From assembly GCA_016182335.1 (NCBI GenBank), contig JACOXK010000058.1, positions 1-32,000 on the forward strand: a stretch of 32,000 bases of DNA, given 5' to 3'. The position numbers were made by a program, and so were the translations under genes. How positions within the stretch are numbered: the first letter of the stretch is position 1; the number at the start of each line of letters is the position of its first letter. The notes under the pieces were generated by a model. The model was given only the letters and a program-made list of their open reading frames with translations, was not told the origin of the DNA and ran no database searches. Positions 1 to 32,000 of the stretch are shown here, in pieces. Origin of the DNA: Deltaproteobacteria bacterium (GTDB taxonomy: Bacteria > Bdellovibrionota > JACOXK01).

Positions 1-360
1 GCAACCAAAGATGATCTGAAGAGCTTTGCAACCAAAGATGATCTTCAAAAATTCGAAACAAGGATTGATAAAAAATTTGCTACCAAGGATGATTTGCAAA
101 ATGAATTATCTCGTTTTGCTACAAAAAATGATTTAATCGATTTTGAGAAAAGGATCGATACAAAAATTGATAAAAAAGTTGACGAAGGAATTGGCATTTT
201 GAAAGTTCTTATCGAAGATTTACGGAGTGATGTAAAATTACTAGCTGAAGGCAGGGAACCGCACACTCAAAAGCTTGAGCAACATGATAAAATTTTAGAT
301 GATCATGACAACAGAATTATCCAGCTGGAAGATTTTAATTATACAAAAAAAGAAATTTAA
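1..360 (+). CDS. Coiled-coil repeat protein, C-terminal part (5' end lies outside the window)
   Basis: Frame 1 is open from base 1 and continuous with the 94..360 ORF. The peptide motif ATK(D/N)DL recurs four times, with codon blocks starting at nt 1, 28, 79 and 118, separated by 9-17 aa spacers of the type F-E-x-R-I-D-x-K. The heptad-like charged tail suggests a coiled coil. I recognise no family. Confidence 0.5.
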   Translation, partial: ATKDDLKSFATKDDLQKFETRIDKKFATKDDLQNELSRFATKNDLIDFEKRIDTKIDKKVDEGIGILKVLIEDLRSDVKLLAEGREPHTQKLEQHDKILDDHDNRIIQLEDFNYTKKEI

Positions 361-365
361 GCATG

Positions 366-1013
366 TTATTTTCGGTATAAAATAAATTCTTCTTCAGAGG
401 AAAATTGCAAGTAAGGATTGTTTTTGAACTCTTCTCTCAAAGTGGATGTAGGTTGAATTCCATAATGATGGGAGGGGTAAACTTTTAAATCCATGGGGAG
501 TGATTTGATTTTTCTATAAAGGGAGTCATACAGACTCGCTGGATCGCTCTGCGGTAGGTCACATCGGCCGCAACCTCCAATGTGTAAAGTATCCCCTGTA
601 AAGAGTTTATTTTCTAGGAGAAAGCAGAGGCTATCAGGAGTATGTCCTGGAGTATGAAATGCTTGAAATGTGAGGTTTCCAAGACTGATCTTATGAGCCT
701 CAAGAACAGAAATAAAATGGGCTTTAATATAAGACAGCTTATGAAGTCCATCGGGGTGAGCATATATTTTAAGATCAAAGTTTAAGCATAACTCTAAGAG
801 AGATTCGAGCTGATCTGCGTGAGAGTGTGTTAAGAGAAGAGCTTCGAGTTTTAGAGAGTTTTTATCGAGCAGCGAAACGCAGTTTTCATAGTCCAAAGAT
901 GGATCAATAATACAGGCCTTTGCTGTTTCCTGACATCCAATAACATAACTTAATTGATGAAAGGGACTGGATGTAACTTGTTGAAAATAATAAATTTTTC
1001 TAAATAACTCCAA
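366..1013 (-). CDS. MBL-fold metallo-hydrolase (glyoxalase II / persulfide dioxygenase-like)
   Basis: 215 aa ORF with the metallo-beta-lactamase motif series THSHADQ, HTPGHTPDS, TGDTLHIGGCGRCD and PSHHYG. The first motif reads HxHxDQ rather than the canonical HxHxDH. Confidence 0.8.
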   Translation of the reverse strand: MELFRKIYYFQQVTSSPFHQLSYVIGCQETAKACIIDPSLDYENCVSLLDKNSLKLEALLLTHSHADQLESLLELCLNFDLKIYAHPDGLHKLSYIKAHFISVLEAHKISLGNLTFQAFHTPGHTPDSLCFLLENKLFTGDTLHIGGCGRCDLPQSDPASLYDSLYRKIKSLPMDLKVYPSHHYGIQPTSTLREEFKNNPYLQFSSEEEFILYRK

Positions 1014-1046
1014 AATATTACCTTTTCTCCCCTTGAATTTTATGAC

Positions 1047-3491
1047 ATGATACTTATATTAGTAGCTCATACAAACATGGATAAACAAGACAATCAACAA
1101 CAGCCTTCAGATCAGGAGCAAGATTCTTCAATTTTTCAGAGCGATCCTTATAGCCCAATTAAAACTCCTGATAACATTCCCACAAATCTTTTTATTCTGC
1201 CTTTACGAAATATTATTATTTTCCCAGGCATGATGTTTCCAGTAGTTGTTCTCAAAGAAAATCTTATTGAAACAGTAAGAAGCTCTCATTCTCAAACCCC
1301 TTATATTGGATTGATAGCCAGAAAAAAAACAGATCATGAGGATGTTCTTCCTCAAGATCTGTATGAAATGGGAATCGTCGCAAAAATTCATAAGATTATT
1401 AATCTTCCTGAAGGGGGTATTAGCCTTGTAGTACAAGGGTTGAAAAAAATGAAGGTTGAGCGCTATATTCGCACGACCCCACATCTTATAGCTAAAGTTC
1501 GTTACATTGATGATATCATTCAAGATGATGACGAAACCAAGGCTCTGTTTCGAAATGTTCAAAATCTTCTGAAAGAAATCATTTCTCTGAATAGGGATAT
1601 TTCCGAAGACATGAATCTAGTTCTTGCAAACATGACGAGTCCTCAGGTTTTAACAGATTTTATTGCTTCTCACTTCAAAATGAAACTTTTTGACAGACAG
1701 GATCTGCTTGAAACATTAGATGTCAAAGAAAGGCTTAAAAAAATAAGTTTGGTTCTATCTAAAGAACTCAACCTCTTAAAACTTGGCGACAAAATTCAAA
1801 GACAAATCAATAAAAAAATTGAAAAAAGTCAGAAGGAATTTTTTTTAAGAGAACAACTCAAGGCTATTCGAAAAGAGCTTGGCGAAGGAAAGGACGAAAA
1901 ATCTCTTGATATTGATAGATTTGAACAAGAGCTCAAAAATTTACCAGAATATGCAAAAAAAGGTATCGAAGAAGAAATCAAAAGAATGAAGTTGATGATG
2001 CCTGAGTCAGCTGAATATCATGTTATTCGAAATTATATTGAGAGCATTCTCAAGCTTCCCTGGACAAAAACTACAACAGATAATTCAAATATTGATCATG
2101 CTGAAAAGATACTCAACCGAGACCATTATGGATTGGAACGGGTCAAAGAAAGAATCCTAGAGTTTATGGCTGTACGTCAGCTTAAACCCAAAGGACATGG
2201 TCCTATTCTTTGTTTTGTAGGCCCACCAGGTGTTGGTAAAACTTCCTTAGGAAAATCCATTGCTGAATCCCTTGGAAGAAAGTTCTATCGTCTTTCGTTA
2301 GGTGGTATGCGAGATGAAGCTGAAATTAAAGGACATCGACGGACCTATATAGGTGCCATGCCTGGAAGAATCATGCAAGGAATTAAGATTTCAGCAACTA
2401 ACAATCCCGTATTTATGCTGGATGAGGTCGATAAAGTAGTGAGTTCCTATCAAGGTGACCCTGCCGCAGCTCTTCTCGAAGCGCTTGATCCAGAGCAAAA
2501 TGGAGAATTTCTAGATCACTACCTGGATATACCCTTTGATTTATCAAAAGTGATGTTCATTTGTACAGCCAATGTTTTATCAACAATTCCTTCTGCTCTG
2601 CTAGATAGAATGGAGGTCATTGATTTACCCGGATATATTCCTGAAGAAAAAATAGAGATAGCAAAGAAATATCTATTGCCAAAACAAATTGACGAAAATG
2701 GTATTCAACCTAAAAATATCAGCATCAATACAGAGACAATAAAAGATATCATTATGCATTATACTCAGGAAGCTGGGGTACGAAATCTCAATCGAGAAAT
2801 AGGCAGAATTTGCAGAAAAATAGCGACTCGTATAGCCAGAGAGTCCAATTCAAAATTATGTGTTGAGGTTAATGAGAAAAATTTGGATAAGTTTCTTGGA
2901 CCCCCAAAAGTTTTTGATGAAATAGTTCGAAGAGTTCAAAGTCCTGGGGTTGCAGTCGGGCTTGCCTGGACAAGTTATGGCGGAGAAATTTTATTCATTG
3001 AGTCGGCAAAAATGCCAGGCTCAAAATCGCTTGAAACAACTGGGCAGTTGGGGGAGGTGATGGAGGAATCTACCAAGATAGCCCTAAGTTATATCCGTTC
3101 TCACTGTTCAACATTTAAACTTAAAAAAATGCCACTTAAAGATATTGATATCCACATTCATTTTCCAGCAGGGGCAACTCCTAAAGATGGTCCTTCTGCG
3201 GGTATTGCGGTTGCAACTTCGCTTTTATCCCTATTTAAGAATAAACCGATGAAGCCCAGGTGGGCAATGACAGGAGAACTGACTCTTACGGGGCGTGTTT
3301 TGCCGGTTGGAGGAATCAAAGAAAAAGTTGTTGCAGCAAAGAGGAGTGGAATCAGAGATATTATTTTGCCCGAGAGAAATAAAAAAGACCTTGATGAAAT
3401 ACCTAAACATGTCTTGAAGGGCCTCACTTTTCACTTTGCAGAAACCTACCCGCAGGTCTACGAACTGGCGTTTTCAAAGGGAAGAGTCTAA
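1047..3491 (+). CDS. lon: ATP-dependent Lon protease (LonA type)
   Basis: 814 aa ORF. It has the N-terminal LON domain (LPLRNIIIFPGMMFPV), Walker A GPPGVGKTS, the catalytic Ser motif PKDGPSAG and the catalytic Lys region GGIKEKVVAAKRSGI. The in-frame ATG at 1077 (MDKQDN...) is an alternative start. Confidence 0.95.
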   Translation: MILILVAHTNMDKQDNQQQPSDQEQDSSIFQSDPYSPIKTPDNIPTNLFILPLRNIIIFPGMMFPVVVLKENLIETVRSSHSQTPYIGLIARKKTDHEDVLPQDLYEMGIVAKIHKIINLPEGGISLVVQGLKKMKVERYIRTTPHLIAKVRYIDDIIQDDDETKALFRNVQNLLKEIISLNRDISEDMNLVLANMTSPQVLTDFIASHFKMKLFDRQDLLETLDVKERLKKISLVLSKELNLLKLGDKIQRQINKKIEKSQKEFFLREQLKAIRKELGEGKDEKSLDIDRFEQELKNLPEYAKKGIEEEIKRMKLMMPESAEYHVIRNYIESILKLPWTKTTTDNSNIDHAEKILNRDHYGLERVKERILEFMAVRQLKPKGHGPILCFVGPPGVGKTSLGKSIAESLGRKFYRLSLGGMRDEAEIKGHRRTYIGAMPGRIMQGIKISATNNPVFMLDEVDKVVSSYQGDPAAALLEALDPEQNGEFLDHYLDIPFDLSKVMFICTANVLSTIPSALLDRMEVIDLPGYIPEEKIEIAKKYLLPKQIDENGIQPKNISINTETIKDIIMHYTQEAGVRNLNREIGRICRKIATRIARESNSKLCVEVNEKNLDKFLGPPKVFDEIVRRVQSPGVAVGLAWTSYGGEILFIESAKMPGSKSLETTGQLGEVMEESTKIALSYIRSHCSTFKLKKMPLKDIDIHIHFPAGATPKDGPSAGIAVATSLLSLFKNKPMKPRWAMTGELTLTGRVLPVGGIKEKVVAAKRSGIRDIILPERNKKDLDEIPKHVLKGLTFHFAETYPQVYELAFSKGRV

Positions 3492-3558
3492 GAAATTTTT
3501 GATAATTTTATAATCTTCAGGTTCTAGTTTTGTAAATTCAATACCTATGCCTGCTGGA

Positions 3559-3759
3559 TCAGTTGTTGTTTCCTCTTTTGGGTTTTTGCACCATTTCACC
3601 AACCCCTCCACTTTTAAGAGCTGAGGGTTCGCTCAGATTATGAGAAACATAGGTTTTATAATCTTCTTCAACTGCGCCTTTAATGTGCAAAACAACCTGT
3701 GCTTTCACCTTTTTTCTAAAATAATGCCTTCTTTCTTGATCTTGAAGCATCTGCGACAT
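3559..3759 (-). CDS. Small hypothetical protein (66 aa) with a PilZ-like RRxxxR motif
   Basis: A good Shine-Dalgarno precedes it (AGGAG, 9 nt, then ATG on the minus strand), and it lies 43 nt downstream of the dps stop. The N-terminus has ERRHYFRKKVKAQVVL, which matches RRxxxR. The later NLSEPS only partly matches the D/NxSxxG motif, and the protein is shorter than a full PilZ domain. Confidence 0.35.
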   Translation of the reverse strand: MSQMLQDQERRHYFRKKVKAQVVLHIKGAVEEDYKTYVSHNLSEPSALKSGGVGEMVQKPKRGNNN

Positions 3760-3801
3760 CTTATTTTACTCCTAACACGAGGGAATGGGCTTGTCGATGT
3801 A

Positions 3802-4272
3802 TCACTCAGACAAGAAGGAACGAAGCATCCACGCCATTTTTTCATGTTTTTCCATAAGACCGGTGAGAAAATCACTCGTTCCTGCATCTCCAAAATCTTT
3901 GTCACATATGACGAGATCTTTTCTCAAATACCCAATAATGGACTCATGCATTTTTAATAAATTTATTATCATAACCCGCGATTTATCCGTATTGGAACTA
4001 GCCTCGTGGACTCGAGCAAGTTTTGTTATTTGTTTTAAGGCGCCCTGAGCTATCGATCCCAATGTGCGAACGCGCTCGGCAACACTGTCTACCACTTCAA
4101 GTAACTCTTCGTATTGAGAATTGAAAAACTTATGCAAATCATTAAACTGAGGACCAGTGACATTCCAATGATAGTTAAGCGTTTGCGTATAAAGAACAAA
4201 TTCATCTGCTAAAAGTTTATTAAGTAAAGTTCCTACCCCTTCTCTAGAGTTTTCTGATAGACCGATATTCAT
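3802..4272 (-). CDS. dps: Dps family DNA-protection / ferritin-like protein
   Basis: 156 aa with the typical Dps N-terminal helix region LNKLLADEFVLYTQTLNYHWNVTGPQFNDLHKFF. A strong RBS (AGGAGG) sits 4 nt upstream of the ATG. Confidence 0.9.
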   Translation of the reverse strand: MNIGLSENSREGVGTLLNKLLADEFVLYTQTLNYHWNVTGPQFNDLHKFFNSQYEELLEVVDSVAERVRTLGSIAQGALKQITKLARVHEASSNTDKSRVMIINLLKMHESIIGYLRKDLVICDKDFGDAGTSDFLTGLMEKHEKMAWMLRSFLSE

Positions 4273-4362
4273 ATGACCTCCTTTTCCTCCATGTAAACAA
4301 ATGAAAAGAATCGGGTCAATCGTCTGGACGAATGTGTTAGCTTAGATTAATCTCTCCTTATT

Positions 4363-5913
4363 ATGGAAATTTCAGAAAAAATTAAAGAACTTCACAAGAA
4401 AAATGAAGAAGCTGAACAGGGTGGAGGAAAACTTCGTCTGGCAAAACAAATAGAAGTTGGGAAGCTCACCTGTCGTGATAGGATTGCTCTTTTGCTAGAT
4501 GAACATTCATTTTCGGAAGTTGATAAATTTGTCACTCACCATTGCTCAGATTTTGGAATGGAAAAGAATAAGATCTTGTCCGATGGCGCTGTCACTGGGT
4601 ATGGAACTATTGATGGAAGACTTGTCTTTATTTTTTCTCAAGACTTTACCGTTTTCGGTGGTTCATTAAGTCGCACAAATGCAAATAAAATATGTAAAAT
4701 CATGGATTTAGCTCTTGAAAATGGAGCGCCGCTCATAGGCCTTAACGACTCAGGGGGTGCTCGAATCCAAGAGGGGGTTGAGAGCCTTGGAGGATATGCT
4801 GATATCTTCTATCGAAACACCCGAGCTAGTGGCGTTATTCCGCAAATCTCTGCTGTTTTGGGTCCTTGTGCAGGGGGTGCAGTTTACTCGCCGGCCATCA
4901 CTGATTTCATTTTTATGGTCCAGAAGACAGGTTATATGTTTGTTACCGGACCTGATGTTGTTAAAACAGTAACTCACGAAAATGTGGATAAGGATCAGTT
5001 GGGAGGATCTTTAGTTCATGCTTCTAAAAGTGGGGTCGCCCATTTTTCTTGCCAGGATGAGAGAACAACTTTGTTGTTGATTCGTGAGCTCTTGCGTTTT
5101 CTTCCTTCAAATAATTTGGAAGATCCGCCCCATCATGCAACTGCCGATGACATTCATCGGCTTGATAAGAATCTTAATTCTCTGATTCCACTCAATTCAA
5201 AAACCCCATACGACATGAAAGATCTTATTCATACGGTCGTCGATGATAAGTTTTTTTTAGAGGTTTGCGCACTTTATGCACCTAATATTATTATAGGGTT
5301 TGGTCACATGGGTGGACGGAGTGTTGGCATTGTTGCGAATCAGCCGAATCATTTAGCTGGGTGTTTAGATATACACGCCTCTATTAAAGCCGCCCGTTTC
5401 GTGCGTTTCTGTGACGCATTTAACATTCCCATTATTACATTTGTGGACGTCCCTGGTTTTTTGCCTGGACTGGATCAAGAACACGGAGGCATTATTAAAC
5501 ATGGAGCAAAACTCTTGTATGCCTTTGCTGAAGCAACTGTTCCTAAATTCACAGTCATAACAAGAAAGGCCTATGGTGGGGCTTATGATGTTATGAATTC
5601 AAAGCATATTGGCGCTGATCTCAACCTTGCTTATCCAACTGCTGAGATTGCTGTTATGGGTCCAGATGGCGCTGTCAATATCATTTTTAAAGACGAGTTA
5701 TCCAAATCGAAGGACCCACAACAGAGAAAAGAAGAGCTCACACAAAATTATAGAGAAAAATTCGCTACCCCCTATCAGGCTGCTTCGTTGGGTTATATTG
5801 ACGAAATCATTGAACCTCAATATACCCGAGAGCGTCTCATCAAGGCCTTAAACATTTTTAAAAACAAGAGAAAGAAGAATCCTTCCAAAAAACATGGCAA
5901 TATCCCGCTTTAA
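4363..5913 (+). CDS. pccB: Acyl-CoA (propionyl-CoA type) carboxylase, carboxyltransferase beta subunit
   Basis: 516 aa. It shows the carboxyltransferase hallmarks [49 protein letters not shown] and [11 protein letters not shown]. It is the first gene of the operon and overlaps the next gene by 20 nt. Confidence 0.9.
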
Positions 5914-7417
5914 AAAGATACTCATTGCAAACAGAGGAGAAATTGCAGTGAGAGTCATTCGTGCTTGTCGAGAATTAGGTATTTTATCTGTTGCGATTTA
6001 CCCATCACCAGATAGAACGTCTCTTCATGTCCGTATGGCCGACGAAGCCTACTGCCTGGGTGAAGACCCGATGGGATATCTCAATACAGAAAAAATTGTT
6101 GAAAGTGCTGTAAAATCAAATACTTGTGCCATTCATCCTGGCTATGGTTTTCTTTCTGAAAACCCAGAGTTTGCACAAGTCTGTGAGCAAGCCGGGATTG
6201 TCTTTATAGGTCCAAAACCTTCTTCAATTGAAAAAATGGGGCACAAAATTGTTGCACGAAAACTCATGCACAAAAGTGGAGTTCCTATTGTCCCAGGTTC
6301 TACAGAGCCCCTTCAATCGGCCGAACAGATTCAAAAATTAGCTCGTGAAATAGGTTTTCCACTTCTTCTTAAGCCAGCTGAGGGTGGGGGTGGTAAGGGA
6401 ATGGTTTTGGTCAGAGAAGAAAGTGAATTACAGCAGGCTTTCCAATCGTCTCGGCGAATTAGTAAATCTGCCTTTGGAAGTGATCTTGTTTATGCGGAAA
6501 AATATGTTGAACAACCCAGACATGTAGAAGTTCAAATATTGGCAGACTCTTTTGGGAAAACTATTCATCTTTTTGAAAGGGAGTGTTCTGTTCAGAGAAG
6601 GCATCAGAAGATTATTGAAGAAACACCATCAGTTTTTCTGAATGAACAGCAGAGAGAGGATATTTGTTTAAAGGCAGTAAAAGCAGCTGTGGCCATAGAT
6701 TATATAGGAGCAGGAACCGTTGAGTTCATTATTGATAAAAAACATAATTTTTACTTTATGGAAATGAACACCCGTCTTCAAGTCGAGCATCCCATTACGG
6801 AATGGGTAACAGGGGTTGATATCGTGAAGGAACAGATCAGAATTGCTCAGGGAGAAAAACTTCTTCTTGATCAAAATTCTCTTTCCCAAAAGGGGCATTC
6901 TCTTGAGTGCAGAATTTATGCAGAGGATGCAGAGAACAATTTTATGCCATCTCCTGGAAGGATTCATCATCTTGAAATGGCTCAAGGACCTTTTATTCGA
7001 GTGGATTCTGCCATTTACGAAGGCTATACTGTGCCACAGTTTTATGATCCTTTAATAGCCAAACTTTCTGTATGGTCATACAATCGATCTGCTGCTATTT
7101 CAAAAATGATATCATCTTTAAACGAATTTAAAATCTTTGGTATCAAAACAACTGAGAGATTTTTGATTGATTTACTAAACAACAATGATTTTAAAGAGGG
7201 TCGTTATGACACCCACCTTGTCGAAAATCATCTTAAGAAGAATGGTTTTTTAAAAAAAATGACAGAAGATGAAATAACTTGTGCGCTTATTGCATCTGGG
7301 ATTTGTGCTTATGAGTCCAGACATAGATCTTTGCAAGATAAGTTTTTCAATACAGATGCATCATCTTGGAAAGGGGTGAGTCGTCGTGAGTCTCTGAGAA
7401 ATTCTTATGATATTTGA
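5894..7417 (+). CDS. accC: Biotin carboxylase subunit (ATP-grasp) of the acyl-CoA carboxylase
   Basis: 507 aa with [17 protein letters not shown], the glycine-rich loop [11 protein letters not shown], and [14 protein letters not shown]. It carries a ~55 aa extension beyond a standard ~450 aa AccC. Confidence 0.9.
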
Positions 7418-7907
7418 GGCCCAGATTGCTGAGAAGTCTTATAAGATCGATGTTCAGAAAAAAATGGCATCCTACGTTATAAAGATTGATTCTTCAGTTT
7501 ATGATATTCCCTTAAATTGGGAAAATCTGTTTGAACTTCATCATAAAACTCAGCAGGTTATTGCTTCCACAGTTTCAAAAACAAAGTTACGCTGTTTTAT
7601 TAATGGTCGGGCTTTGGATGTATTTATTCAGACTGAACAGGAAAAAATTCAAAGTTCACTTTCGCAGGCTGAAGAAGGACGTGAGTTGATAACTTCTATG
7701 CCCGGGAAAATTGTAAAAATTCTTGTAACTCAGGGCCAAAAAGTATCGAAAAATGAATCTGTTCTCATTATGGAAGCTATGAAAATGGAAAACATTTTGA
7801 AATCCCCTTGTAGTGGGGTTGTTCAATCGATTTATGTTAAAGAAAATGATAGTGTTGAGGCACAAACTAAGGTGCTTGAGATTGAATGTGAACAAGAAAA
7901 AATTTGA
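7407..7907 (+). CDS. accB: Biotin carboxyl carrier protein (biotinyl domain)
   Basis: 166 aa with a C-terminal biotinyl domain containing the EAMKMEN biotinylation motif. It overlaps accC by 11 nt. Confidence 0.85.
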
Positions 7908-9474
7908 AACAACCTCTCATATCGAAGTCAAAGAACTCTATACTAGAGAGGATGTTGAGGGTGAAAGTGGGAAGAACAGAATTGAAACTTCTGGCGCTTT
8001 TCCTTTCACTCGCGGCATTTATCCATCCATGTATCGAAAAAAATTATGGACAATGCGTCAGTATGCTGGGTTTGCTACAGCGGAAGAGTCCAATAAAAGA
8101 TATCGATATTTGTTTGATCATGGACAAACAGGATTGTCTGTAGCTTTTGATCTACCAACCCAGATGGGATTTGATTCTGACTCCCCAAAAGCGTTTGCTG
8201 AAGTAGGGCGCTCAGGAGTTGCTATCGACTCTTTACAGGACATGGAAATTCTTCTTAAAAATTTACCACTGGACCGCATTTCAACTTCTATGACGATTAA
8301 TGCAACGGCTGCCACTCTGCTTGCATGCTACATTGTGGTTGGTGAAAAGCAGGGCGTTGATACAAAAAAACTTCAAGGCACTATTCAAAACGACATTCTT
8401 AAAGAATATATTGCACGGGGTACTTATATTTATCCTCCAGAACCCTCTTTGAGATTGGTTTGTAATATTTTTTCATGGTGTCAGAAGAATTTACCCCAGT
8501 GGAATACAATCAGTATTAGCGGCTATCATATCCGAGAGGCTGGATCGAGCGCTGTGCAAGAACTGGCGTTTACACTTGCAAATGCAATCACTTATGTGGA
8601 GCAGGCTCTTAAGTCTGGCTTGAATATTGATGATTTTGCAGGACGCCTTTCCTTCTTTTTTAATGGGCATAATAATTTTTTGGAGGAGGTAGCTAAGTTT
8701 CGTGCTGCAAGAAGAATGTGGGCCAATATTATGAAAAATCGGTTTGGTGCTAAACTTCAGAGATCCTGGATGTTAAGGTTTCATACTCAAACAGGCGGGT
8801 CTACACTGATGGCAAATCAAATTGAAAACAACGTCGTGCGAGTTACTCTTCAAGCTTTGGCAGCAGTTTTAGGGGGGACTCAATCGCTTCATACAAACTC
8901 AAAAGATGAGGCTTTGTCTTTACCTTCAGACTCTGCTGCAAAACTTGCCCTACGAACTCAGCAAGTGATTGCCTACGAGTCAGGGGTAGCAGATTTTGTT
9001 GATCCGCTGGGTGGGTCTTACGCCGTTGAGAGTTTGACAAATGAGATTGAAAAGAAGGCCCTGGACTATATTTCGTTTATTGAAAAAAGGGGCGGAGTTG
9101 TTGCCTGTATTGAAGAAGGTTTTTTGCAATCTGAGATTCAGAAAGAAAGTTATGCTTATCAACAGTCTATCGAAAATAAAGAACAATTCGTTGTAGGAGT
9201 TAATATTTTCCAGGAGAATGAAAAAAAGCTTTCAAAAGTTCAAAAAATAGATGAAAGATCAATTAAGAAACAAATCAGCAAACTTCAAACATTGAGAAAG
9301 AAGAGAAATTCAAAGCTAGTACGTGAAAGTCTTTCTCGATTGGAGCAAGCCGCCAAAACGGCATCAGAAAATCTCTTTCCGTATATTCTTGAAGCCGTTC
9401 GTGGCTATGCAACGGTAGGAGAAATATCTAATACTCTGAGAAATGTTTTTGGAGAATACAAACCGTCATTTTAG
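7882..9474 (+). CDS. Methylmalonyl-CoA mutase, catalytic (large, N-terminal) subunit without the B12-binding domain
   Basis: The family is recognisable from [54 protein letters not shown] and [12 protein letters not shown]. The ORF is open from 7813, but that start lies inside the BCCP gene. The in-frame TTG at 7882 or GTG at 7888 gives the usual N-terminus, so the start is uncertain. The protein ends before any DxHxxG cobalamin-binding domain. Confidence 0.88.
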
Positions 9475-9558
9475 GGTTTGATAATTCATTTTATTCTGTT
9501 TTATTTCAGAATTTGAATCTCAAGGCACTTTCAAATACAAATTCACTCTTTTTATTTT

Positions 9559-9647
9559 TCAATGGATGGATTGGTGAAGATCACGAAGGATTCCTTTAAT
9601 CTCATCGTTTTCAGGATCGAATTGAAGGGATGACTCAAATTCTTTGA
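9559..9647 (-). pseudogene. Orphan 3'-end fragment of a TPR gene (left copy of the 89-bp direct repeat)
   Basis: By manual alignment it matches 21544..21632 with 2 mismatches in 89 bp (9601 c vs 21586 t; 9613 a vs 21598 g). It encodes the last 28 codons plus the stop of the TPR protein (...KEFESSLQFDPENDEIKGILRDLHQSIH*). An in-frame TAA lies just upstream and there is no start codon. Confidence 0.85.
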
Positions 9648-9686
9648 AGTCTTTCCCGAATACAATCTCTTAGTAAGGTGTGCTAT

Positions 9687-11324
9687 TCAACGTAGGGTCG
9701 GATGATCCCTAAAAACACCGGGTTGCACCCACAATTGATCGCGCTGAATTTCCTCTAAATTTAACTGACCATTATGAAAAAGTGCTTTGAGACTTGTTAA
9801 AACTGCCTTTTCTGCAGCAACTATCTTCGATGGCGTCACTTTTCGCTTGAAATCTTCTTCAATATGAAGAGCGACATATTCAGCAATTTGAGGAGGAAGT
9901 TTAGAAATAATTAAGTTTTTATAAGCAGAGAGCTTTCCTAGAAGAACAGCGACAATGTCATCTCGTGAAAGTTGGCTTAAAAATAGAGTCAGGTCATTTT
10001 CTTCCAGAAGACTTACAAGATCAAGTGTTATAATGCTTGATTTTAATTTCATGCCAAGCGTTGTATCTGCTTTTAAAATATCGTCTGCAAGTTCGTCGGG
10101 TTTATCATGAGATTCAACTAAATTGATAAGTGCATTAAATCCGGATGTTTCGTACAGATTCAAACTTGTGAGTTGAGCAGCTCGGTGGGCCAAGCGAAAA
10201 CTTAAATACTTAAGCTCATTCCAAGGCAGTGTTTCTATTGTGGCCAGTTCCAAAGCGACTGATTTCTGATCACTATCTTTTAAATTTTTAAACACGTTAC
10301 TTCGTGTTTCAATATCGAGTTGTAAAAGAAGGAGCGCTTGGCATCGAATATCTTCACCTTTAACCAAGTGAGCTATTTTTGTTGGTTCTAAATTTTTAAG
10401 AAAATCAAAATTGGACTCAATAACTTGATTTTCTTTCAGAGACAACAAACTTTCAAGTTCTATTTCATGACGAAACTGTGTTCCTATGCGCTTTACATCG
10501 GATACGCTTAAGTGCTGCATTTTTGAAAACTCAGATGTGAGCTCCTCTGCAGAGTTATTATTAAGAACTCCCTTAAGCTCTGATCGAAGATGAGTAGGAA
10601 GTGTGATAAGGACTTGAAGTGCATGGTGTAAACCCTGCGGCGATGCTGCCCACCGTTTCAACACATTTTTTGCTGTGCTCAGATGAGAAGCAACGAGATC
10701 TGCATAATGCGCTGGGCTTTGAATTGTTAGAGAATCTCCAATCGATATCCCTTGAGGGATTTCCTGATATGAAGGCACGACAGTGGGGGAGGGTTGAGAT
10801 TCGTGTTTTAAAACTGATGGCAAAACTGTTTTTTTCCTTTGACGACGCATAAAATAGAAGATGCCCATAATAGCTGCAAGAGTGGACATAATAAGAAAAA
10901 TCAGTAAAAAATAACCTCTTAAGTTTGAGAATATAGTTGGGTGAGGCACGGCTACAAATGAGTAATTTAAATGAAGTGCTGATTGAAATGGTTGTGCTTG
11001 ATGTTCAATATATTTTTGAAGAAAATCCCTAGTTTTTTGTGGAAGTTTCTCATCAGCCAGAATATTAACATCAATACCAGAAATAACAGTAGATGTTTGT
11101 GCTGCACTACCAGATTCTTCAAATCCAGGTTCCACAATACTACGTTGAACTGTAGTTTTTGAAGAGGATTTGATGAATACATCTAAGCACAGCTGTGGAC
11201 AATGGAGTTTGAATAACTCAAGAATGACAGGTTTCAAAACGCTTTCAGGCGTTTGTCCTGCACTGAACAAAGTCGTCATCGAGAGACTCACTACTAATTG
11301 ACTTAAGAGAATGAGTTTTTTCAT
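9687..11324 (-). CDS. Membrane-anchored FliG-like protein (signal peptide, ~115 aa periplasmic domain, one TM helix, ~380 aa cytoplasmic FliG/MgtE_N-like ARM repeats)
   Basis: 545 aa. It has an N-terminal signal peptide (MKKLILLSQLVVSLSMTTLFSA), a TM helix at aa 138-158 (YFLLIFLIMSTLAAIMGIFYF) and a following RRQRKK stop-transfer. Three FliG-like modules follow. The last one, LSRDDIVAVLLGKLSAYKNLIISKLPPQIAEYVALHIEEDFKRKVTPSKIVAAEKAVLTSLKALFHNGQLNL, resembles the FliG C-terminal torque-helix domain pattern (MSkRaaeml.EDle...v...dve.aq..iv...r.L...GeI). An AAGGTGG RBS precedes it, 13 nt after motB. Confidence 0.6.
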   Translation of the reverse strand: MKKLILLSQLVVSLSMTTLFSAGQTPESVLKPVILELFKLHCPQLCLDVFIKSSSKTTVQRSIVEPGFEESGSAAQTSTVISGIDVNILADEKLPQKTRDFLQKYIEHQAQPFQSALHLNYSFVAVPHPTIFSNLRGYFLLIFLIMSTLAAIMGIFYFMRRQRKKTVLPSVLKHESQPSPTVVPSYQEIPQGISIGDSLTIQSPAHYADLVASHLSTAKNVLKRWAASPQGLHHALQVLITLPTHLRSELKGVLNNNSAEELTSEFSKMQHLSVSDVKRIGTQFRHEIELESLLSLKENQVIESNFDFLKNLEPTKIAHLVKGEDIRCQALLLLQLDIETRSNVFKNLKDSDQKSVALELATIETLPWNELKYLSFRLAHRAAQLTSLNLYETSGFNALINLVESHDKPDELADDILKADTTLGMKLKSSIITLDLVSLLEENDLTLFLSQLSRDDIVAVLLGKLSAYKNLIISKLPPQIAEYVALHIEEDFKRKVTPSKIVAAEKAVLTSLKALFHNGQLNLEEIQRDQLWVQPGVFRDHPTLR

Positions 11325-11337
11325 AGAACCACCTTTT

Positions 11338-11982
11338 TTAATAAATTTTTAACGTTACCCTTCTGTTTATATTTCTGTATTCCTCAGCATCTGCAACTTC
11401 AGCTTTCTCTTCAAGTTTTTTAGGTCTCGTATGGGCAAATCCCCTTAATTGAATTCGATTTTCATCAATGCCGTGAAAACGCAAAAAATTAAGGAACTCC
11501 ATAGCCCTGTAGGCTGACAATTCCCAATTAGATGGAAATTTAAGTGTATGAATGGGTACATTATCTGTATGTCCCTCAACAATAAACGCCCATTTGTGAT
11601 CAATTGTTTTTAACTCCGAAACAAATGTCAAAATATGTGGCTTAGCCTCTTCCAAGAGGGCACTTTCTCCGGATTGAAATAAGAGAGAATGACTAAAATC
11701 AATTTCCAGAGACTCTTGTCCAATGCTTGTTGAAATCTTGGATTCCAAATGATTTGAGATGATAATAGAGTCAATCTGTTTTTTTAAATCGGCCAAAGAA
11801 TATTTAGGTTTTTTTTTGAAGTAATTCGTGAGCGATTCAAACCGATATGTGCTCATCACTGACATGGAGAGGAGAAATGCAAAGAAAACATAGAGATTTG
11901 TGATGAGATCTGAATAAGAAAGCAGCCATGGTGACTCATCATTCCGTGCAAACATGCTGTTTTGTACCAGTTCTTCAAGCAT
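11338..11982 (-). CDS. MotB-like stator subunit (TM plug with conserved Asp plus OmpA-like peptidoglycan-binding domain)
   Basis: 214 aa. The N-terminal SPWLLSYSDLITNLYVFFAFLL matches the MotB TM helix and includes the proton-binding Asp context (Y-S-D-L). The C-terminal OmpA-family motif series is IVEGHTDNVPI, NWELSAYRAMEFLNFL and NRRVTLKI. Its start directly abuts the motA-like stop. Confidence 0.85.
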   Translation of the reverse strand: MLEELVQNSMFARNDESPWLLSYSDLITNLYVFFAFLLSMSVMSTYRFESLTNYFKKKPKYSLADLKKQIDSIIISNHLESKISTSIGQESLEIDFSHSLLFQSGESALLEEAKPHILTFVSELKTIDHKWAFIVEGHTDNVPIHTLKFPSNWELSAYRAMEFLNFLRFHGIDENRIQLRGFAHTRPKKLEEKAEVADAEEYRNINRRVTLKIY

Positions 11983-12804
11983 TTAGATTTCCAAGCGGAT
12001 TGTCGTCGTCCCCATTTTTGGATGCGAAACAATTCGAGAGGAGCTTTCTGTGGCTGTTATGAAAGCAGCAAGATTTTCTTTTAATATCGGTCCATATACC
12101 TGGTTTTTAATAAGCTCTAAAGCTTCAATCATCATGGCATGAGATCTAGATTCCAGTTCCACATGATTGTTCACGTGACGAATGACTGGGAAGTAAAAAG
12201 CATAACTTGCAAGCAATCCGTACAAAGTCGTTAGCAACGCAAGCGCCATGCCAGCCCCAATCTGACTAAAATCGTCCATATTCTGTAACAGTGAAACCAA
12301 TCCTAACACTGTTCCCATCATGCCAAGAGCAGGTGTTATTTTTGACGAAAAATCAAACACCGAGATTTCTTTGAGGTCCTGAAGTCGCTTTGCATGCCAT
12401 TTATTTTTCAAAATACTTTTCAGTTCATCGGCATTATAATTTCCATTAAAAGTATGAATGCCTTCTCTTAAAAAGAGAGGCATATCTTGTGTGGGCGCAG
12501 CGATACGTCCACTTCGCTGATACTCTTTGGAACAATCCACAAGATGAGAAATGAGGCGTTGCTGTGATACTTTTTCAGGAGAAAAAAATACTTTAATGAG
12601 TCGACCCCAGGCCTTTAAAATATCTGAAAGTCCAAAGCTGTAGAGAACAATGAAAATGTGCCCTACAACTACAAATAAGAAGCTTGGTAGGTTAAACAAG
12701 CCTTTATATTCACTCGATCTTGATTGCATGATAAACAACAGGATCCACAAAAAACCGATAAGACCTATAAGGCTTGCGCATTTTCTCACCCACTGATAGT
12801 TCAT
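11983..12804 (-). CDS. MotA-like stator subunit (MotA/TolQ/ExbB proton-channel family, 4-TM MotA topology)
   Basis: 273 aa. Two N-terminal TM helices are followed by a ~100 aa cytoplasmic loop (SGRIAAPTQDMPLFLREGIHTFNGNYNADELKSIL, compare the MotA pattern GllalE...pfl..gl.l.vdg.d.e). TM3/TM4 then carry ITPALGMMGTVLGLVSLL and GAGMALALLTTLYGLLASYAFYFPV. Confidence 0.85.
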   Translation of the reverse strand: MNYQWVRKCASLIGLIGFLWILLFIMQSRSSEYKGLFNLPSFLFVVVGHIFIVLYSFGLSDILKAWGRLIKVFFSPEKVSQQRLISHLVDCSKEYQRSGRIAAPTQDMPLFLREGIHTFNGNYNADELKSILKNKWHAKRLQDLKEISVFDFSSKITPALGMMGTVLGLVSLLQNMDDFSQIGAGMALALLTTLYGLLASYAFYFPVIRHVNNHVELESRSHAMMIEALELIKNQVYGPILKENLAAFITATESSSRIVSHPKMGTTTIRLEI

Positions 12805-13430
12805 GATTTTGTTTTTGGTGAAAGAGTTGTAGGTGAAGACGCAGGGAGGCGAGAAATAGCCTGACGAATAATAGTATTAGCAGGATCTTCTTTAAGAACC
12901 AAAGACCATGATTCTCTGGCTAAATCATACATTCCTACCTTGGATGCAACGGTCCCGCGCAAGGAGAGAAGCTTCGTATCGCTTGGATAGGATTCAACAA
13001 GGGATTCCAATGTTACGAGTGCTAGTTCATAGTCTTTTTTACGAAAATGCTCTTTTACTTTCGCCAAACCTAAGAGATAACTTTGTCTGGCTAAAGATTG
13101 GCCAGATAAGGCAACCACATCTTGACCTTGAATCTGAGAATTGTCGTCACCAGATGATGGTATAGTTTGTAACCCATCAGTGTGAGAACTTTTAAGCTCT
13201 GCAAGAGTGTAGCGCACTAAAGTCGATTCACTATTTTCTCCAAGTGCTATTTCAATAGCATTCAAACCGAAGGACCGGCGAATGGTAATGGGTGATTTCG
13301 ATGACTGAGCTGTGTCTATGGTAAATGGATTGGATATTTCAGGGGAAGAGTGTTTGGAAATTTTGCGCATGGAAGCACATCCAACAATAAGAGACAAACA
13401 GATAATGACAAAAAGTTTTTTTCTATTCAT
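12801..13430 (-). CDS. TPR-repeat lipoprotein
   Basis: 209 aa with the lipobox LSLIVGC-A. The C-terminal half is TPR-like (YELALVTLESLVESYPSDTKLLSLRGTVASKVGMYDLARESWSLVLKEDPAN). A 4-nt ATGA-type overlap with the motA-like gene indicates translational coupling. Confidence 0.7.
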   Translation of the reverse strand: MNRKKLFVIICLSLIVGCASMRKISKHSSPEISNPFTIDTAQSSKSPITIRRSFGLNAIEIALGENSESTLVRYTLAELKSSHTDGLQTIPSSGDDNSQIQGQDVVALSGQSLARQSYLLGLAKVKEHFRKKDYELALVTLESLVESYPSDTKLLSLRGTVASKVGMYDLARESWSLVLKEDPANTIIRQAISRLPASSPTTLSPKTKS

Positions 13431-13433
13431 TGT

Positions 13434-14591
13434 TTACCACCTCATATTGATATTGAATGCAATATCTAAACAAAAACCAGAAACTTTTTTCGATTGTTTA
13501 TCAGACGAAAATTGTATTTGATTGCCAATGAGTTGAATCTTTTCAGAGCTCAGCATGGCATCTGACGGAAATAAGTAATTGATGTTGGCAGAAATTCCAA
13601 ATTTCTTTCCAATATCGAGCAAAAAACCTGGACCTAAAACAAAAGACTGATAGTTGTTTGTAAGAAGTGGGCCGCCGCCTACTGTTATATATTTTCTAAA
13701 TTTTTCTCCGCCCAGATTCATGAGGAGTTTTAACTCAAGAAGCCCCCCAGCATTGAGAAGAATGTCTTTATTGCTGGAATCTGAGAGTGGCTCAGTAAAT
13801 CCAGAGAGAATAATGCCAAAGTGATCAATAAACCCTCCCATGTACTCGAGTAGAGAGAAACTCACACTTGGATAATTCACATGATTTTCAAATCCAGGTA
13901 ATAGGAAAAAACCAGGGCTTACGGCGAGCCGATATTTAGCAAGGATGTTCACCGAGTCCGAAGGCCGTTTTGTGACAGAATCTTGTGATAGCAGCTGTCG
14001 CTCTGGATCGAGCGAAGAATATTTATCGCTCCAAATGACTTCTCCCTTAATAGCATCAAAAATGGCAACGCTCAAAACGATTTCATGTGGGGTATAATGG
14101 AATGTGCTTTCCAGGAAATAGCGAGTTCCCAAACTATGAGAGAGAGATTGCAATTCTTCATTTTTTTGCACACCCTGTTGCACAATAAGGTCATTAGCAT
14201 CCGTTGTGACAAGAGTGCGAAAGCAGCTCATACATTTGATAGATTTAATGGAGACTTTTTCAATGAGGGCCTGATCGATTCTATCTCGAAGAATATCGCG
14301 AAACTTAGGTTGGATATCACCCTGGAGATTGATTTTATACTGGCTTAATTTTTGAATACGTAAGTTTGAACTCGAAAGATCTGTAGCAAATCTCTCAACA
14401 AGAGAGTCCAGTACAGAGTAGAAATCAATTTTTCCATCAAGCGTGCTTGCATATTCCGCATTGACGTGATTTGAAAAAAACACAACACAGTTTAATCCAA
14501 GAAAAATAACGAGAAATCGCAGTAGAACAAAACGATTTTGCAACACAAAACGACCTTCACCCAACGCTAACTTTTTTTGATAAGATGTCAA
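13434..14591 (-). CDS. Secreted two-domain envelope protein, candidate outer-membrane beta-barrel
   Basis: 385 aa. The signal peptide ends HVNA-EY. The N-terminal ~170 aa has the alternating pattern seen in FlgO/CsgG/LpoB-like periplasmic modules (...LGTRYFLESTFHYTPHEIVLSVAIFDAIKGEVIWS). The C-terminal half is Gly/aromatic-rich with amphipathic strands and ends ...IAFNINMRW, an aromatic terminus typical of OMPs. The family assignment is inference. Confidence 0.45.
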   Translation of the reverse strand: MTSYQKKLALGEGRFVLQNRFVLLRFLVIFLGLNCVVFFSNHVNAEYASTLDGKIDFYSVLDSLVERFATDLSSSNLRIQKLSQYKINLQGDIQPKFRDILRDRIDQALIEKVSIKSIKCMSCFRTLVTTDANDLIVQQGVQKNEELQSLSHSLGTRYFLESTFHYTPHEIVLSVAIFDAIKGEVIWSDKYSSLDPERQLLSQDSVTKRPSDSVNILAKYRLAVSPGFFLLPGFENHVNYPSVSFSLLEYMGGFIDHFGIILSGFTEPLSDSSNKDILLNAGGLLELKLLMNLGGEKFRKYITVGGGPLLTNNYQSFVLGPGFLLDIGKKFGISANINYLFPSDAMLSSEKIQLIGNQIQFSSDKQSKKVSGFCLDIAFNINMRW

Positions 14592-14598
14592 CTTTCAT

Positions 14599-15639
14599 TC
14601 AGGGTAACAGTATGTGATAGCGGATATCCACTTGGTCACCAGCAGCCACATGAGACCTTTTGAGGAAAAACAACTCCTGTGTTGACTCGTTATAATGCCA
14701 CTCACTTGGGTTTGCTTTAAGACCATTAAGATAAACCTCAATAGAACCGCGTTGTGCAGCATAGGTTAAAACTTTACGAGTCATATGCTCAAAAAGTATT
14801 TGTATTATTTTATTTATGACTTGTTTTGAATCTTGCAAGAGATCACACAATTCAAGACTTATGCCAGAAGTTTGACTTACAAATTCAGCAAGAGTTGTTG
14901 CTCGTCGATACTCCAAGTTATTGCATTGATCACTTCCCTCTTTGAAAATGAGGGCAATAGGTTGGAACAGTGCTTTTGATTTTAATGTCTGCATAGAGGC
15001 TACAATGTGATCGACTGGAGTTGTTCCTTCGTCATCCGCGTTAGATATAAAAATTGGAAAGAAATGGGTATTTCCTTCTCGAAGGAATCCGCTTTTCATG
15101 AGGGTTACCAACTTCTCAAGTGGGAAATTTGATGCTTCTCCCCCAGTAAAGTTTAAAGCTCCAAGAGTTTCTGATAATTTATTGAGTCCACTCACCGTGA
15201 AAGCGTTATTCGCAAAAATATCCTCTCCCCATGGAGTACTATCATGGGATGTTATCAACCGAAGTTTGAAAGAAAGCTTTGGTCGAAGATGGTGATATTC
15301 TGGAGGGTCCATGAGAGAGGCTAAGAGAAGATGACTTGATTCTTTGAGGGCTTGAATAAAAGGTGACATTTTTTTCTTGGCATGAAGAATAAATGCTATA
15401 TCAAGGTTTCCCTGTGGCACTTCGTGAATGAAACCATCCAACCACAGCTGTGGCAGGGATGTGGCGGGAGGTTCTAATAATGGGGGATTGTCAGGTTCGT
15501 AATGTGGGCTAACAGGCGCAGGTAACGGTTTCTCTTTTTGCTTAGGTGCAATAAATTCAGGAGCTCCACAATGAAGAAAGAGTGTTGCCACAAGAAGGGA
15601 TATAAATTTATGGATTTTGAGGATCTTGTTTGACACCAT
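14599..15639 (-). CDS. Secreted vWA-like paralog with a degenerate MIDAS (possible non-canonical lipoprotein)
   Basis: The ORF is open to 15777, but that extension overlaps the upstream gene by 170 nt. The internal ATG at 15639 gives the signal peptide MVSNKILKIHKFISLLVATLFLHCG. The position equivalent to the vWA MIDAS reads LDIAFILHAKKKM, so the DxSxS is lost. The C-terminal motif IEVYLNGLKANPSEWHYNESTQELFFLK..AAGDQVDIRY is shared with the two neighbouring vWA lipoproteins. Confidence 0.55.
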   Translation of the reverse strand: MVSNKILKIHKFISLLVATLFLHCGAPEFIAPKQKEKPLPAPVSPHYEPDNPPLLEPPATSLPQLWLDGFIHEVPQGNLDIAFILHAKKKMSPFIQALKESSHLLLASLMDPPEYHHLRPKLSFKLRLITSHDSTPWGEDIFANNAFTVSGLNKLSETLGALNFTGGEASNFPLEKLVTLMKSGFLREGNTHFFPIFISNADDEGTTPVDHIVASMQTLKSKALFQPIALIFKEGSDQCNNLEYRRATTLAEFVSQTSGISLELCDLLQDSKQVINKIIQILFEHMTRKVLTYAAQRGSIEVYLNGLKANPSEWHYNESTQELFFLKRSHVAAGDQVDIRYHILLP

Positions 15640-16846
15640 ACAACACTGTAATTTTTCCACCTTGCGGCACTTTGGGTTTGTTCGTAAGGATGATTTCATT
15701 TTTTTGAGTATCATAAGTAAAGTCACGTCCCATAAGCAGTGGATAATAATTATAAAGAACTTTAAAAGACTTGCCATCGAAAGTATGGGGAATTTTTTTA
15801 AGAATAATTCTTTTTGTGTAGGATAAAGAGAGTTGTGCTACATCACTCAATGTATTCTTTTTCAAAAGCTCACATAAATCCAGTCGATGTCCATAGAAAT
15901 GTTGGTGACTGAGTTGTTCTAATTTATCTGATGTCTTGGTTAAACTGTAAGGACAAGTCTGAATATTCATGCGAAATAGCGCTGTAAATACGCTTAAGTA
16001 CGGTGGTCTATAAATTTTATGAATTTGTGACAAAAAATGAGAGGTTGCTATGTCATGAGAAAGCTCGTCCGAACTTATGAAGAAAAATACACTGAGCGCA
16101 TCTTCCTCTCGAAAATCGGCAGAGTTATGTAATAACTCCAGTGTTTTAGAATAAGAAAGAATATGAGGTTGGCCTTGATATCCAAGCTGTGACATGAATT
16201 GAGGAAAGACGGCAAAATCTCGTGCCGTACTTATAAAGTTTTTCCCACTCACAGAAATGAGACGTGCTTCATCAGAAGGCATGAATCCTATCTTATATTG
16301 AAGATGAGAGAGATTGTTTGATAAAAATTCTGGAGCAAATTTTGTGCTTGCTAAGACAAGATCAGAGTGAATGTCTTCCATAGGTTCCGAGGTATCAACG
16401 ACAAAAAGTATTGAGAGTTTTCCAGAAGGAAGGCCGTAATAAAAATCTTCCTCATAAAGTTGAAAATCTGGAGGAGTTGGCCCACCAGGTTGTGTAGGAT
16501 CTGGAAGAGGAATGGGCACTGGATCAGGATTGCCTCCTCCCCCGCCCCCTGGAGTTCCACCTTCACCGGGATTGGTACCTGGTGCGCTCCCCCCTCCTGA
16601 ACCGCCATTAGGAGGAGATCCCGGAGTGCCACCGCCTCCTGGGTTGGTGTCAGGTGAACCATTACTATCTCCACCAGAACCAGCGTCTGGAGGGACAATT
16701 TTTCCATCCGGTGTTTTATTTTCAACATAGAGATTAAAGACTCGGCGAGAGCTTGAACCGCAAGATAAATTGAAAACTAACGGTGCAACAATGGCTAATG
16801 GAACTATTACTGACTTCACGGTTGAAGGTAACCTTAAGTCATTCAT
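15608..16846 (-). CDS. vWA-domain lipoprotein with a Gly/Pro-rich low-complexity linker
   Basis: 412 aa with the lipobox VFNLSC-G. A ~75 aa G/P/N/S/T-rich linker spans aa 52-127. The vWA-like core follows, with LSILFVVDTSEPMEDI as a partly degenerate MIDAS (DxSxP) and a later FFFISSDE. The C-terminal beta-domain is FKVLYNYYPLLMGRDFTYDTQKNEIILTNKPKVPQGGKITVLY. Confidence 0.7.
   Translation of the reverse strand: MNDLRLPSTVKSVIVPLAIVAPLVFNLSCGSSSRRVFNLYVENKTPDGKIVPPDAGSGGDSNGSPDTNPGGGGTPGSPPNGGSGGGSAPGTNPGEGGTPGGGGGGNPDPVPIPLPDPTQPGGPTPPDFQLYEEDFYYGLPSGKLSILFVVDTSEPMEDIHSDLVLASTKFAPEFLSNNLSHLQYKIGFMPSDEARLISVSGKNFISTARDFAVFPQFMSQLGYQGQPHILSYSKTLELLHNSADFREEDALSVFFFISSDELSHDIATSHFLSQIHKIYRPPYLSVFTALFRMNIQTCPYSLTKTSDKLEQLSHQHFYGHRLDLCELLKKNTLSDVAQLSLSYTKRIILKKIPHTFDGKSFKVLYNYYPLLMGRDFTYDTQKNEIILTNKPKVPQGGKITVLYGVKQDPQNP
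16466..16693 (-). repeat. Low-complexity Gly/Pro-rich coding tract inside the 412-aa lipoprotein gene
   Basis: It encodes DAGSGGDSNGSPDTNPGGGGTPGSPPNGGSGGGSAPGTNPGEGGTPGGGGGGNPDPVPIPLPDPTQPGGPTPPD, with iterated units of the type TNPG-GGG-TPG. It also creates spurious ORFs in other frames and on the other strand. Confidence 0.8.
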
Positions 16847-16899
16847 TCAGGTAATTTTATTACAAAAGCTCTTCGTATCATTGTCAAATAATTGGAGCT

Positions 16900-18012
16900 T
16901 TGTTAGATCATAATATAATTAGGTATCGTTGTTCAGTGAAAAAAATTATCATTTTAGTTGCTTTTGCATCTCTGACATCGTGCGAAAAAACGGGTCTTAA
17001 GTACGAAACTTCTTTAGAGGATGATCCTTCACGTATTGTTTTTGTTGATCCTCGAATTATTTCCTCCCATAAACCTCCATGGATGCAACCGTATAGACGC
17101 GTCATTGAGCGTGATACTGCGCCTGTAAATCAACCGCCTTCGCGCGGAATTTTTACTAACGTGGTGGATAAGTATGAGAAGAAAAAAAATCATGAAGAGG
17201 CTGATATTTTATGGGTTATTGATAATTCGTGCAGCATGGCTGAAGAACGTGACAAAGTTTCACAAAATCTCGATGCTTTTATGAGGGACTTTAAATTGAG
17301 TCATGTTGATTTTCATATGGGTGTTATTTCAACACACACCCATGATGCTCTTTTTTATGGAGCCCCACCCGTGCTTCTTTCAAATGATCCAGAATTAGAG
17401 CGCAGATTTTCAGAACGTGTTCGGATGCCGCAAGTATGCGGTTTTTCTGCTGCTTTGCATGCTGCCCATTTGGCGCTGAGCGAGCCGCGAATTTCTGGAT
17501 ATAACAAAGATTTTTTACGATCAGAAGCGCATCTCATTATTATTATCATTTCTGACGCAGATGAAGACTATAAAATGAGCAGCTCTGAATATCTTAGTTT
17601 TTTCCAGTCACTTAAAGCAAGTGAACCGCATAAAGTCGTCATTAACTCCATCGTTGGAGATTCTCCGAGTGGTTGTTCATCTGCTGGCGGGAATGCAGAA
17701 CCTGGGTTGCAATACATTGAATTAACACAAAGTACTCGAGGTTTTTTTGAAATCATTTGCAGTAACAACTTTAAAGAAAGCATGAACAATATTGGCCGTA
17801 ATCTCGATAAATATATCAACTCTTATCCACTGACTCATATTCCTTCAATTCGATATCCTCTTGTTGTTACAATCAATGGTCGTGTCGTGGAGCGACACCC
17901 AATACATGGCTGGGTGTACAATGCCGAACTCAATCTTATTTTATTTGAGGGAGATATTAAACCTATTGTTGGAGATAAAATTGAAATCGCTTACCTTCAT
18001 GAAGAAAATTAG
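16900..18012 (+). CDS. vWA-domain lipoprotein with an intact MIDAS motif
   Basis: The ORF starts at TTG 16900. The in-frame GTG at 16936 gives the clean lipoprotein signal MKKIIILVAFASLTSC-E and is probably the real start. The vWA core is ADILWVIDNSCSMAEERDKVSQNLDAFM (DxSxS intact) with a later LIIIIISDADED. The C-terminal beta-domain is LVVTINGRVVERHPIHGWVYNAELNLILFEGDIKPIVGDKIEIAY. Confidence 0.8.
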   Translation: MLDHNIIRYRCSVKKIIILVAFASLTSCEKTGLKYETSLEDDPSRIVFVDPRIISSHKPPWMQPYRRVIERDTAPVNQPPSRGIFTNVVDKYEKKKNHEEADILWVIDNSCSMAEERDKVSQNLDAFMRDFKLSHVDFHMGVISTHTHDALFYGAPPVLLSNDPELERRFSERVRMPQVCGFSAALHAAHLALSEPRISGYNKDFLRSEAHLIIIIISDADEDYKMSSSEYLSFFQSLKASEPHKVVINSIVGDSPSGCSSAGGNAEPGLQYIELTQSTRGFFEIICSNNFKESMNNIGRNLDKYINSYPLTHIPSIRYPLVVTINGRVVERHPIHGWVYNAELNLILFEGDIKPIVGDKIEIAYLHEEN

Positions 18013-19033
18013 TCTTCTTATAAGCTTATTTCTAGTGGGCTTGACCTCTCAAGGATTAGCACTGGTTTGGTGGGGCGAAGAAATAACCTCACTTAAATAC
18101 ATTATGCCCATCCAATATTTTGTACGAAATGAAGATGTTTTTTACATGGGGCTTCAAAACTTTGGTATTGATCGTGTCATTTACAATAATTACAAACTTT
18201 CTCGTGATAAAGTTTTTAGATTCTCTGGTATCATGGACCCTTCTGTGAAATTAAACTTCCTTCTTAAAGGCGATATGCTCATAGTTGGAGGCATTTACGA
18301 CGGTTTTTTAGCACTCGATACAAAATCGGATTATCCATCACCCACTTCAAAGAGACATGATCTTGTTTTTAAGCCCAATGAAAATACAATTGTTTATTCT
18401 TCTCTTCTCAAATCCCTCTTATGGAAAGGTCAACTTGTACTTCTTACGGCTGATCAGGTTATTCTGGGTAGTCTGCAGAACCCACTTAAGTTTAACGTCA
18501 ATGCGAGCGTTGGTTTAGCGCCAAATTATCCTTTGCAACCCAATGATTGGAAAGAATTTTGGGCTACCGATATGGCGCTCTATGGCAATTATTTGTACGT
18601 TCTTCTTGCGCATGAGAAAACTCCGCAGATTGCATACCTTAACCTTTCACAGCCACTGGAAAGTCTTAAAGTAAATTATGTTCCCCTCAATGTTTCAGAA
18701 TATTATCTTAAATCCTTAGCGGTTAGTGATAGTAGATTATATATAACTCAGAATAAGACACTTCATAGTTTTGTCATTGATGAAGAAGGCATGCCGACCG
18801 TGGAGTGGTCGCATACCCAGAAGCACTTCATAGAAACTGTAACTACGTTTTCGATGGGTATTATTCTCTCGTTCTTTGAGGCTGGACTTGCGTTCTTTGA
18901 AAATCAAGACCTTACAAAAGAACAGGCCATTATTTTTCCTCCAAAAACTTGGGAGCAGGTTGAGGTTGTGGATAATCTTTTGTTTGGTTCAGCAGGAGAA
19001 GATGGTTTTTATGTATATCAAAAATATAATTAA
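17999..19033 (+). CDS. Secreted beta-propeller-like protein (LVIVD-like repeats)
   Basis: The ORF is open from 17861. The ATG at 17999 gives the signal peptide MKKISLLISLFLVGLTSQGLA and overlaps the upstream stop by 14 nt. It has recurrent blade-like motifs: GDMLIVGGIYDGFLALDTKSDYPSP, LYGNYLYVLLAHEKTPQIAYLNLSQP, VSDSRLYITQNKTLHSFVIDEEGMP and LLFGSAGEDGFYVY. The family call is by pattern only. Confidence 0.5.
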   Translation: MKKISLLISLFLVGLTSQGLALVWWGEEITSLKYIMPIQYFVRNEDVFYMGLQNFGIDRVIYNNYKLSRDKVFRFSGIMDPSVKLNFLLKGDMLIVGGIYDGFLALDTKSDYPSPTSKRHDLVFKPNENTIVYSSLLKSLLWKGQLVLLTADQVILGSLQNPLKFNVNASVGLAPNYPLQPNDWKEFWATDMALYGNYLYVLLAHEKTPQIAYLNLSQPLESLKVNYVPLNVSEYYLKSLAVSDSRLYITQNKTLHSFVIDEEGMPTVEWSHTQKHFIETVTTFSMGIILSFFEAGLAFFENQDLTKEQAIIFPPKTWEQVEVVDNLLFGSAGEDGFYVYQKYN

Positions 19034-19667
19034 GACATTGATATTTTTCTCTTTGTGGGGATGGACTGGAACTATCTTGGGTGAGTCGCCTTCGCAAAGC
19101 ACTTGGCTGGATTACGAAATCCGTCTTAAAGCCGTGTACAACCAAAAATATGAGCACCATCATCGACATGAGCTCTCCACTTTTTCATCACTGTATTTTA
19201 GAAATGATCTTAATTTATCATATGGTTTTGGAGCTGATTATGCCTATCATTTCACTCCTACTTTAAGTTGGGAAGCGGCTCATTTTCTTTACTTAAATCA
19301 AGTTGAGACAATACTGCGCCAGGATATAAGAAATAAAACAGGTTTGATACCGGATGTAGAAGAAAATGAATTCTTTGTTACTTCTTCAATCATGTTTCAT
19401 CCTGCGTACGGCAAATTGGCTTTCTTTGGAAGGCACATTGCGTATTTTGATCTCTATGTTGTTGCGGGTGGAGGCATTCGAAAACTCTTGAACCTTTCTC
19501 AACTTAAATCTGCTTTTTCGTTTGGTGCAGGTTTCAGATGCTATCTGAGTCACAAACTTACTCTCAAGATTGATGCCAGAGACATGTTGTTTCAGGAAGA
19601 ACATCAATCCGGTGCATCTATTATTCATTCTTTTACACCTGTTTTAGGATTGAGTTTACTTCTATGA
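19002..19667 (+). CDS. Outer-membrane beta-barrel protein (myxobacterial-type OMP domain, GltA/GltB-like)
   Basis: The ORF is open from 18876. ATG 19002 or 19011 gives the signal peptide (M)YIKNIIKTLIFFSLWGWTGTILG, and GGAGAAG lies just upstream. The sequence has alternating amphipathic strands and the motif HPAYGKLAFFGRHIAYFDLYVVAGGGI, which I recognise from the OMP_myx_plus-type beta-barrel family. Confidence 0.6.
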   Translation: MVFMYIKNIIKTLIFFSLWGWTGTILGESPSQSTWLDYEIRLKAVYNQKYEHHHRHELSTFSSLYFRNDLNLSYGFGADYAYHFTPTLSWEAAHFLYLNQVETILRQDIRNKTGLIPDVEENEFFVTSSIMFHPAYGKLAFFGRHIAYFDLYVVAGGGIRKLLNLSQLKSAFSFGAGFRCYLSHKLTLKIDARDMLFQEEHQSGASIIHSFTPVLGLSLLL

Positions 19668-20734
19668 AGTTAAAACTCTGTGTCATTACATATTTCATAT
19701 TTACTTTTGCCAATGCAGACTTTCCCCGAATGGCGGATGCATGGCGTGCCTATGCTAACCAAGATTACATTCAATCTTTGCAACAGTTGTACAGGGTCCG
19801 CAGCATTGCTCAAGAAAGAGTGCTTGCTGAAACCTTTTATTTGGAAGGACTTTTGGCTTACCGATTGGGTTATAGTTTGAGGTTGGCAGCCATTTATCAG
19901 ACTTATGAAGTGCAGTTCATGCATAAGCTCTCTTCATTGCCAAATAATATAAAAAAAGATGTTTGCTTGTATTGGGTGAGGCTCTCAAGTCTTCTAGCAG
20001 ATGTTTATAAAAGTATGCTGGTGGTACAATCTGTAGAATTGTTCCAGTCTTTGTCTTCGACTGAAAGTGCACTTCGCACGCCTTCTGGATCTGGGGCTTA
20101 CACGTGGCCTCTGATACTAGCTACTGAGAAAGAAGTACAGGAGGTATGGTTGGATGAATTGGGTGCTGATACCATAATCACTATTTCTGAAAAGAAAGAA
20201 AAGGGGGAGAGTCTTACTCCTGAAATTATTTTTGTTCGTTTAAGCGATGCAGTTTCACGCTCTCTTGTTTTTTATGAACAAAAAATTCTAGAGAAGGATT
20301 TTTTTTATAATCGCCTGCGTTTGCTCTTTTTAGATTATAAATTGGATAGAGGAGAAGGAGGAGAGGAGTTTTTGGTTGTATCTCAAAAAGCTTATCTGAA
20401 ACTCTATGGAGAAAGTCGGTTTTCAATGCTCCAGTCACTCATTCAACTTCGGCTGAGTAGAATCAACTCTAAACTTAAGACATTAAGGGCCATGAGTTTT
20501 AAGAAAAGTGTTACTGCAGTGACAAGCCAAAACTACAAAACTGATCAACCCAATATAGAGCATGTTATTGTTCTAGGCATGATTGAAACAAAGCCTATTC
20601 GCAAGGAAGCAGTGAGGCAAGGGGTGTCTTCTTTTTTCTCGGCTGATCCTGTACCCTATATACCTGGTGCCGGTCCGGAGAGTTGGAATGAGAAAATTGC
20701 AGAGTCCATCCATGACAAAAAAATCTCAGATTGA
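19664..20734 (+). CDS. Secreted hypothetical protein (helical, TPR-like N-terminus)
   Basis: 356 aa with the signal peptide MKLKLCVITYFIFTFANA. An ATGA start/stop overlap with the upstream OMP gene indicates coupling. I recognise no family. The N-terminal AWRAYANQDYIQSLQQLYRV...FYLEGLLAYRLG looks TPR-like. Confidence 0.5.
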   Translation: MKLKLCVITYFIFTFANADFPRMADAWRAYANQDYIQSLQQLYRVRSIAQERVLAETFYLEGLLAYRLGYSLRLAAIYQTYEVQFMHKLSSLPNNIKKDVCLYWVRLSSLLADVYKSMLVVQSVELFQSLSSTESALRTPSGSGAYTWPLILATEKEVQEVWLDELGADTIITISEKKEKGESLTPEIIFVRLSDAVSRSLVFYEQKILEKDFFYNRLRLLFLDYKLDRGEGGEEFLVVSQKAYLKLYGESRFSMLQSLIQLRLSRINSKLKTLRAMSFKKSVTAVTSQNYKTDQPNIEHVIVLGMIETKPIRKEAVRQGVSSFFSADPVPYIPGAGPESWNEKIAESIHDKKISD

Positions 20735-21539
20735 GTTTCGGCTGCTTGTCTTCAACAAGTCTTCTCTGATTAAAAAACTATCTTTTCGAACGGAAGAACT
20801 CATTCTTGGTTCGATAGCTCAATCTCAGGTTAATTTAACTAAGGCAGATGGTACTGTTCTTTTAGAAGGTAGATTCTACTGGAAGTCGAGGTACGTTCTG
20901 ATTTTTGAAAAACACTTCATGCAATCAGAAGAAATACAAGCAACTTTACTCCAGAATCACAATGCAAGTGCTGCCACGTTTGAGTATCAGAATGATGAGA
21001 TGGTAATACAGGTGAGATCTTTGCTCATAGGAGAACCGCCTGATTCTCTGTCAATACGACCTACCTTCACTCAAAATCTGTCTGTTCCAACGATAAAAAA
21101 ACAAGTTCATAAATCAGTATTTGTGACTGCAATGATAGTTCTTGTTGTGCAACTGAGCTTAATAGTAAAACTCAATGAGCGCAAAAACGTGAGATTAGAG
21201 GGGCATGAACAACAAATCTCTAAAGTTTTAGCCCCCACGGTCAACAAACCGTTCATGCCACGTATCCCAGGGCCTAAGCATTATGAAAAAATTATCTTAA
21301 AGAACAAAAAGGATATCGAGTTTTGTCAGAAAAACTTCGATTTTGAGGATGGCCCCGTTCAGTTCAAAGTGCTTATTAATCCTATGGGTGGAGTCTTTTC
21401 TGTCGATGTTTTGTCTTCCACACTTGGTGTGGAAATAATGGAGTGCTTGAATGCGAGAATTAAATCATGGTTGTTTCCCCCTATTGAAAATATTTCAAAA
21501 ACATTATTTTTTGCTGTGAATTTTAAAAAGGAATCTTGA
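20712..21539 (+). CDS. Single-pass membrane protein with a TonB-C / AgmX-PglI-type periplasmic C-terminal domain (GltG/GltJ-like)
   Basis: The ORF is open from 20667. The ATG at 20712 (MTKKSQIEF...) overlaps the upstream gene by 23 nt. The TM helix is VFVTAMIVLVVQLSLIV. The C-terminus, CQKNFDFEDGPVQFKVLINPMGGVFSVDVLSSTLGVEIMECLNARIKSWLFPP, fits the AgmX/PglI C-terminal (TonB_C-like) pattern C...G.v.v.f.I...G.v..v.v.sstl.....eC....i..w.FP. The cytoplasmic N-terminus is only weakly FHA-like. Confidence 0.6.
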   Translation: MTKKSQIEFRLLVFNKSSLIKKLSFRTEELILGSIAQSQVNLTKADGTVLLEGRFYWKSRYVLIFEKHFMQSEEIQATLLQNHNASAATFEYQNDEMVIQVRSLLIGEPPDSLSIRPTFTQNLSVPTIKKQVHKSVFVTAMIVLVVQLSLIVKLNERKNVRLEGHEQQISKVLAPTVNKPFMPRIPGPKHYEKIILKNKKDIEFCQKNFDFEDGPVQFKVLINPMGGVFSVDVLSSTLGVEIMECLNARIKSWLFPPIENISKTLFFAVNFKKES

Positions 21540-21543
21540 CCAT

Positions 21544-21632
21544 TCAATGGATGGATTGGTGAAGATCACGAAGGATTCCTTTAATTTCATCGTTTTCGGG
21601 ATCGAATTGAAGGGATGACTCAAATTCTTTGA
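21544..21632 (-). repeat. Right copy of the 89-bp direct repeat (authentic 3' end of the TPR gene)
   Basis: It matches 9559..9647 at an offset of 11,985 bp with 2 mismatches. Both mismatches fall at third codon positions and are synonymous in the TPR reading frame. Confidence 0.9.
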
Positions 21633-22041
21633 TGGCTTGATTGAGCCAACCCTTTTCGAAATAAATTCTTCCTAAATTAATATGGGGGTAGTGCCTGTAG
21701 GCGTACCTCTTCGATAGTTTTGCCATTTCAAGCCAAGCCATAGCTTCATCCATTTTTCCAAGCCTCATAAGATAGGAGCCTATATCATTGTAGGGATTCC
21801 CAAAATCTGGATCAATAGCAATGGCTTTTTTGCATAATTCAATGGCTTCGCTCAGTTGCTCTTTCATAGACAGCATCCAACCCCAGTAGGTATAGGCCTC
21901 TGGAGTTGGTTCATGACCAATGGATTGTTTGAAACATGAAATCGCAGAATCAATATCTTTTTGGGCCGCATAAGAGCAACCGCTATCCACAAGTTGCAGT
22001 GCCAAGAGAAGCTTCTTATCTAAAATCTTTCTCTCATTCAC
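21544..22041 (-). CDS. TPR-repeat protein (165 aa)
   Basis: It has several TPR units (AISCFKQSIGHEPTPEAYTYWGWMLSMKEQLSEAIELCKKAIAIDPDFGNPYNDIGSYLMRLGKMDEAMAWLEMA...). It starts 3 nt after the S8 protease stop, so it is probably co-transcribed with it. Confidence 0.8.
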   Translation of the reverse strand: MNERKILDKKLLLALQLVDSGCSYAAQKDIDSAISCFKQSIGHEPTPEAYTYWGWMLSMKEQLSEAIELCKKAIAIDPDFGNPYNDIGSYLMRLGKMDEAMAWLEMAKLSKRYAYRHYPHINLGRIYFEKGWLNQAIKEFESSLQFDPENDEIKGILRDLHQSIH

Positions 22042-22044
22042 TTC

Positions 22045-23778
22045 CTATTCCACATATCCATAGCTATCGATATCAAATCCATACGTTGAAACGATTTGAT
22101 CTGCTGCAAGCACAATTTCGATTGTATCTCCATCGACTTCATAGGTCCAAAAAGGCGTTTGAACCCCATCGTAGAAGTCTTCAACTTCCCCTTTCGCATT
22201 TTTAATATAAACAAAATCATATCCCGTTTCAGTTTCAAACTTACTAAAATGAACTCTCATTTTTTTTGCACCCGAATGAGTGATTTTATAGGTATATTCT
22301 TTACTATTGTCGTAATCGTGGGGAGTTGAAATGAGGTGCGTTACATTCTTAAAAAGACTTGGATCGGTAGGGGTACTTTTGGGTGCTTCAAAGTTTGTGA
22401 GTGCATAAAACGCATTGGCTCTTCCATGAGAAATTTTTCTTCGAAGAATTTTAATCTCTTCGGAAGATGTATAAAGTATTTTTTTCAAATCCTGCATTGC
22501 AAGATTCGGATGAGAAGACAGAAGAAGTGCAATCATCCCAGAAATATGCGGCGTGGCCATAGACGTTCCGCTCATGTAACCATAATTGTTCCCAGGTATC
22601 GAACTATAGATAGAAACCCCAGGAGCTGCAATATCGACAGTTGTTTTTCCGTAATTTGAAAATTTTGCTAGCTGATCTTGATTATCCGTTGCTGCAACTG
22701 AGATGACATTCTCAAATTCGTAATTGGAAGGATAGTGAGGGACGACATCGTTATTACCTGCATCATTTCCAGCGGCGGCCACAAAATAAATGCCAGCATC
22801 GGATGCAGACTTGATAGCATCAGCAAGGGCTTGTGAAAATCCCCCCCCACCCCAGCTATTGCTCATCACGTGAACTCCTAAAGTATGCGCATATTCAATA
22901 GCCTTGACTGCATCTTCAAGGGTGCCGGAGCCTCCTGAGCTTAAAAATTTTACTGGGATAAGAGATACACGCCAGGTTACTCCTAGTATACCCACTTCAT
23001 TATTCCCATATGCGCCAATTGTTCCAGCTACGTGGGTTCCATGGCTGTGGTCATCCATGGCGTCATTGGAATTTGAAACAAAATTCCAACCCCTGACGTC
23101 ATCAATAAATCCATTACCATCATTATCAATTCCATCAGTTTCTTTAAAGGCCTGTGCACCTTTATCGTTCGTATATTCGCCTAATTCACCAGGATTTTGA
23201 TATATATTGTTGACTAAGTCTTCATGAGTATAATCGATACCTGTGTCGATGACTGCAACTTTAATTGCTCGACTTCCTATTTCCTGGGTCCAAGCTTGAA
23301 GGGCATCGATATCACTCCCGGGTTTTCCTATTTGGCCGCTTACATCCGTCTGTCCGACATTGTTTAGACCCCAGTTTTTTTCAAACTCAGGGTCTGAAAT
23401 CATGGTTGATTGATCGATTCCCATGATTTGTCTCACTCTGCGTGGAGAGAATGAGGACATATCAATTGAATAAATATAGTTAGGTTCTGCATATTCTACC
23501 TGAGGAAGGTTTCGAATCTTATTTAAAAGAGAGTTGAGTGAGATTTGAGGAGAAAACTTGAGGATGAATAAGTTGAGTTTGAGACTTACCGTTGCAATTT
23601 CCCTAAAACTAAATGCCTTCAGATGGTCTACTGTTGCGCCAGGCTTGAGTTTAACAATGACTTCACCTGGAACATATTTAATTTTGGGTTCCGCCTTCTT
23701 AGAATGGGTTTGGGACTGATAAACCCCCATTCCAATGGCAAAGCTGAGGAATACAACTGCACATAACAACTTTTTCAT
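22045..23778 (-). CDS. Secreted subtilisin-family (S8) serine protease with an I9-like propeptide and a CUB-like C-terminal domain
   Basis: The catalytic triad contexts are VAVIDTGIDYTHEDL (Asp), HGTHVAGTIGA (His) and GTSMATPHISG (Ser). The start at 23778 (MKKLLCAVVFLSFAIG) is preceded by GGGGGAG and a 6-nt spacer; the ORF track extends to 23820. The C-terminal ~110 aa (YTYKITHSGAKKMRVHFSKFETETGYDFVYIKNAKGE...) resembles the CUB signature F..F.lE...yDyv.i. Confidence 0.9.
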   Translation of the reverse strand: MKKLLCAVVFLSFAIGMGVYQSQTHSKKAEPKIKYVPGEVIVKLKPGATVDHLKAFSFREIATVSLKLNLFILKFSPQISLNSLLNKIRNLPQVEYAEPNYIYSIDMSSFSPRRVRQIMGIDQSTMISDPEFEKNWGLNNVGQTDVSGQIGKPGSDIDALQAWTQEIGSRAIKVAVIDTGIDYTHEDLVNNIYQNPGELGEYTNDKGAQAFKETDGIDNDGNGFIDDVRGWNFVSNSNDAMDDHSHGTHVAGTIGAYGNNEVGILGVTWRVSLIPVKFLSSGGSGTLEDAVKAIEYAHTLGVHVMSNSWGGGGFSQALADAIKSASDAGIYFVAAAGNDAGNNDVVPHYPSNYEFENVISVAATDNQDQLAKFSNYGKTTVDIAAPGVSIYSSIPGNNYGYMSGTSMATPHISGMIALLLSSHPNLAMQDLKKILYTSSEEIKILRRKISHGRANAFYALTNFEAPKSTPTDPSLFKNVTHLISTPHDYDNSKEYTYKITHSGAKKMRVHFSKFETETGYDFVYIKNAKGEVEDFYDGVQTPFWTYEVDGDTIEIVLAADQIVSTYGFDIDSYGYVE

Positions 23779-24150
23779 AATAATCTCCCCCTTAGGAACA
23801 CCACACCAGTTCCCTTTCATTTGAGAGCCGTTAAAAAAAATTGCTTGATGAGAAGTGAATATCCGCCTTATAATTTTAACACTAGCATATGATGAGAGAG
23901 TGTCGCAAGTATATTCAGTTTTAAGTTGTTTAAAGTTTTTGCAATAGTGTTTTAATTTTAGTTAATAGGTATAAGAAAATATACAATATATATTAAATTA
24001 ATATATCAAATGAGTTATAGAATTAATGAAAATAATTTTCATTTATCGTTTATAATTTAGACAAATTATATTTTTATTAAACATGGTGAGGCGCTATGAA
24101 AAATGTTGATTTATTTACATTATTGTAGTTATTTGGACATTCTTGCTTTT

Positions 24151-24165
24151 TGGCACAGCACTTGC
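24151..24165 (+). promoter_or_regulatory. Sigma-54 (RpoN) -24/-12 promoter element
   Basis: TGGCACagcacTTGC matches the TGGCAC-N5-TTGC consensus exactly, including the GG-to-GC spacing. It lies in an AT-rich intergenic region and points at a stretch with no plausible ORF. Confidence 0.6.
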
Positions 24166-24176
24166 TATATAAACAT

Positions 24177-24290
24177 CCGTAAAGTCCACACAGAAGCTTT
24201 TCAAAGAACACCTTCTGTCAAATTTTACACAACACAACGATACCTTATGGAAAACGGCCCGGCACCCAGCTGGGCCGTTTTCTTTTTATC
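24177..24290 (+). ncRNA. Candidate sigma-54-dependent small RNA (~110 nt)
   Basis: The predicted start is ~12 nt downstream of the -12 GC. There is an internal 7-bp stem (acagaag...cttctgt), and the 3' end is the 13-bp GC-rich hairpin at 24251..24281 followed by cuuuuuauc. Only a 17-codon ORF without an RBS is present. The boundaries are approximate. Confidence 0.35.
24251..24290. terminator. Rho-independent terminator hairpin, probably bidirectional
   Basis: The stem pairs 24251-24263 (aaaacggcccggc) with 24269-24281 (gctgggccgtttt): 13 bp with one G-U and a 5-nt loop. On the + strand a T-rich tail (cttttta) follows. On the - strand the hairpin sits 5 nt after the glycosyltransferase stop, and the A-tract becomes a U-run. 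Confidence 0.75.
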
Positions 24291-25389
24291 TAGCTTTTAA
24301 TATGGTCTTGTATACTTTCTCTGTAGTCTGGATTTGATCATCAAAAGTGAATCCCTTGAGAAGCTTACCTCGACCTTGACGGGCCATTTGTAAGGCATCT
24401 TCGGGGTGCTCTATCATCCAAGTTAAAGCTTGAGAGAGGGCCTCTGAATCGTTTGGTGGCACAAGGAGTCCCGTGACCCCGTCCTCTATAATTTGAGGAA
24501 TGCCCCCTACCTTTGTTCCAATAACAGGAGTGCTCATTGCCAAGGCTTGAGGAAGTACTTGTGACGTTGCCTCATTAGCATACGAAGGCAAGACTACAAT
24601 ATCTAATGCTTTCATAATCTGTGGAATATCATGTCGATGTCCTGTAATCAGAACTTTTTTTTCTAGATTCAATTCTTTAATTCTACTCATTAAATGAGTC
24701 TTTCGCGGGCCATCTCCGATAAACATATAGAGTGCCCTAGGAAATTGATTTTGCAGGGTCTGAATAGAGTCTAAAAAACAATCATGCCCCTTCCAACTTC
24801 GAAGGACACCAACAACTCCAATGAGAGGTGAAAAATGTGCTAGATCAAATTCTTTGATAAAAGAACGTTCATCAATATCTGGATGGAATTTATTGAGATC
24901 AACGCCAGCTGGAACACTCACTACTTTTCCTGGAGGGATATTATTTCGATGTATGAGATGGTTTCGAATATCTTCACCGCTTGCAATAACAAAACGCGTG
25001 AGTTTGTCGTAAATAACTTTTGAAGTCCAGTGTTTTTTAACTAGGGTCGATAAATGACGACTTCTGACCATAGGAACTCTTGAAAGATAAGCTGCAATAC
25101 CTGCCGTCCAACTATCTTTTCCACTGTGAGTGTGGACAATGTCTACATTCTCCACACTTATAAGTTGTCGAACCTGCAGTATTCCCTGTGGATCAGCACA
25201 AAAACGAAAAGAGATAGGATAAAAGGGAAGCTTGACACTCTTTGCTTGTCTTCCAAGCTCACTATCGCAAGTACCCGCGAGAAGTACTCTATAACCCTTT
25301 TCTTGAAATCTTAGAGACTCTTCAAGGATGCGAATCTCCTGGCCTCCCCAGCCGTTTGAAGATTCTGTATGAAGCACAGTGATTCGCAT
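24286..25389 (-). CDS. Glycosyltransferase family 4 (GT-B fold)
   Basis: 367 aa with an N-terminal GWGGQE-type motif and a C-terminal GGIPQIIEDGVTGLLVPPND (E-x7-E region). It lies 5 nt downstream of the ftsZ stop on the same strand. Confidence 0.85.
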   Translation of the reverse strand: MRITVLHTESSNGWGGQEIRILEESLRFQEKGYRVLLAGTCDSELGRQAKSVKLPFYPISFRFCADPQGILQVRQLISVENVDIVHTHSGKDSWTAGIAAYLSRVPMVRSRHLSTLVKKHWTSKVIYDKLTRFVIASGEDIRNHLIHRNNIPPGKVVSVPAGVDLNKFHPDIDERSFIKEFDLAHFSPLIGVVGVLRSWKGHDCFLDSIQTLQNQFPRALYMFIGDGPRKTHLMSRIKELNLEKKVLITGHRHDIPQIMKALDIVVLPSYANEATSQVLPQALAMSTPVIGTKVGGIPQIIEDGVTGLLVPPNDSEALSQALTWMIEHPEDALQMARQGRGKLLKGFTFDDQIQTTEKVYKTILKAR

Positions 25390-25394
25390 ATTTT

Positions 25395-26606
25395 TTAAGC
25401 ATCAGTTGTCTGTTTACGAATAAAAGTCGGGATGTCGTATTCCTCGTCACTCAACCCCAATTCTTTGGCAATTTTTTTTGCCTGTTCAAGATCTTCATCT
25501 CTCTTTTTGCGTACCATCTGTGGGATGTCTTTTTTTACTTCGGACTTTACTTCAGGTCTTGGCTCTGGTTTTATTTCTCTCTGTTTTAAAATAAAATCTT
25601 GTGCCTGAACGACGGGAATGCTTGCAACACTGGCAGCTTTTCTAGCATCAGCGCCCGTAAATCCCGTAGCAATAACCGTAACTCTGACTTCATCTTTTAA
25701 AGAAGGATCTATTACTTGACCAAAAATAATATCTGCATCTTCATGAGCTGCATCGTGAATAAGGGATGAAGCGGCATTAACTTCATGAAGTGTAAGATTT
25801 GGGCCGCCAGTAATATTAATAATAATTCCCATAGCACCATCAATGGCTATGTCTTCTAAAAGGGGAGAAGATATAGCCATGTTGGCAGCTTCTACGGCGC
25901 GATTACTTCCTGTAGCAATACCCGTTCCCATCAGGGCCAATCCTTTATTAGACATAATGGTTCGAACATCAGCAAAATCTAAGTTGATATGACCTCGAAT
26001 ATTAACCAAATCAGAGATACCCTGAACAGCTTTTAATAAAACCTCATCAGCTTTTTTAAAGGCCTCTACAATGGACATGTCTTGTTCTGCCAGAGAAACT
26101 AATTTTTGATTAGGAATAACAATAAGCGTATCAACACTTTCTCGAAGCTCATCCAAACCGCGCTGAGCTTGCTTCATTCTTTTCTTTCCCTCAAAAAAGA
26201 ATGGCTTAGTGACAACACCAACCGTTAAAGCGCCAACCTCTTTTGCAGCATCTGCAACAACAGGTGCCCCCCCTGTGCCCGTGCCGCCTCCCATGCCGGC
26301 AGTAATGAATACAAGATCACTTCCTGAAAGGACATCTACTAGTTTTGCATAATCTTCCAAGGCTGCGTTGCGACCCACATCAGGATCAGCACCTGCTCCC
26401 AAGCCCTTCGTGAGTTCCACACCTAATTGAATTCTATTGTCCGTAGGTGCAGCCAAAAGTGCCTGCTTATCCGTGTTAGAAACAATAAAATCCACCCCCC
26501 TTAATTTGCTAGTGATCATAGTACTAATGGCATTGCCTCCACCGCCACCTACACCAATGACTCGGATTCTAGCACCTGAATGGGGATTTTCTTCAAATTC
26601 AAACAT
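25395..26606 (-). CDS. ftsZ: Cell division GTPase FtsZ
   Basis: It has GVGGGGGNA, the tubulin signature [15 protein letters not shown], and the conserved C-terminal peptide DIPTFIRK. Confidence 0.97.
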
Positions 26607-26615
26607 AGTGGCCTC

Positions 26616-27842
26616 CTAAAATATTTCTTTCATCCAGTTTGACATCACAGATTTCACTTTTCCATAAATATTGTCTTCACGAATTCTAAAAAGTGGACTT
26701 TGCTGATTTTTTGCCCCATAAAACACAAGTCCAACTCCTGTTGAATAAATCGGACTACTGACAATGTCAGTTAATCCCCCAATGTGTTGAGGCAGCCCTC
26801 TCTTAACAGGTAAGTCAAAGATGTATTCTGCTAACTCCGTTGTCCCTTGGAGAAGGGTAGACCCCCCAGTGATGACAATTCCAGAAGCAAGAAGTTCTTC
26901 ATAACCACTTTTAACAATTTCTCTTTGAACAAGAGCAAAAATCTCTTCTACACGTGGCTCAATCACTTCTGTCAGGGCTTTTCGAGACACACTTCTTGGC
27001 TTTCGTCCTCCGACAGTAGGAACTTCGATGATTTCATCCTTATCCACCATGGACAACATGGCGCAACCGTATTGACATTTAATTTTTTCAGCAGAAGCAG
27101 TAGGTGTTCTTAAACCTACAGCAATGTCGTTTGTCAGATGGTTGCCACCTAAAGACAGAACTGCTGTGTGCACAATGCTTCCTTCAGAAAATATGGCAAT
27201 ATCGGTTGTTCCTCCGCCAATGTCCACCATAGCTACCCCTAATTCTTTTTCATCTTGAGAAAGTACTGCTTCACTTGAAGCAATTTGTTGAAGGACAATA
27301 TCAATGACATTTAAGCCAGTTCGATTAGCACATTTAATAATGTTTTGGGCTGAGGAAACAGCAGCTGTGACTATATGAACTTTTGCTTCAAGGCGAACCC
27401 CACTCATTCCTAAAGGCTCTTTGATTCCGTCCTGATCATCAATGATATATTCTTGAGGGATGATGTGGATAACTTCTCTATCTAACGGGATAGCAACTGC
27501 TTTGGCGGCATCAATCACCCTTTGAACATCTGCTTTTTTAACTTCTTTCTCTTTGACAGCAACAATACCGTGGCTATTGAAGCCCTTAATATGGCCACCG
27601 GCTATTCCGCAATAAATGGAAGAAATTTCACACCCTGCCGTTAGTTCTGCCTCGTCAATCGCTTTTCGGATGGATTCAACCGTACTCTCGATGTTGATGA
27701 CGACACCTTTTCTCAAACCATGAGAGGGACTTGTTCCGACACCGACGATGTTAACACCTTTATCAGTCAGCTCTCCAACTATGGCGCAAATTTTAGTGGT
27801 TCCTATGTCGAGTCCGACAATCAACTCATCTTTTTTCCCCAT
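26616..27842 (-). CDS. ftsA: Cell division protein FtsA (actin-like ATPase)
   Basis: It has VGLDIGTTKICAIVGE and VDIGGGTTDIAIF phosphate-binding motifs. It is 408 aa and sits between ftsQ and ftsZ. Confidence 0.95.
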   Translation of the reverse strand: MGKKDELIVGLDIGTTKICAIVGELTDKGVNIVGVGTSPSHGLRKGVVINIESTVESIRKAIDEAELTAGCEISSIYCGIAGGHIKGFNSHGIVAVKEKEVKKADVQRVIDAAKAVAIPLDREVIHIIPQEYIIDDQDGIKEPLGMSGVRLEAKVHIVTAAVSSAQNIIKCANRTGLNVIDIVLQQIASSEAVLSQDEKELGVAMVDIGGGTTDIAIFSEGSIVHTAVLSLGGNHLTNDIAVGLRTPTASAEKIKCQYGCAMLSMVDKDEIIEVPTVGGRKPRSVSRKALTEVIEPRVEEIFALVQREIVKSGYEELLASGIVITGGSTLLQGTTELAEYIFDLPVKRGLPQHIGGLTDIVSSPIYSTGVGLVFYGAKNQQSPLFRIREDNIYGKVKSVMSNWMKEIF

Positions 27843-27913
27843 TTATGCTCCTTAAAAAAATTATACTGGGAACTCTCACAAGCTAGGCACTATTCACCTA
27901 TTCTAATCTCAGG

Positions 27914-28780
27914 TTATGACCTTTTGCGGACTTTTACAACCACATTTTTTTTGAAATTAAGATCAATCTCCGAAGCAATGATATTTCGCTTCTGCAGATC
28001 TTCACAGACTTTTTCTAGACGTGTCAATTTCTTGACGAAATCATCAATTCCCAATTTAATACGAGTGGAATGGGGAAGACTCACAACCATTAACCCTTTG
28101 GATTCCTGAAGGTGAATTTCGGATATTTTTGATGCATTCAAATAAAAACTCTGAGAGGTATTTTTGAGGAGCCACAAAGCCTTTTCAAAATATTGCATTT
28201 CTTCTTCACCCGAGGCAGAGCTTGTAATAACGGGATAGTTTAAGCCTTCTTCAGAAGCGACCTTCTTAATCATCTCGCCTCGTAGATCAATATAGTAAAG
28301 TTCTTTACCTTTTTTTAGGACACTTAGTATTTTTTTTTCTTCTATTTGTACTTTTAATTTATGTGGTAGAATTCTATAGATTTCTACCTTAAGAACCCAT
28401 GGGTTTTGGAGGATTTTCGTTTCAACCTCTTTTAAGTTCAGAGATAAAATATTGACAGTGGGAGTCAATCCAGCCAGTTCAAGAACGGTTTCACGAGAGA
28501 CCTTCTGAATTTTATTAATTTCAATCGATTCCAAGCTAAAGAGCGGGGTTGTGATAATGAAGTGGTATCCAAAATAGAAGAAACTTATGAAAACAAAAAA
28601 AATAAAAGAAGCCCCTGCGGTGGCAATGCAGGTTTTAAAAATTCTCCGTCGTCTTTTTTTCTGCTCTTCTATGCTTTTTACTTTTTTATTTTTTTTAAAT
28701 TTTTTTAAAAAAAGACCATTTCTTGCTTTAATGTCCCTTCCCCTTTTGAGGTCTTTATTTTTTTTTTTAAAGAAAGCCAT
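27914..28780 (-). CDS. ftsQ: Cell division protein FtsQ (POTRA domain)
   Basis: 288 aa. A very basic N-terminus is followed by one TM helix (IATAGASFIFFVFISFFYFGY) and then a POTRA-like region, IEINKIQKVSRETVLELAGL. The position between ddl and ftsA fits. Confidence 0.85.
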   Translation of the reverse strand: MAFFKKKNKDLKRGRDIKARNGLFLKKFKKNKKVKSIEEQKKRRRRIFKTCIATAGASFIFFVFISFFYFGYHFIITTPLFSLESIEINKIQKVSRETVLELAGLTPTVNILSLNLKEVETKILQNPWVLKVEIYRILPHKLKVQIEEKKILSVLKKGKELYYIDLRGEMIKKVASEEGLNYPVITSSASGEEEMQYFEKALWLLKNTSQSFYLNASKISEIHLQESKGLMVVSLPHSTRIKLGIDDFVKKLTRLEKVCEDLQKRNIIASEIDLNFKKNVVVKVRKRS

Positions 28781-28782
28781 GA

Positions 28783-29712
28783 TTAAAGATCGACAGATCT
28801 AAGAATTTCTTCAACAAGCTTGATAAAACTTAAGCCAAACTCTTTGGCAGCCTTGGGTACAAGGCTTGTCTCCGTCATTCCTGGTAATGTGTTAATCTCT
28901 AAAAACCAAGCCTTGTTATTTTTATCTACAATAAAGTCAGATCTAGCAGCTCCTCTGCACCTAAGAATGTCATAGGCCTTTAAACTAGTGTTCTGTATTT
29001 TCTGAGTGATCGATTTTGAAAGAGGAGCGGGGCAGAGATATTCAGTTTGGCCTTTTGTATATTTAGATTTGTAATCATAAAAACCGCTTTTGGGCTTAAT
29101 TTCAATGAGAGGAAGAGACTTTCCATTAAGAACAGAAGCCGTAATTTCCTTACCTGAAATAAAACCTTCTACAAGAACGCATGAATCAAATTTTTGAGCC
29201 ACCATAAGAGCATTTTTTAATTGTGAAAACTTTTTAATAATAGAAATACCCACAGTAGAACCTTGGGCATCTGGTTTAACAATGACCGGGGGTTTGAGAG
29301 ATAGTTTTTTCATGAATGAATCAACTTTTTCTTTAGAAGAATCCCAAAGTATAAAAGTTGGCGTCAAAATACCTTCTTTTTGGACAACCATTTTGGTCCA
29401 GGATTTAACCATGCATAAAGAAGAAGAGGCTACATGAGATCCCGTATAAGGAATTTTTAACATTTCACAAGCGCTTTGAACAACACCATCTTCTCCCCAG
29501 GTGCCATGAAGGGCATTAAAAATAATATCAATTTTTGCTTTTTGTAGAGTTTCAATAATATTATCTTGAACTTCAAGAAATTGAACTTGATAACTTTTTG
29601 ATTTCAAGGCTTCGAATACAGCCTTACCTGTTTTTAATGAGATCTCTTTTTCACTTGAGATACCGCCAGCCAAAACACCAATTCTTTTTTTACGTAATTG
29701 AGTTAACTCCAT
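28783..29712 (-). CDS. ddl: D-alanine--D-alanine ligase
   Basis: It has the ATP-grasp ligase motifs RIGVLAGGISSEKEISL, HGTWGEDGVVQ and LEINTLPGMTETSL. The ATG at 29712 is preceded by AGAGG and a 7-nt spacer; the ORF track start at 29745 is an upstream extension. Confidence 0.92.
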   Translation of the reverse strand: MELTQLRKKRIGVLAGGISSEKEISLKTGKAVFEALKSKSYQVQFLEVQDNIIETLQKAKIDIIFNALHGTWGEDGVVQSACEMLKIPYTGSHVASSSLCMVKSWTKMVVQKEGILTPTFILWDSSKEKVDSFMKKLSLKPPVIVKPDAQGSTVGISIIKKFSQLKNALMVAQKFDSCVLVEGFISGKEITASVLNGKSLPLIEIKPKSGFYDYKSKYTKGQTEYLCPAPLSKSITQKIQNTSLKAYDILRCRGAARSDFIVDKNNKAWFLEINTLPGMTETSLVPKAAKEFGLSFIKLVEEILRSVDL

Positions 29713-30560
29713 ATTTTGACCTCTTCCTCCAGAGTAACACCACATTTTTCCTGTACGGTTTTTTTTGCAAGAGAAATAAGAGATATAATATCATCAAAGC
29801 GAGCCCCCCCCTTATTGATAATAAAGTTTGCGTGAAGATTAGAAATTTGGGCATGTCCCATGCGAGTTCCTTTAAGCCCAGCCTGATCAATGAGCTGTCC
29901 GGCACTGACGGGTGTTGGGTTTTTGAAAATACAACCACAATTAGAGTGACTTACAGGCTGAGTTTCTTGTCTGTGTTTTAAAATGGATTGAATAGTTTTA
30001 GAAACATTCTCCTTTGTGTTTTTTTTCAATTTAAACACACCCTCTAAAAACACGGCACCTGTGGGTACATGTACTGAGCGGTATCCAAAACCCACTTTTT
30101 CCTTTGGGAGTTTTTCAAGTTTTCCTTGGGGGAATAGAATTAAGATTTCCTCGGTCATTGTGCCAAAGTCCCCTAAGGGTGTTCCAGCGTTCATGGCCAG
30201 CCCTCCGCCTATGTTGCCAGGAATGCCAGCGCAAAATTCCATACCTGAAAACCCAAGATCTTTGCAAAAAGATAAAAAACTAAATTTTGAAATAGATGCA
30301 GACGCTTGGATCCAAACTTCCTGTTCTGTTTCTTTAACAACTTTAAGAATTTTAGGTAAACGATCAAGTTTAATCACGGTTGCTGCTACACCTTCATCAG
30401 GGGCAAGCACATTGCTTCCCCCTCCTAAAAGATAATAATGGGGAGAATGATAGATGAAATTTGCAAGTTCTTGATAAGAAGTCGGATAAAAAAACGAGCT
30501 AGGTTTTCCACCAACTCGCATAGTAGTCATTTCGCAAAGGCGCCCATTTTTTTTAATCAT
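29703..30560 (-). CDS. murB: UDP-N-acetylenolpyruvoylglucosamine reductase
   Basis: 285 aa with the FAD-binding N-terminus MTTMRVGGKPSSFF, LGGGSNVL, and C-terminal GCIFKNP and GHAQISNLHANFIIN motifs. Confidence 0.92.
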   Translation of the reverse strand: MIKKNGRLCEMTTMRVGGKPSSFFYPTSYQELANFIYHSPHYYLLGGGSNVLAPDEGVAATVIKLDRLPKILKVVKETEQEVWIQASASISKFSFLSFCKDLGFSGMEFCAGIPGNIGGGLAMNAGTPLGDFGTMTEEILILFPQGKLEKLPKEKVGFGYRSVHVPTGAVFLEGVFKLKKNTKENVSKTIQSILKHRQETQPVSHSNCGCIFKNPTPVSAGQLIDQAGLKGTRMGHAQISNLHANFIINKGGARFDDIISLISLAKKTVQEKCGVTLEEEVKIWS

Positions 30561-31914
30561 TTTCTAAAAATTTTTCTCCAACTGTAAAGATATTGCCGGC
30601 GCCTAGAGTGAGAAGCACGTCCCCGGGTTTTACCATAGTTTTAAGAAGAATGGGTATTTTTGATAACAAAGCTTCATAGAAGACCTCAACCCCTTGTTTG
30701 CGTATTTGCGCAGCTAGTTTCTCAGCAGAAACTCCGCTGATAGGAGACTCGCTAGCCGCATAAATATCAGTTAAAATTAATAGATTAGTCTCTCTAAAAC
30801 ACTTAACAAATTCACTGAATAAGGCTTTTGTTCTCGTGTAACGGTGGGGTTGAAAAACCGTTATCAGTCTTCGATTGGGCCAGCATCTTTTGCAAGCAGA
30901 TAAAGTTGCCTGAATCTCGCTCGGATGGTGTCCATAATCATCCAGAACAAGAACATTATTTTTTTCACCCTTGCGATGGAATCGGCGCTCAACACCTGAA
31001 AACTCAAGCAGTGCTTTTTGAATATCAGATATTGATATATTGAGCTCTCTAGCTGCAGCAATGGCAGCAAGACAATTGAGGACATTATGTTCTCCGCTTA
31101 AGGGAGTTTTTATTCGAGCTAGTTTTCGGCCCTGAAATTCGCAATCAAATTCGGTCGATGATTCAGAAAAAGAAAGATGCGTTGCCCGATAATCGTTCTC
31201 CAGACTCAACCCATAGCGTATAATTTTCCTTTGAACGTTGGGAAGAATGTCTCTTATGTTTTTATCTTCAGAGCAGACAATAACGCTTCCTTCGGGTGAT
31301 ACTTTCAACAAAAAGTCGGTAAAAGCTCTTTTGATATGAGGCAGATCCTTATAAAAATCTGCATGTTCAAAATCGATATTAGTGACAATGGCATGAAGAG
31401 GAGAAAGCCTTAGAAAAGAGCCATCACTTTCATCAGCTTCGGCGACCAAATAATCGCCATGACCCAGTTTGGCATTCGAGCCTAATCCACGGACTCTTCC
31501 CCCAATAATAGCTGTAGGGTCAAAGCCAGCACTTTCTAAAATCATTGCAACGAGGGAAGAGGTCGTTGTTTTTCCATGAGCGCCTCCCACAACAATCGAC
31601 TTTTTAGATTTTGATAAATCAGCAAGTAATTGACCGCGGGTAAGAATGGGAAGCCGATATTCTTTTGCGCATATCAGCTCAGGATTATCAGAGTGTATTG
31701 CCGAAGATATAACAACTATATCAGTATCTTTTGGAACATGGGAAGCTGCGTGACCTTCAAAAATCTTGGCTCCTAAACCTTGCAATCTTTGCGTTAAAGG
31801 AGTGAGTTTTGCATCTGATCCGCAAACTTGATGACCTAAGTTTAGCAGAACCTCGGCCAGTCCGCTCATGCCAATACCGCCGATGCCTATGAAGTGATAT
31901 TTTTTCTTATGCAT
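30553..31914 (-). CDS. murC: UDP-N-acetylmuramate--L-alanine ligase
   Basis: 453 aa with HFIGIGGIGMSGLAEVL and the Mur ligase P-loop GAHGKTTTSS. It overlaps murB by 8 nt. Confidence 0.95.
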   Translation of the reverse strand: MHKKKYHFIGIGGIGMSGLAEVLLNLGHQVCGSDAKLTPLTQRLQGLGAKIFEGHAASHVPKDTDIVVISSAIHSDNPELICAKEYRLPILTRGQLLADLSKSKKSIVVGGAHGKTTTSSLVAMILESAGFDPTAIIGGRVRGLGSNAKLGHGDYLVAEADESDGSFLRLSPLHAIVTNIDFEHADFYKDLPHIKRAFTDFLLKVSPEGSVIVCSEDKNIRDILPNVQRKIIRYGLSLENDYRATHLSFSESSTEFDCEFQGRKLARIKTPLSGEHNVLNCLAAIAAARELNISISDIQKALLEFSGVERRFHRKGEKNNVLVLDDYGHHPSEIQATLSACKRCWPNRRLITVFQPHRYTRTKALFSEFVKCFRETNLLILTDIYAASESPISGVSAEKLAAQIRKQGVEVFYEALLSKIPILLKTMVKPGDVLLTLGAGNIFTVGEKFLEND

Positions 31915-32000
31915 TCTAATATTTTTTGTGAAGATTCACTCCAATTTAAGTCGCCAAATGCTTGCTTCATTTTTTCTAAACTATGTTCGTAGGTCATCAA
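31887..32000 (-). CDS. murG: C-terminal end of a probable MurG glycosyltransferase (5' part outside the window)
   Basis: My manual translation of the minus strand gives ...MTYEHSLEKMKQAFGDLNWSESSQKILECIRKNITS*, open to the window edge and overlapping the murC start by 28 nt. The identity rests mainly on conserved dcw gene order and a MurG-like C-terminal pattern. Confidence 0.45.
   Translation of the reverse strand: MMTYEHSLEKMKQAFGDLNWSESSQKILECIRKNITS

Follow-up and report, generated by a model that had tools for sequence, protein, structure and literature searches.

An 11.9-kb gene cluster inserted between mcm and a small TPR gene in a Deltaproteobacteria bacterium contig, bracketed by a duplicated TPR 3' end

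The 11.9-kb motility-type cluster of 12 tightly packed ORFs that lies beside the methylmalonyl-CoA mutase gene (mcm) is a derived insertion between two genes that were ancestrally tail-to-tail, mcm itself and a small TPR gene. It lies within a 32-kb window (the whole stretch of DNA that was analysed), and the insertion event is recent. Tentatively, with slightly less than even confidence, we favour the reading that DNA arriving from a close relative, in which the cluster adjoined that relative's own TPR end, recombined within the TPR gene and displaced the resident 3' end. The features are listed in Table 1.

Table 1. Features of the insertion and its flanks (positions in the window)
Feature	Position	Strand	Description
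mcm (methylmalonyl-CoA mutase)	7813..9474	+	Pfam; last gene of the PCC/BC/BCCP/mcm operon
Spacer, mcm stop to orphan stop	9475..9558		84 nt, outside the repeat; presumed ancestral intergenic DNA
Left repeat copy	9559..9647	-	Orphan TPR 3' fragment, 28 codons + stop, at the ancestral position beside mcm
Inner-edge imperfect extension	9648..9655		8 nt, 6/8 match to 21633-21640, chance P ~0.005; candidate microhomology or junction zone
Left junction remainder	9656..9686		Rest of the 39 nt between orphan and FliG-like gene stop; novel left junction of the inserted DNA
Cargo block A	9687..14591	-	Pfam; blastx synteny; inverted relative to L007 and L008
FliG-like (putative membrane) protein	9687-11324	-	Block A, Pfam
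MotB-like	11338-11982	-	Block A, Pfam
MotA-like	11983-12804	-	Block A, Pfam
TPR lipoprotein	12801-13430	-	Block A
c05	13434-14591	-	Block A
Cargo block B: c06, c07	14599..16846	-	Secreted or lipoprotein-like, DxSxS-like motifs
Cargo block C: c08, c09, c10, c11, c12	16900..21539	+	NCBIfam; synteny
Right junction	21540..21543		4 nt, c12 stop to TPR stop
Right repeat copy	21544..21632	-	Functional final 28 codons + stop of the intact 165-aa TPR gene
Small TPR gene (target gene)	21544..22041	-	Pfam TPR families; last gene of the S8-protease/TPR operon

Pairwise alignment and a repeat finder both reproduced the direct repeat described in the initial annotation, with a strict core of 89 nt, two mismatches and a start-to-start spacing of 11,985 bp; a longer alignment (9558-9653 vs 21543-21638) covers 96 nt at 96% identity. 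According to the repeat finder, this pair is the sole long repeat in the window, and a 42-nt piece of it has two exact occurrences versus zero expected from 100 shuffles. Translated on the minus strand, either copy reads KEFESSLQFDPENDEIKGILRDLHQSIH followed by a stop codon. The ORF coordinates agree with the description of the right copy as the functional TPR 3' end, and 4 nt separate it from the last cluster gene, whose stop is at 21539. The left copy, annotated as an orphan, indeed has no in-frame start codon; it lies 84 nt past the mcm stop (9474), and it is 39 nt, rather than the 40 nt first given, from the stop of the FliG-like gene (9687). Similarity had been said to stop abruptly on both sides: this holds for the outer edge, which lies 1 nt beyond the stop codon, but the inner edge continues imperfectly for 8 nt. 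As already noted, the mismatches (C vs T at 9602, A vs G at 9614) are third-position changes and both are synonymous (Pro CCT/CCC; Glu GAG/GAA).

The source is a metagenome-assembled genome (MAG), and a chimeric contig could have acquired the second copy from mis-joined strain variants; the two differing sites are what strain alleles might show, and a related short scaffold (L003) looks chimeric at nearly the same place of the TPR gene. Nevertheless, we consider such an artefact a very remote prospect. Imperfect similarity between the novel junctions (downstream of FliG with TPR codon ~136, and c12 stop with TPR stop) extends to no more than 8 nt, too short for a k-mer mis-join. Furthermore, the contig is colinear and gene-dense across both junctions, the 12 genes are intact and orthologous to those of two clusters found elsewhere (L007 and L008), and the NCBI protein accession numbering fits exactly 12 proteins between mcm and TPR.

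The initial annotation had proposed a comparison of synteny with related genomes. By blastx and junction reading we found the order PCC-BC-BCCP-mcm followed by a convergent TPR gene, with no cluster between, on three contigs that represent two or more related lineages (L001/L002, L005, L006). The two genes are separated by a 63-nt spacer in L006 and have overlapping stops in L001 and L005, while more distant TPR homologues are not adjacent to mcm. Thus, having mcm next to TPR is characteristic of this clade; the orphan marks where the TPR 3' end lay ancestrally, and the cluster is the derived element. The 84-nt spacer beside the orphan contained no significant RNA structure and no terminator. 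On the other side of the cluster, the TPR protein is 100% identical to NCBI MBI2026809.1 and belongs to a conserved family of ~163 aa, and the S8-TPR adjacency is present in L003 too.

The caveat that a duplication followed by a deletion was conceivable, raised in the initial annotation with the lack of an integrase, was apt. In that scenario there would have been two TPR paralogues in the same orientation, one by mcm and one by the cluster, and one illegitimate deletion would have taken away the 5' portion of the copy beside mcm together with all DNA up to the FliG-like gene. A single deletion would account for the orphan and the abrupt inner edge, for the native composition of the cluster and for its lack of mobility genes, and it fits both copies having been coding during their divergence. 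However, an earlier and unobserved TPR duplication is needed, and the relatives contain neither a second TPR copy nor a cluster near mcm (L001, L005 and L006 each have a single TPR, beside mcm, on the contig). For the source MAG, the records show no further TPR with ≥90% identity (cluster size 1), and the placement of the cluster 4 nt from the TPR stop would still need explaining. On balance, the scenario appears decidedly improbable.

The age and composition of the insertion bear on its origin. Between the repeat copies dS is 0.13 and dN is 0, compared to a dS greater than 2 to the nearest sampled relative (L003); the event is therefore young. Composition, which the initial annotation had proposed comparing with the flanks, is indistinguishable from theirs and native: GC is 0.389 in the cluster vs 0.395 in the flanks, GC3 is 0.323 vs 0.315, the codon-usage distance between cluster and flanks (0.049) is lower than that between left and right flanks (0.071; permutation p = 0.085), and tetranucleotide frequencies correlate with r = 0.96-0.97. 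A young insertion of native composition implies a donor from the same or a very close lineage.

Native composition and the lack of mobility genes would also fit an origin within the same genome, by copy-or-cut-and-paste: template switching or staggered-end fill-in at a break or stalled fork within the TPR 3' end would have brought in the cluster from elsewhere in the genome, with 89 nt of the target duplicated in the repair. Coherently with this, the inner edge bears a microhomology-like extension and the cluster is internally rearranged, with block A inverted. On the other hand, the duplication ends, on its outer side, exactly at the stop codon (+1 nt) despite the 84-nt spacer; were the return point random, this would happen in a few percent of cases. 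Two differences that are both synonymous have P ~0.10 if the copies were initially identical and the orphan neutral. In addition, an 89-nt target duplication far exceeds those of known transposition systems, and terminal inverted repeats are absent. We regard this intragenomic transfer as quite unlikely.

Under the homology-driven insertion that we favour, the incoming DNA would have come from a close relative or from another source in the lineage, and would have borne the cluster directly beside its own TPR end. Homologous recombination with the resident chromosome would account for the exchange on the TPR/S8 side; at the other end, immediately downstream of the FliG-like gene, the join to codon ~136 of the resident TPR would have been illegitimate, at short microhomology. 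The incoming copy would complete the TPR gene, and the resident last 28 codons, moved 12 kb off, would persist as a non-coding orphan beside mcm. The process would be homology-facilitated illegitimate recombination (HFIR), sharing its logic with the 'C-terminal displacement' in rhs and T6SS loci; an identical product would result if a circular fragment integrated by RecA-mediated Campbell-type single crossover. Since the outer edge lies 1 nt past the stop, where TPR alleles with different neighbours lose homology, and since both differences are synonymous, we infer that the two copies derive from two sources rather than from a target duplication. We also take the join to have been homology-anchored and not integrase-catalysed. 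The likelihood ratio of both copies being coding when they diverged over a neutral orphan is ~6.6, a statistically weak value obtained from two differences only.

Further observations touch on this model. The 6/8 microhomology-like extension at the inner edge (P = 0.005) agrees with it; against it, the origin of the tight c12-TPR junction (4 nt) is shifted to an unseen donor lineage, and a site-specific integrase would give exactly this geometry. The donor-type arrangement (cluster beside TPR, no orphan) was not found, the closest database relative having 83% TPR identity. As regards precedents, the DNA molecules that HFIR integrates are described as small and linear (PMC3240628), and its frequency as lower by orders of magnitude than that of ordinary homologous recombination (PMC5361080); in the sources consulted we found no HFIR insert of 12 kb. 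The precedent for the mechanism is HFIR together with the orphaned 3' regions of T6SS and rhs loci (PMC5361080; de Vries & Wackernagel 2002 and Meier & Wackernagel 2003, as cited therein).

The initial annotation had instead likened the repeats to attL and attR of an island acquired or moved as one unit at the TPR 3' end. The empty sites uphold a derived insertion with a duplicated TPR 3' end, whereas the island itself was not borne out. Indeed, Pfam, NCBIfam and PADLOC identified no recombinase or transposase among the 12 ORFs between the repeats, no tRNA genes, Rfam matches or terminal inverted repeats were found, and there was no similarity to known plasmids or phages; composition is native and the noncoding edges measure 39 and 4 nt. 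The ends are not conserved either: blastx synteny placed the orthologous clusters of L007, L008 and L009 among other neighbours, with their genes in a different order, and the gene at the left boundary in L008 and L009 is c05 instead of the FliG-like one. The inversion of block A with respect to L007 and L008 implies that a complex rearrangement occurred in this lineage. A self-mobile island is thus unsupported, and the event is therefore a well-documented, fairly ordinary genome rearrangement.

An att-flanked element mobilised in trans is at most conceivable. More in general, the 12-kb unit could be, or recently have been, an integrative element whose attP mimicked the last ~89-97 nt of TPR, with the integrase lost or acting in trans (CIME-like, cis-mobilisable). 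Several observations fit this: the insert is framed by direct repeats, with the target gene restored by the nearer copy and the orphan at the far end; identity stops at the stop codon and partial similarity borders the identity block; relatives have empty sites; the cluster is patchily distributed, with contexts differing among the window, L008 and L009; and CIMEs, derivatives that retain attL and attR after loss of the integration genes, are described (PMC5704250). Nonetheless, 0/12 ORFs encode a recombinase, excisionase or relaxase, and the coding sequence stops just 4 nt and 39 nt short of the repeats, too little space for arm sites or decayed mobility genes to fit. The 89-mer has no significant inverted-repeat core and exceeds the 8-60 bp usual for IME att repeats (PMC5704250). 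The native composition and the differing order and boundaries of the orthologous clusters also count against site-specific integration, as does the fact that all cluster genes are structural parts of one envelope machine. Overall, it is unlikely, although not negligible.

Within that machine, the FliG-like protein carries FliG N, M and C domains and is encoded beside the MotA/MotB proton-channel pair; its N-terminal signal-peptide-like segment and mid-protein hydrophobic helix suggest a membrane anchor. NCBIfam gave an OMP_myx_plus beta-barrel above cut-off for c10, a weak match to a MIDAS adhesin model for c08 and a weak AgmX/GltG-type C-terminal domain for c12. Most cargo components are without family assignment, c06 and c07 having no Pfam or NCBIfam match, and the cluster includes no flagellar export or rod genes.

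Integration at the 3' end of a protein gene is also exemplified by ICESt1/ICESt3, at the 3' end of fda in Streptococcus thermophilus. With 3'-end-targeting integrative elements and CIMEs our insertion shares the multi-kb insert between direct repeats, the target gene completed by the near repeat, the displaced and orphaned end and the empty sites in relatives; CIMEs, like it, lack an integrase. It differs from them in having no recombinase, relaxase or remnant, no arm regions, a repeat longer than 8-60 bp and native composition, and in its cargo, one coherent structural operon set with orthologues of other ends and order. In Campbell-type single crossover, as in suicide-plasmid insertion, the homologous segment is duplicated as direct repeats around the insert, and the process is reversible. 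This is exactly the topology seen here, and the 89-bp repeats could mediate precise loss of the cluster, restoring the ancestral arrangement; however, a circular intermediate with only the cluster and 89-97 nt of TPR is needed, while no replicon or plasmid gene and no known-plasmid similarity is present.

The HFIR or 'C-terminal displacement' events that leave orphan 3' regions in rhs, CDI and Vibrio cholerae T6SS effector-immunity arrays (PMC5361080) resemble our case in that incoming DNA is homology-anchored in a conserved gene, the displaced 3' end becomes a downstream orphan of the same orientation, an integrase is unneeded and donors are close relatives. Here, by contrast, the gene whose end was displaced is a small TPR gene of housekeeping type and not a polymorphic toxin, and there is a single displacement, with no array and no observed donor arrangement.

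As for the cargo, it is a rare combination of MotA/MotB, a putatively membrane-anchored FliG-like protein and Glt-like envelope proteins. It recalls the Agl-Glt gliding machinery of Myxococcus and Bdellovibrio in c10, c12, the TPR lipoprotein and the MIDAS-like secreted proteins, but its motor is a flagellar-type MotA plus MotB with plug and OmpA domains rather than the TolQR-like AglRQS (cf. PMC12505986). In this respect it resembles the flagellar MotAB-FliG stator-rotor, as MotA/MotB adjoins a protein with all three FliG domains.

The initial annotation had described an 89-bp direct repeat with two mismatches on either side of the cluster, and pairwise alignment and a repeat finder agreed: the two copies lie in the same orientation, 11,985 nt apart, as the core of a pair of 96-nt stretches sharing 96% identity. 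The repeat finder detected no other long repeat in the 32-kb window, and a 42-nt piece of the repeat occurred exactly twice in the window, against zero occurrences expected from shuffles. The minus-strand translations of the left and right copies are alike, reading KEFESSLQFDPENDEIKGILRDLHQSIH followed by a stop. Both mismatches (9602, C/T; 9614, A/G) are synonymous third-position changes, as already reported (Pro CCT/CCC and Glu GAG/GAA). At the Glu codon all the relatives carry GAA, as the functional copy does, while the Pro codon is uninformative, which is too weak a signal for polarising the change.

The right copy is, as first read, the functional end of the TPR gene: it comprises the last 28 codons and the stop of the intact 165-aa gene, so that the target gene is restored by the gene-proximal copy, and only 4 nt separate it from the stop of c12, with which the cluster ends. 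The left copy, 84 nt past the stop of the methylmalonyl-CoA mutase gene (mcm) and 39 nt short of that of the FliG-like gene, had been called an orphan fragment, and no in-frame start was seen in it. Its translation as an ORF of its own or as a fusion with the FliG-like gene was discarded, given the missing start codon and a frame that differs from that of the FliG-like gene. A role as structured RNA or terminator was also discarded (fold z-scores of −0.4 and −1.3, no terminator found). The claim of abrupt edges held for one side: the outer edge of identity lies 1 nt beyond the stop codon. At the inner edge, similarity fades over the next 8 nt, which agree at 6/8 positions (chance P = 0.005) and are a candidate microhomology at the joint.

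Features of the window and of the compared loci (window coordinates unless a locus is named)
Feature	Position	Strand	Remarks
Propionyl-CoA carboxylase / biotin carboxylase / BCCP / methylmalonyl-CoA mutase operon	left flank, ends 9474	+	mcm at 7813-9474
Left repeat copy, orphan	9559-9647		96-nt aligned stretch 9558-9653
Cluster	9687-21539		12 ORFs
Inverted five-gene block, c05 to FliG-like	9687-14591		counterparts L007:1-3636 and L008:320-5293
FliG-like, 545 aa			FliG N, M and C domains above Pfam thresholds; N-terminal signal-peptide-like segment
MotB			plug and OmpA domains (Pfam)
MotA/ExbB-family protein			Pfam
TPR lipoprotein (c04)			Pfam
c08			weak match to a Bdellovibrio MIDAS-adhesin model
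c10			TIGR04565 OMP_myx_plus beta-barrel, 99.5 bits against a cut-off of 60 (NCBIfam)
c12			weakly like the AgmX/GltG C-terminal domain, 25 bits, below the cut-offs of NF033760 (650) and NF033768 (40)
c06/c07 overlap	15608-15777
c08/c09 overlap	17861-18012
c09/c10 overlap	18876-19033
c11/c12 overlap	20667-20734
Right repeat copy	21544-21632		96-nt aligned stretch 21543-21638
TPR gene	21544-22041	-	intact
TPR gene, S8 protease, glycosyltransferase, ftsZ-ftsA-ftsQ-ddl-murB-murC block	right flank	-
End of the TPR ORF in L003 and sequence beyond it	L003:1100-1559		equivalent to about window 21649
mcm 3' flank of L004	L004:4402-6101		GCA_964373325.1
mcm-TPR spacer of L006	L006:3026-3088

We then compared the mcm/TPR junction with that of related genomes. 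In L001 (GCA_016186995.1; 67% identity for TPR and 72% for mcm) the carboxylase-mcm operon is followed directly by a TPR gene pointing towards it, with overlapping mcm and TPR stops; L002, a Logan contig, encodes a TPR protein identical to that of L001. The same convergent arrangement was found in L005 (JGI), with a 4-nt overlap, and in L006 (ENA), with a 63-nt spacer formed by a long palindrome. The synteny expected where the cluster is absent was thus recovered, the mcm-TPR interval carrying no insert in L001/L002, L005 and L006. The TPR proteins of these four contigs end in S(I/V)H followed by the stop, as the orphan does. TPR belongs to a widespread family of ~163-aa proteins, and its remoter homologues in L011 and L012 (51% identity) are not adjacent to mcm; therefore, the mcm-TPR adjacency is a trait of this clade. 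Since the orphan occupies the position of the TPR tail in the uninterrupted genomes, the presence of the 11.9-kb cluster between mcm and TPR is the derived state, brought about by insertion. The initial inference that the cluster had moved in as one unit is strongly supported by the empty sites and by the orphan at the ancestral tail position, and we consider unitary insertion into the mcm/TPR junction highly probable.

An assembly artefact could in principle mimic such a structure, but it is unlikely: the similarity of each novel junction to its partner is limited to 8 nt at most, imperfectly matched, and the contig shows gene-by-gene colinearity with two loci bearing orthologous clusters (L007 and L008). 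In the NCBI MAG ("Deltaproteobacteria bacterium", 41,034-bp contig), the gap in protein numbering between mcm (MBI2026796.1) and TPR (MBI2026809.1) fits exactly 12 proteins.

Other arrangements were observed around the same junction. In L004, mcm is followed by an unrelated gene instead of TPR, the carboxylase-mcm operon continuing into a co-directional 457-aa gene without Pfam family; thus, the 3' flank of mcm is variable within the clade. A perfect palindrome of ~28 bp fills nearly the whole spacer of L006 and may be a terminator acting in both directions or a short repeat that was inserted there; the 84-nt mcm spacer of the window has no comparable hairpin. In the closest relative, L003 (81% identity for S8 and 83% for TPR), the TPR ORF ends at codon 131, 11-17 nt off the inner edge of the repeat, and the sequence past the break is internal to an asparagine-synthase-like gene, its GC being slightly raised (0.41 vs 0.39). 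Either the L003 scaffold is chimeric, or this spot underwent a second rearrangement. No relative nearer than L003 (83% TPR) was found in searches with TPR, mcm and MotA, nor by MotB alignment against genome and metagenome collections or in a metagenome search for exact matches to a 34-mer from the repeat.

The age of the insertion can be approximated from the two copies. Their dS is 0.13 and their dN is 0, values that are rough because they come from 28 codons with only two differences. With L003, the nearest sampled relative, dS exceeds 2 in S8 and has reached saturation in TPR; for mcm, the dS with L001 is about 3.4. Even so, the duplication is younger, by a factor of ten or more, than the divergence from every relative sampled. 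The comparison of GC, codon usage and k-mers with the flanks, proposed in the initial annotation, revealed no foreign signal, and the cluster was indistinguishable from its surroundings: GC was 0.389 in the cluster and 0.395 in the flanks, GC3 was 0.323 and 0.315, and tetranucleotide correlations were 0.96-0.97. The codon-usage (RSCU) distance between cluster and flanks (0.049) was lower than that between the left and right flanks (0.071; permutation p = 0.085). The contrast in composition and codon use expected of an integrative element is therefore absent. A young insertion leaves no time for amelioration, and hence the DNA came from the same or a very close lineage.

As the initial annotation had remarked, the cluster carries no integrase: Pfam, NCBIfam and PADLOC identified no recombinase, transposase, excisionase or relaxase among the 12 ORFs. 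These are tightly packed, with edge gaps of 39 nt and 4 nt and an internal divergent gap of 53 nt, which leaves no non-coding room for a decayed mobility gene. Insertion of a transposon with target-site duplication was rejected, as the duplication of 89 nt is far from the expected 2-15 bp, there is no transposase, and no terminal inverted repeats were found, the best end-to-end inverted match being no better than shuffles. Neither tRNA or tmRNA genes nor Rfam matches were detected in the window, so that a tRNA or ncRNA as insertion target was discarded, and a plasmid or phage origin was set aside in view of the lack of similarity between the cluster and known ones.

The search for the cluster in other genomes informed on its ends. 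Only four orthologues of the cluster MotA (48-55% identity) emerged among 5.8 billion proteins, followed by generic MotA scores, and three orthologous clusters of the FliG-like protein among 1.84 billion representatives; the only cluster-bearing loci found were L007, L008 (the L010 contig) and L009. No MotA orthologue from the MAG of L001 was present in the protein database, which suggests that the cluster is patchily distributed, keeping in mind that MAGs may be incomplete. The gene order in L007 and L008 is c05>c04>MotA>MotB>FliG-like> <c06<c07 c08>c09>c10>c11>, with c12 next in L008. In the window, the five genes from c05 to FliG-like are reversed relative to these loci, forming one minus-strand string c07>c06>c05>...>FliG-like; one breakpoint of this inversion is the left edge of the insertion, and no inverted repeats able to mediate it were found at the block borders. 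The orthologous clusters of L007, L008 and L009, all on short contigs without right ends, begin at c05, whose left neighbour is an unknown gene in L008 and a 5'-nucleotidase in L009. The 3' end of the FliG-like gene is the island edge in the window and is cluster-internal in L007 and L008. Taken together with the c05 boundary in L008 and L009, this indicates that the ends found in the window are not conserved element ends.

These results bear on the reading of the repeats as attL and attR of an island, in which a site-specific recombinase would have produced the same topology and the structure would be an att-flanked element now devoid of integrase. The direct repeats flanking the insert, the TPR gene restored by the gene-proximal copy and the unoccupied site in the relatives agree with it; the absence of tyrosine or serine recombinases and DDE transposases from the 12 ORFs, the native composition and ends unlike those of L007, L008 and L009 speak against it. 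We regard this origin as possible, without positive support. Its stronger form, in which the repeats are still working att sites of an integrase-less "motility island" mobilised by a recombinase acting in trans, with the TPR tail as landing pad, appears improbable to us. Under it, the truncated TPR of L003, a few codons off the same spot, would be a second strike at a hotspot; that a complete envelope machine, made up of a MotAB stator, its membrane-anchored FliG-like partner and outer components of Glt-like type, moved in this way between genomes of an uncultured clade seems similarly doubtful.

We rank first, over the recombinase-made topology, a recombination between the resident TPR gene and incoming DNA bearing its own TPR tail beside the cluster, although the sequence itself cannot decide between the two. 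This could have proceeded by a homology-anchored exchange with an illegitimate far joint (homology-facilitated illegitimate recombination, HFIR, or "C-terminal displacement") or by a RecA-mediated Campbell-type crossover. The ranking is motivated by the lack of any mobility function and of room for arm sites, by a repeat of 89 bp where the att repeats of IMEs typically span 8-60 bp (PMC5704250), by the native composition, by the chromosomal-type cargo and by the microhomology-looking inner edge. Its main weakness is that the required donor arrangement, the cluster beside TPR without orphan, was not found, no relative in the collections exceeding 83% identity for TPR or 55% for MotA. The repeat can also arise without a second TPR source, through target duplication during break repair or template switching. 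In that case, with an 84-nt spacer available, identity ending at the stop codon would be expected by chance only a few percent of the time if the return point were random. That both differences are synonymous is ~6.6 times likelier with two copies coding at divergence than with one of them a neutral orphan. Identity ending at the stop codon is instead expected where TPR genes with different downstream neighbours lose homology. For these two reasons a two-source origin is favoured, whether by recombination with incoming DNA, by a site-specific recombinase, or by a deletion between two former TPR paralogues, which can yield the same structure.

Rearrangements of this type are already known, and this further case is of modest interest by itself. 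Its value is that of a clean, datable case in which a multi-gene envelope machine was relocated or acquired without visible mobile-element machinery in an uncultured lineage. The insertion left the genes on either side undisrupted, and the displaced tail keeps a record of the ancestral arrangement and of the breakpoint. Furthermore, the 89-bp repeats predict precise loss of the cluster; therefore, a motility-type system may vary by presence and absence within the population.

The cargo, flagellar-type MotAB with a FliG-domain membrane protein in a non-flagellar, Glt-like setting, is probably of greater biological interest than the repeat, and orthologous loci are only 3-4 among billions of proteins. 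This rare set of 12 genes places MotA/MotB beside an apparently membrane-anchored FliG-domain protein, together with several secreted proteins with MIDAS motifs. The products may form a non-flagellar, stator-driven envelope machine. The single mid-protein hydrophobic helix of the FliG-like protein is probably a membrane span. About 300 weaker FliG-like matches (representatives P0324-P0469) include many proteins of 600-830 aa with the FliG-like region at the C-terminus, which points to a wider family of long FliG-domain proteins, as yet uncharacterised and separate from the flagellar FliG of ~335 aa. No Pfam families were found in the remaining eight cluster proteins, and single-sequence AlphaFold models were too poor (pLDDT 30 for c08 and 45 for the FliG-like protein). 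Some of the mechanical ORF calls overlap by 68-170 nt; as blastx aligns L007 and L008 only to regions well inside these ORFs, the real starts are probably further downstream. A Zorya defence island was rejected as a context for MotAB: the similarity seen was just of the generic ZorB/MotB kind, and neither ZorC nor ZorD was present.

Among known systems, the Agl-Glt gliding machinery has similar outer components, as c10 is a Myxococcus-type outer-membrane beta-barrel, while the resemblance of c12 to GltG/GltJ (AgmX/PglI C-terminal domain) falls under the cut-offs. The motor differs: there it is the TolQ/TolR-like AglRQS, whereas here it is MotA_ExbB and MotB with a FliG-domain partner. MotA with a MotB bearing MotB_plug and OmpA is a flagellar-type architecture (PMC12505986). 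As for the insertion, integrative elements at gene 3' ends share its attL/attR-like look, but their recombinase, usually encoded beside an att site, their compositional contrast and their conserved ends are absent here. A cis-mobilisable element (CIME), a derivative of an ICE or IME that keeps attL and attR after losing its integration and transfer genes and is mobilised by a cognate integrase in trans, would be compatible with the absent integrase, but the 12 ORFs retain no trace of mobility genes. Displaced 3' ends at T6SS and rhs loci have been attributed to HFIR (PMC5361080). With no donor found, the structure appears to fit an HFIR or C-terminal-displacement scar at all testable points: in such scars, as here, an orphan 3' fragment lies directly downstream of the insert, oriented like the intact upstream copy.

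Follow-up and report, generated by a model that had tools for sequence, protein, structure and literature searches.

Ring-building domains of the FliF_C type normally oligomerise into rings, and in the motors of Campylobacter, Vibrio and spirochaetes TPR and TolB-N-like proteins act as periplasmic stator scaffolds. Engineered fusions of FliF and FliG also form rings (PMC6079021, PMC11481574), and a natural FliF-FliG fusion is present in Chlamydia, an organism without a flagellum (Bergeron 2016, bioRxiv 10.1101/023564 / PMC4768692). The Agl-Glt system of Myxococcus and Bdellovibrio is driven by a different, TolQR-like motor, AglRQS (Luciano 2011, PMC3169522; Islam 2023, PMC9946355). Here we describe a gene cluster from a bacterium of the Bdellovibrionota, found in a 32,000-nucleotide stretch of DNA (the window), in which a flagellar-type stator is encoded beside a membrane-anchored FliG-like protein. 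As far as the literature could be searched, no paper describing the family of its five-gene core was found, and public records label the core proteins 'hypothetical', in keeping with an earlier note on this DNA which did not recognise the combination as a described system.

The cluster and its five-gene core

The ORF map places 12 tightly packed envelope genes at 9687-21539 in two divergent arms, the two back-to-back operons proposed earlier. The junctions of the core run measure 13, 0, -4 (ATGA), 3 and 7 nt, and those outside it are overlaps of 14-32 nt given the likely starts, which confirms the coupling already noticed. Signal peptides, lipoboxes or TM helices, previously claimed for nearly all products, are visible in all 12 translated ORFs. 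The divergent intergenic region (16847..16935) was described as 53 bp long, which holds with a TTG start at 16900 for the plus-arm vWA lipoprotein; the gap becomes 89 bp with the GTG at 16936, the more plausible start, which yields a clean lipoprotein signal, MKKIIILVAFASLTSC. Promoter-like matches in this region are no commoner than in shuffled sequence. Profile searches of the window found no FliM/N, export-gate, rod/hook, AglRQS or TolQR genes, in agreement with the absences listed in the earlier note (FliM/N, export gate, rod, hook and AglQ/S).

The core (9687-14591) encodes a FliG-like fusion, a protein denoted X, a TPR lipoprotein, MotA and MotB, all on the minus strand. The MotA/PomA-type stator A subunit (11983..12804) has a complete cytoplasmic domain besides its four TM helices (MotA_ExbB, 67.8 bits). 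Its best NCBIfam matches are PomA, MotA and MotP, with 118 bits for PomA vs 18.9 bits for TolQ, and in the PDB it aligns with PomA over residues 9-232 (E 4e-25), with no ExbB/TolQ structure matching at E<=1. The MotB-type B subunit (11338..11982; Pfam MotB_plug 40.3 bits, OmpA 42.3 bits) has the conserved Asp in its TM helix (SYSDLITNL) and, besides a plug, an OmpA-like domain that binds peptidoglycan; it best matches MotD/MotB/MotS in NCBIfam and MotB, MotS and PomB in the PDB. Every module MotB keeps the channel Asp, and the channel prolines of MotA are conserved in the module alignment. Judged by its sequence the stator is of flagellar type and not TolQ/ExbB, as had been argued, and the peptidoglycan anchor ascribed to MotB was likewise found. 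Against NCBIfam flagellar equivalogs, every score of the window proteins is far under the cut-off.

The rotor candidate is a 545-aa protein (9687..11324, minus strand) whose signal peptide and TM helix indicate that it is secreted and membrane-anchored. In its AF2 model (pLDDT 84) the periplasmic domain (residues 26-124) has an RBM-like alpha-beta-beta-alpha-beta fold and carries a CxxxC motif. The TM helix at 131-165 leads into a disordered linker at 166-201, beyond which lie FliG-like N, M and C domains (204-531). Pfam FliG_C (40.5 bits), FliG_M (31.8 bits) and FliG_N (32.2 bits) all exceed the Pfam cut-offs, and the top Foldseek matches are full-length FliG (3hjl, E 5.7e-9; Salmonella C-ring FliG) across ~310-330 columns. 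The FliM-binding EHPQR motif of FliG is not retained. The periplasmic domain of ~100 residues gave no significant sequence match to FliF and an empty PDB profile search, and its Foldseek matches to PrgK and FliF RBM3 are weak (E 0.05-0.26). It shares homology with the CxxxC domains that class II relatives have in tandem, and among relatives of ~600 aa 18 of 20 periplasmic domains match Pfam YscJ_FliF_C (best E 7e-6). As modelled, the 545-aa protein joins a ring-building-like periplasmic domain through a TM helix to a complete FliG, and its predicted architecture resembles a one-polypeptide FliF-FliG rotor. The earlier description, 'membrane-anchored FliG-like', was right on both the anchor and the FliG fold, but missed the periplasmic domain that the model and the YscJ_FliF_C matches of the relatives bring out.

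In most module pairs the residues equivalent to R281 and D288 in FliG, and to R90 and E98 in MotA, are retained. In the window clade one charge pair is lost on both sides (FliG R281-equivalent to Q; MotA E98-equivalent to P/T or S/T), the basic MotA residue and the acidic FliG cluster are retained, and the rotor-stator interface looks co-adapted.

The TPR lipoprotein (12801..13430, minus strand; lipobox LIVGC) has weak Pfam TPR matches and orthologues in the same slot in L002, L007, L008 and L049, and TPR genes fill this slot in all other module loci. In protein X, of 385 aa (13434..14591, minus strand), a signal peptide precedes a periplasmic alpha/beta domain of TolB-N/LpoB-like type (~57-192), and residues ~220-385 form an 8-stranded outer-membrane barrel, OmpA/OmpW/Ail-like, with a terminal W. 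It matched no family in Pfam or NCBIfam; its AF2 model (pLDDT 64) matched LpoB (E 7.6e-6, TMt 0.67), as well as TolB, FlgT, Ail, OmpW, NspA and OmpA, in Foldseek. The X family alignment spans phyla, and the X HMM matches L049_342 at E 1.8e-22. Weak similarities to FlcA and FlgT occur in the module (NCBIfam; Foldseek), and profile searches gave weak YbgF/CpoB-like TPR matches in the cluster.

All five genes are clustered in each of 12 loci, where their order takes one of three forms: FliG-like, X, TPR, MotA, MotB (L004, L007, L008, L009-L014); X, TPR, FliG-like, MotA, MotB (L049/L050); and X, TPR, MotA, MotB, FliG-like (the window and L002). The hosts comprise MAGs of Elusimicrobiota and of Fibrobacterales as well as other metagenomic contigs, where unrelated housekeeping genes flank the module. 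Some class II FliG-like genes lack an adjacent MotAB. No gene of the module encodes a rod, axle or filament-like output, and no vWA/Glt genes lie beside it in any lineage examined except the window clade. This pattern of conservation across several phyla suggests that the five genes are an old, self-contained functional module. Since they recur without vWA/Glt genes, the unit is not the 12-gene machine of the earlier note; the other seven genes join it only in the window clade.

The vWA and Glt-like genes

The window clade consists of three loci at 36-40% identity and is the sole lineage that joins the module to vWA/Glt-like genes. All 12 genes recur in L002 and at least eight in L001, an incomplete locus, and because they recur together there the 12-gene arrangement is not due to chance. 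The expected conservation of the gene set in relatives is therefore seen, in full in L002 and as the core across phyla.

The first vWA-like lipoprotein (vWA1; 15608..16846, minus strand) has a long Gly/Pro-rich linker and a degenerate MIDAS (DTSEP); it is paralogous to the other two and has orthologues in L001 and L002 at ~40% identity. The second (vWA2; 14599..15639, minus strand; likely start ATG 15639, with a 32-nt overlap with the upstream gene) lacks a MIDAS motif, is paralogous to vWA1 and vWA3 orthologues (BLAST E 1e-4 to 1e-5), and has orthologues in L001 (46% identity) and L002. The third (vWA3; 16900/16936-18012, plus strand; lipobox LTSC) has an intact MIDAS, DNSCS...T...D, and its DxSxS...T...D motif is invariant in three orthologues. 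It matches NF052240, 'MIDAS family adhesin', at E 2.2e-10, far under the cut-off, and has 31 distant relatives in 31 metagenomic loci that lack other cluster genes. None of the three proteins matched Pfam VWA; the earlier vWA assignment is weaker than claimed, with support from the MIDAS of vWA3, its weak NF052240 match and the paralogy of vWA1 and vWA2.

The plus strand continues with a secreted protein of ~344 aa (17999..19033) with a signal peptide, a candidate beta-propeller according to the earlier note, which matched no family in profile searches and has orthologues in L001 and L002 (41-45% identity). An OMP_myx_plus-type outer-membrane beta-barrel follows (~19002..19667), as predicted, with 99.5 bits for TIGR04565 vs a cut-off of 60 and 114 bits for its L001 orthologue. 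The next gene (19664..20734) encodes a secreted helical protein, shorter than its orthologues (526-563 aa, with a YbgF-like TPR region). The last (20712..21539) encodes an inner-membrane protein that crosses the membrane once and ends, in the periplasm, in a TonB-C-like domain of AgmX/PglI (GltG/GltJ) type. This domain, also named in the earlier note, is detected below threshold, at 25.6 bits for NF033768 (cut-off 40) and 25.2 bits for GltG; the L001 orthologue reaches 38.4 bits vs 40 and also matches GltG and GltJ. What stands of the Glt-like parts is thus a GltA/B-type barrel and a sub-threshold GltG/J C-terminal domain, with AglRQS, GltD and GltE absent.

A possible envelope motor and its alternatives

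We put at about 50% the probability that the five-gene core is a flagellum-independent, PMF-driven rotor-stator envelope machine, wired in the window to adhesin/Glt-like parts. MotA5B2-type stators would conduct protons via the MotB Asp channel, fixed to the peptidoglycan by the OmpA domain of MotB, and the cytoplasmic MotA domains would drive rotation by pushing the C-terminal torque helix in the FliG-like part of the 545-aa protein. The latter would cross the inner membrane and, because it has a ring-building-type periplasmic domain, could assemble as a one-polypeptide MS-ring/FliG-ring. Its partners in the periplasm and outer membrane may be the TPR lipoprotein and the TolB-N/LpoB-like domain of X, as stator scaffold or output link. 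In the window lineage the module would be coupled to the three vWA/MIDAS lipoproteins, the OMP_myx_plus barrel, the TPR-related helical protein and the GltG/J-like TonB-C protein, and surface adhesins are probably what the motor moves, exposes or loads, in the service of gliding-like motility or adhesion. The mixture of flagellar and Glt logics put forward earlier is retained for the MotA/MotB stator and its FliG-like partner, but the Glt likeness is partial and confined to the window clade.

The five-gene motor and the seven vWA/Glt-like genes could instead be two independent neighbouring systems, with the 12-gene 'machine' an artefact of adjacency. All other lineages examined carry the module without vWA/Glt genes, the MIDAS relatives occur apart from the other cluster genes, and the module forms a separate operon in L001 and L002, convergent with the vWA pair. 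However, the linkage has been kept in three loci at 36-40% identity and through this inversion relative to the window, where the module is co-directional with vWA1/vWA2 at a 7-nt gap, and the Glt-like arm comes without a motor, AglRQS and TolQR being absent from the window, so that we consider mere adjacency improbable. We also think it unlikely that the module is a Tol-Pal/TonB-like energy transducer, in which the FliG-like protein, as a single-pass counterpart of TolA, TonB or GltG, would pass PMF energy from a MotAB 5:2 motor to the TolB-N-like barrel and TPR protein so as to tether the outer membrane, keep the envelope intact or act in gating, without a ring or continuous rotation. The stator, with a plug and a full torque-generating cytoplasmic domain, is of flagellar type and not TolQR-like, its partner has a complete FliG fold with torque-helix charges kept in most family members, and the periplasmic domains are of ring-building/FliF_C type. 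These points weigh against the Tol-Pal parallels (5:2 motor, TolB-N-like fold, weak YbgF/CpoB-like TPR matches, OmpA-type anchor), the lack of an axle or filament gene, and the isolation of the module amid housekeeping genes in most phyla.

The proteins might also serve a true flagellum encoded elsewhere, as an extra stator, a FliG paralogue and scaffolds like PflA/PflB, FlgT and FlcA, for which the Campylobacter, Vibrio and spirochaete motors offer a precedent and the weak FlcA/FlgT similarities some support. This is very unlikely: the FliG-like protein is exported and membrane-anchored and therefore has no place in a C-ring under FliF, its FliM-binding EHPQR motif is absent, and ~15 loci have no flagellar gene near the module. 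The module is moreover present in MAGs of Fibrobacterales and Endomicrobiales, which are generally described as non-flagellated. Least credible of all is a decaying, functionless relic of a lost flagellum, given five intact, tightly coupled genes kept across phyla and three rearrangements, the retained MotB Asp, MotA channel prolines and interface charges, and the lack of frameshifts or relaxed selection seen across the family, even though flagellar remnants are known from non-motile lineages (PMC12199754).

Comparison with described systems

Tol-Pal shares with the module a 5:2 motor, a TolB-N-like periplasmic fold, a YbgF-like TPR protein, an OmpA-type peptidoglycan binder and a compact operon amid housekeeping genes. 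The module differs in its flagellar-type stator, in a FliG-like transducer instead of TolA, and in a TolB-N-like domain whose fusion partner is an outer-membrane barrel and not a beta-propeller. In the high-torque flagellar scaffolds (PflA/PflB, FlcA, FlgT/FlgO/FlgP), too, TPR and TolB-N-like proteins are encoded with MotB and probably lie around it, but those scaffolds decorate a complete basal body, and none is encoded here.

With Agl-Glt the cluster shares an OMP_myx_plus barrel, an AgmX/PglI-type TonB-C single-pass protein, TPR proteins, a vWA/MIDAS outer-membrane lipoprotein adhesin and an envelope-spanning layout with a PMF 5:2 motor. The motor here is MotAB with a FliG-like partner instead of AglRQS, GltD, E, F, H, I, K and AglZ are absent, and the likeness to GltG/J is limited to the sub-threshold C-terminal domain, with no FHA domain detected. 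The chlamydial protein likewise joins periplasmic RBM-type domains through a TM segment to a FliG-like domain in the cytoplasm, but has both FliF TM helices and just a FliG_M-like region, is thought to act with a T3SS, and lacks dedicated MotAB, TPR and barrel partners.

The closest counterpart is the flagellar rotor-stator core (FliF, FliG, MotA5B2/PomA5B2), which has the same stator with plug, channel Asp and OmpA anchor, the FliG N/M/C fold, the torque-helix and MotA charges found in most family members, and FliF_C-/RBM-like periplasmic domains. Here, however, the FliF-like and FliG parts form one polypeptide with a cleavable signal peptide, a single TM helix and, across the module, only one or two small periplasmic domains, without EHPQR. 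Scores are far under equivalog cut-offs, FliM/N, export-gate, rod, hook and filament genes are missing from the module, and the operon partners are a TPR lipoprotein and an outer-membrane barrel. A five-gene set that pairs MotA/MotB with a FliF-like/FliG fusion, without other flagellar genes, points to an undescribed envelope motor.

Layout of the cluster and its stator

Twelve genes in two divergent arms occupy positions 9687-21539 (ORF map of the window), in a window of about 39% G+C. The minus arm carries, in order of position, a 545-aa FliG-like protein (9687-11324; recorded as HYS98_03190 in a MAG labelled 'Deltaproteobacteria bacterium'), MotB (11338-11982), MotA (11983-12804), a TPR lipoprotein (12801-13430), a 385-aa protein denoted X (13434-14591), vWA2 (14599-15639) and vWA1 (15608-16846). 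On the plus arm vWA3 (16900 or 16936 to 18012) is followed by a gene at 17999-19033, an OMP_myx_plus barrel (19002-19667), a helical protein (19664-20734) and a GltG/J-like protein (20712-21539). Junctions across 9687-14591 measure 13, 0, -4, 3 and 7 nt, and the remaining ones are short overlaps, given likely starts. The divergent gap is 53 bp from a TTG start of vWA3, or 89 bp from the GTG at 16936, a start which gives a textbook lipoprotein signal. A signal peptide, lipobox or TM helices are present in every one of the 12 products. The earlier note had described two arms, tight junctions and envelope signals, and this description is accurate, since gene positions, junctions and export or membrane signals are all as described. 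Scans for promoters and terminators returned matches no better than in shuffled sequence.

Both flanks are ordinary chromosome, with Lon, propionyl-CoA carboxylase subunits and methylmalonyl-CoA mutase upstream, and a TPR protein, an S8 subtilase, a glycosyltransferase and the dcw cell-division cluster (ftsZ, ftsA, ftsQ, ddl, murB, murC) downstream. The TPR protein (165 aa, multi-TPR) and the subtilase (591 aa) lie directly past the cluster on the minus strand (21544-23820), and the latter combines a fervidolysin-like prodomain with a CUB-like domain at its C-terminus. The dcw cluster is found at 24286-31914, about 3 kb from the twelve genes, and a neighbourhood of this type was seen at no other locus of the five-gene module described below.

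The 273-aa MotA matches MotA_ExbB at 67.8 bits (Pfam) and, in NCBIfam, PomA at 118, MotA at 101, MotP at 100 and TolQ at 18.9 bits. Among solved structures its matches are Vibrio PomA over residues 9-232 (E 4e-25), then Bacillus, Clostridium and Campylobacter MotA, with no ExbB or TolQ chain at E<=1. The A subunit is nearer to MotA/PomA than to ExbB/TolQ, and has a full cytoplasmic torque-generating domain. The 214-aa MotB, whose nearest structural relatives are MotB, MotS and PomB, carries a plug (MotB_plug, 40.3 bits against a cut-off of 24; Pfam), an OmpA-like peptidoglycan-binding domain (42.3 bits; Pfam) and the channel aspartate, retained in SYSDLITNL. A full cytoplasmic domain, a plug and an OmpA-type anchor are the published criteria for a flagellar-type stator, or 'FIT' (PMC12505986). 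By these criteria MotAB is a flagellar-type stator, but it has diverged, since its scores fall far short of all equivalog cut-offs (e.g. 118 vs 341 bits; NCBIfam). The pair had been proposed to be a true flagellar-type stator, not TolQR/ExbBD, with a peptidoglycan anchor on MotB, and both proposals are borne out. Across the gene neighbourhoods covered, namely the window and every locus of the module described below, no flagellar genes were found. MotB is extended to 310-400 aa in several Elusimicrobia loci (L004 14575-15570, L009 12945-14147, L011 12872-13804), and in the first of these a weak TPR match lies past the OmpA domain.

The FliG-like protein and protein X

All three Pfam domains of FliG are recognised above their cut-offs in the FliG-like protein (FliG_N 32.2, FliG_M 31.8 and FliG_C 40.5 bits; residues ~314-523), while the flagellar FliG equivalog TIGR00207 reaches 34.7 bits vs a cut-off of 226.7. 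An AlphaFold2 (AF2) model built from a 40-sequence alignment (mean pLDDT 84) consists of a signal peptide, an alpha-beta-beta-alpha-beta domain (helix 26-41, strands 46-60 and 76-91, helix 96-109, strand 116-124), a long TM helix (131-165), then a disordered linker (166-201) and an all-helical part (204-531). Searched against the PDB with Foldseek, it matches full-length FliG best, with Aquifex 3hjl on top (E 5.7e-9), followed by the Salmonella C-ring FliG structures 8wiw, 8umx and 8vib. These alignments span 308-330 columns, so that the N, M and C domains of FliG are all represented in the cytoplasmic part. The idea that the 545-aa protein is FliG-like is thus upheld by both domain profiles and structure.

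Flagellar FliG is a soluble cytoplasmic protein that docks on the FliF C-terminus, and the signal peptide, periplasmic domain and TM helix of the FliG-like protein set it apart. Its alpha-beta-beta-alpha-beta order is the topology of ring-building motifs (RBM), and its position beside the TM helix in the model also fits an RBM, with no YscJ_FliF_C match for the window protein in Pfam. Foldseek also returns PrgK (2y9j_Y) and FliF RBM3/S-ring chains (8z4g, 8z5v, 6sd1, 7bk0), but at no better than E 0.05-0.26. Because an RBM topology with PrgK and FliF matches precedes the TM helix and a full FliG, the model predicts the layout of the C-terminal half of FliF fused to FliG, beyond a FliG with an added anchor. 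In flagellar FliG the EHPQR motif binds FliM. This motif is not kept, EHPQ being replaced by GEDIR in the window protein and DEPxG in relatives, and its loss fits the absence of FliM/N. A natural FliF-FliG fusion has been described in Chlamydiae (bioRxiv 10.1101/023564), and engineered FliF-FliG fusions form rings (PMC6079021, PMC11481574).

Searched exhaustively with HMMER, 1.84 billion cluster representatives gave only three close relatives (P0002, P0003 and one fragment), and a metagenome scan for the window's FliG-like clade gave no relatives. A word-indexed protein search with a 40-sequence profile returned the query alone. A genome scan with a narrower alignment gave 7 loci only. The same HMMER search gave 126 matches below 1e-10, with canonical FliGs scoring lower. 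Most of the 126 are not the canonical 340-aa FliG: they are 580-990 aa long, combining a signal peptide and a periplasmic region with a single TM helix and, at the C-terminus, FliG_M/FliG_C, and their public records read 'hypothetical protein' or 'FliG C-terminal domain-containing protein'. In class I proteins (~600 aa) the periplasmic domain carries the motifs LPGLP and RGD-x-V-x4-FP. When these domains were scanned alone, 18 of the 20 matched YscJ_FliF_C (Pfam), always at its C-terminal end (best E 7e-6); a profile made from them found nothing among PDB sequences. Class II proteins (720-990 aa) have two tandem copies of a CxxxC-bearing domain, of which the window clade (the window and the related loci L001 and L002) has one copy. 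The CxxxC motif itself, C42 and C46 in the window protein, is found in the periplasmic domains of both the window protein and class II, and suggests a possible disulfide or metal site.

A possible contact between the FliG-like protein and the stator was examined in two alignments, one of module MotA to PomA and the other of the module's FliG-like proteins to Thermotoga FliG. The charged torque-helix residues of E. coli FliG are R281 and D288/D289. Both canonical electrostatic pairs are retained in most MotA and FliG-like pairs of the module. In the first, the MotA R90/PomA K89 position is basic and the FliG D288 position acidic; in the second, Glu-Glu or Glu occupies the MotA E98/PomA E96-97 position and Arg the FliG R281 position. 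In the window clade both members of the second pair are lost, the FliG R281 equivalent being Gln and the MotA E98 equivalent Pro-Thr or Ser-Thr. The basic MotA residue is retained there, and an acidic cluster (EED, EDD, DPE) is shifted about 2 residues downstream on the torque helix. Such paired loss in the aligned sequences is what a direct interface predicts, and is suggestive rather than statistical because it represents a single evolutionary event.

The 385-aa protein X matches no Pfam or NCBIfam family, and can be aligned to its 354-402-aa counterpart at every other module locus. Its AF2 model, of modest confidence (pLDDT 64) and from a shallow alignment, has an N-terminal alpha/beta domain followed by a beta-barrel. 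By Foldseek the N-terminal domain resembles the LpoB C-domain (E 7.6e-6, TMt 0.67) and the TolB N-domain, and the barrel the 8-stranded Ail, OmpW, NspA and OmpA barrels. FlgT, the flagellar H-ring protein, is also among the matches (E 4.6e-3), with no domain assigned. Outer-membrane barrels usually end in an aromatic residue, as X does. The earlier description of X as a two-domain beta-barrel candidate is supported by its LpoB/TolB-N-like domain, outer-membrane barrel matches and aromatic end.

Conserved and clade-specific linkage

Gene neighbourhoods show the same partners at distant members of the FliG-like family whenever enough flank is present. In class I the order is FliG-like, a 354-402-aa protein (X), TPR, MotA, MotB, as seen at L004 (Elusimicrobia MAG), L007, L008, L009-L012 (Elusimicrobia/Endomicrobiales MAGs) and L013-L014 (Fibrobacterales MAGs). 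In class II it is X, TPR lipoprotein, FliG-like, MotA, MotB (L049/L050), and in the window and L002 it is X, TPR, MotA, MotB, FliG-like. Three gene orders of the same five genes, flanked by unrelated housekeeping genes, are therefore strong evidence for one functional unit, and the conserved unit is five genes, not twelve. Two further class II loci have no adjacent partners. Co-occurrence of MotA, MotB and the FliG-like protein, for which a neighbourhood search had been suggested, is thus found in Elusimicrobia, Endomicrobiales and Fibrobacterales MAGs.

Other genes were seen near members of the family. A DsbA/thioredoxin-like gene (L006 203-1210, L047 8922-9902, L048 1436-2416) directly precedes class II FliG-like genes without neighbouring MotAB, an SH3_3/SH3_4-domain protein follows MotB in a class II module locus (L049 9495-10523), and a GAF-GGDEF diguanylate cyclase gene is convergent to the module end in Elusimicrobia UBA5214 (L011 13814-14836). 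Type IV pilus/T2SS-like genes (PilB/MshEN, PilT, PilC, PilX_N; pilMNOPQ) occur at L004 16090-21334, L011 2518-6674 and L006 5147-11180. They adjoin the module in two Elusimicrobia loci, on different sides, and also adjoin an orphan class II FliG-like gene; with 3 loci having them and 12 others not, the linkage was treated as incidental.

In the vWA/Glt-like half, vWA3 has a lipobox and a MIDAS motif (DNSCS...T...D, for DxSxS...T...D) that is invariant in three orthologues. It has no match to Pfam VWA and a weak one to NF052240 (40 bits vs a cut-off of 700), the model for a Bdellovibrio MIDAS-adhesin family (PMC11003981). The other two vWA proteins are diverged paralogues, vWA1 having a long Gly/Pro linker and a degenerate motif. 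OMP_myx_plus (TIGR04565), a model to which we take GltA and GltB to belong, scores 99.5 bits on the barrel's 263-aa ORF and 114 on its L001 orthologue (cut-off 60). The product of the last gene has an AgmX/PglI-type C-terminal domain, which scores 25.6 bits in the window and 38.4 in the L001 orthologue, vs a cut-off of 40, along with matches to GltG and GltJ; no FHA domain, which GltG carries (PMC3169522), was detected in it. The helical protein has 356 aa in the window vs 526-563 aa in its orthologues (L001 7727-9690, L002 10234-12056), which carry a YbgF-like TPR stretch and are followed by an 81-95-aa gene missing from the window. On sequence comparison, the shorter protein and missing small gene look like a deletion in the window lineage.

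All twelve genes recur in L002 (GCA_964507905.1) and at least eight on the truncated L001, at 36-40% identity to the window for the FliG-like protein. Compared with the window, both loci have the five-gene module in inverted orientation, as its own operon convergent with vWA2-vWA1, and adjacency is kept. At the module loci examined outside the window clade, vWA/Glt-like neighbours are never present. The association is therefore real but specific to the window clade, and rests on three loci. The proposal of a 12-gene machine holds in that the gene set is conserved in relatives (L001, L002), and gives way in that the core conserved by itself is five genes. A metagenome scan with the MIDAS protein found 31 distant relatives, with other cluster genes at none of these loci, a result which says nothing on linkage. 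MIDAS domains of the vWA3 type also form the C-terminal domain of ~530-1385-aa proteins in unrelated metagenomic contexts (L018, L019, L021, L023, L024, L025, L027, L036), their genes being in tandem at L021.

A possible rotary motor and comparison with known systems

Our proposal starts from what the analysis has demonstrated, namely that the stator is of flagellar type, that a protein threaded through the membrane carries a FliG fold and RBM-like periplasmic domains, and that these occur in conserved linkage with a TPR lipoprotein and an outer-membrane barrel bearing a TolB-N-like domain. The fusion protein would form a ring in the inner membrane, which peptidoglycan-anchored MotA5B2 units would turn or step using the proton gradient. 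The TPR protein and X may keep the stators in position, as TPR and TolB-N-like proteins do in the motors of Campylobacter, Vibrio and spirochaetes, or may transmit the output to the outer membrane. In the window clade MIDAS lipoprotein adhesins would be coupled to the motor, perhaps via the GltG/J-like protein and the OMP_myx_plus barrel. We tentatively propose a free-standing rotary motor outside the flagellum, in which a one-polypeptide FliF-type RBM and FliG ring is turned by MotAB and linked to the outer membrane by the TPR lipoprotein and X. It would be widespread in uncultured Elusimicrobiota, Fibrobacterota and other diderms, where clustering at 50% identity gives more than 100 clusters. 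It would survive either as a relative of the pre-flagellar rotor-stator pair or as a radical flagellum reduction re-used for envelope or surface work, and in the window lineage would drive MIDAS adhesins and Glt-like parts. The probability of this reading is about 0.3.

The main rival keeps the same parts and dispenses with ring rotation, making them a Tol-Pal-like transducer system. A second rival has the module and the vWA/Glt-like half as independent neighbours. That the module is a flagellar accessory or relic is unlikely in view of its membrane topology, the loss of the FliM motif, gene contexts that are not flagellar, and its conservation.

Should the rotary motor be real, the rotor-stator interface would have been put to a new use, with neither export apparatus nor filament, and would offer a tractable minimal system for how torque generation arose apart from type III secretion. 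Glt-like or adhesin surface machinery would also have a second source of power besides TolQR. Flagellar-type stators, like FliG, count as hallmarks of the flagellum. One survey assigns every stator that has both a plug and a torque-generating domain to a 'flagellar' clade (PMC12505986), and another asks what rotor proteins do in non-motile genomes (PMC12199754). A literature search, mostly outside subscription journals, gave no FliG/FliF-like fusion operating with MotAB outside a flagellum. The parts are of known kinds, those of rotor-stator or 5:2-motor envelope machines, and the combination appears new, no paper describing it having been found.

The earlier note had not recognised the combination as a described system and had seen no AglQ/S-type subunits, and comparison with known systems agrees. 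The Bat (aerotolerance) operon is characterised by BatA/BatB vWA proteins with BatA_N, a MoxR ATPase and a DUF58 protein; the sole signal here is a 12.9-bit BatA match on the FliG-like TM helix, with no MoxR or DUF58 gene in the window. Zorya has ZorA with a long cytoplasmic tail, ZorB, and ZorC/D or ZorE, and was rejected because PADLOC gives generic ZorB similarity (62 bits, below 117 for MotB) and a 14-bit ZorA match only, the other genes having no PADLOC match. With Tol-Pal (TolQ/TolR/TolA, the beta-propeller TolB, and Pal) the cluster shares the TolB N-domain fold alone, TolQ scoring 18.9 bits vs a cut-off of 221 and Pal 19.9 vs 125. The Glt core comprises aglRQS, gltD and gltE (PMC3169522), and neither AglRQS nor any TolQ/ExbB-type or GltD/E-like gene occurs in the 32-kb window, in contrast to Agl-Glt with its TolQR-type AglRQS motor and GltD/E/G/C core (PMC3169522). 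GltG/GltJ-type proteins combine an FHA or ZnR/GYF domain, a TM helix and an AgmX/PglI C-terminal domain, the last of which is sub-threshold in the cluster protein. The suggested likeness to Glt is partial: it stands for the OMP_myx_plus barrel, which is common to both, extends to the AgmX/PglI domain at a sub-threshold level, and fails for the core. With its lipobox and MIDAS motif but no Pfam VWA match, vWA3 may be comparable to CglB, a vWA/MIDAS outer-membrane lipoprotein adhesin. Judged by gene content, and because aglRQS, gltD and gltE are absent from the window, the vWA/Glt-like arm is not a Glt machine, and resembles a fragment of the Glt outer-membrane and transducer parts together with adhesins.

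Follow-up and report, generated by a model that had tools for sequence, protein, structure and literature searches.

In the ExbBD–TonB, TolQR–TolA, GldLM and ZorAB systems all of them 5:2 motors, an ion-driven unit of the MotA/ExbB family is encoded, as in the locus described here, with a single-pass membrane partner and outer-membrane components; in the Ton and Tol systems the coupling takes place inside the membrane, and Zorya demonstrates that MotAB-like units can serve non-motility roles. Closer to the locus described here are the flagellar rotor proteins FliF and FliG, of which engineered fusions (from Salmonella and from Vibrio, PDB 8z4d and 8z4g) assemble rings, and the PomAB/MotAB stators of the 'FIT' clade (Puente-Lelievre et al., mBio 2025), whose MotA and MotB features have been treated as flagellum-specific. 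A preprint on the Elusimicrobiota has also reported that free-living members of this group carry motAB and fliG and no structural flagellar genes.

Here we analyse a 32,000-nt stretch of DNA, referred to below as the window, from a Deltaproteobacteria bacterium (Bdellovibrionota; contig JACOXK010000058.1), in which a membrane-anchored FliG-like protein is encoded next to a MotA/MotB pair. We consider the likeliest reading, at a probability of about 0.55, to be a switchless, export-free FliG/MotAB motor in the cell envelope that is distinct from the flagellum, with both the rotor ring and its contact with MotA being predictions. On this reading the flagellar torque-generating pair would also serve an undescribed non-flagellar envelope machine.

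The FliG-like gene and its stator genes

The initial annotation had described a 545-aa ORF adjoining motA and motB homologs, and all three ORFs were found where it had placed them on the minus strand (Table 1), with the MotA and MotB genes directly upstream of the FliG-like ORF, intergenic gaps of 0 and 13 nt, and a Shine–Dalgarno sequence (AAGGTGG) 6 nt ahead of the ATG of the latter.

Table 1. Features of the FliG-like locus and its neighbours (positions in the window).
Feature	Position	Strand	Basis
FliG-like membrane protein, 545 aa	9687..11324	-	Signal peptide, periplasmic domain, TM, linker, FliG N/M/C
Signal peptide, residues 1–23	11256..11324	-	Hydrophobic stretch 4–22 (hydropathy); cleavage likely after SAG
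Predicted periplasmic alpha-beta-beta-alpha-beta domain, residues 24–130	10935..11255	-	AF2 domain model, pLDDT 87, pTM 0.71
TM helix core, residues 138–156, then RRQRKK	10857..10913	-	Kyte-Doolittle 2.41; AF2 helix 131–164
FliG_N-like helical domain, residues 204–299	10428..10715	-	Six helices, pLDDT ~90; hhalign, Foldseek
FliG_M-like domain, residues 307–387	10164..10406	-	Pfam FliG_M; alignments to 3hjl, 1lkv
FliG_C-like domain, residues 391–531	9732..10154	-	Pfam FliG_C; alignments with canonical FliG
Torque-helix equivalent, residues 476–493, LPPQIAEYVALHIEEDFK	9846..9899	-	Aligned with E. coli, T. maritima and A. aeolicus FliG_C
MotB/PomB-type stator B subunit, 214 aa	11338..11982	-	Pfam MotB_plug 40.3, OmpA 42.3 bits
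MotA/PomA-type stator A subunit, 273 aa	11983..12804	-	Pfam MotA_ExbB 67.8 bits
Lipoprotein-like TPR protein, 209 aa	12801..13430	-	Weak TPR matches; conserved module member
X370, 385 aa	13434..14591	-	Alignment A6; synteny; conserved module member
Two paralogous vWA-like lipoproteins, w392 and w412	14599..16846	-	Upstream, tightly packed operon shared with module
Divergent syntenic cluster w370, w390, w263, w356, w290	16900..21539	+	NCBIfam, MIDAS motif, synteny

The two upstream genes had been read as a MotB with an Asp in SYSDL and an OmpA domain and as a four-TM MotA, which was borne out by the Pfam matches and by a match to PomA. Alignment with PomB and MotB gives the B subunit a TM with the channel Asp, a plug, a very short linker and an OmpA-like peptidoglycan-binding domain with the motifs GHTDN...SNWELS...NRRV; the A subunit has four TM helices and a cytoplasmic domain of ~100 aa between TM2 and TM3, conserves the TM3/TM4 Pro and Thr, and has Vibrio PomA (8bri, E 4e-25) as its closest solved relative. 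These features are shared with the PomAB/MotAB stators of the 'FIT' clade, from which the window stator differs in falling under every NCBIfam equivalog cut-off (MotB scores 103–117 bits with the MotD, MotB and MotS models), in its short MotB linker, and in having a membrane-anchored FliG rather than a C-ring as its partner.

Zorya offers a precedent for a phage-defence or signalling use of such a channel, in which the FliG-like protein would be an effector or sensor, and MotB does match ZorB models at 62 bits. However, it is matched better by the flagellar MotB/MotD models (117 bits), MotA barely matches ZorA (E 0.003) and is missing the long ZorA tail, neither ZorC nor ZorD was found, PADLOC returned no match for the other five proteins, and the neighbouring genes have housekeeping or envelope functions and do not form a defence island. 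We reject membership of Zorya, and regard a Zorya-like or signalling role as very improbable.

Homology with FliG

The homology of the 545-aa protein with FliG is far beyond chance. It scores above the Pfam gathering cut-offs for FliG_C (40.5 bits), FliG_M (31.8 bits) and FliG_N (32.2 bits, in a match overlapping that of FliG_M), also matches MgtE_N, and by sequence matches the FliG structures 3hjl and 1lkv. The earlier description of a full-length FliG-like protein agrees with hhalign, in which the family aligns with canonical FliG at 100% probability (E 8e-44; window residues 228–529 with FliG 4–331), and with Foldseek, in which the best match of the model is full-length FliG (3hjl; 330 columns, E 2.6e-9). 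The protein holds a complete FliG N/M/C homologue, as is seen in the FliF plus FliG pair, and differs from canonical FliG in scoring 34.7 bits with the NCBIfam fliG equivalog, far under the 226.7-bit cut-off, in lying outside any flagellar operon, and in its FliG_M-like domain, where the alignments to 3hjl and 1lkv show the FliM-binding EHPQ motif to be missing and E324-D-I-R in its place.

The protein is one member of a large and uncharacterised family. All 68 members tested had Pfam FliG_C and FliG_M matches, and 122 of the best 150 clusters formed at 50% identity combine a signal peptide, one or more periplasmic domains, a TM and FliG.

Membrane topology and the periplasmic domain

The topology first proposed for the protein (signal peptide, periplasmic segment, one TM, RRQRKK, and a cytoplasmic part) is one on which hydropathy, the AF2 model, the CxxxC motif and the K/R bias agree. 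The AF2 model (pLDDT 81) has a single long helix across the TM followed by a disordered linker (166–201). Among the 122 family members with this architecture, 108 have a signal peptide-like N-terminus and 106 have a higher K/R count after the TM than before it, and the orthologues of the 545-aa protein have AxA-type signal peptides; the N-terminal part is placed in the periplasm because of this bias, the signal peptides of the relatives, and two invariant cysteines (C42/C46) forming the CxxxC motif. The analyses show a single-pass membrane protein, with a predicted topology that puts the FliG part in the cytoplasm and not in the periplasm.

The periplasmic domain (~110 aa) has GFE, D91 and P127 as further invariant positions (alignment A7), and its predicted fold is that of the ring-building motifs of FliF and SctJ, though it is a generic one. 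It aligns over its full length with the periplasmic domain of a subfamily of ~600-aa proteins (hhalign probability 84%, E 7.6e-6), and it is in members of this subfamily that Pfam YscJ_FliF_C matches are found just ahead of the TM (14 of the 68 family members tested, best E 7e-8). With the window domain itself Foldseek gave the FliF MS-ring at E 1.6e-3 and a TM-score of ~0.4, tied with the OsmC and CDF-transporter C-terminal domains, and a profile search retrieved no FliF among PDB sequences. The comparison with a mini FliF–FliG made in the initial annotation holds at the level of the family, where the YscJ_FliF_C matches and the alignment to the ~600-aa subfamily favour it, and is only suggestive for the window protein. 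The layout of the window protein, with a periplasmic alpha/beta domain, a TM, a linker of ~40 residues and FliG, resembles that of a FliF C-terminal end to which FliG has been joined; this natural fusion differs from FliF in using a signal peptide instead of TM1 and in having one periplasmic domain with CxxxC, the beta-collar, RBM1 and RBM2 not being detectable.

Distribution and synteny of the module

Of the 14 informative loci, 13 (the window, L002, L004, L009–L016, L019 and L022) have the FliG-like gene linked to MotA/MotB and a TPR protein, usually with X370 as well, and in all 13 the TPR-protein orthologue adjoins MotA. The five module genes, which share an operon in the window, occur in three different gene orders and across distant lineages including the Elusimicrobiota, to which several of the module loci belong: L011 comes from the Zod_Metabat.202 MAG, which is named in the Elusimicrobiota preprint, and L004 from the record JACQPE01, a name used there for an order. 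One family member of ~640 aa (L018) and all three sampled members of 750–830 aa have no adjacent MotAB. No fliF, fliM, fliN or flh genes were found in the flanks of the loci examined, and no flagellar gene within the window or those flanks. The initial proposal of a self-contained stator plus rotor-interface module outside a flagellar locus is supported by this synteny, by the window and by the Elusimicrobiota report; the presence of the same gene set in bacteria without flagella suggests that the torque pair may work outside flagella.

We also considered that the module might be accessory to a canonical flagellum whose genes lie in another part of the genome, acting as a stator reservoir, brake, clutch or MotAB decoy, or as the rotor of an unusual flagellum. 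Bdellovibrio-like bacteria are flagellated, the nearest named relatives according to Lon are 'Deltaproteobacteria' MAGs and a Bacteriovoracaceae MAG, and the window MotA and MotB are of the flagellar type. This explanation is nevertheless improbable, given the dedicated MotAB in 13 loci, the reported lack of structural flagellar genes in Elusimicrobiota carrying the module, the loss of the FliM-binding motif, and flanks free of fliF, fliM, fliN and flh throughout; a single periplasmic domain of 110 aa would also be too small for an export gate.

The torque-helix equivalent and the predicted stator–rotor interface

The last FliG-like domain had been aligned by eye with the torque-helix region of FliG_C, including an acidic EED cluster. 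One detail has to be corrected: the counterparts of E. coli D288/D289 are L486/H487, and EED (E489-E490-D491) lies 2–4 residues past them. Q479 is at the R281 position, and none of L486, H487 and Q479 is charged. In all 11 other modules both the acidic residue equivalent to MotA-E98 (PomA-E96) and the basic residue equivalent to FliG-R281 are present. In the window clade both sides of the pair are lost, with P or S in MotA, where PomAB/MotAB have the E98-equivalent acid, and Q in the FliG-like protein; the basic MotA residue at the K89/R90 position is kept, as is an acidic patch in FliG. Across modules this pair of interface charges is conserved and co-varies, and the torque-helix charges are remodelled in the window clade.

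A further alternative reads the cytoplasmic part as a generic ARM/MgtE_N-like helical repeat, functionally unrelated to torque generation and next to motAB by coincidence. The modest Pfam domain scores (32–40 bits) and the overlap of the FliG_N and FliG_M matches could be taken in its favour, but the profile–profile alignment is collinear across the whole of FliG, the MotAB linkage is kept in three gene orders and the charge pair co-varies, so that we regard this reading as effectively refuted.

Neighbouring genes and a proposed envelope motor

X370 has a signal peptide, an N-terminal alpha/beta domain that is weakly FlgO/LpoB-like (Pfam FlgO in four of nine homologues, best E 0.006) and a C-terminal putative outer-membrane beta-barrel with a terminal aromatic residue. 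A PomAB-like stator accompanied by periplasmic TPR-type and weakly FlgO-like proteins recalls the Vibrio H-/T-ring and other scaffolds (FlgO/FlgP/FlgT, MotX/MotY; PflA/PflB; FlcA), from which the module differs in the weakness of the likeness (generic matches only for the TPR protein), in the additional putative barrel of X370 and in having no flagellar basal body.

The divergent cluster includes w370, a MIDAS vWA lipoprotein with DNSCS, w263, an outer-membrane beta-barrel of TIGR04565 (OMP_myx_plus; 99.5 bits, cut-off 60), and w290, which has a TM and a TonB_C-like C-terminal domain of the GltG/AgmX type. L001 and L002 also have this cluster beside their FliG-like gene, and its association with the module is inferred from synteny in this one clade of three loci with Glt-like surroundings.

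These genes bear on a further alternative, a non-rotary force transducer resembling TonB or TolA, in which the FliG-like protein would be a monomer or small oligomer and there would be no ring rotor; rotation of MotA would crank its cytoplasmic FliG domain, and the TM would pass the force on to the outer-membrane partners, the TPR protein and X370. A probable outer-membrane barrel and a periplasmic TPR protein are found in the module as in the Ton, Tol and Glt systems, w290 is encoded nearby, there is just one small periplasmic domain in the window protein, and ring formation is a prediction. We think this possible but rather unlikely, as all three FliG domains are kept, including FliG_N and the ring-building ARM_M/ARM_C units, the periplasmic fold is shared with ring builders and relatives match YscJ_FliF_C, and known Ton and Tol coupling is not through the MotA cytoplasmic domain; contact through a cytoplasmic FliG domain, as predicted here, is also what would set the module apart from the Ton, Tol, GldLM and ZorAB motors.

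In the favoured FliG/MotAB motor, the periplasmic domain of the fusion protein and FliG ARM stacking would bring about its oligomerisation in the inner membrane, presenting the FliG_C torque helices just beneath the membrane, where peptidoglycan-anchored, ion-driven MotA5B2 units would push them via an electrostatic interface of the flagellar type. Such a motor would be without a switch, because the EHPQ motif and fliM/fliN are missing, and it would also lack a type III export apparatus, a rod, a hook and a filament. The TPR and X370 proteins would serve as a scaffold for the stator or link the motor with the outer membrane. The initial interpretation is, overall, supported by our analyses.

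Output would be lineage-specific, and here probably involves the co-encoded vWA/MIDAS lipoprotein adhesins, outer-membrane barrel and GltG-like protein. The result would be a surface machine of the gliding or adhesion type, whose mechanical output may be adhesin-based gliding. With its vWA/MIDAS and TPR lipoproteins, its OMP_myx_plus barrel and its protein with a GltG/AgmX C-terminal domain, the neighbourhood resembles the Agl–Glt gliding machinery of Myxococcus and Bdellovibrio (the AglRQS motor, GltA–K and the adhesin CglB). The window differs in having a MotAB-type motor with an OmpA anchor and a FliG rotor rather than the TolQR-type AglRQS, in GltG and MIDAS-adhesin NCBIfam matches that are far under the family cut-offs, and in a link confined to its own clade. 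Of the two lipoproteins upstream of X370, motif alignment gives w412 DTSEP (DxSxT in its orthologues) and w392 a degenerate MIDAS, and their paralogy and synteny are also seen in L001 and L002.

A compact minus-strand operon ends in a FliG-like gene

The FliG-like gene is the last of a run of seven tightly packed minus-strand ORFs and is preceded by an AAGGTGG ribosome-binding site (see the table; the gaps from position 14599 downwards are 7, 3, -4, 0 and 13 nt). Two paralogous lipoproteins, w412 and w392, lie upstream in the same operon as the module, by which we mean X370 (a 385-aa protein with a weakly FlgO-like N-terminal domain), a TPR protein, MotA, MotB and the FliG-like protein itself. 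The initial annotation had described a membrane-anchored, full-length FliG-like protein directly downstream of motA and motB homologues, and the ORF coordinates and Pfam assignments place these features where it had them; they are therefore present (the FliG_C, FliG_M and FliG_N scores each exceed the Pfam gathering cut-off). The 545-aa product is annotated as a hypothetical protein (HYS98_03190) in this uncultured 'Deltaproteobacteria bacterium' MAG. No flagellar genes besides the module were found in the 32-kb window, in which promoter and terminator scans gave background levels.

Coordinates of the features discussed (positions are those of the window or of the locus named; L-numbers are loci of family relatives)
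Feature	Sequence	Position	Strand	Assignment or content
Propionate/methylmalonyl block	window	4363-9474	+	Carboxyltransferase, biotin carboxylase, BCCP-like protein, methylmalonyl-CoA mutase large subunit
FliG-like protein, 545 aa	window	9687-11324	-	Pfam FliG_C 40.5, FliG_M 31.8, FliG_N 32.2 bits
MotB, 214 aa	window	11338-11982	-	Pfam MotB_plug and OmpA
MotA, 273 aa	window	11983-12804	-	Pfam MotA_ExbB
TPR protein	window	12801-13430	-	ORF call
X370	window	13434-14591	-	ORF call
w392, vWA-like lipoprotein	window	14599-15777	-	ORF call
w412, vWA-like lipoprotein	window	15608-16846	-	ORF call
w390	window	17861-19033
w263	window	18876-19667
w290	window	20667-21539
Secreted subtilase	window	22045-23820	-	Peptidase_S8 with fervidolysin-type pro-domain, C-terminal CUB domain match
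Seven-gene flanking set	window	14599-21539	both	Synteny
Seven-gene flanking set	L001	2555-10516		Synteny
Seven-gene flanking set	L002	5705-12579		Synteny
FliG-like, 750-830-aa subgroup	L006	8001-10241		Protein P0011
FliG-like, 750-830-aa subgroup	L008	1266-3608		Protein P0015
FliG-like, 750-830-aa subgroup	L017	1574-4048		Protein P0008
FliG-like, ~640 aa	L018	2454-4376		Flanking genes on the opposite strand
Bat-like set	L014	13496-16573		MoxR AAA, DUF58, DUF4381, vWA
Type IV pilus / type II secretion genes	L004	16090-21334
Type IV pilus / type II secretion genes	L008	5147-11180
Type IV pilus / type II secretion genes	L014	16593-17039
Type IV pilus / type II secretion genes	L015	1-35

A complete FliG behind a membrane anchor

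Hydropathy places a signal-like N-terminal segment at residues 4-22 of the 545-aa protein and one transmembrane (TM) helix at 138-156, followed by RRQRKK (a weak BatA match on this helix was taken as noise). An AlphaFold2 (AF2) model built from 30 family members (pLDDT 81) consists of a periplasmic alpha-beta-beta-alpha-beta domain (26-124), a long helix (131-164), a disordered linker (166-201) and an all-helical part (204-531). The top Foldseek match to this model in the PDB is full-length FliG (3hjl, E 2.6e-9, 330 aligned columns), after which come FliG chains of recent C-ring cryo-EM structures, and hhalign of the family against canonical FliGs of ~335 aa (probability 100%, E 8e-44) aligned window residues 228-529 with FliG 4-331. 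Because this alignment covers FliG 4-331, the cytoplasmic part is a complete FliG with N, M and C domains, beyond the MC fragment detected by TIGR00207 and phmmer; the three-domain architecture is recovered by hhalign, Foldseek and Pfam. The TIGR00207 fliG equivalog cut-off is not reached (34.7 against 226.7 bits), and that all of this reflects a chance similarity among ARM-repeat proteins is a reading to which, beside the matches listed here, we attach negligible probability.

Judged from its residues, the window protein differs from orthodox FliG. It carries a signal peptide and TM anchor where FliG is soluble and docks onto the FliF C-terminus. The EHPQ(R) FliM-binding motif of FliG_M is missing, with the sole Glu kept in the window (E324-D-I-R) and KDE-P-x-G read at this position across the family, and the MFXF hinge is replaced by IITL. 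The equivalents of E. coli R281 and D288/D289 are the uncharged swaps Q479 and L486/H487, followed 2-4 residues on by an acidic EED, and the wider family retains R/K and D/E at these positions.

A large family of FliG-like fusions

The FliG-like fusions are a large unrecognised family which was revealed by exhaustive HMMER searching, with phmmer returning 318 matches at E <= 1e-3 from 1.84 billion representatives. Among the best 150 of these, 122 have lengths of 480-970 aa, and every one of them carries an internal TM helix ahead of a FliG part of ~400 aa (108 have a signal-peptide-like N-terminus, and in 106 K/R is commoner after the TM helix than before it). Canonical FliGs of 330-350 aa rank under these family members, few of which have been named (as 'FliG C-terminal domain-containing protein' or 'flagellar motor switch protein FliG'). 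A word-indexed homologue search returned the protein itself and one relative when given the protein alone, and only the protein itself when given a 68-sequence profile; a narrower alignment (A5) yielded four genome loci and eight metagenome loci, and an alignment of the window clade (the window, L001 and L002; A11) found nothing in the JGI metagenomes.

We note that members of a 750-830-aa subgroup carry the CxxxC domain two or three times in tandem, reminiscent of FliF RBM1-3. The three sampled loci of this subgroup have no adjoining MotAB, and in two of them a DsbA/thioredoxin-like gene directly precedes the FliG-like gene.

The periplasmic domain and its likeness to FliF

Modelled alone, the periplasmic domain (AF2 pLDDT 87, pTM 0.71) is again alpha-beta-beta-alpha-beta with two 15-residue strands (helices at 4-19 and 74-87, strands at 24-38, 54-69 and 94-102 of the domain model), so that the fold of ring-building motifs is present beside the TM helix, this being a generic fold. 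A CxxxC motif, a GFE motif, one Asp and one Pro are invariant in the domain, and their conservation, together with the positive-inside bias, fits an oxidising periplasmic location. Domain-only Foldseek listed FliF MS-ring chains (E 1.6e-3 to 1e-2) and PrgK, tied with OsmC and cation-diffusion-facilitator C-terminal domains, with no match below E 1e-3. A sequence profile of the domain found neither FliF nor SctJ among PDB sequences, and the window protein has no match to Pfam YscJ_FliF or YscJ_FliF_C.

The connection with FliF is indirect. Among the 68 relatives tested, 14 match YscJ_FliF_C directly before the TM helix (best E 7e-8, the scores mostly just under the gathering cut-off). The window domain aligns over its whole length with that of the ~600-aa subfamily, longer relatives among which the matches to this Pfam model occur (104 columns, probability 84%, E 7.6e-6 by hhalign). 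We regard the label 'FliF-like' as supported at the level of the family and as suggestive for the window protein.

The module is conserved outside flagellar loci

Genomic context was recovered for 21 family loci. The order X370-TPR-MotA-MotB-FliG-like is found in the window, in L002 and in L016 (where the contig begins inside the TPR gene), and the order FliG-like-X370-TPR-MotA-MotB in L004, L009, L010-L013, L019 and L022, with L020, L021 and L023 being partial contigs that show its start. L015 reads X370-TPR-FliG-like-MotA-MotB and L014 TPR-FliG-like-MotA-MotB, and the contig of L001 begins just upstream of the FliG-like gene, outside the MotAB region. The fusion is linked to MotA/MotB and the TPR protein in 13 of the 14 informative loci of the 545-730-aa group, and such linkage in three gene orders is a signature of selection for co-expression. 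L018 is the sole exception found in this size class: X370, TPR and MotAB are all missing from the 2-4 kb around its FliG-like gene. X370 starts with a signal peptide and an alpha/beta domain, and its C-terminal region finishes on an aromatic residue, as is typical of outer-membrane (OM) barrels, making it a putative OM beta-barrel; Pfam FlgO weakly matches four of nine X370 homologues (best E 0.006).

No fliF, fliM, fliN, flhA or rod, hook or filament genes were found in the related loci with flanks of up to 10 kb, and a fliFGH-type flagellar operon is absent around the FliG-like gene in the window and flanks. The fusion is also encoded in GCA_964507905.1, and L004 and L010-L013 belong to Elusimicrobiota MAGs. 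A preprint reports 'enigmatic' motAB and fliG genes in Elusimicrobiota that lack the structural genes of a flagellum; the Zod_Metabat.202 MAG which it names is our locus L011, and the order JACQPE01, also named there, is the name carried by the sequence of L004. Seen against these loci, the module might still be an accessory of a canonical flagellum encoded elsewhere in the genome, which we regard as improbable.

The neighbours of the Elusimicrobiota modules differ from those of the window clade and sometimes include a MoxR-DUF58-vWA set or genes for type IV pili. Four loci have genes of a type IV pilus or type II secretion system (PilX_N, T2SSF, T2SSE, PilMNOPQ, pilin and secretin) no more than 10 kb from the FliG-like gene, which may be coincidence. 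In L014, a 2.17-Mb circular metagenomic genome, a Bat-like set directly follows MotB and is another vWA link, and the Leptospira BatC TPR model weakly matches 5 of 10 module TPR proteins.

The stator and its interface with FliG

MotA is nearest to Vibrio PomA (8bri, E 4e-25, aligned over residues 9-232) and has four TM helices, a large cytoplasmic domain between TM2 and TM3, and the Pro and Thr of TM3/TM4; the 'tPAlGmmGT' and 'yFPv' stretches are conserved between it and PomA. MotB keeps the channel Trp and Asp (SYSDL), the plug and an OmpA-like domain with GHTDN...SNWELS...NRRV, and its linker is unusually short. The NCBIfam equivalog cut-offs for PomA, MotA and MotB are not reached (118 against 341 bits for MotA and 117 against 283 for MotB). 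A Zorya-like role in defence or signalling is very hard to credit: ZorA matches at E 0.003, but PADLOC rejects the system, MotA has just 273 aa and there are no matches to ZorC or ZorD. Zorya membership was ruled out on the lack of a long ZorA cytoplasmic tail and of ZorC/ZorD.

We aligned 13 cognate MotA/FliG-like pairs with PomA, E. coli FliG and T. maritima FliG. In all 11 modules outside the window clade the PomA E96 position (E. coli MotA E98) is acidic and the FliG R281 position is Arg or Lys, both FliG-facing MotA charges (R90 and E98) are kept, and D/E is found at 288/289. In the window clade the E98-position acid of MotA is gone (Pro, or Ser in L002) and the R281 position is an invariant Gln (the window protein and the relatives' proteins P0002, P0003 and P0004), so that the window does not keep both MotA charges; the basic residue of the PomA K89/E. 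coli R90 region is retained as Arg, and the acidic patch is shifted to E489-E490-D491 in the window protein. Conservation of the pair and its joint loss in one clade are what a real MotA-FliG contact would predict, and are corroborative rather than statistical proof because the joint loss is one evolutionary event.

A possible Glt-like gene set flanks the module in the window clade

A second conserved gene set surrounds the module in the window, L001 and L002. Besides w412 and w392 it includes w370, w390, w263, w356 and w290, which are transcribed divergently from the module. The vWA-like lipoproteins w370, w412 and w392 are paralogues: w370 combines a lipobox with an intact vWA MIDAS signature (DILWVIDNSCSM ... 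IIISDADED, with DxSxS as 'DNSCS') and weakly matches the NCBIfam Bdellovibrio MIDAS-family adhesin (E 2e-10, 40 bits against 700), w412 has DxSxP (DxSxT in its orthologues), and the site of w392 is degenerate. w263 scores 99.5 bits against the cut-off of 60 for TIGR04565, a family of OM barrels that is expanded in myxobacteria, and w290 is a TM protein whose C-terminus resembles the TonB_C-like tail of GltG/AgmX (E ~1e-5, under the cut-off). PDB sequence searches with w370 and w390 found nothing, and a weak SWM_repeat match on w412 was taken as noise. It should be noted that the called ORF starts of w392, w390, w263 and w290 lie too far upstream, overlapping the preceding gene by 70-170 nt, with homology and signal peptides beginning 45-70 residues in, and the true starts are probably internal.

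In Myxococcus, parts of these kinds make up the outer half of the Agl-Glt gliding apparatus, the adhesin of which, CglB, is a vWA lipoprotein. In contrast to the TolQR-type AglRQS, the motor in the window is a MotA/PomA-like protein with an OmpA-anchored MotB and FliG (TolQ matches at E 1e-3). Our hypothesis is that the flanking set, which resembles a Glt-like gliding or adhesin apparatus, would be lineage-specific cargo; the association is seen in the window clade alone. Through its vWA/MIDAS and Glt-like link, the module becomes a candidate for the motor of gliding or adhesion in this lineage; a 2026 review lists the Bdellovibrio gliding motor and adhesins as a major open challenge, and the Bdellovibrio MIDAS-adhesin paper mentions neither MotA nor FliG.

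A possible ion-driven motor without a flagellum

The genes encode a FliF-like/FliG fusion, a PomAB-type stator whose interface is conserved, and partners in the periplasm and OM. Rings form from engineered FliF-FliG fusions, and we infer that the natural fusion would also build one in the inner membrane because it combines a ring-builder fold with all the FliG domains. A non-ring, TonB-like transducer built from these parts seems unlikely, if worth keeping in mind. Given a ring, MotA5B2 anchored in peptidoglycan would turn it or move relative to it by the electrostatic mechanism of the flagellum, and the device should be unidirectional because the FliM-binding motif is absent. The TPR protein and X370 may be static stator scaffolds (like MotX/MotY, FlgO/P/T, PflA/B and FlcA) or a force-receiving output.

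We put at roughly one in three the probability that these loci encode a widespread and distinct class of ion-driven motor, with a MotA5B2 stator and a FliG ring and without type III export apparatus, rod, hook, filament or switch. In such a motor the natural FliF-like/FliG fusion would be the rotor, driving an envelope process (here a Glt-like adhesin/gliding apparatus), and the whole would either survive from a pre-flagellar rotor-stator module or have branched off it early. To our knowledge, torque generation between FliG and MotA is known from the flagellum alone. If the motor reading is true, the rotor-stator pair is a portable unit which can work without an export apparatus, a point directly relevant to the evolutionary assembly of the flagellar motor. 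It would also offer structural and single-molecule studies a minimal rotor made of one polypeptide and lacking a switch, and would account for the 'enigmatic' motAB and fliG of non-flagellated bacteria.

The components are known, and the system (a natural truncated FliF-like/FliG rotor with a dedicated stator and envelope partners, widespread and outside flagella) is undescribed. Full-text literature searches found only the engineered FliF-FliG fusions and the passing remark on Elusimicrobiota. A 2025 stator phylogeny, the latest phylogenomic treatment, takes stators that carry a plug, an OmpA domain and a large cytoplasmic interface to be specific to the flagellum, and such a module is mentioned neither there nor in the 2026 gliding review.

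Other genes of the window

The window also carries Lon, a Dps-like ferritin, propionyl-CoA carboxylase subunits, methylmalonyl-CoA mutase, a subtilase, a glycosyltransferase and an ftsZ-ftsA-ftsQ-ddl-murB-murC cluster. Lon shares 66-69% identity with its counterparts in other 'Deltaproteobacteria' MAGs and 53% with the one in a Bacteriovoracaceae MAG, and the lineage is therefore deep-branching and only loosely placed. The propionate/methylmalonyl block and the FliG-like gene are convergent, and the 212-nt spacer between their 3' ends showed no convincing terminator. The CUB domain of the secreted subtilase is unusual for bacteria, and a 165-aa TPR protein adjoins this gene.
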